64,000 nt of DNA, taken from the NCBI GenBank assembly GCA_051294375.1, contig CM119265.1, positions 2,827,292 through 2,891,291 on the forward strand, in the 5' to 3' direction. Each line of letters starts with the position of its first letter. Positions within the stretch are counted from its first letter, which is position 1. A program made the position numbers and the translations under genes. This DNA is from Paraspadella gotoi. Its lineage: Eukaryota > Animalia > Chaetognatha. This document shows, one piece after another, positions 1 to 64,000 of the stretch. Below the pieces are notes generated by a model. The model did no database searches and was not told the origin of the DNA. It was given only the letters and a program-made list of their open reading frames with translations.

Positions 1-99
1 TATTTTATTGACTTGATCGATGATTTGATTGATTTATTGATTTATTGATTGATTGATAAAATTTATTGATTAATTGATTTTATTGACTTGATCGATGAT

Positions 100-149
<50 letters not shown>

Positions 150-160
150 TCCTTCCATAG

Positions 161-1420
161 AATCCTCATCGAATTCGCCGAAGCCAATCTTCCTCACAGT
201 CAACTCTCAACTCGCGCGACTCAAACTTTGAGAAGATTTCAAATCGAAGAAACGAGGCGAAGGAAAAACACTCAAAGTATGTTCATTCATTTTATTACTT
301 AAATTATTTAATTTTTTTGTTCATTTATTAATAGTACTTGAAAAATTAAATTTAGTACGTCCAGTTTGTTCATGTAACAAATATCTGTTTCTCTGTTTAA
401 TTGCTGAGACAATTTTAAGTCTTTGTTCTTTTTTTGTCAAGTCTCCATTTGATACTCATTTGCGTAAAATTATTCGTAGAAGCTGTGATATAAAATTACT
501 CTTAAAATTGCATACTTACGACAATTCTTAAGAATTTTCGAAACCAATGAAATAAATCATTAACCTTCATTTCAATAAATAGCGAATAATCGAACTAATT
601 ACAATATTCATTTCTGAGATAGTAAACTTAATTAGTTTTTTAGTAAAGTTATTAACGTGAACAACACCGATATGTTTCCTTTTCGCCGTAGATTCATAAT
701 TCTCCCGCCGCAACCTTTTCTTCATACTTACCTGGCTCAGGGGATTCCTTGATCAACAAGGAGGTTCCCCCGGGGTGAGGCCTTTCCATTGCACTTCGGT
801 TGGGCTGACCCTTGCGATTTCCCCAAATGTGGGAAACTCGGGAGCATAATTTGTGATAGTGGGGTCTGCGTTCGCGCTAACCCCATAACTAATACTGTTA
901 TAGAAAAACTCTTAGCAATGTTCTGCCATTCGCTAAATTACTTGTTTCACTATTTTTAGTTATGGAGTATTTAATTTGGATTTTTCTCGCCATGTGTAAA
1001 TGAGGAATCCAACTCATTGATTTTACTTTATTAATTAATTACTATATTTGTTTATTTGTTTAATCTTGGAAACGCTTGAAATGGATACAACCATTATAGA
1101 ATTATTCATTCATTTAATAAATAAGCAATCTTTTCCCAGACTTAGAACAGGCTGCGTTGAGTTAAGGCTTTACTATCCTAAATCCATCCCTATAAATATG
1201 TTGATCTGATGTTTAACCTAATATTAACCCGTTTAACCTCATCATTACCCAGGTTCGTTAACGGACTCGGGAATCCCCAGCCCCAACAGCGACTGTCCCA
1301 TCACCCCGACGAGTTTCTCGTCCTCTCTTGATGTCACCGATGATTTCTCTCCCGCTACGACTCCCCTCACCCCGACTGGTAAGGTTAATGGGTTAATACA
1401 ATATGGTCAATACCAAATTC

Positions 1421-1457
<37 letters not shown>

Positions 1458-2476
1458 TCCAGGCTACGACGTCTCGTCGACGAGCCACTTGACCGCCTCA
1501 ACGACGACGACTTCGTCTTCTCGTCTTCCTTCAAGTTCAACTTCCTCTTCACTCTCGACTCAGGTGCCTTCGACTCTCTAAGCGAATCTTTGGGGGTTTT
1601 CATTTTTTTAAATTGGCCCTATTTTTCGTAAAAATTAGGTAAAGGGTTAAGGATAGGGATTAGGTTAAGTTAATATTGAGACTTAGGTTAGTTATTTAGT
1701 TAAAGATTTTGGTTAGGGCTAAGGGTTAGATTTTAAGTTGAAGTATTTGGTTAGAGATTAAAGTTAAATATAATTTTTATTATTAAAATCAAGTAAAGAG
1801 ATTCGGAACAGAAAATAGGGCGGTATCGAAAAAAAGAGTGCCATCAAATTTACTAGATTTAATCTATACTTGGTATATATAAGATTAATTAAAAACCAAA
1901 TCGGTTAAAAAATTCTATATTTTTTTTCCAAGTCTCTTGTTCATCCAATTTTATATCATTTTGTAATCATTGCATTTATCTTGTTCAATCTTTGCTTCGT
2001 TCAACTTCATTGCACACATTTCTTCCATCTTTGCTCACCGCCATTGCTTCCTTCTTCTTGCACCTTAAGTCGTTCTCGGTTCTGCATTTGATGATGGATT
2101 TCATCGACGAAGATTTGCGACCAAGATTCGTCGCCCAACAACTCACGGGCATCGACGCGGTAAGATAACAACAACAACAACAACAAAAATAACAACATCA
2201 AAAACTTTCACATAAACCTAAGAGCGATTCGAAAACATAAAGAAAAATTTTTTCAAGACTAAAACCAAAAAAATATTACAAACGATTGTCTTTTCAGTTT
2301 AAATGGCACATCACACAAAATGAGACAATGGGAGAATTGGGTGAACGGAAGAATGTGTCTGTGAGTCCATGTGTACGCGAATCCATGAGTCCGTAGGATC
2401 GTGGGTCCATATTTTGAGGCATAAACGTCATTGGAATGACGTATTGGCTACGAGGGGAAACTCCCGCTTTATGTCT

Positions 2477-2507
<31 letters not shown>

Positions 2508-2510
2508 AAG

Positions 2511-2576
<66 letters not shown>

Positions 2577-2660
2577 AGTCAAAGGAAATACATTATAGAT
2601 TGTGAAGCGAATTGCCAGAAGCAAGGCTGTTGGAAAAAAGAGCAAGGACGGTGACACTTT

Positions 2661-2719
<59 letters not shown>

Positions 2720-3249
2720 TCTATGATGCAGTGTTGAGTAAAAAATGATGAAGCTTCATGAAAAATTCATTTGATTTCTTTTCTAGACACGGCTACTGGA
2801 GTGACTCTATAAATGGCTTTTCGATCTGTCAGTCCGTCTGTACGTCTGTCCATCTCTTTGACCGTTTACATATATTATATTGAAGCTAATACGATTGCGA
2901 GGTAATACGATTGCTAAGTAAAATTTGTTACGAAAAAAGGTTCTCACGTCTGAATCATGTGTTTTTGTAGATCCAATGAGAAAGAGGCAAGGATGAGGAG
3001 GAGGAAGAGGAGGAGGAGTAAGAGGAGAAGGAGGAGGAGGATGAGGAAACGCAGGCGAAATTTTCTCTATTAAAATCATAAACTTAAATCATATGTGAAA
3101 AAAGATGTTCTGGCCTGAATAAATATTAAATAATAAATAAATTATGCCGTGACATTGGTTTAATAGAAGACTGAATGTGGTTTCAAAACAAAAAGCTTTT
3201 TTGTTTTTCATTAAAAACAGAAGAACAACGGCTAATATGGATGGTGAGC

Positions 3250-3292
<43 letters not shown>

Positions 3293-6200
3293 GAACAAAG
3301 GAAACAAAAGAAAAAAGGCGAAACAAAGAGAGGAGCAGAAGAGACAAAAGGTTTCAAAAGGAGAAACGAGAGACAAACCTACGAATTTAATTCTTTTGTC
3401 TTTTCATTTATTTCATTTCCTTCATTTATTTCATTTAGTTCATTTATTTCATTTAGTTCTTTTATTTTATTTATTTCATTTAGTTCATTTAATTTTTTTA
3501 TTTCATTTATTTTATTTATTTCATTTAGTTTATTTATTTTATTTAGTTCATTTATTTAATTTATTTATTAATTTTATTTATTTCATTTAGTTCATTTAAT
3601 TCATTTACTTCATTTCCTTCATTTAGTTCATTTATTTCATTTATTTTATTTGCTTGAGAGTCATCGTATATGCGGTATGAGTACATAGTATTGGTGATTA
3701 ACATCGTTTTATGAGGAAAAATAATATGCGTTTTCCTCATAAAATGATGTTAATCACCAATTTATTTTATTTATTTCATTTATTTCATTTAGTTTATTTA
3801 TTTCATTTAGTTCATTTAGTTCATTTATTTTATTTATTTCATTTCCTTTATTCAATTCATTTATTTCATTTATTTCATTTTTTCTTTTTTTTCATTTCGT
3901 TTATTCTTTCTCCTCCTATGGACCCGAAGCCTCTTTGTCACACTTTGTCACACTTTGTCTCACTTTGTCACACTTTGTCACACTGCTCTGTCATTTTCAG
4001 TTGAGTGGAAACGAGACGCTTTAAGACACCTTTCTATCTGTCGTTCAGTCGGTCAGTCACTTTTTGGACTTTAATTTTTTAAAAAGTAAGTTTTGAAAGA
4101 TAAAAGTGTTACGAAAAAAGGTTTGGTCATCTGAATGACTCACTCGAGTGAAAGGTTTAACCAAAGCAGAAGAAAGAGTGCGAGATAATTTGTTTGAGCT
4201 TGTATAACGGATGGTTCAATAGGCCCTAATATTAAAACAGAACAAGACAGCTAGTTTATTGAATAAATGGATGATTTTTATATTGGTAGTACCGATTTTA
4301 TAAACCAATGGAGTTAACTAGGAATAATTCGCTACTCACTCTTTACATACTATTGAATAATTTAATAATTTGCTAATGAAATAGGTAAACTTAATTTTAT
4401 TTATTGATATATATATATATATTTATTAAGAACTGAGTAGTATCTTTCACTGGCCAGTGGCCACACTCCTCTCCTCTCTTTTCTTTTTCCTCTTTGTTCC
4501 CGTTGGATTCGTTGCTAAGCGACGAAAGTATTTTGTTTTCGGTTTTATGGTTGTGCGGAAAAACAGCAACGTCAACAACAAACAACAACAACAACGACGA
4601 CGACGACAACCCGTTTCCGCCGCATTAAGTTTTTCTTCTCCTTAACTCGAGTTTCGGTCTGTGATTCTGTGATTCGCGAGTGAAAAATCGATCACAGGAG
4701 ACGAAAGATTTAAATTCTAGACGGTGAAGGAAAAAAAAACACAAAAGACAAAACAAAAAGAGAAAACGAGAGGAGAAAACACGATAAAAAAATTGAATAA
4801 AATAGAAAAGACTAATTAATAGACGTGAATCAGTTTAGTAATAATTATGATTGATTTTAAAGTGAGGGTAGTAAATTCTTAATTTATTTTAATTTAACTA
4901 AATTTACCCTAATTTGTTTTTAATTTAAAGTGAGGAAACGAGATATAAGAGACTAATAATACTATTAATAATTACTATTAATTAATAATACTATTAACTG
5001 AATAGTTTAGAAATAATGGAGATTCATTTTAAATTGAGTGTAAATCTTAACTTATTCACTTTTCTATTTCATCAGTATCTTTTCTCTACTTCACTTTCCT
5101 TTTCTTTTTAACTTTCATGAATTCCCTTTTTTTTTATTGCGCGAAGCAACTCTATAAGTCATTTTTCGGTTGGTTTGTCGCTCGGTCGGTAGGTCGGTCT
5201 GTCTGTCCGTCGGTCTGTCACACTTACGTTAAAAATGATCATAATTCGCCTATAGTTGATTGCTCATTTGTTAAGAGAGGAAAAACCTTAAATCTAAGTG
5301 ACTGCTAGCGCCGCCTTCAGGAAATCCTAAAACTATAAAGAATAAAAGATGCACCACGCAAAACGGTCACGTGATGGCAAAGTAATTGCGAGTAAAGTAA
5401 ATGTGATCAAAGGGAAATAAACGTGAAAAGAAAGTCATTGCGGCTTAACACATTGGATGCACCGATCTTGTTATCTTTTTCTTTTCTTTTATTCTCTTTA
5501 TAGTTTTTCTCTCTTCCAAATAACAAATTTTGATTTCTTTGTCTTCACTTTACTTGTTTTCTTAATTGTTCTCTACTTCTTTTCTTTTCTTTTTTTTTTT
5601 TTTTTTTTTTTTTTTTCTTCTTTCTTTTCTTTCTTCTCTTTCTTTCTTTTCTTTTCTTTTCTTTTCTTTTCTTTATTTCCACACTCCGATCACCGCCCCC
5701 CCATTTCGATCTCAGCTCTAAAGTCTTCACCTTCGAACTCAAATAAATATTTTCTTTTTTCCCTCATTTTTTTCTTTCTAAAAAAAAAATATATATATAT
5801 AAATTTATATATATTATATATATATATATATTTCTTTCTATATAATATATATTTCTCGTTGTTGTTGCCGAGTTCTCTTCTCTCGCCACTAGTCATTTTC
5901 CAGTCCATAAATCCGTCTATTTGTCCGTGGATATATATATCGTCCGGTCATTCTGTCCGATCCGTCTGTCCGTGAATCTGTTTTTCTCATGACCGATTCG
6001 CCCGAAATGAGATTGTGCTGACGGAAAAAAAGTCAGAGGCAGAGCCGAAGTCAGACTCGATTATATGAACTGGTTTTAACGAAGTCGCCTTTAAAGAAGG
6101 AAACGGTTTTAACGAAGTCGCCTTTAAAGAAAGCATTACTTAATTGCAAATATTTAATAGCAAATTTTTTCATCGAAAATTTTTAATCATAAATTCTCAA

Positions 6201-6482
6201 TCGCAACTTTTTTATGGTAAAAATTTAATCGCAAGTTCATGATCGCACATCTTCCTTTGCTAATTGCTTATCACAAATATTTTATCGCAAATCTTCAATT
6301 GCAAATTCGTTAATCGCAAATCTTCAATTGCAAATTCGTTAATCGCAAATCTTCAATTGTAAATTCGCAAATCTTCCATTGCGCGGAATCTCATCTCTGG
6401 TTACAATCTTTCTGCTCAAATGCGTTGACGGGTTTCCGCTCTCGGTCTTATTGGCTCTTTTTTTCATCGACAAAATGAAAAT

Positions 6483-6568
<86 letters not shown>

Positions 6569-6641
6569 TACAGGCTGCAGCTGGTGTGAGATGTAATCTC
6601 CATGAAACTTTTTACTCTTTCTTTCTTTTCTCTCTCTCTCT

Positions 6642-6683
<42 letters not shown>

Positions 6684-9600
6684 TCTTCTCTCTTATTCCC
6701 CGTCAAATTCTCATTACCACTCGATTTCCATTCATGACGACCAAAAAACGCGACTGGAATTTTGATATCTTTTCTTTCTTTTACGCCGACGAGAAACTTC
6801 ATTTGAGAAGCGAAATGAAAAGCGGAAAATAATAGGACGAGAAGCGGAAATAGATAAAAGAAATAAAAATACGAGAAGCGGATTCATTAATTCTTTCAAA
6901 TCGTGATGCTCGATTGATACGCGATACAGATAATATGTAATTTAGCAGAGAAAATTTAATACATAATGTTTGTAATTAAAGCAGTGAAGAATTAAAAATA
7001 TAAAAATATAAAAATGTAAAATGACAAGTGACAAATAAAAGATAACAAATGAAAAAGGACCGATGTCAAATGACAAATGAAAGATGAAAAATTTCTAATG
7101 AAAGATGATAAATTGCAAATGACAAATGAAAAATGAAAAATGACAAATTAAATATAACAAATAGGAAATGACAAAAAGCAAATGACAACTGAAAGATGAA
7201 AAATGACAAACAAAAATTGACAAATTACAAATTACAAATGACAAAAGACAAAATAAAAATCACAATGACATATGACAAATGACTTTTCAACGACCAATAA
7301 TCATCACATCTTCCACCGACCTCCATCCATCCTCCCCTTTCCTCTCTCCACCCCTTTTCCTCAATTGCACCCCACCCCCTACTCCCTCCTCAGGAATTGC
7401 TCCGCAAGGTGGTGCCCCATCACTGCCTGGGTTCGGTGTGGTCTCGACGAGGTCGTCGCCCGGGATGCGAGGCGCCGACGATCAAAGCCACAGTCGACCA
7501 GTCCAACCTCGTCTACTACAGGGTCATTGCCACAGTGCTCAAGAATCCGCAGCTCAGGTCAGTCCACTTGGAATAGGGTCATTGCAACAGTGTTTCATAA
7601 TGCCCTACTAACGAGAACACAAGCTGTGTATTTTTCCGTGGGTCTGCAAGAATTAAAACGGATATTTTCATGGAATTTAATGTGTCAAGACTTGCTTTGA
7701 AAATAAACTTTAATTTTTAATCAATTTTAACCATGTAAACTCATATATCTAATTATGCTATATTATCATATTACATATATTTAAAATACTTCTAACCAAT
7801 CTGAAATTATCCCATTCATTCAATAAATAAAGTATCTAGTCTCCTAACTTCAATAATTATAAACTTTTAATTAAGACTTATTCGTTAATTAACATGAATT
7901 TCACATTAAAGATGACACGAATTCACAACCTGCCATTCACAGAGCCGCGGATCGATCGGCGGTGGTGATGAAATGGATCGAAGTCGCCGAGGAATTACGT
8001 CTTCTCAAAAACTTTTCATCCCTGAAGGAAATCCTCTTCGGGTTGGCCTCCACTCCCGTGAGGAGGTTGAGGGAAGTCTGGAGTCACGTGGACAAGTGAG
8101 TTTTGGGAAGGGGTGAGTTAAGTATTATCTGGAATATTGTTATGGAAATTGCGTACAACCAATATTAAAAATTATCCATTCATTCAATAAATAAGCATCT
8201 TGCCCCTGACTTTGGAACAGGGCTTTGGGTGGTTTAAGGGCCTCCATCACTCTTACCAGATAATGACATAGCAGGTCCCTGCACAAGTATCATCCTTCAT
8301 AATCGCTTCCCGGGGCGGTACTGGGGGCGGCCCCGCGGGGTGGCTCCGCGGGCGCCCCGAGGGGCAGGCAAATCCTTACCGCCTAGGGGCGGGCCCCCTG
8401 TAGCCTCTTTTTTTGGAGCCCCAAGGGGCCACTCCAGGGGGAATTCCCCCAGGGGCTAGAAAACCTTGCCCCTGGGGCTACCCCAGGGGATGCGATTTTC
8501 CTTGCCCCTGGAACGGCTCTCTCTTCCCCCTATCTTCGTATCCCTCTTCTTCTCTCTCTCTCTCTCCCTCTCTCTCTCTTCTCTTTCTCTCTCTATTTCT
8601 ATTTTCATCTTTCCATTACAATAAAATATAAAATTAAAAATAATATTTTTCACTTCAATTAATCAATCAATGAACCAAATTACTTGCACTAATTACCAAC
8701 TTGCCATAATTTGGTCACCTTGCATAATTTTAGTCATTTGACATAAATGGTCAACTGACATTAAATTGGTCAACTGATATAATTTAATCAACTTTTAGGG
8801 ATTGGTAAAACGTTTATTATTTGTAAACTTTTTCATAATTTGGTATTTTTTTTTATAATTTAGTTAACTTGCTTAATTTGTTAACCTTTCATAATTGGCC
8901 TAACTTTTATAATTTGTAAACTTTAATATTTGGTAAACTTTCATAATTTGGTAAACTTTCATATTTTGGTAAACTTCATAATTATTAATCAATTTGCATT
9001 TAATTAAATTTCAACTCGGCATAATTTGGTCAACTTGCATAATTTGGTCAATTTCATAGATTTATCAATTGGCATAAATTGGTCAACTCGCGTATAAATT
9101 GGTTAATTTGCCCTTAATTTATTCAATAGTTCATAATTTGGTCAACTTAGATAATTTGGACAACTGGATAATTTGGTCAAATTAATTAATTTGGTAACAA
9201 TCAATTAAACAATTAAGCTAATTAATAATTTATCCCAATAGAAATAAAAAAAAAAGTAACTTTTTGTTTTCCATTAAAACTTACTTTCATTTTTCTACCC
9301 CACAAACAATTTTTATCTTAAAAATTTTATAGAATTAAAGAGTAGGATTGGTTTTAATTTTTTAATTCCACTTATAAAAAATAATTAATTAAAAAATATT
9401 TAATTGATTAATTTAATTAATATCAGTTTTTAAGTCCATCCCTATTAGTATTAACTCTAATTATTCGTGATTAAATAGCATGGATTTGGAATAAAATTTT
9501 GTGTGTGGGTAGAAAGTATTTTTGTGATTGAGCTAGATATTTAAAGTTTTCCACTCTCTCTTCTCAAATTCGTCAGCCTCTACTTAACAACGTGAGTTCA

Positions 9601-12600
9601 TCTTAAGCAATCTACAAACTAAACAATATTATTTACAAATCTTTAAATAAATAAAATTATTTACGATGTTAGGAACTCGTTTAATGTTGATGAATAGTTT
9701 TTATTGTTTTTTTGGGACTCCATAATTCACTAAGTAGGTCTGTCGTCACTGCCCATTTATTTGTTTTTGGTGATTTATTTTAATTTTTTTTTAAATATCA
9801 AATTATGAATATTTTTTAAAAATTTATGTCTCTCTATCCAGTCTATCAGTATGTCCATCAACAAAAAAGAAAAAAAAAATTAAAAAAAAAAGATAAAAAA
9901 GACAAAAAAAAGAAGACAAATGACTGATTAGCTTTTTACCTAATTTGTATGGCTACGTCCTAACATTGTTGTTAAAACTTGTTTCTTATATTCTTTTAAC
10001 TTGAAATAAAATAAATTGGAGCTTAAAAAATACAAATATTATAATTTTTAGATAAATATGGAATTAAATGAGTTTAACATATAATTTGAAAATTATGTAT
10101 ATTTAATTCAGTTACATAAAACAAAGTCTTTGAAAGAGAGAGAGAAAAAAAGATCTATTAGAGAGAGAAAAAAGATGAAGAGAGAAAAAAAGAAAGAGTG
10201 ATGAGAAAAAGAGAGAGAGAGAAAAAGAGAGAAGAGAAAAAGAAAAAGGGAGAGAGAAGATGAAGAGTAACAGGACAGGGAAAAATATTTCTCAGATATT
10301 TTAATAACATAGTAGAAAGTATATTTTCTCATCTAAACTTTTTGCTCTCTCTTTAAACTCGCCCCTGGCGGGAGCAGTTTTTGCTTCCCCAAGGGGTTAC
10401 CCCCAGGGGCAGACTTTTTTTTGGCCAGGGGCCCTTAGCATTATGGGCGCCCCCTAATAGACCCAAAAATATTGGCCCCAGGGGAACCCCCCTGGGGGGC
10501 CCCCTGAGGCAATCCAGAGGGGGCGCCCCCCTCAATGACCATTTTTGCTGCTCCCCCTGGAATAGTCTGCCCCCTGGGGCGCCCCTCGAGCCGCCCCGCG
10601 GGGCGGAGGATTTGGGGAGATGACTATCTCTCCCTGCAAGCTTTCAATCAAGACTCATCTCACAGTCTTGTTTATTCCACTCCCTGAGTACCTGGCTTCC
10701 CTATCAATGAAAGTGGAAAATGATTTCAAAGAATGTTTCAATTTGCTATGAAAAGACCACTCCCTTAAGTATTAGATCGGGGAATACTTATGTACTCCCA
10801 CTTAGCATCAAAATACAAGAGCTGAATTTATGAAATTGGTACAACCAATATAAAAATTATCCATTCATTCAATAAATAAGCTATCTTGCCCCTGACTTTG
10901 GACAGGCTTTGGTGGTTTAAGGCCTCCATCACTCTTACAAGATAATGACATAGCAGGTCCCTGCAAGCTTTCAATCAATACTTCTCACAGTCTTGTTTAT
11001 TCACTCCCTGAGTACCTGGCTTCCCTATCAATGAAGTGAAAAATTTCAAAGAATGTTTCAATTGTATGAAAAGACCACTCCCTTAAGTATTAGATCGGGA
11101 ATACTTATTGTACTCCGCACTAGCATCAAAATACAAGGAGCTGAATTTTATGAAATTGGTACAACCAATATAAAATTATCCATTCATTCAATAAATAAGC
11201 TATCTTGCCCCTGACTTTGGACAGGCTTTGGTGGTTTAAGGCCTCCATCACTCTTACAAGATAATGACATAGCAGGTCCCTGCAAGCTTTCAATCAAGAC
11301 TCTCTCACAGTCTTGTTTATTCACTCCCTGAGTACCTGGCTTCCCTATCAATGAAGTGGAAAAATATTTCAAAGAATGTTTCAATGTTATGAAAAGACCA
11401 CTCCCTTAAGTATTAGATCGGGGTTAGTTTCTACAGGGAAATTAATTATCTAAATATAACATTATATTGAGGCGACTTACCACCGGTCTTTCTCTCTAAA
11501 CCCTTCCTCTCTCCTCTTTCTCCGACCGGTGGTAAGTCGCCTCAATATAAAGTATATGAGATTTATTTATAAGTTATCTTGCCCCTGAATTTACAAGATA
11601 ATAACAAAGTCGGACACTACAAGCTTCTATTAATCAAGACTCTCTCACAGTCTACTTTATTAAACCCAAGAGCACTTGACCTTCCTATCAATTGATTGAT
11701 ATTTGATATAATTTTTTTTTTCAATTGGATAAAAGGACCACTCACTTATTACCATCTTCCTTCCTTTCTCCTCTTCTTTCTTCTTCCCTTTCCTCCCTCT
11801 CCTTTCCTCCCTTTCCTTTTCTCCCTTTCATTTCCTTCCTTTCATTTCCTTTCCTCCCTTTCCTTTTTCCCTTTCCTTTCCTCTATTTCCTTTCCTCTAT
11901 TTCCATTCCTCTATTTCCCTTCCTCCCTTTCCTCCCTTTACTCTTCTCCCTTTCCTTTCCTCCATTTCCATTCCTCTATTTCCTTTCCTCTATTTCCCTT
12001 TCCTTTCTCCCTTTCATTTCCTCCCTTTTCTTTCTCCCTTTCCTTTCCTCCATTTACTTTCTCCCTTTCCTTTCCTCCCCATCTCACATCCCTCACCCCC
12101 CTCCACTTCCAGAGACGCACAGTCCTCCTTCGACGAGCTCCTCCAACTTTTCTCCGACGAGAATAACGCCGCCATCTTGCGGGAAGTCATGATGCGAGAG
12201 GCGGCGGGGAAGACCGCCGACCCCGGCGCGATGGCGGGAAAAGATGGGCGGGGGAAGAAGTCCTCTCTCATGAGGAGGAGGAGCCAACACTTTGATCAGG
12301 TGGGGAGGGGGAANNNNNNNNNNNNNNNNNNNNNNNNNNNNNNNNNNNNNNNNNNNNNNNNNNNNNNNNNNNNNNNNNNNNNNNNNNNNNNNNNNNNNNN
12401 NNNNNNNNNNNNNNNNNNNNNNNNNNNNNNNNNNNNNNNNNNNNNNNNNNNNNNNNNNNNNNNNNNNNNNNNNNNNNNNNNNNNNNNNNNNNNNNNNNNN
12501 NNNNNNNNNNNNNNNNNNNNNNNNNNNNNNNNNNNNNNNNNNNNNNNNNNNNNNNNNNNNNNNNNNNNNNNNNNNNNNNNNNNNNNNNNNNNNNNNNNNN

Positions 12601-14121
12601 NNNNNNNNNNNNNNNNNNNNNNNNNNNNNNNNNNNNNNNNNNNNNNNNNNNNNNNNNNNNNNNNNNNNNNNNNNNNNNNNNNNNNNNNNNNNNNNNNNNN
12701 NNNNNNNNNNNNNNNNNNNNNNNNNNNNNNNNNNNNNNNNNNNNNNNNNNNNNNNNNNNNNNNNNNNNNNNNNNNNNNNNNNNNNNNNNNNNNNNNNNNN
12801 NNNNNNNNNNNNNNNNNNNNNNNNNNNNNNNNNNNNNNNNNNNNNNNNNNNNNNNNNNNNNNNNNNNNNNNNNNNNNNNNNNNNNNNNNNNNNNNNNNNN
12901 NNNNNNNNNNNNNNNNNNNNNNNNNNNNNNNNNNNNNNNNNNNNNNNNNNNNNNNNNNNNNNNNNNNNNNNNNNNNNNNNNNNNNNNNNNNNNNNNNNNN
13001 NNNNNNNNNNNNNNNNNNNNNNNNNNNNNNNNNNNNNNNNNNNNNNNNNNNNNNNNNNNNNNNNNNNNNNNNNNNNNNNNNNNNNNNNNNNNNNNNNNNN
13101 NNNNNNNNNNNNNNNNNNNNNNNNNNNNNNNNNNNNNNNNNNNNNNNNNNNNNNNNNNNNNNNNNNNNNNNNNNNNNNNNNNNNNNNNNNNNNNNNNNNN
13201 NNNGGGAGGGGGAAGAGAAAGAGGGGAAGGGGAAGAATAGAAAGAGGAACTAATCCTTTTATTAAGGGGTAGTGGGAAAAGGAGAGGAAGAAGAAGAGAT
13301 AGAGAAGAAGAAAGGAAATTAAAGATCCATCTATTCCCATCGGCTCCCAACATCTTTCAGCAACCTGTGATAGCGGGAACTGTTCCTTACCTGGGAATTT
13401 TCCTCAAAGACTTAACAATGATCGATACTGCTCTGCCAGACTTCACTCCAGAGGGACTTATTAACTTTGAGAAGAGGTAACTCGTTCATCGGTTCATTCA
13501 TTTGTAAGTTCGTTCATTCGTTCGTTCGTTTGATTTGTTCATTCATGCGAATTCTTTAATTTTTAATTCATACATTGGTTGTTACATTTTACACCCAACT
13601 CTTTAAATCTATTTAATTATTTTCTAATTCATTTTTTTCATTTATCACTCTATTCATTGATTCATTCATTGATTCATTCATTCATTCATTCAATTCATCT
13701 CCCCATTCATTCATCCTTTCATTCACTTCCCCTTCCTACTAGGTGGAAGGAGTACCCTATCCTCGCCCAAATCAAACTTCTCCAAGCGGCGGCCAAGAGT
13801 TACTCCATTCTGCCAGACCACAGTTTTCGTCGCTGGTTCAACAGCATCAAAGTTTTGGACGATTTACAATGGTGAACATTGCAGCATTTTTTTGATATTG
13901 TTTATCTTTGTAGATACATATATATATTTATAGTAATGGACCTCGATTGGTTTGTTTAAAGTGTTAGGGGGCAAACCTTGTATATATTGTCTCTTTGTTA
14001 ATTTGTCTGTTCATTTGTTTATTTTTCAATTTTTCAGTCATGATATTTCGTCTCAAATCGATCCGATAGGAGAAAATCGCGACTTTCATCCCGAACATCA
14101 AAAGAACCGAAGAATTTCCAG
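161..14121 (+). CDS. RalGDS/RGL-family RasGEF: end of REM region and CDC25 (RasGEF) domain exons; 5' end lies outside the window
   Basis: GT-AG exons at ~161-276, 1253-1378, 1463-1563, 7394-7557 ([27 protein letters not shown]), 7943-8095 ([17 protein letters not shown]), 12113-12299 ([15 protein letters not shown]), 13361-13476 ([26 protein letters not shown]), 13743-13871 ([15 protein letters not shown]), 14038-14121. The motifs match RalGDS/RGL CDC25 domains; at least one exon between 1563 and 7394 may be unrecognised. Confidence 0.9.
724..885 (+). ncRNA. U1: U1 spliceosomal snRNA
   Basis: 5' ATACTTACCTGG, loop I GATCAACAAG (U1-70K site), ATTGCACTTCGG (U1A site), Sm site AATTTGTG, terminal GGGGTCTGCG-TTCG-CGCTAACCCC stem; ~162 nt. 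Confidence 0.97.
1081..1180 (-). repeat. Degenerate fragment of repeat family A (twister-bearing ~319-bp repeat)
   Basis: TACAACCATTATAGAATTATTCATTCATTTAATAAATAAGCAATCTT..CCCAGACTTAGAACAGGCT aligns with 10840-10925. Confidence 0.7.
1614..1821. mobile_element. MITE-like element with internal TTAGGG-like repeats (related copy ~37384-37652)
   Basis: Ends GCCCTATTTT...AAAATAGGGC are inverted repeats; the interior is degenerate GGTTAGGG/GGTTAAG. Confidence 0.55.
2783..2975 (+). mobile_element. Possible Helentron-associated (HINE/DINE-1-like) fragment; similar pieces at ~4010-4150 and ~5136-5470
   Basis: ACTCTATAA followed by a GTCC/GTCT microsatellite (2805, 5149); shared GTTACGAAAAAAGGTT...TCTGAAT (2927, 4108); 5450-5472 ends in TCTTGTT. 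Confidence 0.4.
3400..3895. repeat. Low-complexity TTCATTTAT/TTCATTTAG minisatellite containing a 72-nt near-perfect hairpin (3690-3761)
   Basis: Repeated ~9-bp units are directly visible; the hairpin has 31-bp arms and a 10-nt loop. Confidence 0.8.
8284..10630. mobile_element. Non-autonomous DNA transposon with 8-bp TSD (hAT- or P-like)
   Basis: TCCCTGCA is duplicated at 8276-8283 and 10631-10638; the empty site is seen in the neighbouring monomers; GC-rich imperfect subterminal inverted repeats (GCCCCGCGGGG..GGCGCCCC.AGGGGCAG); no transposase ORF. Confidence 0.8.
10882..10944 (-). ncRNA. Putative type-P5 twister ribozyme (family A)
   Basis: Minus strand: TATCTTGT-AAG-AGT-GA-TGG-AGGCCT-TAA-ACC-AC-CAAAG-CCTG-TCCAAAGT-CAGG-G-GCAAGATA; P5, P4, T1 (CCA/TGG) and T2 (AC/GT) all pair. 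Confidence 0.75.
11201..11263 (-). ncRNA. Putative type-P5 twister ribozyme (family A, next monomer)
   Basis: Core identical to 10882-10944, 319 bp away. Confidence 0.75.
11462..11550. mobile_element. 89-bp mini-MITE / perfect inverted repeat
   Basis: TTATATTGAGGCGACTTACCACCGGTC ... GACCGGTGGTAAGTCGCCTCAATATAA: 27-bp perfect arms around a pyrimidine spacer. Confidence 0.7.
12314..13203. other. Assembly gap (smaller gaps at 14315-14339, 23554-23578, 29728-29737, 30268-30486, 61796-61820)
   Basis: Runs of N. Confidence 1.
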
Positions 14122-14339
14122 GTAAAAAAAAAAAACTTCAAATGCGGGATAGAGACAGAGACGAAATGACGGAGAAAGAGAAACGAAACAAAAGAAACAA
14201 ACCAAAAAAAAACAACTAAAATGACGAAACCCACAGATGCCGAAAGGGGCGCATCTGTTTTTCTCTTCCCTTCGCTCGTTTTTGCGCGAAAATCCAATTC
14301 TCTCTCTCTCTCTCNNNNNNNNNNNNNNNNNNNNNNNNN

Positions 14340-17300
14340 CGAGATTCTGACTAAAAGTTGGATCAAAAAAATCGATGGTGACAATATTCACATTATTTTA
14401 ATATGAATACGTTACTCTTTTTCATTATGAGATGAGGTTGAGATAAAAAATGTATATATTATTATTTAAATCTTATCAATTAAATGAATGGATAACTTTT
14501 ATATTGGTTGTTACCAATTTTATAAGTGTAAAAGAAAATGAAAATTAACAATATATTTGATCAAAGAAATATGGACACAATGCCATTGTGGTTGATCCGT
14601 AAATACTTGAGTCTCAAAAACTCCTCAACACCAATAAACAAGACACCAGCTTCTTTTTTTAATACTTACAATAAACAAAGTCCCAAAACAATGACGTTAC
14701 CTTCTCATCGGCGTTTAAACGCGTACTCTTGGACCAATCCCAGCTCGAGTCGACTCGTCTCCGCGAATCACGTGCCGCCCATTCGCAGAATTCGGCCTTC
14801 AGTTCGCAAGAGATTTCGTTTTTGACGAAAGCACGTTTTTCCTGAATTGAATCCAGATGTCGCTCGAAGTTTGAACCAGTCACCCCCGGAATTTTCTTTT
14901 GCCTTAAGTTAAATATAAGTCACGGTAAAAAGTTTTTGTTCTGTAAAAGTAGCTTAATAAAGTTTTAATCTTTTTTTTATTTACAGGGATTCTTCACTTT
15001 GTGTAGGCGATTAAAATCGTACAAAATTAACCAAAAAGTACAAACGTTATCGTCTCACGTCTCACGTCTCACGTTCTCACGTCTCACCGACCAACTGACG
15101 TGAGAAAAATTTGAGCGTCGATGGATCGAATTGAGGGATCTTTCAACCATCGGTGAAAATATTCGAAGCCTTTGGGAATTTCGGGGACTGGGGACTCACT
15201 GGGGATCGGTGAAGGGGGATAGGGGGAGAGAGAGAGAGAGAGATTCTTTGAGAATAAGTAGTATGTATTTCTGTAATTAAACTTTGAAAAGTGATTAAGT
15301 TTATAGTAATTAACCAATTATGTTAAAACTCAAAAACGCTCTCACCAGAAAGGCGGTAAACTTGAGGACCAAATCTGCGATTTAGCCAACGGAAACCAAA
15401 AGACGAGAACCAAAGACGAAAAACAAAAGTCAAAAGGAGTTTTATTAAATAATCGCGACATGCGATGCAAATGCAGGCGAAAGGTCATGTCCGAATTTTT
15501 GTTTAATCAGAAAATTTAGAGAAAAAATAAATAAAATTCATGAAAAAAATTTATTAAAACAAGTGGATCGGAAACTGTCTCCAGCGACATTTCGTTTATT
15601 TATTTTCTCAATTAATTTAAAAACCGAAAAAAATGATTTTGCAGAAATTTCGAGTGGATCCTAACAATCGTGTTCAAGTGGGTAAAGTGGTGATTAACAC
15701 GGAAGCCGCCGCGTCGTAGAGAAGGTTCCTAGAAAAAGTTCCAGGCAGAATGTATTATTGATTGCACGGCTGATTGTCAAACCAGTCAAACAAGTCAAAC
15801 TAGTCTTATAATGACGATTATTGTGAAAAACACACCCAAAAAAAAAACAAAAACCCCTGTTTTGAGTTTTTTCAAAGTAGTGCCTAATTTGATTTACGAA
15901 TTTATTATAATATTTATATATATATATATATACAATTGCTTTCCTGAATTAATCTTCTAAATATAAGTAGAAAAGTGGCTGAACGCTTTGCCAGTTATTC
16001 CAGAGGATCGTATTTCTGTTAGTGAATGCCGTTAATATAACGAACATGAAAATTCATGAAAAATTTAATTAGCAGAAAAGTAAAACTAAAAAACTTTACA
16101 GCTTAAGCTATGCTATGCTATATCCTGTTACTATGCCACTATCTTCTATTATATTATTCTACTCATTATCATTTAATTTTATACTTATTATATTATTTAT
16201 CATTTTAATGATCTATCGATTTGTAAAACATCCATTAACCAAAAACTTGGCCCCTAGAGGTAATCAAACCTGCTCAAAACTTCGTTTTACAAACATGATA
16301 TATTTACACAGTAAAAATTAAACATTTTTTTGCAGAATCGATAAAACAGTCAGAAGAGCGCGGCTTTTTAGATTTAGGATGCAATACTATATATCACACT
16401 GCAAAAAATTCATTCAAAGCAGACGGACACAAAAAAAAATTATGAAAACCTTTTATGAATAAATAAAAAACTGTTGCAATCACCACTCTGGGCGTTCATT
16501 CCTATGCCTTAACCTATTTCCGTTCATAAGTTTTGTTTCGAGACATAGAGGCCACAATATTGAATTTACTCACACTCACTTGCAAGGTTAAAAAGTTTAC
16601 CCTGGAACTCGTGACTTTCCGGTTGTCTTTGGCTGATTGCTCCGTTTTCGTTGCAGGGAGTAAACATTTGATACATATTTGACTTGCTCTAGACAAATAA
16701 TAGATTCTGGCTTTATATTTCTGGTTTATATTTTGGTTTATACATCCGTACTTTTTAAACTTCTTTTTACATTATTTTAAAGCTCAAAAATGATATAAAG
16801 TGACAAAATATTATATTAACCCTTTTCCTCTTACGATTAATGTTTCTTCTTTTCTCTTTGTTTAATCTTAACAAATATATCCTAGCCGGTAAGTCCGAAT
16901 TTAAAAATTTTGACTGTTTCCAGTTTCATGAAAACAATACCAACTAAATATAACCATAAAAAAAAAATTAAAATAAAACCCATAAAATAAAAATAAACAT
17001 AACAAATAACAATAAAAAATAAACATAAAATAGTAGGAAGCATTCTTAAAGTGAGTAAAGTAACATATATAATCTTCGCTAATTTTGTTAAATTTTGAAA
17101 TGAAAAATTCGACATTTTACCGAACTGAATGTTTAACGTCGATTCAACCAAAAATATCGAAAAGCTAAGAATCAATTCAAAGTCGCTTGCGCAGTTTATT
17201 CTCAATTTCAGAAAGGAGTTGCTTTTTTCGTTCAAGTAGATATTATTATTATTTAATTTTTATATAATATTAAATTTACCTATGCTAATTAATTATTTGA

Positions 17301-20300
17301 AATAATTAAAATATAATATAATCTACAATTAATAGGGTAAAATTTTTAAGGGAACCTTTTTGATGATAAACAAATGAAGCTTGTTTGTGCAATATTGTCA
17401 GTTTACGAATCTGATACGAATGCTCTAACGATTGTAAAGCTTATCAGACATCAAATATTTGAAGGTAAGCATATTATATTTTTTTAAAATAAATTAATTT
17501 TTAAACAATCTTATATAATATCGATTCAAAAGAAAATCTACAAATATGAAGCAAATTACTTCTAAAAAATGGTGATAACATGAATTCACTAGATATTATA
17601 ACCCGATATAAGTATTTTGAATTATTTACTATTTTAAAAATTAAACTAATTTTATTAAATATAAATTAATAAATTCTAATACATTTTATTTATTAACATT
17701 CTAAGAAAATATAAGATTTCTCTAATGTGCGTACTAAATGATGAACGAAATCATTGCTTTTGAAATAATATTTAAATAAATAAATTTCGAGAACCATCCC
17801 CTCTCCCCTTAAGGACTTCCACAACATCGATGATCCGCCGATGTCACCATCCGGTCCTTGTCTCAAAGAGATGTCTTCAAAGAACAGGATTCAAGGTCAC
17901 GCCATGCTTCCGAGCGAAGCTTTGCTAAATTGCGTTACGCTTAAACGAAACTCGACGCGGCGCAAATTGGGAATCTGGAAAATCGAAGACTTCCCCAATT
18001 TTTTTTTCATCACTTTTCCACGAAACGAAGTAGAATTTATCAATTGAAAAAATATTTTTAAAAAATTGAATTAATGAAGTTGTAGTGGACCTAGAGGACT
18101 TGGGTTAAAGAGGGACGAGAGGCGCTTCATCACCCCCCCCTGCAGCCTTATCTTCAAAACTTAGGGACTGCTTATAATAATCGGTATCATCACACAATTA
18201 TATCATGTCTCTTCATACATTAATAATTAAGCTAATGAGGTTGTATAGTAGGGTGGAGTGATGAAAAAAATTGAGCGATTGAACATTATTTTTTGATGGC
18301 CTATGGACATGTAATTAATGAAATTTTTAAATCCTTTAAAAAACTTTTTTCGCCTAACATATAGTAATTCAATTATTTACGTAGTAAGGCAGTCGGATTA
18401 AGGCTGACAACGCCGCATAATTTTATTTGAAAAACTCACGGTATTTTTCGCTTTTAGAATTTTTATTATTTTTTCTTTTTTCTTTAATATTTCTTTTTAT
18501 ACATAATTAAAAATGATTGTTTCCCTTTTCAGAAATCTACCTATATACAAAATATCGCGTTGCAACAAAGTAAGAATGTCCCAAGGATTTTGAAAAATGG
18601 TGAGATAACCACTCTTCGAATTTATTTAATTGTAAAATTAGTACTAGTAATATTAGTATACTTAAACATTAATTTATACATGTTTAAAACAATAGATGAC
18701 TGCGACCCGGTGCGATTATTTTCTCTCATCTTCGAATGTATTCGTTAATGAAGAAAATATGTTTTGCCAAGATTAGTGAATGAGGGCTCTCGAATTTCTC
18801 AGAACGCACAGCCGTGCCGCGGAAGATGTAAAGCGTCGAGGCTTCGTCGATGTGAATGATGCCAGTTTTCCAAGGTTCTCCGTTTGGATGTTACGGAATC
18901 TCTGATTACGAACACGAAGGAAAGGAAACGACATTTTATTGATCGGCAAAATCAGAGTGTGGAGGAATTGCGACTGATGAGGGAAAACCAATGCAAACGG
19001 CTTGTATTGCTCCGTGGAACAAAAACCGTAAATGATTGGATAATTGTGATTCAAACTAATAACTATTCCTAATGTAAGAGTAAAATTTTTATTCTTTTTG
19101 TCGAACTGCTTTCTCATAAAACTAGTGTATAACGACGATATCAGTGGCTGGAAAAATGAGTAAATGACCTTTGCTAACTCAAAATTAAGCAAAAACATTA
19201 ATCAAATTGAAATTATTTTGTGCAGCATTTAATTTTGTTCAACGAGAACGATGAATGAAACTAATGAAAAAAAAAGAGTTTGTTTGAAATGTAAAACAGA
19301 CATTCAGGTTATTTCTAATGTCATATCATGTTGAAGACAAAATGAGTTATAAAATTATTATCATTATCTGTCTGTCCATCAATTGATCGAAGTTGACTAG
19401 CATTTTCTATTGAATGATAGAATTAACGATGATGACGATGATGATGCATGATGAATAAAGACCGAATAATGTGGAAGGCGATGATAACGTTGATTAATTA
19501 TGATGATAATGAAGATAATGAAGACAAAAAAATATAGTTTTTTTATCATTATTCTATGTGCTGTTACAATAATGGATTCAAAAACAGTGCATCGGTTTGT
19601 ATGTAAGATAGTTCAATGTTAATGGATAAAAAGTTTGACTAGAAAAAAGAGAAGCGAATAATTAAATAAATAATAAAATAAATAAATAAATAAATAAATA
19701 AATGAATGAGATCGAAATGATTGAGGTTAAATTATTAAATTCATTTTTAAAAGAAATTTAAAAACGGGTAGTTAGTAGTTACAAAAAGCTCATAATTTAC
19801 TATGCAACTCTCTGAAATGCAACAAAACATTTCTTTTTAATACCCGTAATTTTTCTAGAAATTTAAATAAAAGTTGTTAAATTTAAATTCATGTCTAAAA
19901 TTTCATTCAAAGTAATTTTGAATTAGCTTTATTACAAAATTCATTTAGGACAAAAATATTCTAAATTTTAAAAAAAATTATATAGCGGTTGTACCTAACA
20001 TAAAATGTTTCAAAATTACAAAAAAAAACTTTTGCCAAAAATTGATGTATTGTTTTTTTAAAAACTAAAGACAAAAATATGAAACTTTTTTCCCTGCCAG
20101 CGTTTATATGCAACTAACAATTCAAGATATCTTTAAACAATCAAGGTTTTAGCAGAACGCGCTAATAATATAATGCATATTTTAAGTTTTTTGCATAAAA
20201 AAATCTGAAATCAATAAAAAAATTCAGTCAAGAATCACGAAAATTGAGTTAAAAAAAAATCATGAATTTTCGTCTAAAATGAGTTGTTGGGGAGAGGGGG

Positions 20301-20390
20301 GGGGGCGAGGAGAAAGGAGCGGCGTTGATTGGACAAATTTGAGAAACGAAAGGGAAATTTGGAAAGTCGAGAATAGGAAAGAAGAGAGAG

Positions 20391-20424
<34 letters not shown>

Positions 20425-21980
20425 TGAGAGTAGAGTAGGAGGATAAAGGTTTTTGTGTCTGGAGAGAGAAGAGCGAGAGAGAGAGAGAGAGAAAGAAAGA
20501 TACAAGGTTTGCGTCCTGAGGCGAAGACCTCAGTTTACTTCGAAATGTTGGACCTCTTGGTTTCATCCGGGTTCGGTCGACGAGGAGTTCCAAAGGTTCG
20601 TCAAGGTTGATCACTGCGACTTTCGTTTTTCTTCATTCGATCCCGGCCGGAGTCGTTCCTGGGATTGGATTTGATTGATCGAATGATTGGTTAAAGCTTT
20701 AACTTTATTGACTAATTATTTCTATGACCTATAATAAGTATTTCTTCTATTTAAAAAAAATGATCGATTGCGTATTCATTGGCTGCAATTGGATTGATGT
20801 TTTTTCACCTGAGCCGTTTTTTTTCTCAAACGAAAAGCATGGAAATCGGTCTGCTGTCTGTTGACCGCGTAGAAACATCGAGTGATCGGGTATCTCCAAT
20901 TCTTTTTAAAAAAAAAGAAAATTTTAATAAATCACTACGTGTAAAATAGTATTAAACTTTATGAGTAACGAAAGTATAGTCGGCAGATTCTTGGAAATTG
21001 CGGGAGCAACCCACGACGCGCCACCAGAATACAACCCAAAATAAAAATACAATTACATACGGCACGCTTTCCTGAAAATGAGGTTAAAAAAAAAACAACC
21101 GAAAGATTTCCTTAGCTTAATTTTAATAATAAAAATATAATTTTAACCAAATGAAATGAAATTCATTATTTTAAACTTAATTTTAAATAATGAATTTTCA
21201 TTATTTGTTAAAATTCCTTTAACTTTTGAAAAGTACAATGTATGGATTTTTGAAATCATAACAGATCTTCCAGATTTAAATGCCTCTTGTCATCTGCACC
21301 AATCATCTCCCTCTTACTTTATCTCTCTCTCTTTACCTTCTTTCTTCTCTCCTACTCTCTCCTCTTTTAACTTCTCTACTTCCCCCTATTTCTTTCTCAC
21401 CTCTCTCTGGCAGAACTTGCAAGAGGCAAAAGTCTCCGGTGATCTTCTTCCTCAGTTGTGTTCTCTGAGATCTGCTGATGACTGTCCGTCGTCTTGTCCA
21501 TATTCTTCACCATGTTCTGCAAGAATTCGGCTCAAATTTTTTCAACGATTTCGTCCGAGTGGATGAGTGAGGATTGGTCGGCACTGTTTTCCGAAGCGCC
21601 CAATTTATCGACTCCCTTAAGCAACTAAAATCTTAAACAAAACCCCTCACTTACGTCCATCACTCTATCTGTTTAGCTCAGTCTGTCTGTCCTTCTCACC
21701 CCCTTGTAGTGATTGGTGTCGTCGTTGCCGTCGCATTCCACAGGCGACTCGTATCACGCAGAAATCCGCTGCGACAAGAAAAAAAAAGAAAAAGATGAAG
21801 ATTGTGACTTTTTTTGGCGTCGTCGTCGGTCGTCGTCATCGTCGTCGTTATCGTCGTCGTGCGTTATCTCTCTCTCCCATTTCCACTTGATTGAGTCGAC
21901 TCAAGATCTTCTGACACGAAAGCAAATTATTAATTTTTTGACCGCTTTTAAATGTTTCATCTCTGCAGTCGCACAGTCTC

Positions 21981-22011
<31 letters not shown>

Positions 22012-22910
22012 TCATCGTCTCTCTCTCGTCTCTCTCTCTCTCATCTCTCTCTCTCTCTCTCTCTTCTCTCTCTGACCACGTCTTAAAGGGACAGTCCTAA
22101 CTCAGACGAATGATGAGACGATGGGACGAGTTTGGAGGACGATCCGAAACCCTTCGTCGACGAAGGCCGTCTTGGGGGAGTTTTTGGGGAACTCGGCAGC
22201 GGAGTGGCTCGTCGAGTGGAGAAGCTGACTCTGAGTCTGGGGGGTTGGAAAGGGCAGGTGGGCGTGGGAGTAGGAATTGGGCGTGAGTAGAGAAAAGAGT
22301 GGGAGGAAGAGGTAAGGAAAGAAAGGTAGTTGGAGGGAAGGAAACTTAATGCAATATTATATATAAATGAACGAAATTCTTGATTTTGCTATTTTTTAAG
22401 CAAATGATACCTAATAATAAAGATATTAATTGCATATATTTAAAACTGAACAAAGTAATAAATTAATAAGAACTAAACGAATAACGCAAAGAACGAATAA
22501 TTTGAAAGAACGTTTGGAATGAACAAAAGAATAAAGGAAGACTAACTTAACTAACGAACGAACGAACGAACAATAGAACGAGAACACGAACGGAACGAAC
22601 GAACCGAAACAGAGACGCGAAATAACCAGAGACGAAGGAACGAAGAAAAGAAACGGAGCCCGTGACTGAGGCCCGGGCTGTGCCTCCTCGCGACTCAGCC
22701 AAAGATTTGCCAGTTGATACATCCGAGTTCAGAAGGAAAGAATCCTCATTCCGAATAATCTGTGGGTCGGGGGTTGTGGGGGGGGGTTGACAGGGTGGAG
22801 AGAGATTGTGGGGGTTTTGGTGGGCCAAAGTGTTGGGGGGGGGTGGGGGAGTTGGATGTGTGAGATCGGTGAGGAATATTGGCAAGGGAAGATAAGCGGA
22901 AAAATGAGAG

Positions 22911-22975
<65 letters not shown>

Positions 22976-25900
22976 AGAGGATTGGCTGAGTTCGCGAGGG
23001 AGGCACAGCCCGGCCTCAGTCACGGGTCCGTCCATTTCTCTTTTATTCGTTCGTTCGTTCGTTCGTTCGTTCTATTGTTCGTTCGTTCGTTCGTTAGTTA
23101 GTTAGTTCCTTCCTTTATTCTTTTTATCATTCCGTTCTTTCATTTATTCGTTCTTTGGTTATTCGTTTAGTTTTATTAATTTTATTACTGTTCAGTTTTA
23201 AATATTGATTAATATCTTTATTATTAGGTATCAATTTGTTAAAAAATAGCAAAATCAAGAATTTCGTTCATTTTATTATAATAATTGATTAAGTTTCTTC
23301 CCTCACTACCTTTCTTTCCTTTACCTCTTCCTCCCACTCTTTTCTCTACTCACGCCCATTCCTACTCTCCACCGCCACCACCCTTTCCAACCCCCCAGAC
23401 TCAGAGTCCAGCTTCTCCCACTCGACGAGCCACTCCGCGCCGAGTTCCCCCAAAAACTCCCCCAAGACGGCCTTTCGTCGACGAAGGGTTTCGGGATCGT
23501 CCTCCAACTCGTCCATCTCTCATCATTCGTCTGAGTTGGACTGTCCCTTTAAGNNNNNNNNNNNNNNNNNNNNNNNNNAAAAAAAGAGAGAGGGATTCGG
23601 TGGGACTTTCCGGTTTGTCTTTGGCTGATTGCTCCGTTCTCGTTGCAGGGAGTAAACATTTGATACATATTGACTTTGCCTCTAGACAAATAATAGATTT
23701 CTGGTTTATATTTTTCTGGTTTATATTCTGGGTTTATACATCCGCTACTTTTTAAACTTCTTTTTACATTATTTTAAGCTCAAAAATGAATATAAAGTGC
23801 AAAATATTTATATTACCCTTTTCCTCTTACGATTAATGTTTCTTCTTTTCTCTTGTTTAATCTTAACAAATATAATCCTAGCCGTAAGTCCGAATTTAAA
23901 AATTTTGACTGTTTCAGTTTATGAAAACAATACACATAAATATAACCATAAAAATAAAAATAAAAATAAACCCATAAAATAAAAATAAACATAAAATAAA
24001 ATAAAAAATAAACCATAAAAATAGTAGGAAGCATTCTAAAAGTGAGTAAAGTAACTATATAATCTTCGCTAATTTTGTTAAATTTTGAAATGAAAATTCG
24101 ACATTTTACCAACTGAAGTTTACGTCGATTCAAACCAAAAATATCGAAAAGCTAAGAATCAATTCCAAAGTCGCTTGCGCAGTTTATTCTCAATTTAAGA
24201 AAGGAGTTGCTTTTTTCGTTCAAGTAGATTATTATTTAATTATTTAATTTTTAATTAATAATTAAATTTACCTATGCTAATTAATTTTTTGAAATAATTA
24301 AATTTATTTCAATATACAATCTAAAATAGGGTAAAATTTTTAAGGGAACCTTTTGATGATAAACAAATGAAGCTTGTGTGCAATATTGTCAAGTTTACCG
24401 AATCTGATACGAATGCTCTAACGATTGTTAAAGCTTATCAGACATCAAATATTGAAGGTAAGCAATATTATATTTTTTAAAATAAATTAATTTTTTAAAC
24501 AATCTTATAATAATATCGATTCAAAGAAAATCTACAAATATGAGCAAATTACTTCTAAAAAATGGTGATAACATTGAATTCACTAGATATTATAACCCGA
24601 TATAAGTATTTTGAATTAATTTACTATTTTAAAAATTAAACTAATTTTATTAAATATAAATTAATAAATTCTAATACATTTATTAAATTTATTAAATCTA
24701 AGAAAATATAAGATTTCTCTAAATGTGCGTACTAAATGATGAAACGAAATCATTGCTTTTGAAAGAATATTTAAAATAAATAAATTTCAGAACCATCCCC
24801 TCTCCCCTTAAAGGACTTCAACACATCGATGATCCGCCGATGTCACCATCCCGGTCCTTGTCTCAAGAGATGTCCTCAAAGACAGGGATTTCAAGGTCAC
24901 GCCATGCTCCGAGCGAAGCTTTGCTAAATTGCGTTACGCTTAAACGAAACTCGACGCGGCGCAAATTGGGAATCTGGAAATATCGAAGAACTTCCCAATT
25001 TTTTTTTCATCACTTTTCCCGAAACGAAGTAGATTTTATCAATTGAAAAAATATTTTTAAAAAATGAATTAATGAAGTTGTAGTGGACCTAGAGGACTTG
25101 GGTTAAGAGGACGAGGCGCTTCACACCCCCCCCTGCAGCCTTATCTCAAACTTAGGGACTGCTTATAATAATCGGTATCATCACACAATTATATCATGTC
25201 TCTTCAATACATTAATAATTAAGCTATGAGGTTGTATAGTAGGGTGGAGTGATGAAAAAATTGAGCGATTGAACATTATTTTTTTGATGCCTATGGACAT
25301 GTAATTAATGAATTTTTAAATCCTTTAAAAAACTTTTTTCGCCTAACATTATAGTAAATTCAATTATTTACGTAGTAAGGCAGTCGGATTAAGGCTGACA
25401 ACGCCGCATATTTTATTTGAAAAACTCACGGTTATTTTGTCCTTTTAGAATTTTTATTATTTTTTCTTTTTCTTTAATATTTCTTTTTTATACATAATTA
25501 AAAATGATTGTTTCCCTTTTCAGAAATTACCTATATACAAAATTCGCTTGCAACAAAGTGAAGAATGTCCCAAGGATTTTGAAAAATGGTGAGATAACCA
25601 CTCTTCGAATTTATTTAATTGTAAAAATTAGTACTAGTAATATTAGTATACTTAAACATTAATTATAACATGTTTAAAACAATAGATGACTGCGACCCGG
25701 GCGATTATTTTCTCTCATCTTACGAAGTATTCGTTAATGAAAGAAAAATGTTTTGCCAAGATTAGTGAATGAGCTCTCGACATTTTCTCGAACCACAACC
25801 GTGGCCGCGGAAGATGTAAAGCGTCGAGGCTTCGTCGATGTGATGATGCCAGTTTTCCAAGGTTCTCCGTTTGGATGTTACGGAATCTCGATTACGAACA

Positions 25901-26631
25901 CGAAGGAAAGGAAACGACATTTTATTGATCGGCAAAATCAGAGGTGTGGAGGAATTGCGACTGATGAGGGAAACCAATGCAAACGGCTTGTATTGCTCCG
26001 TGGAACAAAAAACCGTAAATGATTGATAATTGTGATTCAAACTAATAACTATTCCTAATGTAATAGTAAATTTTTATTCTTTTTGTCGAACTGCTTTCTC
26101 AAATAAAACTAGTGTATACGACGATATCAGTGGCTGGAAAAATGAGTAAATGACTTGCTAACTCAAAATTAAGCGAAAAACATTAATCAAATTGAAATTA
26201 TTTTGTGCACATTTAATTTTATTCAACGAGAACGATGAATGAAACTAATGAAAAAAAAAGAGTTTGTTTGAAATGTAAAACAGACATTCAGGGTTATTTC
26301 TATGTCATATCGTTGAAGACAAAATGAGTTATCATTATTATCATTATCTTGTCTGTCATAATTGATGACGAAGTTGACTAGCATTTTCTATTGAATGATA
26401 GAATTAACGATGATGACGATGATGATGCAGATGATAAAGACGATAATGTGGAAGGCGATGATAACGTTGATAATTATGATGATAATGAAGATAATGAAGA
26501 CAAAAAAATATAGTTTTTTTTATCATTATTCTATGTGTGTAAATAATGGATTCAAAAACAGTGCATCGGTTGTTGTAAATAGTTTAATGTTATGGATAAA
26601 AAGTTTGACTAGAAAAAAGAGAAGCGAATAA

Positions 26632-26671
<40 letters not shown>

Positions 26672-27366
26672 ATGAATTGAGATCGAAATGATTGAGGTTA
26701 AAATTATTAAATTCATATTTTAAAAAGAATTAAAAACGGGTAGTTAGTAGTTACAAAAAGCTCATAATTTACTATGAACTCTCTGAAATGCAACAAAAAC
26801 ATTTTTCTTTTTAATCCGCGTAATTTTTCTAGAAATTTAATAAAAGTTTGTTAAATAAATTCATGTCTAAAATTTCATTCACAAGTAATTTTGAATTAGC
26901 TTTATTACAAAATTCATTTAGGACAAAAATATTCTAAATATTTAAAAAAAATTAATATAGCGTTGTACCTAACATAAAATGTTCAAAATTACAAAAAAAA
27001 ACTTTTGGCCAAAAATTGATGTATTGTTTTTTAAAATAAAGACAAAAATATGAAACCTTTTTTCCCTGCCAGCCTTTATATCAACTAAAATTCAAGAATA
27101 TCTTTAAACAATCAAGGTTTTAGAGAACCGATAATAATATAATCATAATTTAAGTTTTTTGCATAAAAAATCTGAAATCATAAAAAAATTCAGTCAAGAA
27201 TCACGAATTGAGTTAAAAAAAATCATGAATTTCGTCTAAAATGAGTCGTTGGGGAGAGGGGGGGGGGCGAGGAGAAAGGAGCGGCGTTGAATTGGACAAA
27301 TTTGAGAAACGAAAGGGAAATTTGGAAAGTCGAGAATAGGAAAGAAGAGAGAGAGAGAGAGAGAAG

Positions 27367-27408
<42 letters not shown>

Positions 27409-27424
27409 AAAGGTTTTTGTGTCT

Positions 27425-27460
<36 letters not shown>

Positions 27461-28919
27461 AAGATACAAGGTTTGCGTCTGAGGCGAAGACTCAGTTACA
27501 TTCGAAATGTTGGACTCTTGGTTTCATCCGGGGTTCGTCGACGAGGAGTTCCAAAGGTTCGTCAAAGGTTTGATCACTCGACTTTCGTTTTTCTTTCATT
27601 CGATCCCGGCGGAGTCGTTCCTGGGATTGATTTTGATTGATCGAATGATTGGTTAAAGCTTAACTTTGATTGACTAATTTTTTCTATGACCTGATAATAA
27701 GTATTTCTTCTATTAAAAAAAATGATCGATTGCTGTATTCCATTGGCTCAATTGGATTGATGTTTTTTTCACCTGAGCCGTTTTTTTCTCAAACGAAAAG
27801 CATGGAAATCGGTCTGCTGTCTGTTGACCGCGTAGAAAACATTCGAGTGATCGGGTATCTCCAATTCTGTTTTAAAAAAAAGAAAATTTAATATAATCAC
27901 TACGTGTAAAATAGTATTAAACTTTATGAGAACGAAAGTATAGTTCGGAGATTTCTTGGAAATGCGGGAGCAACCCACCACCGCCACCCAGAATAAACCA
28001 AAATAAAAATAAATTACATACCCGCTTTCCCTGAAAATGAGGTAAAAAAAAAAACAGAAAGATTGCCCTTAGCTTAATTTTAATAATAAAAATAATAATT
28101 TTAACCAATGAAATGAAATTCATTATTTTAAATTAATTTTAAATAATGAATTTCATTAATTTGTAAAATTCCTTTAACTTTTGAAAAGTACAATGTATGG
28201 ATTTTTGAAATATAACAGATCTTCCAGATTTAAATGCCTCTCTGTCATCTCACCAATCATCTCCCTCTTACTTATCTCTCTCTTTTACTTCTCTTACTTC
28301 TCTCCTACTCTCTCCTCTTTTACTTCTCTTACTTCCCCTCTATTTCCTTTCTCACCTCTCTCTGGCAGAACTTGCAAGAGGCAAAAGTCTCGGTGATCTT
28401 CTTCCTCCATGTTGTGTTCTTGAGGATCTGCTGATGACTGTCGTCGTCTTGTCCATATTCTTCACCATGATTCTGCAAGAATTCGGCCAAATTTTTTCAA
28501 CGATTTCGTCCGAGTGGATGAGTGAGGATTGGTCGGCACTGTTTCCGAAAGCGCCCAATTTATCGACTCCCTTAACACTAATCCTTAAAGCCAAAACCCT
28601 CACATTACCGTCCATCACTCTATCTGTTAGTCAGTCTGTCTGTCCTTCTCACCCCTTGTAGTGATTGGTGTCGTCGTTGCCGTCGCATTCCACAGCGACT
28701 CGTATCACGCAGAAATCCGCTGCGGACAAGAAAAAAAAAGAGAAAAAGATGAAGATTGTGACTTTTTTGGCGTCGTCGTCGTCGTCGTCATCGTCGTCGT
28801 TATCGTCGTCGTCGTTATCGTCTCTCTCCATTTCAACTGATTGAGTCGACCTCAAGATTTCTGACACGAAAGCAAATTTATTAATTTTTTGCGCTTTTAA
28901 ATGTTTCATCTCTCAGTCG

Positions 28920-28990
<71 letters not shown>
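14340..28990 (-). repeat. Inverted duplicate copies of neighbouring sequence, probably an assembly artefact
   Basis: 14340-~21920 is the reverse complement of ~29020-36276; 23605-~28940 repeats 16613-~21985 directly; 22082-22708 is the reverse complement of 22983-23553. The copies differ mainly by scattered 1-bp indels and start at gaps. Confidence 0.85.
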
Positions 28991-29015
<25 letters not shown>

Positions 29016-30267
29016 CGTCGTGTCAGAAGATCTTGAGGTCGACTCAATCAAGTTGAAATGGAGAGAGACGATAACGACGACGACGATAACGACGACGATG
29101 ACGACGACGACGACGACGCCAAAAAAGTCACAATCTTCATCTTTTTCTTTTTTTTTTCTTTCCGCAGCGGATTTCTGCGTGATACGAGTCGCTGTGGAAT
29201 GCGACGCCAACGACCACACCAATCACTACAAGGGGTGAGAAGGACAGACAGACCGGCTAACAGATAGAGTGATGGACGATAATGTGAGGGTTTTGGTTTT
29301 AAGTAGTAGTGTTAAGGGAGTCGATAAATTGGGCGCTTTCGGAAAACAGTGCCGACCAATCCTCACTCATTCCACTCGGACGAAATCGTTTGAAAAATTT
29401 GGCCGAATTCTTGCAGAATCATGGTGAAGAATATGGACAAGACGACGACAGTCATCAGGCAGATCCTCAAGAAACACAACATGGAGGAAGAAGATCACCG
29501 AGACTTTTGCCTCTTGCAAGTTCTGCCAGAGAGAGGTGAGAAAGGAAATAGAGGGGAAGTAAGAGAAGTAAAAGAGGAGAGAGTAGGAGAGAAGTAAGAG
29601 AAGTAAAAGAGGAGAGATAAGTAAGAGGTAGATGATTGGTGAGATGACAGAGAGGCATTTAATATCTGGAAGATCTGTTAGATTTCAAAAATCCATACTT
29701 TGTGCTTTTCAAAAGTTAAAGGAATTTNNNNNNNNNNAAATGAATGTCATATCATTGGTTAAAATTATTATTTTTATTATTAAAATTAAGCTAAGGCAAT
29801 CTTTCGTTGTTTTTTTTTTTTACTCATTTTCAGGGGAAAGCGGGTATGTTAATTTATTTTTTTTTGGGTTATTCTGGTGGCGGTGGTGGGTTGCCCCGCA
29901 TTTCCAAGAAATCTCCGAACTATACTTTCGTTCTCATAAAGTTTAATACTATTTTACACGTAGTGATTTATATTAAATTTTCTTTTTTTTTAAACAGAAT
30001 TGGAGATACCCGATCACTCGAATGTTTTCTACGCGGTCAACAGAGCAGACGATTCCATGCTTTTCGTTTTGAGAAGAAAAACGGCTCAGGTAAAAAAAAC
30101 ATCAATCAATTGAGCCAATCGAATACAGCAATCGATCATTTTTTTTAATAGAAGAAATACTTATTATCAGGTCATAGAAAATAATTAGTCAATCAAAGTA
30201 AGCTTTAACCAATCATTCGATCAATCGAATCAATCCCAGGAACGACTCCGCCGGGATCGAATGAAAG
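23399..30267 (+). CDS. RalGDS/RGL C-terminal part: Ser-rich linker and Ras-association (RA) domain exons
   Basis: 23399-23553 (DSESSFSHSTSHSAPSSPKNSPK..); 29168-29234 (DFCVIRVAVECDANDHTNHYKG); 29417-29535 (IMVKNMDKTTTVI..LKKHNMEEEDHRDFCLLQVLPER); 29998-30089 (ELEIPDHSNVFYAVN). These match the RalGDS RA domain. Inverted copies lie in 20500-21780 and 27500-28730. Confidence 0.85.
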
Positions 30268-31669
30268 NNNNNNNNNNNNNNNNNNNNNNNNNNNNNNNNN
30301 NNNNNNNNNNNNNNNNNNNNNNNNNNNNNNNNNNNNNNNNNNNNNNNNNNNNNNNNNNNNNNNNNNNNNNNNNNNNNNNNNNNNNNNNNNNNNNNNNNNN
30401 NNNNNNNNNNNNNNNNNNNNNNNNNNNNNNNNNNNNNNNNNNNNNNNNNNNNNNNNNNNNNNNNNNNNNNNNNNNNNNNNNNNNNNATGATATATTATTA
30501 TCGGTTCTCTAAACCTTGATTGTTAAAGATATTCTTGAATTTTTAGTTGATATAAAGGCTGGCAGGGAAAAAAGGTTTTCATATTTTTGTCTTTATTTTA
30601 AAAAACAATACATCAATTTTTGGCAAAAAGTTTTTTTTTGTAAATTTTGAACATTTTATGTTAGGTACAACGCTATACAATTTTTTTTCAATATTTAGAA
30701 ATATTTTTGTCCTAAATGAATTTTGTAATAAGCTAATTCAAAATTACTTGTGAATGAAATTTTAGACATGAATTTATTTAACAAACTTTTATTAAATTTC
30801 TAGAAAAATTACGGGATTAAAAAGAAAATGTTTTTGTTGCATTTCAGAGAGTTCATAGTAATTATGAGCTTTTTGTAACTACTAACTACCCGTTTTTAAT
30901 TCTTTTAAAATCTTTTAAAATATGAATTTAATAATTTTAACCTCAATAATTTCGATCTCAATTCATTTATTTAATTATTTATTTATTTATTTAATTATTC
31001 GCTTCTCTTTTTTCTAGTCAAACTTTTTATCCATAAACATTAAACTATTTTACATACAACCGATGCACTGTTTTTGAATCCATTATTTACACACATAGAA
31101 TAATGATAAAAAAAAAAACTATATTTTTTTGTCTTCATTATCTTCATTATCATCATAATTATCAACGTTATCATCGCCTTCCACATTATCGTCTTTATCA
31201 TCTGCATCATCATCGTCATCATCGTTAATTCTATCATTCAATAGAAAATGCTAGTCAACTTCGTCAATTATGACAGACAAGATAATGATAATAATGATAA
31301 CTCATTTTGTCTTCAACGATATGACATAGAAATAACCCTGAATGTCTGTTTTACATTTCAAACAAACTCTTTTTTTTTCATTAGTTTCATTCATCGTTTC
31401 TCGTTGAATAAAAATTAAATGTGCACAAAATAATTTCAATTTGATTAATGTTTTTTCGCTTAATTTTGAGTTAGCAAAGTCATTTACTCATTTTTCCAGC
31501 CACTGATATCGTCGTATACACTAGTTTTATTGAGAAAGCAGTTCGACAAAAAAGAATAAAAATTTACTATTACATTAGGAATAGTTATTAGTTTGAAATC
31601 ACAATTATCAATCATTTACGGTTTTTTGTTCCACGGAGCAATACAAGCCGTTTGCATTGGTTTCCCTCA

Positions 31670-33240
31670 TCAGTCGCAATTCCTCCACACTCTGATTTTG
31701 CCGATCAATAAAATGTCGTTTCCTTTCCTCGTGTTCGTAATCGAGATTCCGTAACATCCAAACGGAGAACCTTGGAAAACTGGCATCATCACATCGACGA
31801 AGCCTCGACGCTTTACATCTTCCGCGGCCACGGTGTGGTTCGAGAATGTCGAGAGCTCATTCACTAATCTTGGCAAACATTTTTCTTCATTAACGAATAC
31901 TTCGTAAGATGAGAGAAAATAATCGCCCGGGTCGCAGTCATCTATTGTTTTAAACATGTTATAATTAATGTTTAAGTATACTAATATTACTAGTACTAAT
32001 TTTACAATTAAATAAATTCGAAGAGTGGTTATCTCACCATTTTTCAAATCCTTGGGACATTCTTCACTTTGTTGCAAGCGAATTTTGTATATAGGTAATT
32101 TCTGAAAAGGGAAACAATCATTTTTAATTATGTATAAAAAAGAAATATTAAAGAAAAAAGAAAAAATAATAAAAATTCTAAAAGGACAAAATAACCGTGA
32201 GTTTTTCAAATAAAATATGCGGCGTTGTCAGCCTTAATCCGACTGCCTTACTACGTAAATAATTGAATTTACTATAATGTTAGGCGAAAAAAGTTTTTTA
32301 AAGGATTTAAAATTCATTAATTACATGTCCATAGGCATCAAAAAAATAATGTTCAATCGCTCAATTTTTTCATCACTCCACCCTACTATACAACCTCATT
32401 AGCTTAATTATTAATGTATTGAAGAGACATGATATAATTGTGTGATGATACCGATTATTATAAGCAGTCCCTAAGTTTGAGATAAGGCTGCAGGGGGGGG
32501 TGAAGCGCCTCGTCCCTCTTAACCCAAGTCCTCTAGGTCCACTACAACTTCATTAATTCATTTTTTTAAAAATATTTTTTCAATTGATAAAATTCTAACT
32601 TCGTTTCCGGGAAAAGTGATGAAAAAAAAATGGGGAAGTTTCTTCGATTTTCCAGATTCCCAATTTGCGCCGCGTCGAGTTTCGTTTAAGGCGTAACGCA
32701 ATTTAGCAAAGCTTCGCTCGGAAGATGGCGTGACCTTGAAATCCCTGTCTTTGAAGGACATCTCTTTGAGACAAGGACCGGATGGTGACATCGGCGGATC
32801 ATCGAGTTGTTGAAGTCCTTTAAGGGGAGAGGGGGATGTTTCTGAAATTTATTTATTTAAATATTCTTTCAAAAGCAATGATTTCGTTCATCATTTAGTA
32901 CGCACATTTAGAGAAATCTTATATTTTCTTAGATTTAATAAATTTATAGAATGTATTAGAATTTATTGAATTTATATTTAATAAAATTAGTTTAATTTTT
33001 AAAATAGTAAATTAATTCAAAATACTTATATCGGTTATAATATCTAGTTGAATTCAATGTTATCACCATTTTTTAGAAGTAATTTGCTCATATTTGTAGA
33101 TTTTCTTTTGAATCGATATATTATAAGATTGTTTAAAAAATTAATTTATTTAAAAAAATATAATATTGCTTACCTTCAATATTTGATGTCTGATAAGCTT
33201 TAACAATCGTAGAAGCATTCGTATCAGATTCGGTAAACTT
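31670..33240 (-). CDS. Unannotated spliced gene, possible discoidin/F5-8C or galactose-binding-like beta-sandwich domain; 5' exons uncertain (may reach ~34980)
   Basis: Phase-compatible GT-AG exons 32841-32600 (..RRGANWESGKSKKLPHFFFITFPGNE), 32101-32038 (KLPIYKIRLQQSEECPKDLKN) and 31941-31670 (DDCDPGDYFLSSYEVFV..CYGISITNT..LLIGKIRVWRNCD*); a further donor at 33173. Confidence 0.6.
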
Positions 33241-35168
33241 GACAATATTGCACACAAGCTTCATTTGTTTATCATCAAAGGTTCCCTTAAAAGATTTTAC
33301 CCTATTTTTAAATTTGTAAGACGTGTATAAATTGAAATAAATTATTTAATTATTCAAATAATTAATTAGCATAGGTAAATTTAATTATTTAATTAAAAAT
33401 TAAATAATTAAATAATAATCTTACTTGAACGAAAAAAGCAACTCCTTTCTTAAATTGAGAATAAACTGCGCAAGCGACTTTGGAATTGATTCTTAGCTTT
33501 TCGATATTTTTGGTTTGAATCGACGTAAACTTCAGTTGGTAAAATGTCGAATTTTCTATTTCAAAATTTAACAAAATTAGCGGAAGGATATATAGTTACT
33601 TTACTCACTTTTAGAATGCTTCCTACTATTTTTTATGGTTTATTTTTATTTTTATTTTTATGGTTTATTTTTATTTTTATTTTTATGGTTATATTTATTG
33701 TATTGTTTTCATAAACTGAAACAGTCAAATTTTTAAATTCGGACTTACCGGCTAGGATTATATTTGTTAAGATTAACAAAGAGAAAAGAGAAACATTAAT
33801 CGTAAGAGGAAAAGGGTTAATATAAATATTTTTGCACTTTATATTCATTTTTGAGCTTAAAATAATGTAAAAAGAAGTTTAAAAAAGTAGCGGATGTATA
33901 AACCAGAAAATATAAACCAGAAAATATAAACCAGAAATCTATTATTTGTCTAGAGGCAAAGTCAATATGTATCAAATGTTTACTCCCTGCAACGAAAACG
34001 GAGCAATCAGCCAAAGACAAACCGGAAAGTCACGAGTTCCAGGTAAACTTTTAACCCTTGCGAAGTGAGTGTGAGGTAAAATCAATATTGGTGCTCTATG
34101 TCTCTGAAACAAAACTTATGAACGAAATAGGTAAGGCATAGGAATGAACGCCAGTAGTGGTGGATTGCACAGTTTTTATTTATTCATAAAGTTTTCATAA
34201 TTTTTTTTTGTGTCCGTCTGCTTTGAAATGATTTTTTGCAGTGTGATATATAGTATTGCATCCTAAATCTAAAACCGCGCCTACGACTGTTTTATCGATT
34301 CTGCAAAAATGTTTAATTTTACTGTGTAAATATATCATGTTTGTAAAACGAGTTTGTACAGGTTTGATTACCTCTAGGGGCAAGTTTTTGGTTAATGGAT
34401 GTTTACAAAATCGATAGGATCATTAAATGATAAATAATAATAATAATTATAATATTAAATGATAATAGAGTAGAATAATATAATAGAAGATTAGTGCATA
34501 GTAACAGGATATAGCATAGCATAGCTCTAAGCTGTAAAGTTTTTAGGTTTTACTTTTCTGCCTAATTAAATTTTCATGAATTTTCATGTTCGTTATTAAC
34601 GGCATTCACTACAGAAATACGATCCTCTGGAAATAACTGCAAGCGTTTCAGCCACTTTCTCTACTTATATTTAGAAGATTAATTCAGGAAAGCAATTGTA
34701 TATAGATATATATATAATATTATATATAAATTCGTAAAATCAAATTAGCACTACTTTGAAAAAACTCAAAACAGGTTGTTTTTTTTTTTGGGTGTGTTTT
34801 TCAACAAATAATCGTCATTGACGACTAGTTTGACTTGTTTGACTGGTTTGACAATCAGCGTGCATCAAATACATTCTGCCTGGAACCTAGGACCTTCTCT
34901 ACGACGCGGCGGCTCCGTGTTAATCAACCACTTTACCCACTTGAACACGATTGTTAGGATTCCACTCGAAATTTTCTGCAAAATCATTTTTTTCGGTTTT
35001 TAAAATTAATTGAGAAAATAAATAAACGAAATGTCGCTGGAAAGACAGTTCCCGATCCACCTTGTTTAATAAATTTTTTTCATGAATTTATTTATTTTTT
35101 CTCTTAAAATTTTCTTGATTTAACAAAAAATTCGGACATGACCTTTCGGCCTGCATTCTGCATCGGAC

Positions 35169-36665
35169 ATGTCGCGATTATTTAATAAAAATCTTTTTGC
35201 CTTTTTGTTTTCGTCTTTGGTTCTCGTCTTTTGGTTTCGTTGGCAAATCGCAGATTTGTCCTCAAGTTTTACGCCCTTTGCTGGTGAGAGCGTTTTTGAG
35301 TTTTTACAATAATTGGTTAATTACTATAAACTTAATCACTTTTCAAAGTTTAAAATTACAGAAATACATAGCTACTTATTCTGCAAAGACATCTCTCTCT
35401 CTCTCTCTCCCCCTCATCCCCTTCACCGATCCCCAGTGAGTCCCCCAGTCCCCGAAATTCCCAAAGGCTTCGATATTTTCACCGATGGTTGCAAGATTCC
35501 CTCATTCGATCCATTCGACGCTTCAATTTCTCACGTCAAGTTGGTCGGTGAGACGTGAGACGTGAGACGTGAGACGATAACGTTTGTACTTTGGTTATTT
35601 TGTTAGATTTTATCGCCTACACAAGTGAAGATCCCTGTAAATAAAAAAAAGATTAAAACTTTTATTAAGCTACTTTTACAGAACAAAACTTTTTACCGTG
35701 ACTTATATTTACATTTAAGGCAAAGAAAATTCCGGGGGTGACTGTTCAAACTTCGAGCGACATCTGGATTCAATTCCGGAAAAAAACGTGGCTTTCGTCA
35801 AAAACGAATCTCTTGCGAAACTGAAGGCGAAATTCTGCGAATGGGCGGCCGTGATTCGCGGAGACGAGTCCGACTCGAGCTGGGATTGGTCCAAGAGTAC
35901 GCGGTTTAACGCCGATGAGAAGGTAACGTCATTGTTTGGGACTTTGTTTGTATGTAAGTATTAAAAAAGAAGCTGGTGTCTTGTTTATTGTGTTGAGGAG
36001 TTTTTGAGACTCAAGTATTTACGGATCAACCACAATGGCATTTGTCCATATTTCTTTGATCAAAATATTGTTAAATTTCATTTTCTTTTACACTTATTAA
36101 ATTGGTACAACCAATATAAAAGTTATCCATTCATTTAATTGATAAGAATTTAAATAATAAATATATACATTTTTTATCTCACCTCATCTCATATGAAAAG
36201 AGTAACGTATTCATATTAAAATAATGTGAATATTTGTCACCATCATTTTTTTGATCCAACTTTAGGTCAGAATCTCGGCTGACTTTGCCCTGGTCAAGTG
36301 CTACAACGATTTGCAGCAGATGGTCCTGGCGGAATTCGTTGTCCTCGGATTCGAAAATTCGTTAAAAATAAAAGAAAAAAAAATTTTGAGAGAAAAACAT
36401 GAAACAATTGTTGGAATAAAAAACGAATTCGATGTTTTTCTTGTCGGTATCGATTCGGTGTCGAAAAACAACTTTATCAGGTTAACTCTGTTTTGGGTTC
36501 TTTACCACGTTTACCGACTCGAATAATTGTTATCCTCTTTTCCTTTTCATTCAGAAATTTGCCGAAAACGAGAAAATATTTGATGGAAAATTTGAATCCT
36601 ATTGAATTTCATGGGTAAACAACTTCTTGGTTTAAAAGCGAAATTTTAAAATTATAGAGCGAGGA

Positions 36666-36696
<31 letters not shown>

Positions 36697-39600
36697 TTCT
36701 TCTACCTCTTTTTCCAAATATTTATTAATTTACTTTGAATATATCATTCTTGCTACTGACGATGACATATCTCATAATATACAATATATTATATTATAAC
36801 GCCAATTTTGAGAAAAAAAATTATTTATACATTTTTTTGTCAAAATCGCACAAAGCCTCTCAAGTTAACTTCTTTTGGCCAAGATTTCGCTGTTAAACAA
36901 ACATTAAGCTACAATAAAGTCGCCGACAATACTCTCGTCAATTTTATTCCTTTCCTTACCGGAAAATATCTCAAAGATTTGCCCTGGGATGAAACCAAAT
37001 CGAAACTACCCTGGGACAACTATCCCTTCATTTGGAAAAACTTTTCGGACAGAGGGTAAATACTAAATTGTGGCTGTATATTCACACCGCCTCACGTCCA
37101 GCTCATGGGTAAGAAGGTCTCAAGTTCAAACCCACGTATTCACACCGCCTCACGTCCAGCAGCGTTCAGCCAATCACATTGGCTCTCAGGGGGAACGCAC
37201 CATCCAGGGCGTTGCGTACCATCAACAGTCCTAACGATTTCCTTCTGGGTTGGCAAAGCGAGACCGTCCTAGGGGAACCGCGCCACTGACAGGAGGCGTT
37301 ACTGAGTGTCGGAAGCCCCCAAAGCCATCAGTAAGATGCCCCTTTCCAATGGGCATCACGGGCAACCCGGCTGTTACCATAAGAGCCCCTTTTCTCCTTT
37401 AATTCAGAATTAAAATTATTTTTAAGTTTAGTGATTTGGCTTAGAGATTAGGGTTAAGGATTTGGGTCAAGGGTTAGGGTTTAAAGTTAACAGATAAGGT
37501 TAGAGATCAGCGTTACGACTTAGGGATTCAAATGTATTAGTTTAAGGTATTAGGTCAAGGTCACAAGGTTAGGGGGCTGAGGGATTTTAAAAAATCAGGC
37601 TTAGATAATGAAAATAAAATTAAGTTGAGGCATTAAGAACAGAAATAGGGCACTTTTGGAAAATAGTGGCCAAAAATTCTCATTAACTTTTTTGTATTAT
37701 TTTTGTATTAAGTCAGCACTTGATAATAATTCCATTAGGTACTGGACTCTGTATGGTGAAGATTATTTCAGTATCAGTACCTTCAACTACATAAAGGAGG
37801 GTTTTCACCGGCAGCCCACAGACACTATTTTCGACCATTTTTACTGGCCTATGATAAATATCATAAATTAGAGTAAGTTCAACTCTGAGAATTATCTTAA
37901 TTTAATTCTCCGAAATTCATTTTCAAAATTGATTTTCTCCTTTGAATTGTAGTGGCGTATCGGCACCAAATGTTTTGGAAATCAAACTCAGGTTTGTTTT
38001 ATTTTTTTGATTTTTAGTGATGTAATATCACTACCCGTTGGATACCACTATTCCTTCCGTCAGCGTCCTAATAGCGCGCTTGTTTAACGCTTCATCTCCG
38101 AACCCAATGGGCATGGGTTCTAGCCCTGGTTGAACAGTCCTTGCAAAAAGAGTGACGGGCCGGTTAAACCACCGGTAGCAAACCTACATGGCAACTGACG
38201 GAAAAAGCTACCAGACCCACTCGGCACACTAAGTATGAGGCTATCCACAGTCACAGACAGGCATGGCGACCCTCTCTCCTCTTGGTCACTAAAATAATTG
38301 GTTTGAATTACTTCATAACATTCTTGTATACCTATTACCTAATAATTCATGTATAATAACTGGCAAGTTAAAGGGGTAGCAAGGATTTTCTGAAGAGCAC
38401 TTAATTATATTTAAGTAAGTGATGTAAAAGTATGTGACTAAAAAGTATTACCTTTAAATGATGCAGTACGTATTACCAGACTCGTGAGCATTTCCAAATC
38501 TAAATTGGACCGACCGATCAAAAGTAGACTAATCGGGTTCGTCCTCCAGTGAGTACTCAACAATTTTCCCTCGAAGGGCGATTGGCTCTACGATTGGTTC
38601 TTCAACGTCCTTCGATCTCGCGACGTCAGCGATCGAACTTTTGCTTTACTTTGGTCCAACTCTTGGTCGCATGAGGAGCTCCACGCGACCAGAGCAGCGG
38701 ACGAGCCCACGCTCCGACTGTTTAAGAGATTGAACGAGGGTGAGGGGGAATATTAGGAGCAATTGGGAGGATCTATTAATAAATAAATACTTAAAATAAT
38801 GAGTGAATGAATGAATTTATACATGATTGAATTAATGAATAAAAGAAAAAGGAATGAATGAATGAATTTTTAATTAAATAAATTATTCATTGATTAATCA
38901 ATAAATATATAGATGAATAAATGAATTATTTAATGAATGATTCATTGAATATATATTGAATATAAAAGTGAATTACAAAATGAATGAACTGAATAATTGA
39001 AGAAAATTTTTTTGACTCAATCAGTGAAATAATTAATTATGATGAAGATGATGATTGAGTGAAATACTGTATAACTAAACGAATCAACGAATCTCAATCT
39101 AATCAATAAAATCAATCAATCAATCAAACCAATCAAACCAATCAATCAATCAAATCTCCAAGCCAATCTTCTCTCCAACGCCATCGTCTTCTTCTTCTCT
39201 GACCACGGATTCCGATTCGGCGAAATCAGAGAAACTTTTGCCGGAAAATTCGAGGAGCGACTTCCCTTCCTCTACGTCCTTTTGCCGGAGAGGCTGCGGC
39301 GAAGTCGTCCCGAGTTGGTCGCCAATCTAGAGACGAACTCCCGTCGATTGACGACGAATTTCGATCTTTACGAGACGATGGTTCATCTCTTGGATATGGG
39401 AACTGGAAAGAAGAGAGGGTGAGGGATGAAATGGACAAAATTTGATTGATTGATTGGATTGATTGGATTTATTGATTGATTGATTTCTCTCTCCAGGTCA
39501 GAGTCCAATCCTCCTTTAGTCAATGGAACCAAATTTCGTTATTCCCTCTTCGATGAAATTCCAACGACAAGATCTTGTGCCTCAGCGACCATCAAGCGCC

Positions 39601-41436
39601 ATTGGTGCACTTGTCAGACAATGAGGAAGGTCGTTGTGGAGAGCAAGATGGCAATTGACGTCGGCAACTTTATAATTGAGCGGGTGATTTTACTTCGACT
39701 TTACCAAATTTGAAATTGTATTGAAAGTTTTTAAAATGAACATGCAATATAATCATAATTTGTTTTATTTTTAAGCAATACAAAAACGTTTTTAAAAAAA
39801 GAAGCTATGTCCTGCTATATTATTATATTGTGAAAGGGATGGAGGCCTTAAGCCACCATAGCCTGTCCAAAGACTGGAGGCAAAATAACTTATTTTCTGA
39901 ATGAATGGATAATTTTTATATTGATTGTACGAATTTCATGAAGCGTAATTTCTATATTTTTTTTATATTTTAGATAAACGAGGTTTTAAAACATCGACGA
40001 AATATTTGTCAGTTTCTGACTTTGAAGAAAATAAAAAGCGCCTTCATTACAGAATCTCCCGATTATTATCTCAAGGTAAAGTAGAAGTAACTGTTGAAGA
40101 TGGTTTGTATTGATAAAGTTGTAATCCGTATCTGAACGAGTTTTAAGAAAAGAACTGTTGAAAACCGTATCTGATCTAGAAAGAATTAACTAAAATTGAC
40201 CAAAATTGATTACATATATGTATATATATATATATCTTCGATTCTGTCGTTCTGTTCGTCGCCTTGACTTAACTTTGTCTTTCTGCTATATAACAATCTT
40301 CACTCAATTAACCAATTAACCAATTAACCAATTAACCAATTAACCAATAAACCTTTGCAGTGGCGACAAGAGGGGGGGACACCCTCGCCTCAGGCGAGGG
40401 GCCCGGGCCCCAGGGAGGGCCGCTGAGAAGAGAGAAAAAAAGAAAGAAAGAAAAGAAGAAGAAAAAAAAAGGAATTGAGTGATTATGAAAAAAGGTTCAG
40501 TCTGTGCAGATAGTTTAACTGATCAAATTCAACTTAGATCATGCCTGGGCCCCTTTAGACTTTAGGGGTCAAGTTGGTAATGTCCCAACTATTTAATGGG
40601 GGTAATGGCCCTGTGGCCCTGTGGCCCCGTGGCCCTTTGGCCCTTTGGCCCTTTGGCCCTTTGGCCCTTTGGCCCTTTGGACCCGTCCATAGTCCCTAAT
40701 TTTCAAGCCAGAAAGTCAGTAATCGAAAAATAAAAAATAAAACTATGGAGAGCTGGGGGGGACCCGGCCGTGGGACCAGTGGAGGGGCCCGCCATTTTTC
40801 TCGCAGCCCCTGAACCTTTGTCATTCAGTTCAGAGCTCTCTTCAACGACGTCCTCAACCAACAGCTCGAGTTCCAACCTCCCGTCAGATCCGCCAACAAT
40901 TTTGTCGTCGTCGTCGAAGCTTCTCCCGGAGGCGGAGTCTTTGAAGGTGTTGTTGTTGTTGTTGTTGTTATTGTTTCGTTATTTATTTTAATGTTTTTGG
41001 TTTTTTATTCGTTTCATTTTTGACGTTTTTGATTTTCTTGTTCTATTAAAAGTTGTTCTTGTGTTTTTAATGTTGTTTGTTGTCTCTGTGGTTGTTTTTG
41101 TTGTGGTTTTGTTGTTATTGTTTATATTTTGTTGTTGTTTTGGTTGTTTTTGTTGCTGTTGCTTTTGCTGTTGTTGAGGAACTCTTTTCATTTGTCTCGT
41201 CTGTGTAACGATTTGCTCAAATAAAAATGTCCTATCACACTATCACACTGTGTTACTGTGTTTCTTTTTCCTCCTCAGGCACTGTGCGCGTGTGGGAAGC
41301 GAAGGGAAACCATAAAGGGTCGATGTCGTTGGAAGGAGAAATAAGCAGAATCAATTTATATGGACAAACGTCTCATTGCGTCGAGGAGGCGAGACTCAAA
41401 AAATATTGTTATTGCAAAAATGATGCGGGAGATTAA
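35169..41436 (+). CDS. DUF229 family protein (alkaline phosphatase/sulfatase-like fold, N-terminal TM), paralogue 1
   Basis: ~14 exons: MSRLFNK-TM, GCKIPSFDPFD, VFLVGIDSVSKNNFIR|NLPKT, YNKVADNT, TLYGED, FFSDHGFRFGEIRETFAGKFEERLPF, RLTTNFDLYET, SLFDEIPTTRSC..HWCTC, ISRINLYG..HCV..LKKYCYC*. One apparent 1-bp frameshift near 37822. Confidence 0.9.
38016..38290 (+). mobile_element. Repeat family C: hairpin, tRNA-like head and partial twister core (P4 deleted)
   Basis: Homologous to 58574-58871; B-box-like GGTTCTAGCC; AGT-GA-CGG-GCCGGT-TAA-ACC at 38151-38170. Confidence 0.75.
39823..39940 (+). repeat. Family A fragment with degenerate twister core (39835-39877)
   Basis: GA-TGG-AGGCCT-TAA-GCC-AC-CATAG-CCTG-TCCAAAGA-CTGG followed by the family A tail. 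Confidence 0.75.
40358..40812. mobile_element. hAT-type MITE with 8-bp TSD
   Basis: TSD AACCTTTG at 40350-40357 and 40813-40820; termini CAGTGGCG.../...GCCCCTG; internal GGCCCTTT tandem. Confidence 0.8.
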
Positions 41437-41563
41437 ATAAAGAAAATTTGGAGTCTTCGGCATTTTTAATTCATGAGGATAAGCTAAAGATTAAGGTGTT
41501 GTCGGTACATTGAAAAGTTATCAGTGATCACTGATAGGCCATCGATTATTATATTGATACTAC

Positions 41564-41760
41564 GGTGGACTAAAATCCACCAACCGTTCATCAGCGGCAG
41601 GAGGCGAGTCATTCGCTTCCCAACCAAAAGGTCCGGGGTTCTAGCCCGGTGGCTGCCTAACACGCCTGTAACACGATGTTACAGCCTTGTCCAAAGCTCA
41701 GGGACTGCTTAATAAGCAGTGCTTATATTGAACGGTTCTGTCACTAACTCATAACAATTA
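41564..41760 (+). mobile_element. Repeat family B: tRNA-like head with twister 3' half
   Basis: GGTGGACTAAAATCCACC hairpin, TCGCTTCCCAA..GGGGTTCTAGCCCGG, then TAA-CAC-GC-CTGTAACA/TGTTACAG-CCTTG-TCCAAAGC-TCAGG. Confidence 0.75.
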
Positions 41761-44539
41761 TTTCTCGAAAAAACCATAATTACTTTATATATATAGGTAA
41801 GTTAAACTATATCCTACATATACATTCATCCAATAAGCTATCTTACACCTTACTTTAGACAGGCTAGGGAGGGTTAAAATGATAAAATAGCGGGACTCTG
41901 CAAGCTTTCAATCAAGACTCTCTCACATTCTCATTTAAAAATACCAGAGCTATTGTCTTCTCTATCAATGAAATGGTAAAATAGATTTACTAACTGTTTC
42001 AATTGTAAGAAAAGAAATATAAAATAAAGACAAAAAAGAAAACTACCTTTCTTCAGTGGATTAGATACTAGAACTTTTTTCTTAAGAGTGTCGAGAAATT
42101 TCCATGGCAACTGATAGAAAAGTGATATTGAGACACGATAACATGAGTAATTTGGTTTTGAACGAGGACCTGATCGCGCATTAGATACATAAGCGGTGTA
42201 AAAATTTCGAAAGCGACTAGTAGAGACGAGGAGCGACGAGGAGCGAAAACATGCGCAATTTCTGCGGACCAGCTCCGTTAAATAATAAATTTCATGATGA
42301 AACCATGAAAACTACGCCTTTGTTCCCCAAGATTTGGAAAGTTCAGACACTGAACTATCCAGATGTCAAATAATAATGGTCAGTTAACGTTGTCTTCAAG
42401 TGCAAATTAATGCCTCCACTAAAAGTTGATTTTGGACTTTTTAAATTAGCCGATGAAATTTAAATGCTAATGTATACAGCGTTAAAATAATCTATCATGA
42501 CCATAGATTATGGTATTAAAATATTTTTTGTCAAAAATGCTTTCTTCTGAGGGTACTCGCCTAATTAAAAATATTATATTACTATATAGAGCAAAAATAT
42601 TTTTTTTAAATCTTAAAATTTTTTGATGGATTCTGATAGAGCATAAAAAGTTAAACAAGAAATATAATTACAGCTTTTAAAAATTATTACGTTTTCTAAG
42701 TGAAAATATAAAAAAAACTGATAAAATCATCGAAAGATGATGATGATGATGATTTTTTACAGTTTTTTTTTTTTTTGACACACTTATCATAAAAATATTT
42801 AAAAAAGAATCATACTTTGTGTAGACAACTTTTTATGAGTTATCTGAATCTGGTCTTAAAATTTAAAAATTCCAAACAAAATTTTTGGCCTTTCCTATCT
42901 ATAAATAAATATTAAAAAATTAATTACTAGGGTATAGAGCCATATTAGAAATTTTTTGTCCATTGAAAGTATTCTTAAAAATGTCTAAATATTCGTTTGA
43001 GCATGTACTCACTCTAAATTTTTGACTCACCCCATTGAGTGCGGCTACCTCATTATCTCATTAAATTTAATGAGATAATTTTAATAAGCTAAAGAGTTTA
43101 GCCGCTTGGCAAGACACTAAACTAATTATATGTTTTGTGATAAGTTATCTTTTTAGCACCAGCATTATACAAGGGATAGTTAAACTTGATGTAAATTCTT
43201 AAATGTAGTATTATGTTTTACTGGCTTTGTTTCATATCAAATCACCATATCTTATCACCTTTACCGATTTTATTTGTTCCCGCAAAGGAAGATACCAGGG
43301 ACGTTAGAGGTTCAAATACTAATAACACTTTTTAATTTATTTGTTGGGATCAGGTGCAAATATTGTAAAATATAGCAATGAACGGACATTTTCGAGTAGA
43401 GGACCAGTTTTAAAATGCATTAGAAATGAGTTCAACGATTGTCTTAGAGTAGGAAACTTGTAATAGGTTTAAAAATATTACTTATTATTTACAGTAAAAT
43501 ACAAAAAAAAGACAAATCATAGGAAAACCGCTCGCGGAGTAATCGTTTTAAATAGCTTTAAATACTACTAAACTATTTATGGATTTATGTTTTTCCACCG
43601 ATTTTAGATACTAAAATCCATGTACTATCAAAAACCATTCGTAGTTGGCAAGTATTTAAAGCGCTATTTGTGCAACTTTCGTAATGAACCAAAAAAAGCA
43701 GAAAAAAATTTTGATCGCTAGAATTTTTTTTCTTCGCGAAGCGACATATATATCTACCCAAAAGTCTAAACGTTTATTCTCGGTGACTGACGTGGCAAAT
43801 ATGTGACAAATGTAATAAATATTTCATCTTAAATAATTTTGAAATTTCAAATGTCAAATTTCTAATCAATATTTTTACACGATCAATTCTTTGAAGTCCA
43901 ATATTCATGATTACTTATGGGTTTTTTTTTTCTCTCTCTGTGTCTCTCTGTCTGTCTCTGATCTTTTATTCTACCAAATTTACAATTATTTTATAATAAA
44001 AAAAAATTGTCTTGAAAACAATTTAGTTTTTTCTTCACCCCTTCAAAATCGCAGTTAAAAAAAATTTTACTTAGTAAATGATTCTTATCGAAGTGTTAGA
44101 AAAAAAAATAATTTGAAAATCATTTTGGCATTTACTCATTTTGTGGATCCTGAACACATCAAGTGCGTTATAATATCAATGAGAATGGTAGTGATTCCCT
44201 ATGATTCCCTGTATATTCTAAGCTAGTTTTCAAAAACTCAGATAGAGTAAAACCTTTTTAGAACAAATTTGTATTTAATCCATACTAGGTATCTGGGTAT
44301 CCCGTTGTTTATCAAGATTTAAAAAAAAAGTAAATTCATCTTAAACTACCTGGAATATAGCTTGACAAAGTGAGCCTGAAATAGAGAAAAGCCTTATATC
44401 TCTTAAAGAAATGATTTTTGACAACTGATATTGCTTGAGAGGTTTCCGATGATAGTCACTAATTAATTAAAAGCATATATATTTTTGTACGATGAACTAA
44501 CCTTATTCCAATAAAAAAAAATATTTCGATGATAGTGAA

Positions 44540-47500
44540 ATGCAGCAACGACTATTGTGCAAAAACCGCTTCTTCATCTTCTTCGTCGTCGTCGTCGTCG
44601 CTTTCGTCTTTGGAAGTTTTTATTCGGGGTTTTTGCGCTTTGAAAATTTTGGATTCAATTCGTGGGAAGCCTCGTTTCCGATTCATTCCGTCAATTTCTC
44701 TGGTAAACAAAAACAAAAGATCAAATAATTTTATCAACGTGATTATAAAGATTCACAGATATTCATAATTCATGTTTTACAGAGATTCATAAATCCTCAT
44801 TCACAGAGTCTCATGATAACTCAGTCACATTCGGAAACGAGGCGAAGGAAGGATTCGACGTCTTCACACCCGGATGTAAAATTCCCACCGTTGATCCCTT
44901 CGATCCATCGCTCAGTCACATCAAATTGAAGGGTGAGATCAATTACGAATAGAAAACACGTATGAAATTGACCTTGCAGTAAAGACAGGATATATTGGCA
45001 ACTATATTTGGGCACCCTGACCCTTCATTAGTGTGCCCAGTTGGTCTGAAGCTTCGGAACTGGTTGTTTAATCATAACCGTCAGTCAAATGAATACACAG
45101 TTCCGTCCAGGGGCAAAACCCGCGACAAATGGGTACAAGAGATGAAGCGTTAGCTCTATGGAGTTATGACAAGATGAAAATTAACGCGGCAAAACTGTCC
45201 CACGTAAATTCTTATCGTATTTCACAATCTCAACTACTACAGCGCGGCAGAACTGGAGAGTGATGTGAAAATGATAAAATTTTAGAAAATTAAAATTTAG
45301 CATATAAAACATGAAAATAAAAACCAATAAAAATACTTTAGTAAGTTTATTTTTTAATTTTATTCATTAGTGGCACCCAGTGAGCTATATTTATATATAG
45401 TAATAAGTATATTATAAGCTAAAATTTTAAAATGTAAATTTTTAAATTTTAAGATCGGATTTGGATTTCTTGCTAAAAGTTAATACAAGAAATTCTTTTT
45501 TTAATTTTTTCATTAAGTTGGTTAAAAATGTAAAAAAATGTATTTAAGATGCAGATTTTCAATTTTAAGCTTAAAAATATAGTTTTTTATAATTTTAACC
45601 TACCAACTTTTATCAACTTTTATCAACTTTTAACGAGGAAACTGAATCTGTTCTCAGAATTTTAAAAAAAACATTTTAAAGTTTTGACATTATATAAGGT
45701 ATATACAAAATTAGCTGACTGGGCTACTATATTTGTAAAAAATATATATATTTCCAGATTAGTATTCACTAATATGATAGTTTTCAAGATATATTTGCTA
45801 AATTTTGATTCCAAACTTTCACTTCACCCTGCTGGAGAGTTTTATTCTACGAGTTATAATATTTTGATGTTAATTTAAATTTATTAAACTCCAGGGGAAA
45901 AAAAGACAAACGAATGCAGCAAAACTCGACGATTTCTTGTGAAGAATTTAAAAGAAAATTCGATTCGTTTGAACGAAAAGGAAAAAGGAGAAAAACTAAG
46001 AATTAAATCTTGTGAAATCAAAACTGTGAAGCGGCGAAACGATCGGACGGAATGGACGGACGCGCGGACATTTCGTGCGGACGCCTGCGTAAGTCAAGAG
46101 AATTAATTTAATAAACTAAATATGTAAACTTATAATCCACTGGTCAAATCAAATTTTAATATGTATCCGGATTTTATTTTAATAAAATTTTATTTAGAGT
46201 AAATAATTTTTGAAAAACTTAATTGATTTTTCAATTTGTCTTCACCAAAGGTCAACATCTCCGGCGACTTTTCACTGATCATTTGTTTCGACAAGATCGT
46301 CGAGCCCGCTTCCAAGAATTCGTCGTCGCGGCTTTAGATGATAAAACAAAAGACAAAAGAGACCAAAGACTCTGGATTCGACGTTTTGCTCATCGGCGTC
46401 GATTCTGTATCGAGAAATAATTTTGTTAGAAATTTCCCGAAGACTCGAAAATTCCTCTTCGATAATTTGGAACCCGTGGAATATTTTGGGTAATTTAGAC
46501 TTGAAATAAAGGTTCGAACTTCATACCAAATAGTACAAGATAGAGTTCAGGTCTACCTGCTTGCAAATCCTAACGCATTGGAAGCATTCTTTACCATTTT
46601 ATATCGCTTATGGAAATAACGTCAATTGAAATTTAGCTATGGTTAAAATCCGAAATTTGTATCCAGTTACTTTCCATATTTGTACTATTCTATAAATGGT
46701 ATGTATTTACAATTTAGAGTACCTCTTCTTAATTTTCAAGGTACAACAAAGTTGCCGACAATACCCTGGTTAATGTTATTCCATTTCTCACTGGAAAATA
46801 TCTTGAAGACTTGCCCTGGACAGAAAAAATGGCTCATTTGCCTTTTGATATATATCCTTTCATTTGGAAAAATTTTTCAGATAAGGGGTAAGTTAATGCA
46901 GTGTATTCGAAGAATTAGAATTAAAACTTTATGGTTATATTGTTAGAAAATAAGTTACGCATGTATATTTTTTTTTGTATGTAAAAACTGTTTTAATCCA
47001 GATACCGCACTTTCTACGGAGAAGACTCTCACAGCATTAATACCTTCAACTACCAAAAAGCTGGATTTCATTCTCAACCAACTGATTATTACTTCCGTCC
47101 ATTTATATTGGCTTATGAGGAATTAGAAAAGAAAATGGGCCTAAGGTACATAGTTATGTGGTTTTTTCCATAGTTTCCTAAAACTGATATGATTAAGCTT
47201 TTTTTTCCCAACCTTTTTAGAAATAGATATACTTTCTTGTCTTGCCAATACTGAAAAGTTCAGCAATTTTTAGATATATCGAGTTTACAATATACTAAAG
47301 CAGCTTTTGAATATGTATTAATGATATATATTGAGCATCTTCTAATAATATGTATAATAATATTAAAATAATTATATTAATAAAATTTTCAGCCAAGAAT
47401 CTCGAACGAATGCTTTGGATATCAAACTCAGGTAAAAGATCACGTTCTATTATAAAATTAATTTATACACACTGCACAGTAGGGTGGAGTGATGAAAAGA

Positions 47501-49899
47501 TTGAGCGATGTAACATGTTTTTTTGCTGCCTTGGTATATGTAATAAAAAATAATTAATCCTTTTTTTCAAAAAAATTTGGTTTAACCGTATTATGAATGA
47601 ATTTTCTTTATAGTAATTTATTGTAATTTATTGTATTTATTTATTTTTTGTAATATCCTTATAAACATCATATTTTTTAATTTTAAGAACAGTTTCGGAT
47701 TCGCCGCGAAAAAACTTAAATATAAGTTAAATATGTTACATGATATTTTTAGGTTAAAGCTGCGAAAAATGACCAAAACGTTTAATCATATAGTAGTTTT
47801 TACTACAGAGCATGAAAAAGTGGAAAACTTGGCCTTTTTTTTTCCATTTTTGACGCTGACGACATTGAAATTTAATAACATATTATGGTTGACTAAAATC
47901 CACAACGCTTCATCAGCGGCCATTGGTGCCGGAGGCAAGTCATTCGCCTCCCAACCCAAAGGTCCGGGGTTCTAGCCCGGTTGTGGCCTCGCTGTTAAGA
48001 GGGATGGGGCGCTTAACCCGCCTGATCCAAAGCTTTAGGGACTGCTTATATTGAACGTTCTGTCACTAATTCATAACAATAATTATTGTCTCTTCATTGG
48101 TGAGCCGACTTCCAAACATAACAGCAACAACAACACTTTCAGGCGACATGCCTCAACCTGGCGATGCACTTTACGCCAACAACACATCAGTCGACATGAC
48201 TTGGTGACAAACTTTCCACCAACAACAATTAACAGAAGAGACAAAACAGACTTTTCCCAACGGGGGGGGGGATGTATGGTGGACTAAAATCCACCAACCG
48301 TTCATCAGCGGCCATTTGTGCCGGAGGGCAAGTCATTCGCCTCCCAACCCAAAGGTCTGGGGTTCTCGCTGCGGACGGGGCGCTTAACCCGCCTGTAACA
48401 CGGTGTTACAGCCTGATCCGAAGCTCAGGGACTGTTTATATTGAACGGTTCTGCACTAACTCATAACAATAATTACTGTCTCTTCAAGGCTAATAATAGA
48501 TTAATATTTATATATCTCTCAAAATCCGCAGGGCGAATGGCTGTACGACTATTTTCTCGAGTTTCTTCGAACTCACAAAAACGAAAAGAAATTCGCTTTC
48601 GTTGACGAACTCTTGGTCGCACGATAAAGTCTACGACGCCGCTTTGGCCGATGAGCCGACGGAAAAACTCTTTCACAGATTGAAACAGGGTCAGTTGTTG
48701 GAGAAACTGCGAATACTGGTCGCATACTACGTATTTTGAATCGTACAACTTATACATTTTGCAACTCTATCATTTGATAAAATATATTTTTTAAGAAAGT
48801 TTGTCGAATTTTTCTAAGACTTAAATTTTTTGTTAAGAATTACTTTTAATTTTAAAACGGATTTTACCTTAGAACCTACGTGGACTGAATTTAGTCATTG
48901 CTCAGTTTTAAATTCTTTTTTAAATCAGGCGGCTTCTTAGAAAATTCCATTGTGATTTTCTTCTCTGATCACGGCTTCAGATTTGGTCAAATCAGAGAAA
49001 CTTTCGTGGGAAAATTCGAAGAGCGTCTTCCTTTCCTTTTCTTTCTCGCGCCCAAAAGATTCAAGAAAGATCATAGAGGGCGTTACGAGAATTTGAAGAA
49101 AAATGCACGAAGACTGACAACCAATTTTGACATTTATCAAACTCTGGTGGATCTTTTGGATTTAGGGTCTATGAAAGAGACGAGGTACGTAGTATGAATG
49201 GTCAATATATAATTATATATTTTATATATTTTTTGATTTTTTAGAGTATTTTGCCAGCTTTTTTTGTTCATTTTCTTTCATTTTTGTGATATAATAGAAG
49301 ATTCAACTAATCAAAAATTTTTGTATGAAAGAATGATACAACCCTATTTAAATTTTTTTTTCGAAATAATTTACGCTTTTAAAATGAGTCAAAAGTAGTT
49401 TTTGTCAAACATATGAGGTAATATTTTTTTAAAGTATATGTTATAAAATAACGTTAAAGATTTAAAATGCTAAAATTTTTCTTACTTATACTATTATAAA
49501 ATTCTTGTATGATTTTTCGTATAAAGAGGCAAGGAAAACTCTCCTTTTGTCAACGGAATCCAATACCGCTATTCGCTCCTTGATGAAGTTCCTCCAGAAA
49601 GAAATTGTGAATCGGCAACGATCAAACCTCATTGGTGCGTCTGTCAATCTATGAAACGAGTCGATGTTAAAGATAAAGATGTCACTAAAGCTGGACAATT
49701 CATCGTTCAACAGGTTTTGGATATTTTATTTATTGGATAAAGAATAGTTGGTGTGCTAGAAAAACTAAGATGTGATTTTATTCATCTGTGATGATATTTT
49801 TTTCCGCTCAATAGAGAAGTGCAGAAATAATTGTAAAGTTTTAAAACTGACCACTTATTCACTTTTGTTGCAACTTTTTCGCCTCTTTAGTTTAATTAA

Positions 49900-49939
<40 letters not shown>

Positions 49940-50547
49940 GATAAACAAATATCTCTCTGATAAAAAAGACGTTTGTGAGCACTACAGTATGAAAAATATT
50001 AAGAGCGCATTTGTGACGGAATCTTCAGAATACTATCTCAAGGTTGAAATGGATATATTTTTCATAATCTTTTAAACATCGAGTTATATATACTATACTA
50101 TAATTATACTATCTCAAAGTTGAAATGGATATATTTTCATAATATTTTAAACACCGAGTTATATAATTATATAGCGTCTTTTTTCTACAGTTCAAGTCGG
50201 TTCTCAATGATATTCTAAATCGAAAATTGTACTTTCAACCTAAAGTGACAGCCGGTAAAAATTATGTCATCATAGTTGAAGTTGGTCCGGCAGAGGCGTT
50301 TTTGAGGGTAATGGTATTTGATGGATTTAAGAGCATTATTCCATTTCGCCGCAAAAAGTCATTAAATATTCTTTTCAGGCACAGTGCGGGTTTGGGGAAA
50401 GAACAACAACAACAAGAAGATGGTGCCGATGAAATAGAAGGAGAAGTGAGCAGAATCAATTTGTACGGTAACGATTCTCATTGCGTCAAAGAAGCTAATT
50501 TGAAAAAGTTTTGTTATTGTAAAATTCAATCGTTAAATAGAGTTTAA
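44540..50547 (+). CDS. DUF229 family protein, paralogue 2
   Basis: ~13 exons (44540-44702, 44807-44932, 45895-46088, 46251-46489, 46741-46887, 47002-47145, 47393-47431, 48532-48689, 48929-49183, 49529-49713, 49941-50042, 50191-50307, 50379-50547) with the same motifs (GVDSVSRNNFVRNFPKT, FSDHGFRFG, VSRINLYG..LKKFCYC). A few 1-bp indels in the last exons. Confidence 0.88.
47887..48486 (+). mobile_element. Two head-to-tail family B elements (47887-48096, 48278-48486), each with a tRNA-like head and twister core
   Basis: Cores at 48000-48039 (GA-TGG..TCCAAAGC) and 48371-48429 (GA-CGG..TCCGAAGC); shared tail ..TGTCACTAAYTCATAACAATAATTAYTGTCTCTTCA. A tail-only reverse copy lies at 57847-57887. Confidence 0.8.
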
Positions 50548-50620
50548 AAAGAATGTAATCGTTATAACTTATTACTTTTTGAGAAAGAAAGAAAGAGAGA
50601 GACAGGTGGAAATAAGGAGA

Positions 50621-50659
<39 letters not shown>

Positions 50660-51446
50660 TAAATTGCTTCCCTAAACCATAAACAAAAAACAAAACCATA
50701 AACAAAATCCTTTACCTCTCGGTTTTTCCTTTGCCCTTTTTAGTTTTCTTTGATTTCACAACAGCAATTGATTAATAAATATTCGGGATCAAACGCCTTT
50801 TTTTCAATTTATAAAAAAAAATAGCCATTTGCGATCTGTGATTGGTCAATATCGGTCACGTGACCTTAAAATCTTCGTATTTTAAAGATTTTTTTAGAGT
50901 AAAAAGTTATTTAATAGTTGTCTAATGTATATTTTGCATAAAAAAATTTTTAATTTTAATTTTTTAACAATATTAAAGAGTAAAACCGAAAGTAAGTGTG
51001 TCAGAAACAAGCCAAAGTGGTCAAGCAGGCAAAGAATACTTAAATTTTTTCTCTTAATCTTTTGCTCTTTTCTCTTTCTCTTTTACTCTACATATCTCTC
51101 TCTCTTCTGTCTCTCGTAATCTCATTCCCTTGTATTTTCTTCTACTACAATTTTGGCTTATTTTTACATTCGCCAACCGTTTTTGAATGCTTTTACTAAC
51201 AAAAGAGCGATTTACATTTTTGTCCTAAATTCATGAATCTTCATTCAAAATTGTTTTCAAAACTTTTATATATATACTCTTACAAATAATTACAAATAAT
51301 TTTTTTTTCACCAATATCATTAAAATATCTTCGAAAACATAAATAAATAGAAAGTCTCATCGGATATTTACGGTAAGATATGACTTTTAGGAAACTTTCA
51401 CTTATATTGTTCATGCTTGCTTGATAGATTGACACCACTTTTCCAG

Positions 51447-53765
51447 ATGGCATCCCGCAACTGCGTCGGTATGTGGCAATTGTGGCATCATCGTCTTTCG
51501 TAAATTCTTCCTCGTTTTCTCTATCGTTTCTTTATATTTCACTTTTCTCACATTTCGCAATTCAAAGTTTGTGGGTAAACAAACAAAGGAGCATCTGCCT
51601 AGTTATTTTAAACTTGAAATATTGTACTTCACCAATTAGATTTGCAAGCAACAATAATTTCATCATACACTTCAGGGACCGAAAATAGAGAGAGATACAA
51701 CATCTTCACTCCAGGAAGTAAAATTCCATAATTTGATCCGTTCGACTCTTCACTGAAACATAATCAACTCGTAGGTAACTAAAGACAATAATACTAATAT
51801 ATAATACTAATTAATAGTGTATAGTTTGAAAGAGACTCGATCAATAGAGTCCTGCATTCCTTGGTTTAAAGTTGTGTTCACATGAGATTGATGGAGAAGT
51901 CCCTCTCAGTTATCAAAAAAAATTGCTGACACAAAAAATATCATAATAGCTCATACTGATATAAAATAAGCACCAAACGCGTTAATTATTTAGTATACTC
52001 TTAACCCATGGCATATTTAAATTGTCTACGTATCCCCAGCAGGAACTCAAAAGTTTGAAAACTCCTGAGCTATTTTTAGCTCATTGGTAATATTGGTATT
52101 ATAAGTCACCCACAAAAATTTGGGTTTACAGAAATTGAAAATTTTTGGGTAATATTGATTGATGCTTCATTCTTTCAAATTTTAACAATACTCAAAGCAC
52201 TGATGAAGGCTTGAATGAAAGCCGAAACTTGTCTGTACATTAAAATAAAATCGTTGCTGTAACAAGACTTTGTCTTCATTTTCAATTACCTAAAACACAA
52301 CGAAAGAAAGTTTAATCACAACAATACTCTTCATAACAAAGATCACAGGCCTATCGACTGCAGTCAAATGGCTCGATTTATCTCGACGAATTCTAAAGAC
52401 AAAAACGAAATTCAATTGAACAAAACTAACATTTTGAAGCTTAAATCGAAAATAGATTTTTGCGAATTGAAATACGTGAAGAACTTTGAGAGTAAACTCT
52501 ATTTTTTTTCAGCTTTGTTGATGATGCGAGGGTTGTTGTTGTTGTTGGTATACTCCAAACAAATTTCACGACCTCATTTTATTTAAACTACAGGGCGATT
52601 GGTTGTATGAATACTTTCTCCATTTTATAAATTATCACAAAAATGAGAAAAAGTTTTCGTTGGTCTGGACGAATTCCTGGACACATCGGCACATTCGAAG
52701 AGCTGGCGCCGCCGACGAGCCAACGGTGAAACTTTTACTCATAGATGGTAACTTTTGAAAACATTCGTAGATAGCGAACTGAATTTGGCATCATTCATAG
52801 TCATAAGTACCCAATTACTGATTTAGAAGAAAGTCGGTTGCTTAAGGAAACAAAAGAAAATTGTGTTTATCAAAAAGTATTCATCAAAATATCAAACGTA
52901 GTCCCACATACAAGTCATTTTGATAAAAGCACATTTAAAAATATTGTTCCTTAATGTTATAAAAATACTAAAAACAGATTCTCTCTGTATCCCCAACCGA
53001 CACTGACAGGCGGATTTCTTGAATATTCCTTCGTGATATTCTTTTCGGATCACGGATTTCGTTACGAAGAAATCCGTCAGACTTTGTCTTTGGCGGGAAA
53101 ATACGAGGAACTGATGCCTTTTCTGAATTTCCTTCCGCCTAAAAGGTTCGAGATCGAATACAAATACCGCAATTTGGTGAGAAAAGGTTGACGACCAATT
53201 TCGACATCTATCAAACTTTATTGGATCTCGCGGCTTTGGGATCGTCAACAGTTTGAAACGGGTAGGAATTTTGATGAAGATACAACATCTATTTCCAGAA
53301 GACAACACTAAAGTCAACTATGGTTCCGGGTGTTGCACCTGGTTATTGTTTCTATGCCCCATACTTTTTTTTAAACTACTATCCGTATCTTTTGTGTCCC
53401 TTCCGCAGCTATGGAACGGGTACTGAACCCGGTACCTAACGATTCTAAGCTGATGGCTTTAGTCAATAAGTCAGCATCAGTTTTTCTTAATTTTGAGTCA
53501 AAATTAAGAAAAACTAAGAAAACGTAAGAATTTTTAAAAGTTATAATTATATTTTTTGGTTTAACTTTTTATCAGAATCCATGGAAATATTACAATTTTA
53601 AACTTTTAAAAAAATTTTTAGTACCTAAAGACAAAAGTTTTGAAGCCCCGCCCGTTTTGATTTGAATTTTTAGTAAGTATCTAATTAAAGCATTTAATAT
53701 TCCGAAATTCAAGGCAGTCTTCAAATCTTCCGTTCGCGGACGGCGTCAGGTTTCGTTATTCTCGG
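51447..53765 (+). pseudogene. Decayed third DUF229 paralogue
   Basis: Exon remnants: 51677-51773 (YNIFTPGSKIP*..FDPFD, disrupted), 52594-52748 (GDWLYEYF..WTNSWTH..AADEPT), 53010-53261 (FFSDHGFRY..LTTNFDIYQTL with deletion/frameshift), 53714-53765; central and last exons not found. Confidence 0.75.
52197..52236 (+). ncRNA. Minimal type-I hammerhead ribozyme-like motif (Penelope-like remnant)
   Basis: GCA-CTGATGA-A-GGC-ttgaatgaaa-GCC-GAAAC-TT-GTC-TGT, with AATAAA ~10 nt downstream. Confidence 0.6.
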
Positions 53766-54347
53766 TATAAATGCTGAAGTGTTACTGTTTCTGGCTAATT
53801 TTCTTCTAGAAATTTGTTATCGTATGACGTATAGGCTTTGAAATTTTAGGTTAACTCGATGCGAGTCGATCACTTCGTGTTTTTTTTCCAAAAAACTGAC
53901 TAAAAAAAAACTCAGTTATTTATCGACGTTTGACTAGATAAAAATTCATTAAAATCACTTCAGCTAAAATTTTTATTAATCAAGCACAAACGAAATTAGT
54001 TTCAATGAAAAATATAAATCGTTCTTTTGTAAATGTATTACAAAAATGGGTACAAAAAGCATGTTTAGTTGTTTACGCCATTAAATTGATTCAAGAGTCA
54101 AAAAAAGCGTGCGATACGTGACACGGGTTCACTGATGAAGTCCACCATACAATATACACGTCGCAATACTATTGCAAAAGGCCAAGATGAACCACGCTGA
54201 GAGATTAGGGATTTATTGGCGACGTTTGGATTATTTTTATTAAATTAAGATTTGACCTGAAAAAGAAAAATAAAACGCAATGGTAACGAAAGCAACTTTA
54301 AGACTTCAGCGGAAACCAGAAACTGGATAAGAAAAAACAAGGGTTAC

Positions 54348-54547
54348 TTTTACTTTCACCGACCGGGGTTAGGTAGGGGGTTAGGGTTAAGGGTGGTTTA
54401 AGAGTGGTTTAGGGTTAAGGTTGGTTAGGGTTAAGAGGGTTTAGGGTTAGGATAATTAGGTAATATTTTTTTAAACTTTGTTTTAAAAATAAGTATTTTT
54501 AAATGATTTTTTAAAACCTTCCAAAACCGCGGTCGGCGAAAGTAAAA
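54348..54547. mobile_element. MITE with TIR TTTTACTTTCRCCGACCG and internal TTAGGG-like repeats (copies at ~59674-59851; diverged at ~61530-61752)
   Basis: 18-bp terminal inverted repeats visible; the second copy is in the opposite orientation. Confidence 0.7.
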
Positions 54548-54863
54548 TTTAGCCAAAAGCAATTTAAACAATGAAATTCGGTGACATTTTCAAAGAAAAT
54601 CAAGGGGAATTAAAACTAATACGTTATTACGGGAAATCTAATTAGTTCACATAAATCTTGTTTACCGCGCTGTTTACAATCTGCATCAAACTAACTTTTA
54701 CCGATGAATATTATGGATCTGGGAAATCTTAAAAAAAATCCCAACTCGAGTTTTTTTAATTAAACAATGAAGTGCGATGGATATTTATGAATATTATCAA
54801 GTTTGGTGAAATCTTTCCGAAACAAATCTGTCCGGAAGTCAAGACGTCATCGTCTTTCTCTTC

Positions 54864-55292
54864 TCATCGATATGCACGACGAGGCGATCTCGAGCGGTAG
54901 CGTTCGTAGGATCGCGACCGGGAGCGCGACCTTCTCCTTGGCGGCGGCGAGTAGCGTCGATAGTCGTCACGACCGTCCCGTCCGTCCCGGCCGTCCCGTC
55001 CATCGCGCCCGTTGTCCCTCGGTCGACCACGCCCACCACGTCCGCCGCCGTGCGAGATTTCGACGCGAACTCTGCTGGAACCGATGCGCGTCCCGTCTAA
55101 TTGTCGACAGGCGTCGCCGGCGTCGCGAGGATCTTCGAACTCGACGAAGGCGAAGCCGGGTGGATTCTTCGCCACCCAAACTGACTTTAAGGCGCCGACT
55201 TTGGAGAAGGGCTCGCGAATTTCGCCCTCTGTGGCCCGGGGATCTAGGTCACCCACGTAGACCTTGGCTTCGTTGAAGGGGCGACGGGACAT
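54864..55292 (-). CDS. SR splicing factor, SRSF3/SRSF7 (Rbp1/9G8)-like, single coding exon
   Basis: [46 protein letters not shown] followed by RD/RS repeats; no zinc knuckle; ATATAAA on the minus strand at ~55363-55369. Confidence 0.92.
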
Positions 55293-56351
55293 CGCCAGGG
55301 TTTTGGAGGGGCTGCGCCGGTGGAGGAAGATGAAGACTAAGTCCGAAGGAAATTGGGCTTCGTTTATATCTTTCCTGGAGAGAAAATTTAATAGAGCAAC
55401 ACTTTAATAACAAGATACATTATTCAAAAATTGAGAGGTATTGCGAAAAAAGTAAATATCAATATGGTATTACGGTCTTGATTAAAATAAAGAATTATTC
55501 AGGGTAAACGCTAGCGACCAGCTTCCCTCTTTTAAAATTCGTCTGCTTCATCGATTTTCTTTTTTTCAAAATTCAATTTCCGTTTCTTCGTCTCTTTTGT
55601 TTTCTCCTAACGGAATTCTATAGAATCAAATTGAACAGAAAAAAAAACAAAGAAGCAACAGGTTAATAACTTTCTCAAGCCTTGAGTCAAGGACGAGGTT
55701 ATAAAGAAATTTTAAGGCGATTATATTGTAGTTATGTAATAACTCCGCTGACCAGTTTTTAAACTTTTTTTTTTCATATAGCGTATCTCACTTTGAAATT
55801 TCCCTAAGATTTCGTTTTAAATTACTTAAAATTCTTTTTCGTCGAGTAATTCAGTTGGACAACAAGAGTTCTTTGTCTTCAACTTGAAGTTCAAGCAAGC
55901 AAATACAAGCAATGACGATTATTTAAATGCTTCCCTCCTCCAAAGTTTAAAAAAAAAGTTCTTTATAAAATTTAAATTAAAAAAAACAACAACTAATAAG
56001 GCCTGTCCTTGTGCCTCGAAACGTGTGGCTTAATTTTTTTTTTTTTTTTTTTTCACGGATTTCAAACAAAAATGTCATTGTGATCATCTTGGTCTTCATG
56101 AAAGTCTATCAGCGAAAATCAATGCCAACAACGCACTGCCTTAAAAATAATACTGCATTATTTTAGTTCATAGTTGATACAATTGGTGTAATTTATGTTT
56201 CGTACTTGTTGTGGACTCGTAATCTAACCAAAATCAATGCGGCTCAGATCATCGAAATTCCTATTTCTCGTTTACTTTTAACTACAATTTTTTTTTAAAT
56301 CTTTCTTCAAAATTTCAGGCTCGCTTCTCCCCCCCCCCCCATCAACTGATA

Positions 56352-58323
56352 ATGTCTTCCCCTCCCGCCCGACTCTTTCCCGGAGTCGGCCTCCTTCTCG
56401 CATTCGTGGACGTTACCTGCATCACTTACGGCGAACTCTTGGTCGTAGTGACGCCGCGGTTGTCGGCGCTCACTTTCGCCTGGATCGACGCCGCCGCTTT
56501 CGCCGTCTTCCTCGTTCCAGTCTTCGCATTCGGACGCCGGAATCCGTTGGCGCCAAAGCGGCGCGATTTGGCGCTTTTATTCTTCAACGGTGAGTTTAGA
56601 GTAATGAAAATTCTATATTTTGATCGAATTACATACATATTTATTAAATGAATGGATAGTATTTTGATGCTGGGCGGAGTACAATTTAGTATTCCCCGAT
56701 CTAATACTTAAGATAGTGGTCTTTTCATACAATTAAAATATTCTTTCAAACATTATACTACTCCCTGATAGGGAGGCCAAGAACCTGCTATGTACCTCTG
56801 TCGTTATCTTGTAAGAGTGATGGAGGCCTTAAACCACCAAAGCCTGTCCAAAGTCAGGGGCAAGATAGCTTATTTATCAAATGAATGGATAATTTTTATA
56901 TTGTTTGTACCAATTTCATACAATTCTCACAGTTAGAGGTAGCGAGAGAAAGAGAGAGAGGGAGAGAGAAAGAGAGAAAGCCGAGAGGAAACAAAGGGAG
57001 AAGGGGTCGTCTAGAGGTTGTCTTCTCCTAACCAGCGTGGGTAATATTCGTCCCCACGACCCACGACCCACTAATCTAAACAAACGTCACTTCAAACTCC
57101 AGGTTCCAGCGAAGTATTTTGTCACGTGTTCGCGATTGCGTCTGTGCAATTAGCGCCTCTCGGTGACGTCGTGGCATTGTGGAGCGCGGCCATCGTGATG
57201 GTGCCCTTGGTCGAGTGCCTCGTGGATCTGCGGGGCCAATGCGAGGATCCTCGGGACCAACGCTTGAATAGACGTTGCCAATGCGACGACGCCCTTCGTC
57301 TTGCCTTCGTCGTTTTAGCCGTCGTCGGCGTCGTCGTCGTTTCGTCGTCGTTTCGTCTTCGGAGACGCCAAGACGATCGACCTCGGGCGACGCCTGGTGG
57401 GTTACGCCTACGCCATCGGCAACGCCATCGCCGCCACGCTCAGCTATGTCATGGTGGCCCAGTTGAGTCACGTGCAATTGGGCAGTCGTGGATGTTTACT
57501 TCGTTCCCGCCGCGGTCTTGGTGAGAAATTTGGTTCACTTTGTAAATTGTAAAGTTTAAATGTTTTATATTTTTTTATATATCAAAGCCAATTTAGCAGC
57601 GGTACCCAGCTGAAGACTCTTTGCCCATCCATTGGCTAATAGTCTAATCTCTATAATTGCCTCTCTCTCACTCTTTCTCATTAATTCTTTCTCACTGTGA
57701 CTCTCTCTTTTCCTCAGTTATTGTTAAAAACGCTCATTTACACCCCGAGGTCGTGGTCCTTATAATATTCTCCTTTCAAAAACAGAAAATTTCCTGTCTG
57801 TCATGAAATATTTTATTAACTGGCATTGCGGTTAATAATATCGGTTTGAAGAGACAGTAATTATTATTATGTGTTAGTGACAGAACCTTTGTTTGTCGGT
57901 TAAATGGTAAATACGTCGTCCTAATCTAATTCATCATAATAAGTTTATAACCCACTCCTGCCTCTTTTGACCTACTTCTTCCGCCTCTCCCCCGCCGCAT
58001 CCGCCGCTGCAGCGCCGCTTCCCCGCGATTACTTAGCAGCCGCCGTCTCCGGTCTCCTCGACGTCATCGGATGCTCCTTCGGCGTTCTCTCCCAACAGAT
58101 CGTCAGCGCCTCCACCGTGACGCTCATCGGGTCTTTGGAGATCCCCTTGGGCTACTTGCTGGACTTTGTCTTCACTGGAGAGACGCCTTCGTGGAGCACG
58201 TTGGGCGGAGCAGGGCTCATCGCTGTCTCTGTTGTCGGGTCGTCGATAGTTGAAATCGTTAAAGAGAAGGAGGAAGAGGATCATTTAGAATTAGAAAAAA
58301 AGAAATTGTTGAATCAAATCTAA
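56352..58323 (+). CDS. EamA/DMT transporter, SLC35G-like
   Basis: Hydrophobic exons 56352-56589, 57103-57520 (ASVQLAPLGDVVAL) and ~57960/58013-58323 (SASTVTLIGSLEIPLGYLLDFVFTGETPSWSTLGGAGLI); apparent 1-bp insertions in exon 2. Confidence 0.75.
56638..56922 (+). repeat. Family A dispersed copy containing an intact putative twister (56803-56869)
   Basis: 43-nt core identical to 10891-10933; P5 extends to 10 bp (56803-56812/56860-56869); other parts of the monomer are deleted or diverged. Confidence 0.8.
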
Positions 58324-58573
58324 ATAGTGTTGTGACTCCTAAATTCGCCTCCCGTATAGCTTGGTGAAACTCAGCTCGTCCCATTGGCTTGGACAGCTGA
58401 CTACTCGTTCACCAACCGTGAGTTCCGGGTTCCATCCCCTCACAGTCACGCTGGTTAAGTGTGATCGGTGTTGGTGTTGGCAAAATACGCAAGTAGTACA
58501 AATTTATTGAATCTATTTGATTTAGATACTGAATCAAAATATCTTGTTTTCTTCAGAAAAACGTTCAGACTGG

Positions 58574-58871
58574 AGTGATGTAATATCACTACCCGTTGGA
58601 TACGACTGTTCCTGCCATCAGCGCCGTAGTCACGCACTGGGATAACGCTTCATCTCTGAACCCACTGGTCACGGGTTCTAGCCTTGGTTGGAACAGTCCT
58701 TGCAAAAAAAAAAGTGAGGGGCGGGTTAAACCACCAGTAGCAAGCCTACCGCGGAATCCAAAGTTCCAGAAAGCAAAGCAACTGTCGGAAAAATCTCCCA
58801 GACCCACTGAGCGCACTAAGATTGGCTGTTATCCACACTCGCAGAGAGGGATGGCGACCCTCTCGGTCACT
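58574..58871 (+). mobile_element. Repeat family C: hairpin, tRNA-like head and twister-like core (58694-58784); diverged reverse piece at ~45010-45160
   Basis: AGTGATGTAATATCACT hairpin; GGGTTCTAGCC; AGT-GA-GGG-GCGGGT-TAA-ACC-AC-[GTAG/CTAC P3]-GGAA-TCCAAAGT-TCC. Confidence 0.72.
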
Positions 58872-59099
58872 TTACTGATTTTTATGAAATCAATGCTAGA
58901 TAATAGACATTGTATTATTTCTTTCGTTTCGTTGCGTTTTAAAATTTAGTGAAATCAATGTTTTAAAATTTAGGGTTATGCTACTTAATGTGTGAATTAT
59001 TTGACAATGAAAACAGTTTCTCGTGCAAATTATGTAATATGTTTAACGGATGTATTCAGTCCGATATAGAGTAAAATCGATAAACGCTGTAGCCGAATG

Positions 59100-61449
59100 T
59101 CAATCTTTATAAACGGCGAAGACCGTAGCCGAGAGCAAATAATCATCGTTCTGTACAGAATGAGTCACATAATTGTCGTAATTTTGATGCCACAAAAATC
59201 GCGCCGCTGAGACGATGCCGACAACGCCGCGCCGCTCGACCAAGGACGCCGTAACCACGAATCTGAGAGAGAGAGAGAGATAGAGAGAGAGAGAAAACAA
59301 TTCCAGAAATCTAATCGTTTATTATTATTATTATTATTATTATCATCGCAGGAGAACCAATCTAACCCAACGTAGAACCGGATCGAAGGACCAGGCGATC
59401 TCCGCATAATCGGAATCGTCGAATCATGATTGGTCAAGGAAAAATAGAAAAATAGACCTAGCTTTCCTTAGTTTCAGTAGAATTGATCTGTACTCCTGCG
59501 TGTGTCTCACCGTCGCCTTTTTATTCTCAGAATAAATCTCGTTTTGATTTCATACAAGAAATCCATGAGTTTTTCCTTAAATGTGGTGGCAGCCGTTGGA
59601 TTCGAACCCACGCCTCCGAAGAGACTGGTTATTATGTTAACGTCAAATTATTTTAAAACTTAAAAGGATTAAATTTGACTTTTGCCGATCGGGGTTTTAG
59701 CGTCTTTTGAAAAAAACCACTTAAAATTAGTTAATAATATTTTTAAATTAAAAAAAAAACAAAAAACGAACGAACCCAAACCCTAAACCCTCTTAACCCT
59801 AACCTACCCTTAACTCTAAACCCCCCCTAACCCCGGTCGGCGAAAGTAAAATTACCCACTCAAAAGGTTTTTAAACTCACAATTCCATGAATTTGTAAAA
59901 CATCTTTGGTATCTTTCTATTATCTGTGCATTTGTTTGAAGATTAATTCGAACTTTATGGGCACCTGTATCGTTCGTACTCCAAACTTTTCATTTCGTCT
60001 CGCAGCGAGTTGCAAAGCAGCTTGATCATCGGCCCTGATAGTAAATTAGTATAATTAATATAATAATTATAAATTTTAAAAATAGTAAATAATAGTAAGA
60101 TTAATATAATAATTATAAATTTTAAAAATAGTTCCGCTTTGGCGCTCCTCACCCGCGTAGGCAGAATGAAACTGAGTCTTCAATTTTTCGAAGGAAATTT
60201 CCAGCGCCTCGTCCAAAATGGATTTGGCGGCGGCGGGACTGAAGAGACGTTTGGGGCGAAGTCGGTAGGTTGGTTCTGGATTGGATCGATCAATCAATCC
60301 ATCGATTAAAAATCAATTTATGAAATTTATTAATTTATTTATTTATCACAGTAAGTATATGCCGAATAGGTCAATCGATCTTTAAACATTTAATCAAACT
60401 GCCAAAGCAATTCAATCCAATAGGCAATTGGTCAATCGTTCAATAAATAAAACCAAATTTTTAATCGTTCATTAATTAATTAATTCCATAGATCAATCAG
60501 AGACTTAAATCTTGAAAAAAAACTATAGATAGGCAAAAAAATAATGATTGTGCTTGTTATTGAGTCATTAAAAATAACCTGGCACATTTGAAACTGAACA
60601 AGCCAAATTTAATTATGTACCAAATTTAATCTTTGTTTCCATTTCGGACAAAGATTTTTTTCTCTCCACGTCCAACACAGAGCCTCTTCTCCACTGATTG
60701 GACAAACGCCAGTTGAGAGATAGACGTTGGTCTGTTGAAACATTACAATTTTTATTGTCTGTCTCTCTCTCTATCTCTCTCTCTCTCACCATGTTTTAAT
60801 TCAACTCCCTCCCTCGTCGGAATCTTCATTCTCTCTCTTTCCAATCGTTGCTCTTTTGTTCGGAGAATCGAGTTTCTTTGGGCGAGCGACGCTGGCGCCG
60901 CTGGAATAACTGCGGCGTAATTTGAAAACAACAAAGGAGGAAAAAAGATTGTATAATATTATAAATTTTTATTCATATTTCACAATTTACAATTAGATTT
61001 TTCAGATCATATTCATTTTAATTGTGCTTACAATTAATCATGCTTCCTACCTTCGAACAGGCCATGGTGAGTTAATGCTTTTTCCATTAATAATAACATT
61101 AGCATTAATAACATTAATATTAACACGAGTTTTAAAAACATTTGGTCCTGTAATTGTTAGTAGTCACTGATTCAACGTTTCAGTTAATGTCTTTGCAACT
61201 CTGTTGCTTTCTAAATTCTATTTCCTTACCCTCGCTCGTTCAAGGTAAGGAAACCTCACCCGCTTCGGAAAATCTCTCGTTTCTCGGTCGCTGTTGAACG
61301 CTGCCCCGTTTTGGCGGCTGCGGCGGCTTCGGATGTTGATGTTTAAGTTGCTGTTGCTGCTGAAGCTGCGCGCGGGCGACGATTTCACCTTCGTCGCCAT
61401 CGGTGCTGGTCATCGCCACAGACGGAGAATCCAAGTGTTTCGTATCCAT
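59100..61449 (-). CDS. Tctex-1 domain dynein light chain (TCTEX1D-like)
   Basis: Exons 60275-60153 (EPTYRLRPKRLFSPAAAKSIL), 60034-59965 (LRDEMKSLEYERYR) and 59262-59100 (FVVTASL..ARFLWHQNYDNYVTHSVQNDDYLLSATVFAVYKD*); the first exon (~61449-61260) and middle exons are less certain. Confidence 0.82.
59584..59628 (-). pseudogene. 3' half of tRNA-Leu including encoded CCA
   Basis: Minus strand CCAGTCTCTTCGGAGGCGTGGGTTCGAATCCAACGGCTGCCA-CCA matches the variable arm, T arm and acceptor of eukaryotic tRNA-Leu(AAG/TAG); the 5' half is absent. Confidence 0.8.
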
Positions 61450-61904
61450 AATTTTCGGGTCGAATATTTATCGTTTTAATATATTTTAATTTTAATATTA
61501 AATAATTGGCAAAATTACGCGTTCACTGTTTACGATTTTCCAGTCGGTGATTTTTGGTCTTTCGCTTTTTAAAAAAAAAGAACGCTGGTAGGAATGCAAA
61601 AACTTTTATCAAAAACTACCCTTTACCCCCAGATCAGCACTTACCCCTAACCACTCCTAACCAACCATAATCCATAATATAAAAAAGGTAATGATATATG
61701 TAAATTTAAAAAAATAAACCGACTGGGTAGATTCCAGTCGAGGAAAGTAAAATAACGCCAAATATTTTTTATTTAATATTTTGTCTTTGTTACACNNNNN
61801 NNNNNNNNNNNNNNNNNNNNCCCATAATTATCGAATTAATCATAATTTGGATAGATAAAGAGATTAAATTTTTGTGTGTGTAGAAGTGTGTGATTGAGCA
61901 GATA

Positions 61905-64000
61905 ATGATGCAAGTGAAAATGATGCAAGTTGAAAAAAATGATGCAAGTTTAAAAACGTATGCAAGTTTAAAAACGTATGCAAGTTGAAACGTATGCAAG
62001 TTGAAAAAAGTATGCAAGTGAAAAGATTTTGCAAGTTGAAAAGATTTTGCAAGTTGAAAAGATTTTGCAAGTGAAAGATTTGCAAGTTGAAAAGATTTTG
62101 CAAGTGAAAAAGATTTTGCCAAGTGAAAAAGATTTTGCAAGTTGAAAAGATTTTGCAAGTTGAAAAGATTTTGCAAGTTGAAAAGATTTTGCAAGTTGAA
62201 AGATTTTGCAAGTTGAAAAGATTTGCAAGTTGAAAAGATTTGCAAGTATGAAAAGATTTTGCAATTTGAAAAGATTTGCAAGTTGAAAAGATTTTGCAAG
62301 TTGAAAAGATTTTGCAAAGATTTGCAAGAAAGATTTTTGCAAGTGAAAAGATTTTGCAAGTTGAAAAGATTTGCAAGTTGAAAGAATTTTGCAAGTTGAA
62401 AAGATTTGCAGTTGAAAAAGATTTTGCAAGTTGTAAAAGATTTTGCCAAGTTGAAAAAGATTTGCAAGTTGAAAAGATTTTGCAAGTTGAAAAGATTTTG
62501 CAAGTGAAAAGATTTTGCAAGTTGAAAAGGATTTTGCAAGTTGAAAGATTTTGCAAGTGAAAGATTTTGCAAGTGAAAAGATTTTGCAAGTTGAAAAGAT
62601 TTTGCAAGTTGAAAAGATTTTGCAAGTTGAAAAGATTTTGCAAGTTGAAAAAGATTTGGCAAGTTGAAAAGATTTTTGCAAGTTGAAAAGATTTTGCAAG
62701 TTGAAAAGATTTTGCAAGTTGAAAAGATTTTGCAAGTGAAAAGATTTTGCAAGTGAAAAGATTTGCAAGTTGAAAAGATTTTGCAAGTTGGAAAAGATTT
62801 TGCAAGTTGAAAAGATTTTGCAGTTGAAAAGATTTTGCAAGTGAAAAGATTTTGCAAGTTGAAAAGATTTTGCAGTTGGAAAAGATTTTGCAAGTTGAAA
62901 AGATTTTGCAAGTTGAAAGATTTTGCCAAGTGAAAGAGATTTTGCAAGTTGAAAGATTTTGCAAGTGAAAAGATTTTGCAAGTTGAAAAGATTTTGCAAG
63001 TTGAAAAAGATTTTTGCAAGTGAAAGATTTGCAAGTTGAAAAGATTTTGCAATTGAAATATATTTTGCCAAGTTGAAAAGATTTGCAAGTTGAAAAGATT
63101 TTCAAGTGAAAAGATTTGCAAGTGAAAAGATTTTGAAGTTGAAAAAGATTTTGCCAAGTTGAAAGATTTTGCAAGTTGACAAATATTTTGCAAGTTGAAA
63201 AGATTTGCAAGTTGAAAAGATTTTGCAAGTTGAAATAGATTTTGCAAAAGTTGAAGATTTTGCAGTTGAAAAGATTTTGGCAAGTGAAAAATTTTTGCAA
63301 GTTGAAAAGATTTTGCAAGTTGAAAAGATTTGGCAAGTTGAAAAGATTTTTGCAGTTGAAAAGATTTGCAAGTTGAAAAGATTTTGCAAGTTGAAAAGAT
63401 TTTGCAAGTTGAAAAGATTTTGCAATTGAAAAGATTTGTGAGATGCAGTTAAAAGATTTGCAAGTTGAAAGAATTTTGCAAGTTGAAAAGATTGCAAGTT
63501 GAAAAGATTTTGCAAGTTGAAAAATTTTGCAAGTTGAAAAGATTTTGCCAAGTTGAAAAGATTTGCAAGTTGAAAAGATTTTGCAAGTTGAAAAGATTTT
63601 GCAAGTTGAAAAAGATTTTGCAAGTTGAAAAGATTTTGCAAGTTGAAAAATTTTTGCAAGTGAAAAAGAATTTTTGCAAGTTAAAAGATTTTGCAAGTTG
63701 AAAGATTTGCAAGTTGAAAGATTTTGCAGTTGAAAAGATTTTGCAAGTTGAAAAGATTTTGCAAGCTTGAAAAGATTTGCAAGTTGAAAAGATTTTGCAA
63801 GTTGAAAAGATTTTGCAAGTGAAAAGATTTTGCAAGTGAAAAGATTTTGCAAGTTGAAAGATTTTGCAAGTTGAAAAGATTTTGCAAGTTGGAAAAGATT
63901 TTGCAAGTTGAAAAATTTTGCAAGTGAAAGATTTTGCAAGTTGAAAAGATTTTGCAAGCTGAAAAGATTTTGCAAGCTGAAAAGATTTTGCAAGCTGAAA
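61905..64000. repeat. 18-bp tandem satellite (GCAAGTTGAAAAGATTTT)n running off the window
   Basis: About 2.1 kb of units with homopolymer-length noise; diverged units at the left edge. Confidence 0.97.

Follow-up and report, generated by a model that had tools for sequence, protein, structure and literature searches.

Three families of short non-coding repeats, A, B and C, lie within a 64,000-nt stretch of the Paraspadella gotoi genome (contig CM119265.1; hereafter the window), and their letters and predicted pairings give all three a common, compact type-P5 twister core. By the same criteria, the ribozyme of these repeats is of twister type rather than a hammerhead. The reading preferred here, which is given about an even chance, is that A, B and C are retroelements of the non-autonomous kind, for which a Penelope-type reverse transcriptase (RT) probably makes the copies, and that their RNA would cut itself at U/AA mainly as dimers that have exchanged P1 strands.

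The cores contain the signature nucleotides GA, UAA and U...AA in P5-permuted order, a P4 helix, and pseudoknots of 3 and 2 bp, T1 and T2, in which 95% and 93% of the cells of a seven-core alignment are paired. T1 is TGG/CCA in family A (56821/56848) and in one family B copy (48005/48027), and CGG/CCG in another B copy (48376/48418). Families A and C agree in having AC/GT as T2 and A-T as the first P2 pair, where B has GC/GC and C-G, respectively. These letters of T1, T2 and P2 had been given in the original prediction and, like every coordinate, were found again in the window. In all three families, P2 itself has a 3-nt strand, forming two Watson-Crick pairs together with a C.A or a bulged A. 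A descriptor that required a perfect 3-bp T1 gave five distinct matches, four of them family A copies and the fifth an AT-rich chance match at 43291. Thirty local dinucleotide shuffles gave 0.43 matches on average and never more than 3. The claim that three families share a twister core with compensatory pseudoknot changes is borne out. The Rfam Twister-P5 model finds three family A copies at 25.8 bits (E 0.32), short of the 37.6 bits of its gathering cut-off; if the repeats are twister-based, this would explain why standard scans miss them. No hammerhead appears among the Rfam matches in the window up to E 10.

The copies are listed in Table 1. Intact cores within the window belong to family A only; there are three, and they are identical (56819, 11249 and 10930). 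All copies of B and C in the window are damaged, and most genomic copies of the families are decayed. Majority letters were taken from read contigs of other copies in four runs, position by position and unphased. For family C, all four runs agree on C at three positions (58718, 58723, 58753) and G at four (58736, 58755, 58760, 58768), and these letters restore T1, P1, a 6-bp P3 and a 5-bp P4, so that every stem is kept. The T1 mismatch noted in the copy at 58718 is indeed present, and the majority letters repair it. Since the majority letters mend the C pairs from 58718 to 58768, the bulged P4 is due to decay of one copy; the C stems first proposed (P4 as GGA/TCC with a bulge, P3 as GTAG/CTAC) describe that decayed copy, which carries three CpG-to-CpA changes. 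For family B, the majority was read for the loop and P4' only, and the loop is CCG (place 57887). The two forms of T1 within B differ by two CpG-type transitions, and this change could be decay. Contigs of one run, X8, cover the repeats, and one of them joins two exons; that X8 derives from RNA is a guess.

Table 1. Repeat copies and core elements in the window
Feature	Positions	Strand	Remarks
Family A copy	56640..56920	+	Internal deletions; fixed family 3' end
Intact type-P5 core of A	56804..56868	+	P5 arms; P2' 56817-18; GA 56819-20; T1' 56821-23; P1 56824-29; TAA 56830-32; P2 56833-35; T2 56836-37; P3 56838-42; P4 56843-46/56855-58; T1 56848-50; T2' 56853-54
Palindromic P1 of A, AGGCCT	56824..56829	+	Predicted intermolecular 6-bp helix
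A head-to-tail array	10631..11422	-	Period 319, 2.5 copies; intact cores 11208-11258 and 10889-10939
5'-truncated A copy	8140..8283	-	P1, P3 and P4 interrupted by homopolymer-type one-base insertions, perhaps from assembly errors
Older 5'-truncated A copy	39806..39942	+	P1 palindrome kept; P2 and T2 broken
Decayed A copy	41820..42015	-	Core without its 5' half; tail-to-tail neighbour of B copy 41553
Family B copy	47884..48096	+	5' hairpin; tRNA-like head; B-box-like T-arm (47968); P3 deleted
B core in copy 47884		+	T1 TGG/CCA; P1 GGCGCT (48008-13)
Family B copy	48275..48487	+	T1 CGG/CCG; P1 GGCGCT (48379-84); 8-bp P3; 5-bp P4; P5 5' arm deleted and P2' damaged by deletion
Family B copy	41553..41765	+	B-box-like T-arm (41637); GA, T1' and P1 deleted
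Old B-type copy	32419..32523	-	Core decayed; P1 GGCGCT kept; same 3' end; without tRNA-like head
Family B 3'-terminal fragment, 45 bp	57846..57890	-	5'-truncated copy
Family C copy	38016..38290	+	5' hairpin; head tRNA-like, B-box-like at 38116; lacks P4 and its loop
C core in copy 38016		+	T1' CGG; P1 GCCGGT (38159-64)
Family C copy	58574..58871	+	Full-length core, point-mutated (58716-58769); majority letters restore all stems

Covariation was assessed in seven distinct cores, five from the window and two from outside. In this alignment, 89.5% of the cells pair and both sides change in 10 of the 14 pairs; the covariation score is 0.64, against 0.22 for shuffled alignments and at most 0.14 when the structure is slid. 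The test is below R-scape grade because the structure was derived from the same sequences, the number of cores is tiny, and the search pattern behind the two outside rows already contains the invariant letters. In addition, A, B and C are probably related and hence are not fully independent rows. What is supported at the sequence level is conservation of structure over sequence between the family masters. This part of the original prediction, that structure rather than sequence is under selection, is supported. Its ribozyme-dependent superfamily is a proposal only: self-cleavage is predicted, most copies are decayed, and the architectures differ, in that A is a tandem non-coding unit, whereas B and C have a tRNA-like head. 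The ribozyme module is common to all three families, and A and B also share a short motif just downstream.

The P1 of these cores is a 6-nt palindrome with no loop and no closed hairpin, for which the predicted probability of pairing in cis is at most 0.02. The hexamer (AGGCCT in A, GGCGCT in B, GCCGGT in C) is self-complementary at all three positions in each family and in an unrelated 974-nt circular non-coding metagenome contig, L002, that has the same 3-nt P2 layout. Self-complementary hexamers make up 2.3% of all hexamers, and none was present in the six distinct chance pattern matches with a 6-nt linker. Family A has G-C as the innermost pair, families B and C have C-G, and L002 shares A-U with a phage locus, L024; the pair is thus Watson-Crick in five of five lineages, with three pair types, yet it cannot close in cis. 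Covariation of a pair that is impossible within one molecule points to strand-swapped dimers. In the homodimer ensemble, an intermolecular 6-bp P1 forms together with P4 and P5 with a probability of at least 0.99 for A and 0.74 for L002; the P1 pair probabilities for A (0.99-1.0) were computed in a forced homodimer, with the pseudoknots outside the folding model. In the dimer minimum free energy (MFE) structure, P2 is not in the twister register, and the monomer MFE structure is misfolded. The hexamer energy control is weak, as among 4096 hexamers the natural one comes 309th for A and 1577th for L002. The original prediction had overlooked the palindromic P1, which is the main feature of these cores.

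Pattern scans elsewhere yielded few comparable cores. The strict pattern had no match in viral contigs; four metagenome and five genome matches represent six distinct sequences, among which P2, P4 and P5 are found in L002 only and one is a tRNA. No second ribozyme was detected in L002 by simple motifs or Rfam. Nine viral loci matching TGG/CCA or CGG/CCG patterns are all chance matches. A GGG/CCC pattern with a 6-nt linker gave 25 loci, in which the sole standing non-palindromic P5 counter-example is L024/L042, a genuine phage P5 twister whose 6-nt P1 has a G.A middle mismatch and for which no dimer P1 is predicted. L022 and L034/L040 hold type-P1 twisters according to Rfam and so were dropped as counter-examples. 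A further 59 loci from two wider scans added no palindromic example and one candidate, L101, a possible P5 twister whose linker has 5 nt and is not palindromic. Six loop 8-mers searched in published Naiad/Chlamys sequences had no twister context at 30 of the 32 places viewed.

Several features bear on how these repeats move. The 3' ends are fixed, 90-144 nt downstream of the predicted cut (56830/56831 in the intact A core), and 5'-truncated copies occur. Families A and B are very abundant, and read contigs contain head-to-tail joints and one inverted joint, with depth higher at the 3' than at the 5' end. Many contigs stop at 56919/56920, where the AT-rich flanks are heterogeneous, and the copy at 56640 opens with a short stretch taken from the 3' part of the same element, a partial-tandem layout. 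Between predicted cut sites, the A array measures 319 nt with 37% GC; family A thus agrees with the definition of a non-LTR retrozyme unit (non-coding, 150-450 bp, GC under 45%, a ribozyme in each tandem unit). No tandem ribozyme units were seen for B or C. No poly(A) or target-site duplication (TSD) was seen by eye in the flanks of nine copies, and the five B and C copies similarly showed by eye no A-rich or simple-repeat tail and no TSD. Among the 123 open reading frames of the window, there is no RT or endonuclease family and no identified autonomous partner element; other coding features met are a metazoan-type SRSF3/RBP1 gene and a DUF229 exon. Families B and C have fixed 5' ends, and their heads are weakly tRNA-like in sequence: a B-box-like T-arm is present in four of the five heads and a well-placed A box in none, ARAGORN calls tRNAs at a lowered threshold only, and the heads have no Rfam tRNA match. 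Besides the old B-type copy at 32419, weaker model matches at 25101-25158 and 18105-18167 are inside the duplicated segments.

In the favoured model, neighbouring cores in a tandem read-through A transcript would pair P1 with P1 over 6 bp, so that each active site would combine one core's 5' half with the other's 3' half. The products of cutting would be 319-nt monomers; a host ligase could close them into circles, and these circles would serve as RT templates. The predicted monomer circle is no more stable than shuffles (z -0.63). Families B and C would have this module downstream of a tRNA-like head, probably one used by Pol III. If the ribozyme requires a partner, a full-length transcript on its own would escape cutting and so could retrotranspose whole. 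A broader proposal is held more tentatively, at somewhat under an even chance: a dimer-dependent twister subtype, with a loopless palindromic P1 and half-swapping, may have taken the place of the dimeric hammerhead in a whole set of Penelope-dependent retrozymes, and of hitch-hikers with a tRNA-like head, in this animal genome, and may also occur in viroid-like RNA circles. If so, two ribozyme classes would have converged on the same counting device.

Other explanations have been considered. The cores could be active monomeric mini-twisters with a P1 of one or two pairs and a tight loop, the palindrome being incidental or merely speeding tandem cutting. In about 1,950 tested twisters, in pools described as type-P1 and sequence relatives, the length and imperfections of P1 were without effect (PMC11662667); together with a second source (PMC8501958), this indicates that P1 is dispensable in tested twisters, and so a monomer may cut anyway. 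The phage twister L024 keeps a 6-nt linker despite its broken middle pair, L101 possibly has a 5-nt linker, and the energy control for L002 is unremarkable. An innermost pair that stays Watson-Crick in all five lineages without closing in cis, the negligible cis P1 probability and the misfolded monomer MFE structure speak against such a monomer. It is thus considered unlikely, though it carries some weight. Alternatively, the cores could all descend from a single ancestral twister and be inactive by now, with shared descent and CpG decay behind the apparent covariation. In favour of this, damage affects most copies in the window, the T1 difference within B and three changes in the copy at 58718 are of CpG type, and the Rfam score is under the gathering cut-off. 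Nevertheless, P1 shows compensatory transversions (G-C to C-G), T2 alternates between A-U and G-C, the differing P4 sequences all pair, the C majority is intact, three A cores are intact and identical, and the same architecture recurs in the unrelated circular RNA contig; this explanation is very improbable.

Finally, the repeats might be ordinary SINE-like or LINE-derived sequences moved by a non-Penelope LINE of RTE, CR1 or L2 type, with a twister inherited from the LINE end. The fixed 5' ends and B-box-like T-arm of B and C are SINE-like, and twisters are known at the 5' end of the RTE element Perere-3 (PMC8501958) and of RTE elements generally (PMC7761336). Those known LINE twisters, however, are of type P1 and sit at the 5' boundary, where target DNA forms their P1, whereas the core here is of type P5 and internal, at its fixed distance from the 3' end. 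The missing poly(A) and TSD signals at nine copies viewed by eye and the tandem and partial-tandem layout of A likewise argue against a LINE, making this origin improbable. 

The type-P5 permutation was reportedly set out by Roth et al. 2014. These cores share with the type-P5 model (Rfam RF02684) the strand order, GA, UAA, the U...AA loop, the 3-bp and 2-bp pseudoknots, P3, P4 and P5. They differ in having a loopless 6-nt palindrome where the model P1 has a 14-nt loop, a P2 strand of 3 nt rather than 4 nt (4 bp), T1 as TGG/CCA or CGG/CCG, and a T2 that can be AC/GT. Dimeric minimal hammerheads are said to have been described by Lunse et al. 2017. Metazoan non-LTR retrozymes (PMC7229834; bioRxiv 10.64898/2026.07.22.740005) resemble family A in their non-coding tandem units with one ribozyme each and in their dispersed monomers, but they carry a type-I hammerhead, whereas A carries a predicted twister. 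In Penelope-like elements (reviewed in PMC6765202), minimal hammerheads are dimeric and palindrome-driven; the elements lie in tandems and, as here, a stem is cut to a short palindrome beside the active site. The ribozyme class is different, and dimer cleavage is proven there and predicted here. The schistosome Sm-alpha/Sj-alpha SINE-like repeats (PMC6765202) likewise have a putative promoter-like head followed by a ribozyme, in their case a hammerhead instead of a twister; B and C lack a clear A box and form no clean tandems in the window. The T-variant twisters of Perere-3 (PMC8501958) are also weak-P1 twisters inside a retroelement, but they are of type P1 and belong to an autonomous LINE, at whose 5' end they lie beside TSDs, whereas those described here are type-P5 and internal to non-coding elements.

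In the literature found, retrozymes and Penelope terminal repeats carry hammerheads, the twisters of retroelements are of type P1 and located at the 5' ends of RTE elements, and hammerheads are the only ribozymes for which a palindromic stem is described as making cleavage depend on a partner. The search returned no twister retrozyme and no dimeric twister; supplementary sequence sets and Roth et al. 2014 may hold short-P1 type-P5 examples. If the present model is true, the twister would gain a second biological role through an abundant retrozyme and SINE set. If two molecules are needed, two unrelated ribozymes share one solution, cutting multimers and sparing monomers, and the motif would act as a natural RNA switch that senses concentration or tandem arrangement; the predicted dimer dependence can be addressed with a 65-nt RNA. 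On this model, the core is a predicted twister counterpart of the paired hammerheads from Penelope-type elements.

All of the coordinates and letters on which the original prediction rested are found in the sequence, and a descriptor scan of the window gives five distinct matches with a perfect T1, compared with a mean of 0.43 and a maximum of 3 in 30 shuffles. Three cores of family A, identical to one another, reach 25.8 bits (E 0.32) with Rfam Twister-P5, under the gathering threshold of 37.6. A covariance model trained on five window and two outside cores, whose training copies match by construction, finds 16 matches in the window with E no higher than 1: six of family A, six of family B (two of them given to B by position only), two of family C, and two weak ones without a family. 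Only three cores in the window are intact, every one in family A; copies of B and C lacking parts are listed in the table, named by window coordinate.

From compensatory changes among the families, it had been argued that structure, not sequence, is under selection. Across seven distinct cores, 89.5% of cells are paired and both sides change in 10 of 14 pairs; the covariation score is 0.643, compared with 0.224 for shuffled columns (0/500) and at most 0.143 when slid. However, the structure was taken from the same sequences, A, B, and C are related to each other, and a pattern served to choose two of the rows; thus, the fold is supported by covariation, but selection is not proven by it.

The stretch 56600-58950 was compared, at 80% likeness, with contigs from four public runs, which represent at most three samples. 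The family C majority letters come from the difference rows listed (40 of 166) and are per-position rather than phased molecules; at all seven C positions, the other three runs go in the same direction as run X4 in the rows listed. These unphased majorities restore T1 (CGG/CCG), P1, a 6-bp P3, and a 5-bp P4. Consequently, the bulged P4 originally ascribed to family C is the decay of one copy (58718), in which three changes are CpG-to-CpA. The majority loop of family B reads CCG (loose-end consensus at 57887), making TGG/CCA at 48005/48027 a minority form of B that represents a compensatory subfamily or else two CpG decay events; CpG o/e in the window is 1.12. Relative to single-copy flank, summed X4 depth is ~12,000-fold for the core of A and 45,000-fold for its 3' end, 3,400-fold for the 3' end of B, and 50-95-fold for the core of C; because such depth is no copy number, it is read only as A and B being very abundant, C modest, and A 3'-biased.

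Features of the window and of outside contigs
Feature	Position	Strand	Remarks
Family A partial-tandem copy	56640-56920
B copy	47884		P3 absent
B copy	48275		P5 5' arm absent, P2' partly absent
B copy	41553		GA/T1'/P1 absent
C copy	38016		P4 and its loop absent
C majority C	58718		772/1146 (summed depth, X4)
C majority C	58723		2086/2172 (same)
C majority G	58736		4324/4968 (same)
C majority C	58753		5560/5736 (same)
C majority G	58755		5311/5672 (same)
C majority G	58760		3625/4761 (same)
C majority G	58768		2451/3269 (same)
P1 hexamer, A			AGGCCT
P1 hexamer, B			GGCGCT, outer pair G.U
P1 hexamer, C			GCCGGT, copy 38159 and read majority
P1 hexamer, L002			CAATTG
L002 compact P5 twister	core 385-449	minus	palindromic P1; under Rfam cut-off
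U1 snRNA gene	724-886		intact, 156 bits
DUF229 cluster	36266-39710, 46647-50544, 52525-53317		at least three intron-containing genes or gene pieces
Segmental duplicates	14340-36277		large, inverted and direct, 88-96% identity, N gaps
35-bp inverted repeat	11454-11557		around purine-rich spacer, between young A tandem and decayed A copy
Fourth short repeat	58337-58465		~3,500-fold summed depth (very abundant), B-box-like motif, stable hairpins (z -3.1); this copy has no twister
18-bp satellite	61908-64000		~117 copies, continues past window end

Family A forms a head-to-tail array with a period of 319 bp, 37% GC, and a core in each full unit, and is also present as many 3' fragments. Its read contigs contain head-to-tail joints and one inverted joint, and they stop at 56919/56920, with AT-rich, heterogeneous flanks (agreement ~0.4). 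Copies of B and C begin at a fixed 5' end with a hairpin; a B-box-like T-arm comes next in 4 of 5 heads, then the core, and the 3' end is fixed as well. The heads are weakly tRNA-like. A short motif directly after the core is common to A and B. The predicted cut lies 90 nt (A), 102 nt (B), or 144 nt (C) upstream of the 3' end, so genomic copies span the cut site, as would be expected of a template that was circular, multimeric, or left uncut. Inspection of the copies' flanks by eye revealed neither a TSD nor poly(A). In several contigs, the A 3' end (56919-56920) is joined tail-to-tail with the B 3' end (57845-57847), an arrangement seen once in the window (41553-42015); these joints may reflect a common target preference.

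The window is eukaryotic, given its U1 snRNA and intron/exon genes: a RasGEF/RA gene with introns and exons, several DUF229 genes, an EamA transporter, Tctex-1, and an SRSF3/RBP1-like gene, the named relatives of whose protein are all animal and none close; the host is therefore an animal. Judging from the segmental duplicates, and from indels of homopolymer type within repeats, the assembly seems to be a noisy long-read one in which some segments were not collapsed.

Scans of metagenomes and genomes gave six distinct sequences, of which only one, the metagenome contig L002, is structurally complete. Its 1097 nt carry a 123-nt terminal repeat, which implies a 974-nt circle, and hold no ORF longer than 129 aa. 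It combines the 3-nt P2 of the window families with a P4 and P5 of its own (Twister-P5 score 24.2). Simple motifs found no second ribozyme in it (fold z ~-1.4), and this non-coding contig is a candidate viroid-like or retrozyme circle. The phage contigs L024 (284-352) and L042 carry a compact type-P5 twister with a 3-nt P2, 5-bp P5, and 6-nt P1 linker, to which Rfam gives no match at E 1. On phage contigs L034 (279-378) and L040, two type-P1 twisters stand back-to-back (41.6 and 37.4 bits, below Rfam gathering).

Overlooked in the original prediction were exactly six self-complementary bases between T1' and UAA in every family. The innermost P1 pair, which is impossible within one strand, is G-C in A, C-G in B and C, and A-U in both L002 and L024. 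Fully self-complementary hexamers make up 2.3% of all hexamers, and none of six distinct chance pattern matches has one. In a forced homodimer, a 6-bp intermolecular P1 has a probability of 0.99-1.0 (A) or 0.74 (L002), and P4 and P5 also form; the cis P1 probability is at most 0.02. In the dimer MFE, P2 is not in the twister register, and by dimer gain the natural hexamer ranks 309 (A) and 1577 (L002) among 4096. The L024 P1 has a G.A mismatch in the middle, and its dimer P1 is not predicted; the linker of L101, another outside pattern match, may be 5 nt. In twisters tested on a large scale, P1 proved dispensable (PMC11662667). That cleavage of these twisters depends on dimers formed via the palindromic P1 is a serious possibility, albeit one that we would stop short of calling probable.

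What was observed of such a mechanism is the motif with its pairings and palindromes, along with the tandems and the way copies are truncated. Two cores would swap strands as a dimer and cleave, after which monomers would be released and then ligated, a Penelope-type RT would copy the RNA, and Pol III would transcribe B and C. None of the 123 window ORFs of at least 65 aa matched an RT or endonuclease family.

Twister catalysis involves two bases, the guanine of GA and the first adenine of UAA. Stems flanking GGGCTAA in Penelope-like sequences have, by eye, what we take to be an HDV-type ribozyme look. In the PMC8557442 supplement, these stems are GC-rich and occur in several published sequences; six loop 8-mers have no twister context there at 30 of 32 places viewed, and line breaks can hide motifs. 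The cut falls at U-A in the UAA loop and the catalytic G is conserved, as stated in PMC8501958. The term "twister" has no occurrence in the obtainable text of bioRxiv 10.64898/2026.07.22.740005. In the literature searched, which covers few subscription papers, neither a retrozyme nor a SINE with a twister is described, nor is a natural twister that acts as a dimer. The twister core is real and ordinary-looking; what is new is its setting and its structural variant.

What the first reader, a model, noticed from the sequence alone, without database searches (positions are those of the whole stretch)
47887..48486. tRNA-headed SINE-like elements with a twister downstream, arranged head-to-tail in a sense intron
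Seen: family B is a 5' hairpin (GGTGGA-CTAAAA-TCCACC), A/B-box-like segments (TGGTGCCGGAGG; GGTTCTAGCC) with TCGCCTCCCA resembling a tRNA-Gly anticodon arm, then the twister, then a TGTCTCTTCA tail. The two predicted cut sites (48014/15 and 48385/86) are 371 nt apart. The first copy lacks P3 and the second lacks the P5a/P2' region. Inference: an internal Pol III promoter plus a ribozyme mirrors Sm-alpha; the ~180-nt spacer may be the rest of the monomer; sense-strand intronic pairs may persist only once crippled.
Basis: partly seen in the sequence, partly recalled or inferred. Interest (0 to 1): 0.72.

Follow-up and report, generated by a model that had tools for sequence, protein, structure and literature searches.

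The report
Animal mini-retrotransposon with twister-ribozyme LTRs
The two repeats are likely the paired ends (LTRs) of a small, gene-less, multi-copy retrotransposon of an invertebrate, and each end holds a tRNA-like piece followed by a predicted twister-type self-cutting RNA, which would make it an animal counterpart of the ribozyme-carrying LTR elements so far described from plants.

Summary
In detail: two decayed ~212-nt repeats (47884-48096, 48275-48486) lie in sense in a DUF229 intron, each with a tRNA-like part and a twister-like core; predicted cuts are 371 nt apart. The SINE reading is probably wrong. The 178-nt spacer starts with a primer-binding-site-like TTGGTGA(G)CC right after the first repeat's final CA and ends in an 11-purine tract just before the second repeat. 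In public runs it is high-copy, and contigs of other copies bridge both junctions. This is the LTR-PBS-internal-PPT-LTR plan of a TRIM, closest to Helenus (tRNA-like LTRs), with a P5-type twister-like fold added in each LTR. A second family in the window keeps the same fold with two compensatory pairs. Likely mechanism: Pol III read-through, a cut in each LTR, a monomer without terminal redundancy that is ligated to a circle and copied by a Gypsy RT, as in plant LTR retrozymes. Against: no target-site duplication in 0 of 4 window insertions, the core departs from canonical twister (no P1, short P2, A-U for an invariant G-C), Rfam finds no twister, and nothing shows transcription or cleavage. 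New variant of a known kind; interest 0.68.

The parts
47884..48096 (+). 5' repeat (likely 5' LTR), 213 nt, TATGG...TCTTCA; decayed hairpin, tRNA-like part, twister-like core lacking P3
   Evidence: ends from loose-end places
47916..47987 (+). tRNA-like segment: acceptor-like stem (5 of 7 pairs in this copy), T-arm-like 5-bp stem; A-box-like 47924-47935, B-box-like 47968-47977
   Evidence: not called by ARAGORN or Rfam
47991..48045 (+). P5-type twister-like core of LTR1; predicted cut after 48014; P3 deleted
48097..48274 (+). 178-nt internal region, non-coding, high-copy, with an internal ~45-nt direct duplication
48098..48109 (+). PBS-like sequence directly after the repeat's final CA; resembles the tRNA-Trp PBS listed for Gypsy-32_NVi and Helenus-2_SyJa
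   Evidence: (Fig S2 of PMC10886601)
48262..48272 (+). PPT-like 11-purine tract, followed by TG and then the second repeat
   Evidence: stays all-purine in the variant table
48275..48486 (+). 3' repeat (likely 3' LTR), 212 nt; intact hairpin, tRNA-like part truncated by deletion, twister-like core
48373..48436 (+). twister-like core of LTR2: GA, U^AA (cut after 48385), both pseudoknots, P3 8 of 8 and P4 5 of 5 pairs; P5 5' strand missing, P2 broken
47432..48531 (+). host intron of a DUF229 gene (sense orientation)
41561..41765 (+). third family-B copy, internally deleted and 3'-truncated, downstream of the first DUF229 gene
32420..32545 (-). decayed family-B copy (same locus appears again at about 25090-25206 and 18100-18215 through a fold-back duplication)
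57847..57890 (-). 3' fragment of family B with the same 6-mer on both sides
38016..38290 (+). family A copy (AGT...ACT ends, tRNA-like part, twister-like core lacking P4/L4)
58574..58871 (+). family A copy with a near-complete twister-like core that covaries with family B

Best explanation
The locus is likely one decayed copy of a non-coding miniature LTR retrotransposon (TRIM) whose two LTRs each hold a tRNA-like segment followed by a predicted P5-type twister ribozyme, and it would likely spread as an LTR retrozyme. Shown: two repeats around a high-copy 178-nt internal part that begins PBS-like and ends PPT-like, and a twister-like pairing pattern. Inferred steps: Pol III starts at the tRNA-like boxes of the 5' LTR and reads through; the ribozyme in each LTR cuts, leaving a roughly 390-nt monomer (371 nt in this deleted copy) with no terminal repeat; a host RtcB-type ligase closes it; a tRNA (Trp-like) primes a Gypsy reverse transcriptase at the PBS, which runs round the circle and rebuilds both LTRs; the PPT primes the second strand; a Gypsy integrase inserts it. 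Both cores at this locus are broken, so this copy is probably inert.
For: PBS-like TGGTGA one base after the final CA (chance about 0.001 for a fixed edge) and an 11-purine tract two bases before the second repeat (about 0.0008); layout matches Helenus internal parts, which start t-tgg and end in a G-tract plus 1-3 letters. Spacer summed depth 225,056-736,606 in X1 against 189-411 on the next exon; same pattern in X2 and X5, weaker in X6. Diverged contigs bridge tail-to-spacer (X5 48037-48165, X6 48043-48182, X5 48057-48159) and spacer-to-head (X2 and X6 48118-48320, X1 48215-48309) with 31 or more letters each side. Sharp ends with unlike flanks at 48275 (143, 128, 94, 28 contigs in X1, X2, X5, X6) and 48486 (76 in X1, 88 in X2). 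Both repeats share a minority state in the P5 5' strand, as expected of LTRs from one insertion. Twister-like: U^AA, GA, 3-bp and 2-bp pseudoknots, P3, P4, P5 pair; family A keeps the frame with A-U for C-G in P2 and A-U for G-C in the 2-bp pseudoknot, and unrelated but paired P3 and P5. No variant of 15% or more at 48376-48432, so this core is the family's usual form. P1 is dispensable for cleavage (PMC5408937).
Against: No 4-6-bp target-site duplication in 0 of 4 insertions tested (the pair, the 32420 copy, two family A copies). The 57847 fragment looks 5'-truncated between 6-bp repeats (about 1% by chance per test), which is a non-LTR signature. The integrated 5' end is TA, not TG. The core has P2 of 2 Watson-Crick pairs plus C.A (canonical 4, and changes in P2 length were suggested to disrupt the site), no P1, and A-U where a G-C is essentially invariant; Rfam gives no twister match at E 10. 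No listed contig spans the whole LTR-internal-LTR unit. The cognate primer tRNA and the autonomous partner were not found (no genome). No evidence of transcription, cleavage or circles.
Confidence: 0.55

Rival explanations
1. Helenus-type TRIM whose twister-like fold is inactive or only weakly active; it transposes by ordinary strand transfer between repeated R regions of an uncut Pol III transcript, and the fold is a relic of a captured SINE or a packaging or 3'-end signal.
For: All LTR evidence above; three departures from the twister consensus; no Rfam hit; the motif pattern was not found in viral, metagenome or prokaryote contigs; Helenus is proposed to arise from SINE insertion into an LTR (PMC10886601).
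Against: Compensatory pairs between families A and B in P2 and the 2-bp pseudoknot, and a conserved GA, UAA and AAG frame across two otherwise unlike families, suggest selection on the fold.
Confidence: 0.25
2. Sm-alpha-like or non-LTR retrozyme: a tRNA-headed, ribozyme-cut tandem unit (repeat plus spacer) inserted by target-primed reverse transcription through a LINE or Penelope enzyme, the PBS- and PPT-like stretches being incidental.
For: 0 of 4 insertions with a short duplication; truncated copy between 6-bp repeats; 5' end not TG; the promoter lies near the 3' end of the cut-to-cut unit, as in Sm-alpha (PMC6765202).
Against: Both signals sit exactly at the repeat edges (joint chance about 1e-6); ends are sharp with no tail; animal retrozymes are described as lacking LTR, PBS and PPT (PMC7229834, PMC7761336).
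Confidence: 0.15
3. Two independent SINE insertions around an unrelated insert.
For: The repeats differ at 13 of 191 aligned sites and the pair has no duplication.
Against: The spacer is high-copy and joined to the repeat at both ends in other copies; the two repeats share a minority state.
Confidence: 0.03

Closest known systems
Helenus / TRIMp3 (Kojima 2024, PMC10886601; main text parts 1-4 of 6, supplement parts 1, 6, 8, 10 of 11 and term searches read)
   Same: Under 1 kb, non-coding, two LTRs each with a tRNA-like segment, PBS after the 5' LTR, PPT before the 3' LTR, many solo LTRs; Trp-type PBS occurs (Helenus-2_SyJa); some consensus LTRs start TA.
   Different: About 110 nt with a twister-like fold follow the tRNA-like part; 'twister' occurs 0 times in that paper and 'ribozyme' only in a reference; in the consensus LTRs that I read by eye the part after the tRNA is short and mostly T-rich. 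4-bp duplications not seen here.
Plant LTR retrozymes (Cervera 2016, PMC4918200; passages read)
   Same: Ribozyme in each LTR, PBS, PPT, non-coding middle, cut-to-cut monomer without R repeat, proposed circle intermediate and Gypsy helper.
   Different: Plants; type III hammerhead; tRNA-Met PBS; LTRs 300-400 bp; monomer 600-800 nt; no tRNA-like promoter in the passages seen. Here an animal, twister-like, 212-nt LTRs.
Schistosome Sm-alpha and animal non-LTR retrozymes (PMC6765202, PMC7229834, PMC7761336, bioRxiv 10.64898/2026.07.22.740005; passages read)
   Same: Small animal repeat with a ribozyme; Pol III promoter near the 3' end of the cut unit (Sm-alpha).
   Different: Hammerhead, tandem arrays, no LTR, PBS or PPT; linked to Penelope-like elements.
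T-variant twisters of Perere-3 (Liu 2021, PMC8501958; abstract, sections 3 and 17 read)
   Same: Twister with weak or absent P1 in a retrotransposon.
   Different: Type P1, at the 5' end of an autonomous RTE non-LTR element; no tRNA-like part, no LTR.
Type P5 twister ribozyme (PMC5408937; passages and section 11 read)
   Same: Permutation opened in P5; U^A site, GA, two pseudoknots, P3, P4.
   Different: P1 replaced by a 6-nt linker, P2 one pair short with a conserved C.A, A-U closing L4; no Rfam match.

Membership tests
Helenus (TRIMp3) | Two direct LTRs around a short non-coding internal part, under 1000 bp | tested here: met
   603 nt; repeats 213 and 212 nt; 0 Pfam families in the 2 open frames over the spacer
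Helenus (TRIMp3) | tRNA-like sequence inside the LTR with box A (TRGCY...YGG) and box B (GGTTC) | tested here: inconclusive
   GGTTC present, T-arm 5 pairs, acceptor 5 of 7 pairs; box A fits only 3 of 5 and 2 of 3 letters; no ARAGORN or Rfam call
Helenus (TRIMp3) | PBS directly after the 5' LTR, complementary to a host tRNA 3' end | tested here: inconclusive
   Position right; 12 of 14 letters match the listed Trp PBS, part of the depth has the missing base; the host's own tRNA could not be checked
Helenus (TRIMp3) | PPT directly before the 3' LTR | tested here: met
   11 purines at 48262-48272, chance about 0.0008
Helenus (TRIMp3) | 4-bp target-site duplication (animals) | tested here: not met
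   0 of 4 window insertions; only a family-level hint of an ATAT-like target in loose ends. Hence 'works like Helenus', not filed as a member
Helenus (TRIMp3) | Pol III transcription and a Gypsy partner with the same PBS | not testable with these tools
   no genome; no raw RNA reads
Twister ribozyme | U^A site in UAA, catalytic G followed by A, L4 of U-NNN-AAG-C type | tested here: met
   both LTRs and family A at 58574
Twister ribozyme | Two pseudoknots (3 bp and 2 bp) | tested here: met
   3 of 3 and 2 of 2 pairs in each LTR; family A 2 of 3 and 2 of 2 with a compensatory pair
Twister ribozyme | P2 of four Watson-Crick pairs | tested here: not met
   two pairs plus C.A in LTR1 and both family A copies
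Twister ribozyme | P1 stem (conserved, dispensable in vitro) | tested here: not met
   6-nt linker, at most one G.U pair
Twister ribozyme | Essentially invariant G-C pair extending P4 | tested here: not met
   A-U in both families
Twister ribozyme | Rfam twister model match | tested here: not met
   none at gathering score or at E 10; all window copies are damaged
Twister ribozyme | Self-cleavage | not testable with these tools
   bench test needed
LTR retrozyme | Hammerhead ribozyme in each LTR | tested here: not met
   no hammerhead match; twister-like fold instead
LTR retrozyme | LTRs, PBS and PPT around a non-coding middle | tested here: met
   PBS is Trp-like, not Met
LTR retrozyme | Abundant circular monomer RNA | not testable with these tools
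   only contigs were served
tRNA-derived SINE / Sm-alpha | Element starts at the tRNA head and ends in an A-rich or repeat tail, or forms hammerhead-cut tandem arrays without PBS and PPT | tested here: not met
   32 nt precede the tRNA-like part, end is a sharp CA, PBS- and PPT-like signals present

The most novel reading that the evidence does not exclude
An animal LTR retrozyme: a Pol III-driven TRIM whose LTRs carry an active, P1-less P5-type twister that cuts a ~390-nt RNA, which is circularised and retrotransposed by Gypsy machinery; at least two such families with a shared natural mini-twister variant exist in this genome in very high copy.
Probability: 0.33. Interest if true: 0.85.

Novelty: new variant of a known kind. 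Interest (0 to 1): 0.68.

Why it matters
Published accounts place LTR retrozymes in plants (hammerhead) and describe animal retrozymes as lacking LTR, PBS and PPT; Helenus TRIMs are described without ribozymes. A tRNA-promoter TRIM with a twister in each LTR would join these lines, give the twister class a second retrotransposon role, show that the ribozyme-plus-circle route to LTR rebuilding arose independently with another ribozyme, and supply a natural P1-less, short-P2 twister that standard models miss. It is testable with one cleavage assay and one outward-facing RT-PCR.

Tried and rejected
No genome is held, so no genome-wide count, TSD census or strand-bias test. Exact-pattern scans found nothing: viral contigs, metagenome contigs, prokaryote genomes. 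No RNA holder listed; X6 is only guessed to be RNA and was not used as evidence of expression. Summed contig depth is not a copy number, so I give none. Absence of T4 runs in the element is not significant at its GC content (P 0.22-0.58). The pseudoknot difference between the two LTRs (UGG/CCA against CGG/CCG) is two CpG-type transitions and was not counted as covariation. Minimum-energy folds of the cores do not show the twister fold (z -0.3 to -0.6), as expected for pseudoknots; the natural cut-to-cut piece folded as a circle is only mildly stable (z -2.1, 60 shuffles). Several helix registers were mis-indexed (P3, P4, acceptor) and were redone; the hairpin registers tried for LTR1, the 41561 copy and family A were also off and are not used. 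The idea that published Helenus consensus sequences hide twisters found no support: four loop motifs gave only a few hits, and the three passages shown for them were not in a twister context; 3 sequence parts read by eye showed none; the other sequence parts were not read. A joint from 48098 to 48272 (one contig each in X1 and X5, side 27) looks like an LTR-LTR junction but is too short to use. The host could not be named: protein hits are insects, ticks and a crustacean at 45-66% and unnamed records up to 79%; an invertebrate, likely an arthropod. Helitron and tyrosine-recombinase readings were considered from recall because of the missing duplications and dropped: neither explains PBS and PPT.

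Full report
Observation. The window is eukaryotic (U1 snRNA at 724-886; spliced DUF229 genes). They lie in sense in an intron from GT 47432 to AG 48531; the exons read ...GYQTQ and GEWLYDY..., neighbouring exons hit DUF229, and the frame break in the downstream exon is likely an assembly error because laid contigs show gaps there. Hairpin, A- and B-box-like segments, the two U^AA sites 371 nt apart, the loss of P3 in copy 1 and of the P5 5' strand in copy 2 are all as described. The tRNA-like part has an acceptor-like stem and a T-arm but no anticodon stem; ARAGORN and Rfam do not call it, so its parent tRNA is unknown. Three more family B loci occur in the window (41561, 32420, 57847); the 32420 copy appears three times through a fold-back duplication and is counted once.

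The spacer. It begins one base after the first repeat's final CA with TGGTGA and ends with 11 purines two bases before the second repeat. Such a purine tract ends at a fixed edge with chance about 0.0008 and TGGTGA starts there with chance about 0.001; the longer PBS-like pattern occurs once in the window. It matches 12 of 14 letters of the tRNA-Trp PBS listed for Gypsy-32_NVi and Helenus-2_SyJa (PMC10886601 Fig S2). Nine public runs of one organism in three studies hold the region; four were laid (contigs only). Summed depth on the spacer is 225,056-736,606 in X1 against 189-411 on the next exon, 23,047-184,542 against 37 in X2, 10,867-59,274 against 0-14 in X5, and 977-7,128 against 0-147 in X6; the tool warns that this is no copy number. 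Among the 32 of 28,104 and 16 of 10,405 pieces listed, three diverged contigs bridge repeat-tail to spacer and three bridge spacer to repeat-head with at least 31 letters on each side; none spans the whole unit. So the spacer travels with family B.

Ends. Contigs with long unlike flanks leave the sequence at 48275 (143, 128, 94, 28 contigs in four runs) and at 48486 (76 and 88 in two runs). The unit is therefore TATGG...TCTTCA, with sharp ends, no tail, and 32 nt upstream of the tRNA-like part. Published Helenus internal parts likewise end in a G-tract plus 1-3 letters, and some Helenus LTRs start TA. The last four loose letters on the left read ATAT in 5 of 6 rows (two rows repeat a run) and the right ones begin C-T in 2 of 2 rows where A is excluded by construction; ATAT is a known 4-bp Gypsy target (PMC3276498, passages). 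This is only a hint. Per copy, 0 of 4 insertions show a 4-6-bp duplication. For the pair a one-sided deletion could explain it: the left flank is another high-copy repeat that other copies leave at 47884, and the right flank does not continue it; that is inference. The 57847 fragment lies between 6-bp repeats (about 1% by chance), which points to target-primed insertion and counts against the LTR reading.

The ribozyme. The order GA, pseudoknot strand, linker, U^AA, P2, GC, P3, P4 with a U-NNN-AAG-C loop, P5 is that of a twister opened in P5 (domain table in PMC8501958 section 17; PMC5408937). In LTR2, P3 has 8 of 8 and P4 5 of 5 Watson-Crick pairs and both pseudoknots pair fully; in LTR1 both pseudoknots pair and P5 has 4 of 5. 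No variant of 15% or more lies in 48376-48432, and the variant tables show that most depth carries pairing bases in P5 and the acceptor stem where the window copies do not. Family A (38016, 58574), with a different head and tail, keeps the frame, swaps C-G for A-U in P2 and G-C for A-U in the 2-bp pseudoknot, and has unrelated but paired P3 and P5; its P4 pairs 3 of 5 in the homologous register. Against canonical twister: P1 is replaced by a 6-nt linker (P1 is dispensable in vitro), P2 has two pairs plus a conserved C.A instead of four pairs, and the pair closing L4 is A-U instead of an essentially invariant G-C. Rfam finds no twister. I put the chance that intact copies cleave at about 0.6.

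Mechanism. Shown: the architecture and the pairing pattern. Inferred from the plant retrozyme model (PMC4918200, passages) and Helenus: Pol III read-through from the 5' LTR, a cut in each LTR, loss of terminal redundancy, ligation (RtcB closes animal retrozyme RNAs in vitro; PMC7229834, passages), tRNA-primed copying round the circle, PPT-primed second strand, Gypsy integration. If cleavage is weak or absent, the uncut transcript has repeated ends and can use ordinary strand transfer (rival 1).

Novelty. Searches of the paper library for retrozyme+twister+LTR, twister+SINE+tRNA, TRIM+tRNA+Pol III, type P5, twister+LTR retrotransposon, ribozyme+LTR+animal+TRIM, Helenus and retrozyme since 2021 listed no paper whose title, abstract or read passages describe a twister in an LTR or an animal LTR retrozyme; most listed papers were seen only as listings. 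The 2026 preprint on animal retrozymes has 0 occurrences of 'twister' and 'tRNA' in its main text (its supplements are closed). Roth et al. 2014 and Repbase were not available to me, and six of the sequence parts of the Helenus supplement were not read, so an unremarked precedent is possible. Earlier notes of this scan list Helenus-type elements without mention of a ribozyme in the lines shown and no look-alike sequence.

Verdict. Works like a Helenus-type TRIM crossed with an LTR retrozyme; not filed as a member of either because the duplication and hammerhead tests were not met. Architecture as a TRIM about 0.8; active ribozyme about 0.6; full circle-based cycle about 0.33. New variant of a known kind; interest 0.68.

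Noticed in passing
window 38016-38290 and 58574-58871: Family A: a second tRNA-headed repeat with AGT...ACT ends (the end type of errantivirus-group LTRs in PMC5408687), a 5' hairpin and the same twister-like core; possibly solo LTRs of a sister family.
   Followed up: partly
window 37994-38576 and 47432-48531: The matching intron of two tandem DUF229 paralogues each holds a different twister-like element in sense (family A in one, the family B pair in the other).
   Followed up: no
window 45010-45270 (- strand): A diverged relative of family A that keeps GA-CGG and TAA-AC motifs; possibly a third family.
   Followed up: partly
window 37075-37390: Another GC-rich, tRNA-like-headed insert with a 24-nt duplication in a DUF229 intron; not classified.
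   Followed up: no
window 15100-35500: A 7-kb tandem duplication followed by an inverted copy with small indels; looks like a fold-back assembly artefact.
   Followed up: partly
window 47478-47884: A separate high-copy AT-rich repeat directly upstream of LTR1; one single-copy contig joins it at 47871 to a family B tail in opposite orientation, and its start also follows the 32420 copy.
   Followed up: partly
window 724-886: U1 snRNA gene (Rfam 156 bits).
   Followed up: no
window 10600-11750: Tandem ~320-bp repeats of a dispersed family with many partial copies in the window.
   Followed up: no
window 54864-55289 (- strand): SRSF3/7-like RRM protein read in one open frame; EamA-like exon at 57943-58323.
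   Followed up: partly

Follow-up and report, generated by a model that had tools for sequence, protein, structure and literature searches.

The window, by which we mean the whole 64-kb stretch of DNA that was analysed, consists of AT-rich (24–45% GC per 2 kb) and microsatellite-rich eukaryotic DNA. It contains a U1 snRNA gene at positions 724–886 (plus strand) and an SR-protein-like gene with an RRM at 54864–55403 (minus strand), and an 18-bp satellite of about 117 copies with a strong G skew occupies positions 61908–64000. Between positions 15100 and 35500, the sequence contains a direct duplication of about 7 kb as well as a large inverted duplication whose centre is near 28.9 kb; they are either real or an assembly artefact. 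The homopolymer noise and the large inverted duplications suggest that the assembly is noisy. The host gene of interest here probably encodes an EamA-family transporter: the Pfam EamA model matches its last exon only (29.7 bits), and a protein search gave one EamA relative. Exon 2 of this gene (57103–57521) appears frameshifted, which is probably due to an assembly error. Three short repeat families, named A, B and C, carry a putative ribozyme motif, one copy of which is located in sense orientation in the putative first intron of the EamA gene. The features relevant to this motif are the following:

56590–57102, plus strand: putative first intron (GTGAGT...CTCCAG) of the EamA-family transporter gene, based on its GT-AG ends and frame continuity
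56659–56926, plus strand: dispersed family A repeat copy, intronic and in sense orientation (blastn against the tandem array)
56803–56869, plus strand: intact core of a family A type-P5 twister, a candidate ribozyme (Rfam Twister-P5, descriptor and structure parse)
56803–56812 and 56860–56869, plus strand: 5' and 3' arms of P5 in this core
56816–56818, 56819–56820 and 56821–56823, plus strand: P2', GA and T1' (TGG)
56824–56829, plus strand: self-complementary hexamer AGGCCT at the place of the P1 hairpin (descriptor, energies and covariation)
56830–56832, plus strand: UAA, with the predicted cut between 56830 and 56831
56833–56835, 56836–56837 and 56838–56842, plus strand: P2, T2 (AC) and a C-AAA-G stretch replacing P3
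56843–56846 and 56855–56858, plus strand: the two arms of P4, with L4 TCCAAAGT at 56847–56854
10631–11422, minus strand: family A tandem array with a period of 319 bp, 2.5 copies and two intact ribozyme motifs
39835–39891, plus strand: diverged family A ribozyme motif that retains AGGCCT (39843–39848), with damaged T2 and P4
8145–8271, minus strand: family A copy (at 8248) with homopolymer-noisy sequence, whose linker reads AGGCCCT
1077–1190, minus strand: old family A copy (near 1170) with a decayed core and the linker AAGCCT
47884–48096, plus strand: family B element with a tRNA-like head, the B-box-like word GGGTTCTAGCCC (47967) and a ribozyme motif with GGCGCT (48008–48013) and a deleted P3
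48275–48486, plus strand: family B element whose ribozyme motif has GGCGCT (48379–48384), a P3 hairpin, a P4 of 5 bp, L4 TCCGAAGC and a deletion upstream of P2'
41557–41765, plus strand: family B element (near 41.65 kb) in which a deletion has removed P2', GA, T1' and the hexamer
38016–38290, plus strand: family C element with a tRNA-like head, GCCGGT (38159–38164) and deleted P4 and L4
58574–58870, plus strand: family C element, probably a decayed copy, with GCGGGT (58721–58726); the majority letters of run X1 restore P4 and L4
45040–45152, minus strand: decayed relative D, with a family C-like head, a twister-like core and a 7-nt non-palindromic linker (45071–45077)

A preliminary description of this DNA had listed five hexamers (AGGCCT at 56824, GGCGCT at 48008 and 48379, GCCGGT at 38159 and GCGGGT at 58721), and all five are present there, exactly between GA-NGG, which includes T1', and TAA. 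The pattern GANGG-N6-TAA-NCC-RCC is found at eight places in the window, compared with a mean of 0.00 in 100 dinucleotide shuffles. Four of these belong to family A (AGGCCT), two to family B (GGCGCT) and two to family C (GCCGGT and GCGGGT). The three matches beyond the five hexamers listed before all contain AGGCCT, one at 39843 and two on the minus strand, at 10920–10925 and 11239–11244. With G-U pairs allowed, seven of the eight hexamers are self-complementary, the exception being GCGGGT; among all 4096 possible hexamers this holds for 5.3%, and for 1.6% if only Watson-Crick pairs are counted. A strict descriptor of the whole core was passed by only four copies (family A at 56819, 10930 and 11249, and family B at 48374), and gave 0–2 matches in each of 20 block-shuffled windows. 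Most ribozyme copies in the window are damaged. The earlier claim that the hexamer is palindromic in every family is borne out for A, B and C and fails for relative D, which has its GA at 45082 on the minus strand and the linker TTATGAT, and whose decayed core has a mismatch in T2 and is without a P4. Relative D does not match the pattern, and neither do the noisy and the old family A copies or the family B copy that has lost its hexamer.

The three repeat families differ in their organization. Family A is present in tandem with its 319-bp period and as dispersed copies with a common 3' end. It is very abundant in run X1, of which 1307 contigs align to one family A unit, and is partly tandem; the tandem junction is contained in one X1 contig, and most family A copies in X1 appear to be single and 5'-truncated. 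Loose ends of X1 contigs accumulate downstream of the predicted cut, at a distance of about 90 nt (10827–10830), and the depth declines toward the 5' side without a step at the cut site. Among the 1307 contigs, no variants at a frequency of at least 2% were found at the hexamer, GA, UAA or L4; this uniformity would be expected of a young family in any case, and X1 may be DNA.

In families B and C, the ends of the element are defined. The word GGGTTCTAGCCC, which resembles the B box of Pol III promoters, is present in four B and C copies, against 0.06 expected by chance, and the head of family B can form a partial cloverleaf. An upstream A box was not detected in the B and C heads by regular expressions, nor were tRNAs detected in these heads by ARAGORN or Rfam. 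The B-box-like word suggests that the B and C heads may be tRNA-derived, which ARAGORN and Rfam do not confirm. Copies of family B start with a hairpin GGTGGA...TCCACC (47884–47915, 48275–48305 and 41557–41590), and those of family C with a hairpin AGTGAT...ATCACT (38016–38032 and 58574–58590); family C ends with GGTCACT, possibly forming a short terminal inverted repeat. When 32 contigs of run X1 were aligned to the family C copy at 58.7 kb, their majority letters restored a P4 of 5 bp and an L4 that reads TCCGAAGT. A loose end of four contigs reads GCCGGT with an agreement of 0.74, and a contig of low depth may read ATCGGT. Since P4 and T1 are restored by the majority letters and GCCGGT is present in the loose end, the copy with the exceptional hexamer GCGGGT is most likely a decayed one. 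The carriers of the motif are likely short non-autonomous retroelements; as neither a reverse transcriptase nor an endonuclease motif was detected in the 64-kb window, we infer that they are mobilised non-autonomously.

Judged by its letters and predicted structure, the motif is a variant of the type-P5 twister ribozyme (RF02684, clan CL00120), whose P1 hairpin is cut down to a loop-less 6-nt palindrome. It shares with this class the order P2'-GA-T1'-P1-UAA-P2-T2-(P3)-P4-L4-P4-P5, the termini in P5, the T1 and T2 pseudoknots, and the conserved GA, UAA and L4 (UCCNAAGY). The Rfam Twister-P5 model matches positions 56816–56858 with 25.8 bits (E 0.013), which is under its gathering cut-off of 37.6, and this alignment places zero nucleotides on the 14 inner P1 positions. 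The Rfam scan of the family B copies and of the family C copy at 38 kb gave no twister match. One difference concerns P1, which in the model is a hairpin of at least 3 bp plus 14 further positions. Here, the 6 nt do not make an intramolecular hairpin, and the predicted probability of pairing in cis is 0.0001 in family A. Another difference concerns P2, which has only three positions, including an A-C apposition. Hammerheads were not detected in the Rfam scans of the window and the repeat copies. Opposite the family B twister, a CTGATGA half-core on the minus strand (47900–47920 and 48295–48312) was considered as a hammerhead and rejected, the following GAAA being absent in the copies examined.

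A metagenome scan was performed with the core pattern taken from the window, leaving the linker free in content and, between 4 and 14 nt, in length. The 16 of 64 parts covered yielded 120 loci, one of which, L036, passed the structure filter. Its linker, CAATTG, is a perfect palindrome of a fourth type, its P2 has 3 nt and its P5 6 bp, and the Rfam Twister-P5 model gives it 24.2 bits, also below the gathering cut-off. L036 has a terminal repeat with a period of 974 bp and is therefore circular or tandem. It has no long ORF, and a second twister L4 was detected on neither strand. Based on these characteristics, we regard L036 as a candidate retrozyme-like or viroid-like RNA.

Applied to at least 581 loci, the structure filter passed 25 parses: L036, 16 clear P5 twisters, two alternative parses of those, three back-to-back copies and three weak ones. 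The 16 clear P5-type twisters are located at 13 viral loci and all have P1 hairpins of 15–25 nt; a short-linker P5 twister was found neither among at least 455 viral loci nor among six prokaryote loci. At loci L294, L307, L314, L362 and L363, phages carry P5-type twisters whose P2 has 3 bp, often two of them at one locus. The phage P5 twisters thus also have a P2 of 3 nt, but a fully paired one, and L362 and L363 even have the T1, T2 and P2 letters of family A and a perfect 3-bp P2, yet long P1 hairpins. Several other candidates were rejected. L226, L275 and L302 contain the 6-nt non-palindromic linker GAACGT; according to Rfam, L226 consists of two phage type-P1 twisters placed back to back, about 50 nt apart (279–378), and L275 and L302 have the same stretch. 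L256, with the linker CAGTTG, seems to be arranged in the same way and did not pass the P2 filter. For L294 and L307, the short parses are alternative readings of motifs with long hairpins, and the parses of L263, L298 and L550 are weak and were set aside.

Seven cores, including that of L036, were aligned. GA and UAA, which are catalytic positions, are invariant in all seven, and the conserved L4 is present in A, B and the family C copy at 58.7 kb and deleted in the one at 38 kb. T1 is TGG/CCA in family A, in one B copy and in L036, and CGG/CCG in the other B copy; in family C it has CGG in the 38-kb copy, and CCG is the majority reading of run X1. T2 is AC/GT in A and C, and GC/GC in B and L036. 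Both T1 and T2 are fully Watson-Crick in four window copies and in L036, with compensatory forms between families. P4 has 4–6 bp, and P5 10 bp in family A. P2 consists of 2 bp and an A-C mismatch at the third pair in six of the seven copies.

The hexamer itself also covaries. Counted on a gap-free alignment of the seven cores, 20 of the 21 cells pair, and two-sided changes are observed in all three pairs. The central pair, formed by adjacent bases, is CG in three copies, GC in two, AU in one and another combination in one. It is Watson-Crick in all four hexamer types, which has a probability of 0.4% if the types are independent and is weaker evidence given the shared ancestry of A, B and C. 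Controls with the register slid gave at most 0.15, compared with 0.70 for the true hexamer register; the shuffle control overstates the significance of the covariation, since there are only four independent hexamer types, three of which come from one genome and share ancestry. Because its two bases are adjacent, the central pair cannot form within one strand, but it could form between two.

The classic kissing-loop design has a palindrome of 6 nt within a loop flanked by purines, as in the HIV-1 DIS. In line with this design, and with the tandems formed by family A, the palindrome might provide an RNA-RNA contact for another purpose, such as bringing templates together for reverse transcription or tandem formation, or might act as a site at the DNA level, cleavage being independent of it in either case. 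We consider this highly improbable, because in all four types the palindrome is located exactly at the place of P1, in register with T1' and UAA, and because four different palindromes argue against a site recognized by a protein.

The alternative we favour is that the hexamer forms P1 between two copies. The nearest-neighbour energies of the four hexamer duplexes are -9.1, -8.3, -8.9 and -3.0 kcal/mol (-8.3 to -9.1 for the window hexamers), against +4.1 to +6.0 kcal/mol for a hairpin of 1 bp (+5.6 to +6.0 for those of the window). CAAUUG makes a weak duplex, and that of GCGGGU has -1.4 kcal/mol. According to folding models, which ignore pseudoknots, the hexamers pair with each other in isolated homodimers with probabilities of 0.99–1.0 for family A and 0.94 for L036, whereas the in-cis probability for L036 is 0.07. 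For isolated family A RNA, the strand-swapped twister-like dimer is predicted to lie 13 kcal/mol lower than two twister-like monomers, and the dimer ensemble to lie below two monomer ensembles by about 8.6 kcal/mol for family A, 7.4 for L036 and 4.4 for a long-P1 control. The intermolecular 6-bp P1 that the preliminary description had proposed is thus supported, at the level of prediction, by the covariation, the fourth palindrome in L036, the duplex energies and the swapped family A dimer. In the homodimer of the family B copy at 48275–48486, which has the upstream deletion, the predicted hexamer pairing is 0.0.

The same models give the family A monomer a minimum free energy structure that is an alternative fold (-18.6 kcal/mol, against -12.3 for the twister-like secondary structure). 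This competing fold, together with the short mismatched P2, might abolish cleavage in any form, in which case the motifs would be inactive relics, and the scores below the Rfam cut-off and the damage to most copies in the window would fit such a history. Relics of this kind would not be expected to keep GA and UAA invariant in seven out of seven cores or to show covariation of T1, T2 and P4 between families, and imperfections in P2 are reported to be tolerated in tested twisters (PMC11662667). We therefore judge inactivity very unlikely.

We propose that two copies of the motif fold as a strand-swapped double twister that shares a 6-bp P1 and cuts much better than a single copy, a reading to which we assign a probability of roughly 0.58. 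In such a dimer, formed in tandem or in trans, the UAA-P2-P4-L4 half of each copy would join the P2'-GA-T1' half of the other. Both halves would meet around one shared P1, with P2 and P5 being swapped as well, resulting in a nested rod-like fold. Cleavage would be favoured in tandem or concentrated transcripts, yielding unit-length RNA fit for ligation. A lone copy, be it on a circle, a linear template or as an intronic passenger, would be slow to cut, since P1 is impossible in cis and P2 has only 2 bp and an A-C apposition.

The likely benefit would be that the element's own monomeric template is protected. The preliminary description had instead suggested that restricting cleavage to multimers spares host pre-mRNAs. 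The single intronic copy in sense orientation (within 56590–57102) fits that suggestion; however, it is a single case, and protection of the template, as has been proposed for double hammerheads, would explain the design at least as well. For the tandem family A and for L036, cleavage in multimers and not in monomeric circles is a more direct fit than host sparing, and sparing of host transcripts may be a side benefit.

How strictly cleavage would depend on the dimer is less clear, since P1 is reported to be dispensable in the twisters tested, which weakens the claim that cleavage is restricted to multimers. According to a review, twisters without P1 cleave at a near wild-type rate (PMC5408937), and PMC6154101 likewise reports P1 to be dispensable. 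For about 2,600 natural candidates, cleavage is described as unaffected by the length, stability and imperfections of P1 (PMC11662667). PMC8501958, on the other hand, calls P1-less cleavage inefficient and ties activity to P1, and also reports activity for Schistosoma T-variants whose P1 is altered. The dispensability of P1, its tolerance of defects (PMC5408937, PMC11662667) and these active T-variants would allow another reading, namely that the motif is a mini-twister active as a monomer. The hexamer would then be a flexible linker or a relic of a hairpin that lost its loop, the palindromes a by-product, and single copies would cut themselves. A 6-nt linker could span the gap within a monomer, and a stem that loses its loop would presumably leave a palindrome by itself. 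Moreover, the native 319-nt tandem is predicted not to swap: its hexamers pair with each other with a probability of just 0.023 (ViennaRNA), as local folds win. What makes this reading unlikely in our opinion, though much less so than the two set aside above, is that the linker has a fixed length of 6 nt and that, across the four types, the two bases of its central adjacent pair change together. In six of seven copies, P2 is weakened by an A-C, as opposed to the perfect 3-bp P2 of L362 and L363 with their long P1. Also, an intact copy in sense orientation persists in an intron. The strand-swapped double twister remains our preferred reading.

Among known systems, several retroelements carry self-cleaving motifs. 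The twister variants of Perere-3/RTE elements lie at the 5' end, where according to PMC8501958 the target DNA supplies one P1 strand; here, we see a P5-permuted motif in an internal position, which in family A is separated from the fixed 3' end by about 90 nt. The SINE-like elements of Schistosoma, reported to combine a promoter with a hammerhead (PMC6765202), are similar in that a self-cleaving-type motif is present in a retroelement, in B and C downstream of a tRNA-like head. Naiad Penelope-like elements also resemble the present case: they are retroelements of invertebrates, have partial tandems and reportedly are without canonical hammerheads (PMC8557442). They are a candidate mobiliser; no reverse transcriptase or endonuclease motif was detected in the window, and the link to Naiad is a lead only. 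Motif searches of Naiad consensus sequences gave no exact match to the twister core; a loose twister-like stretch is visible by eye in a few. Animal retrozymes have a size range that, as described in PMC7229834, includes the 319-bp period of family A. Family A resembles retrozymes in being a non-coding tandem repeat of 150–450 bp with low GC and a ribozyme motif, and departs from them in that its ribozyme is twister-like and not a type I hammerhead.

At the level of titles and abstract openings, our search gave no natural dimer-dependent twister; most of the subscription literature and the primary mini-twister literature lay outside this search, and an earlier description is possible. The word "twister" does not occur in the available text of a 2026 retrozyme preprint.

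Besides the type-P5 twister, the closest parallel is provided by the double hammerheads of newt and axolotl satellites, non-LTR retrozymes and Penelope-like elements. A palindromic helix III is reported to make hammerheads act as dimers (PMC4209133, PMC6765202), and such palindromic double hammerheads occur in retrozymes and Penelope-like elements (PMC6765202, PMC7229834, PMC7761336); they have been proposed to cleave in multimers and not in monomeric circles (PMC4209133). Like the motif described here, they have a short palindromic helix that is impossible in cis (PMC4209133, PMC7229834, PMC6765202), are organised in tandem units of about 300 nt and belong to a genome of low GC. The ribozyme class is different, however: the hammerhead core requires helix III, whereas P1 of the twister is reported to be dispensable, which makes strict dimer dependence less certain for the twister. 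It is possible, although we would sooner bet against it, that the motifs represent a widespread class of obligate double twisters, which converged with the hammerhead on a palindrome switch confining cleavage to the multimeric transcripts of retroelements and circular RNAs, and which may include the missing ribozyme of the hammerhead-less Naiad. If the dimer mechanism itself holds, P1, deemed dispensable, would play a regulatory role. There would be retrozyme-like and SINE-like elements that bear twisters and escape Rfam due to scores below the cut-off, and a compact ribozyme that is controlled by its copy number or concentration would be at hand. Hammerheads are the only ribozymes in which natural cleavage is known to depend on a dimer; a double twister would mean that two unrelated ribozyme folds share one copy-counting switch.
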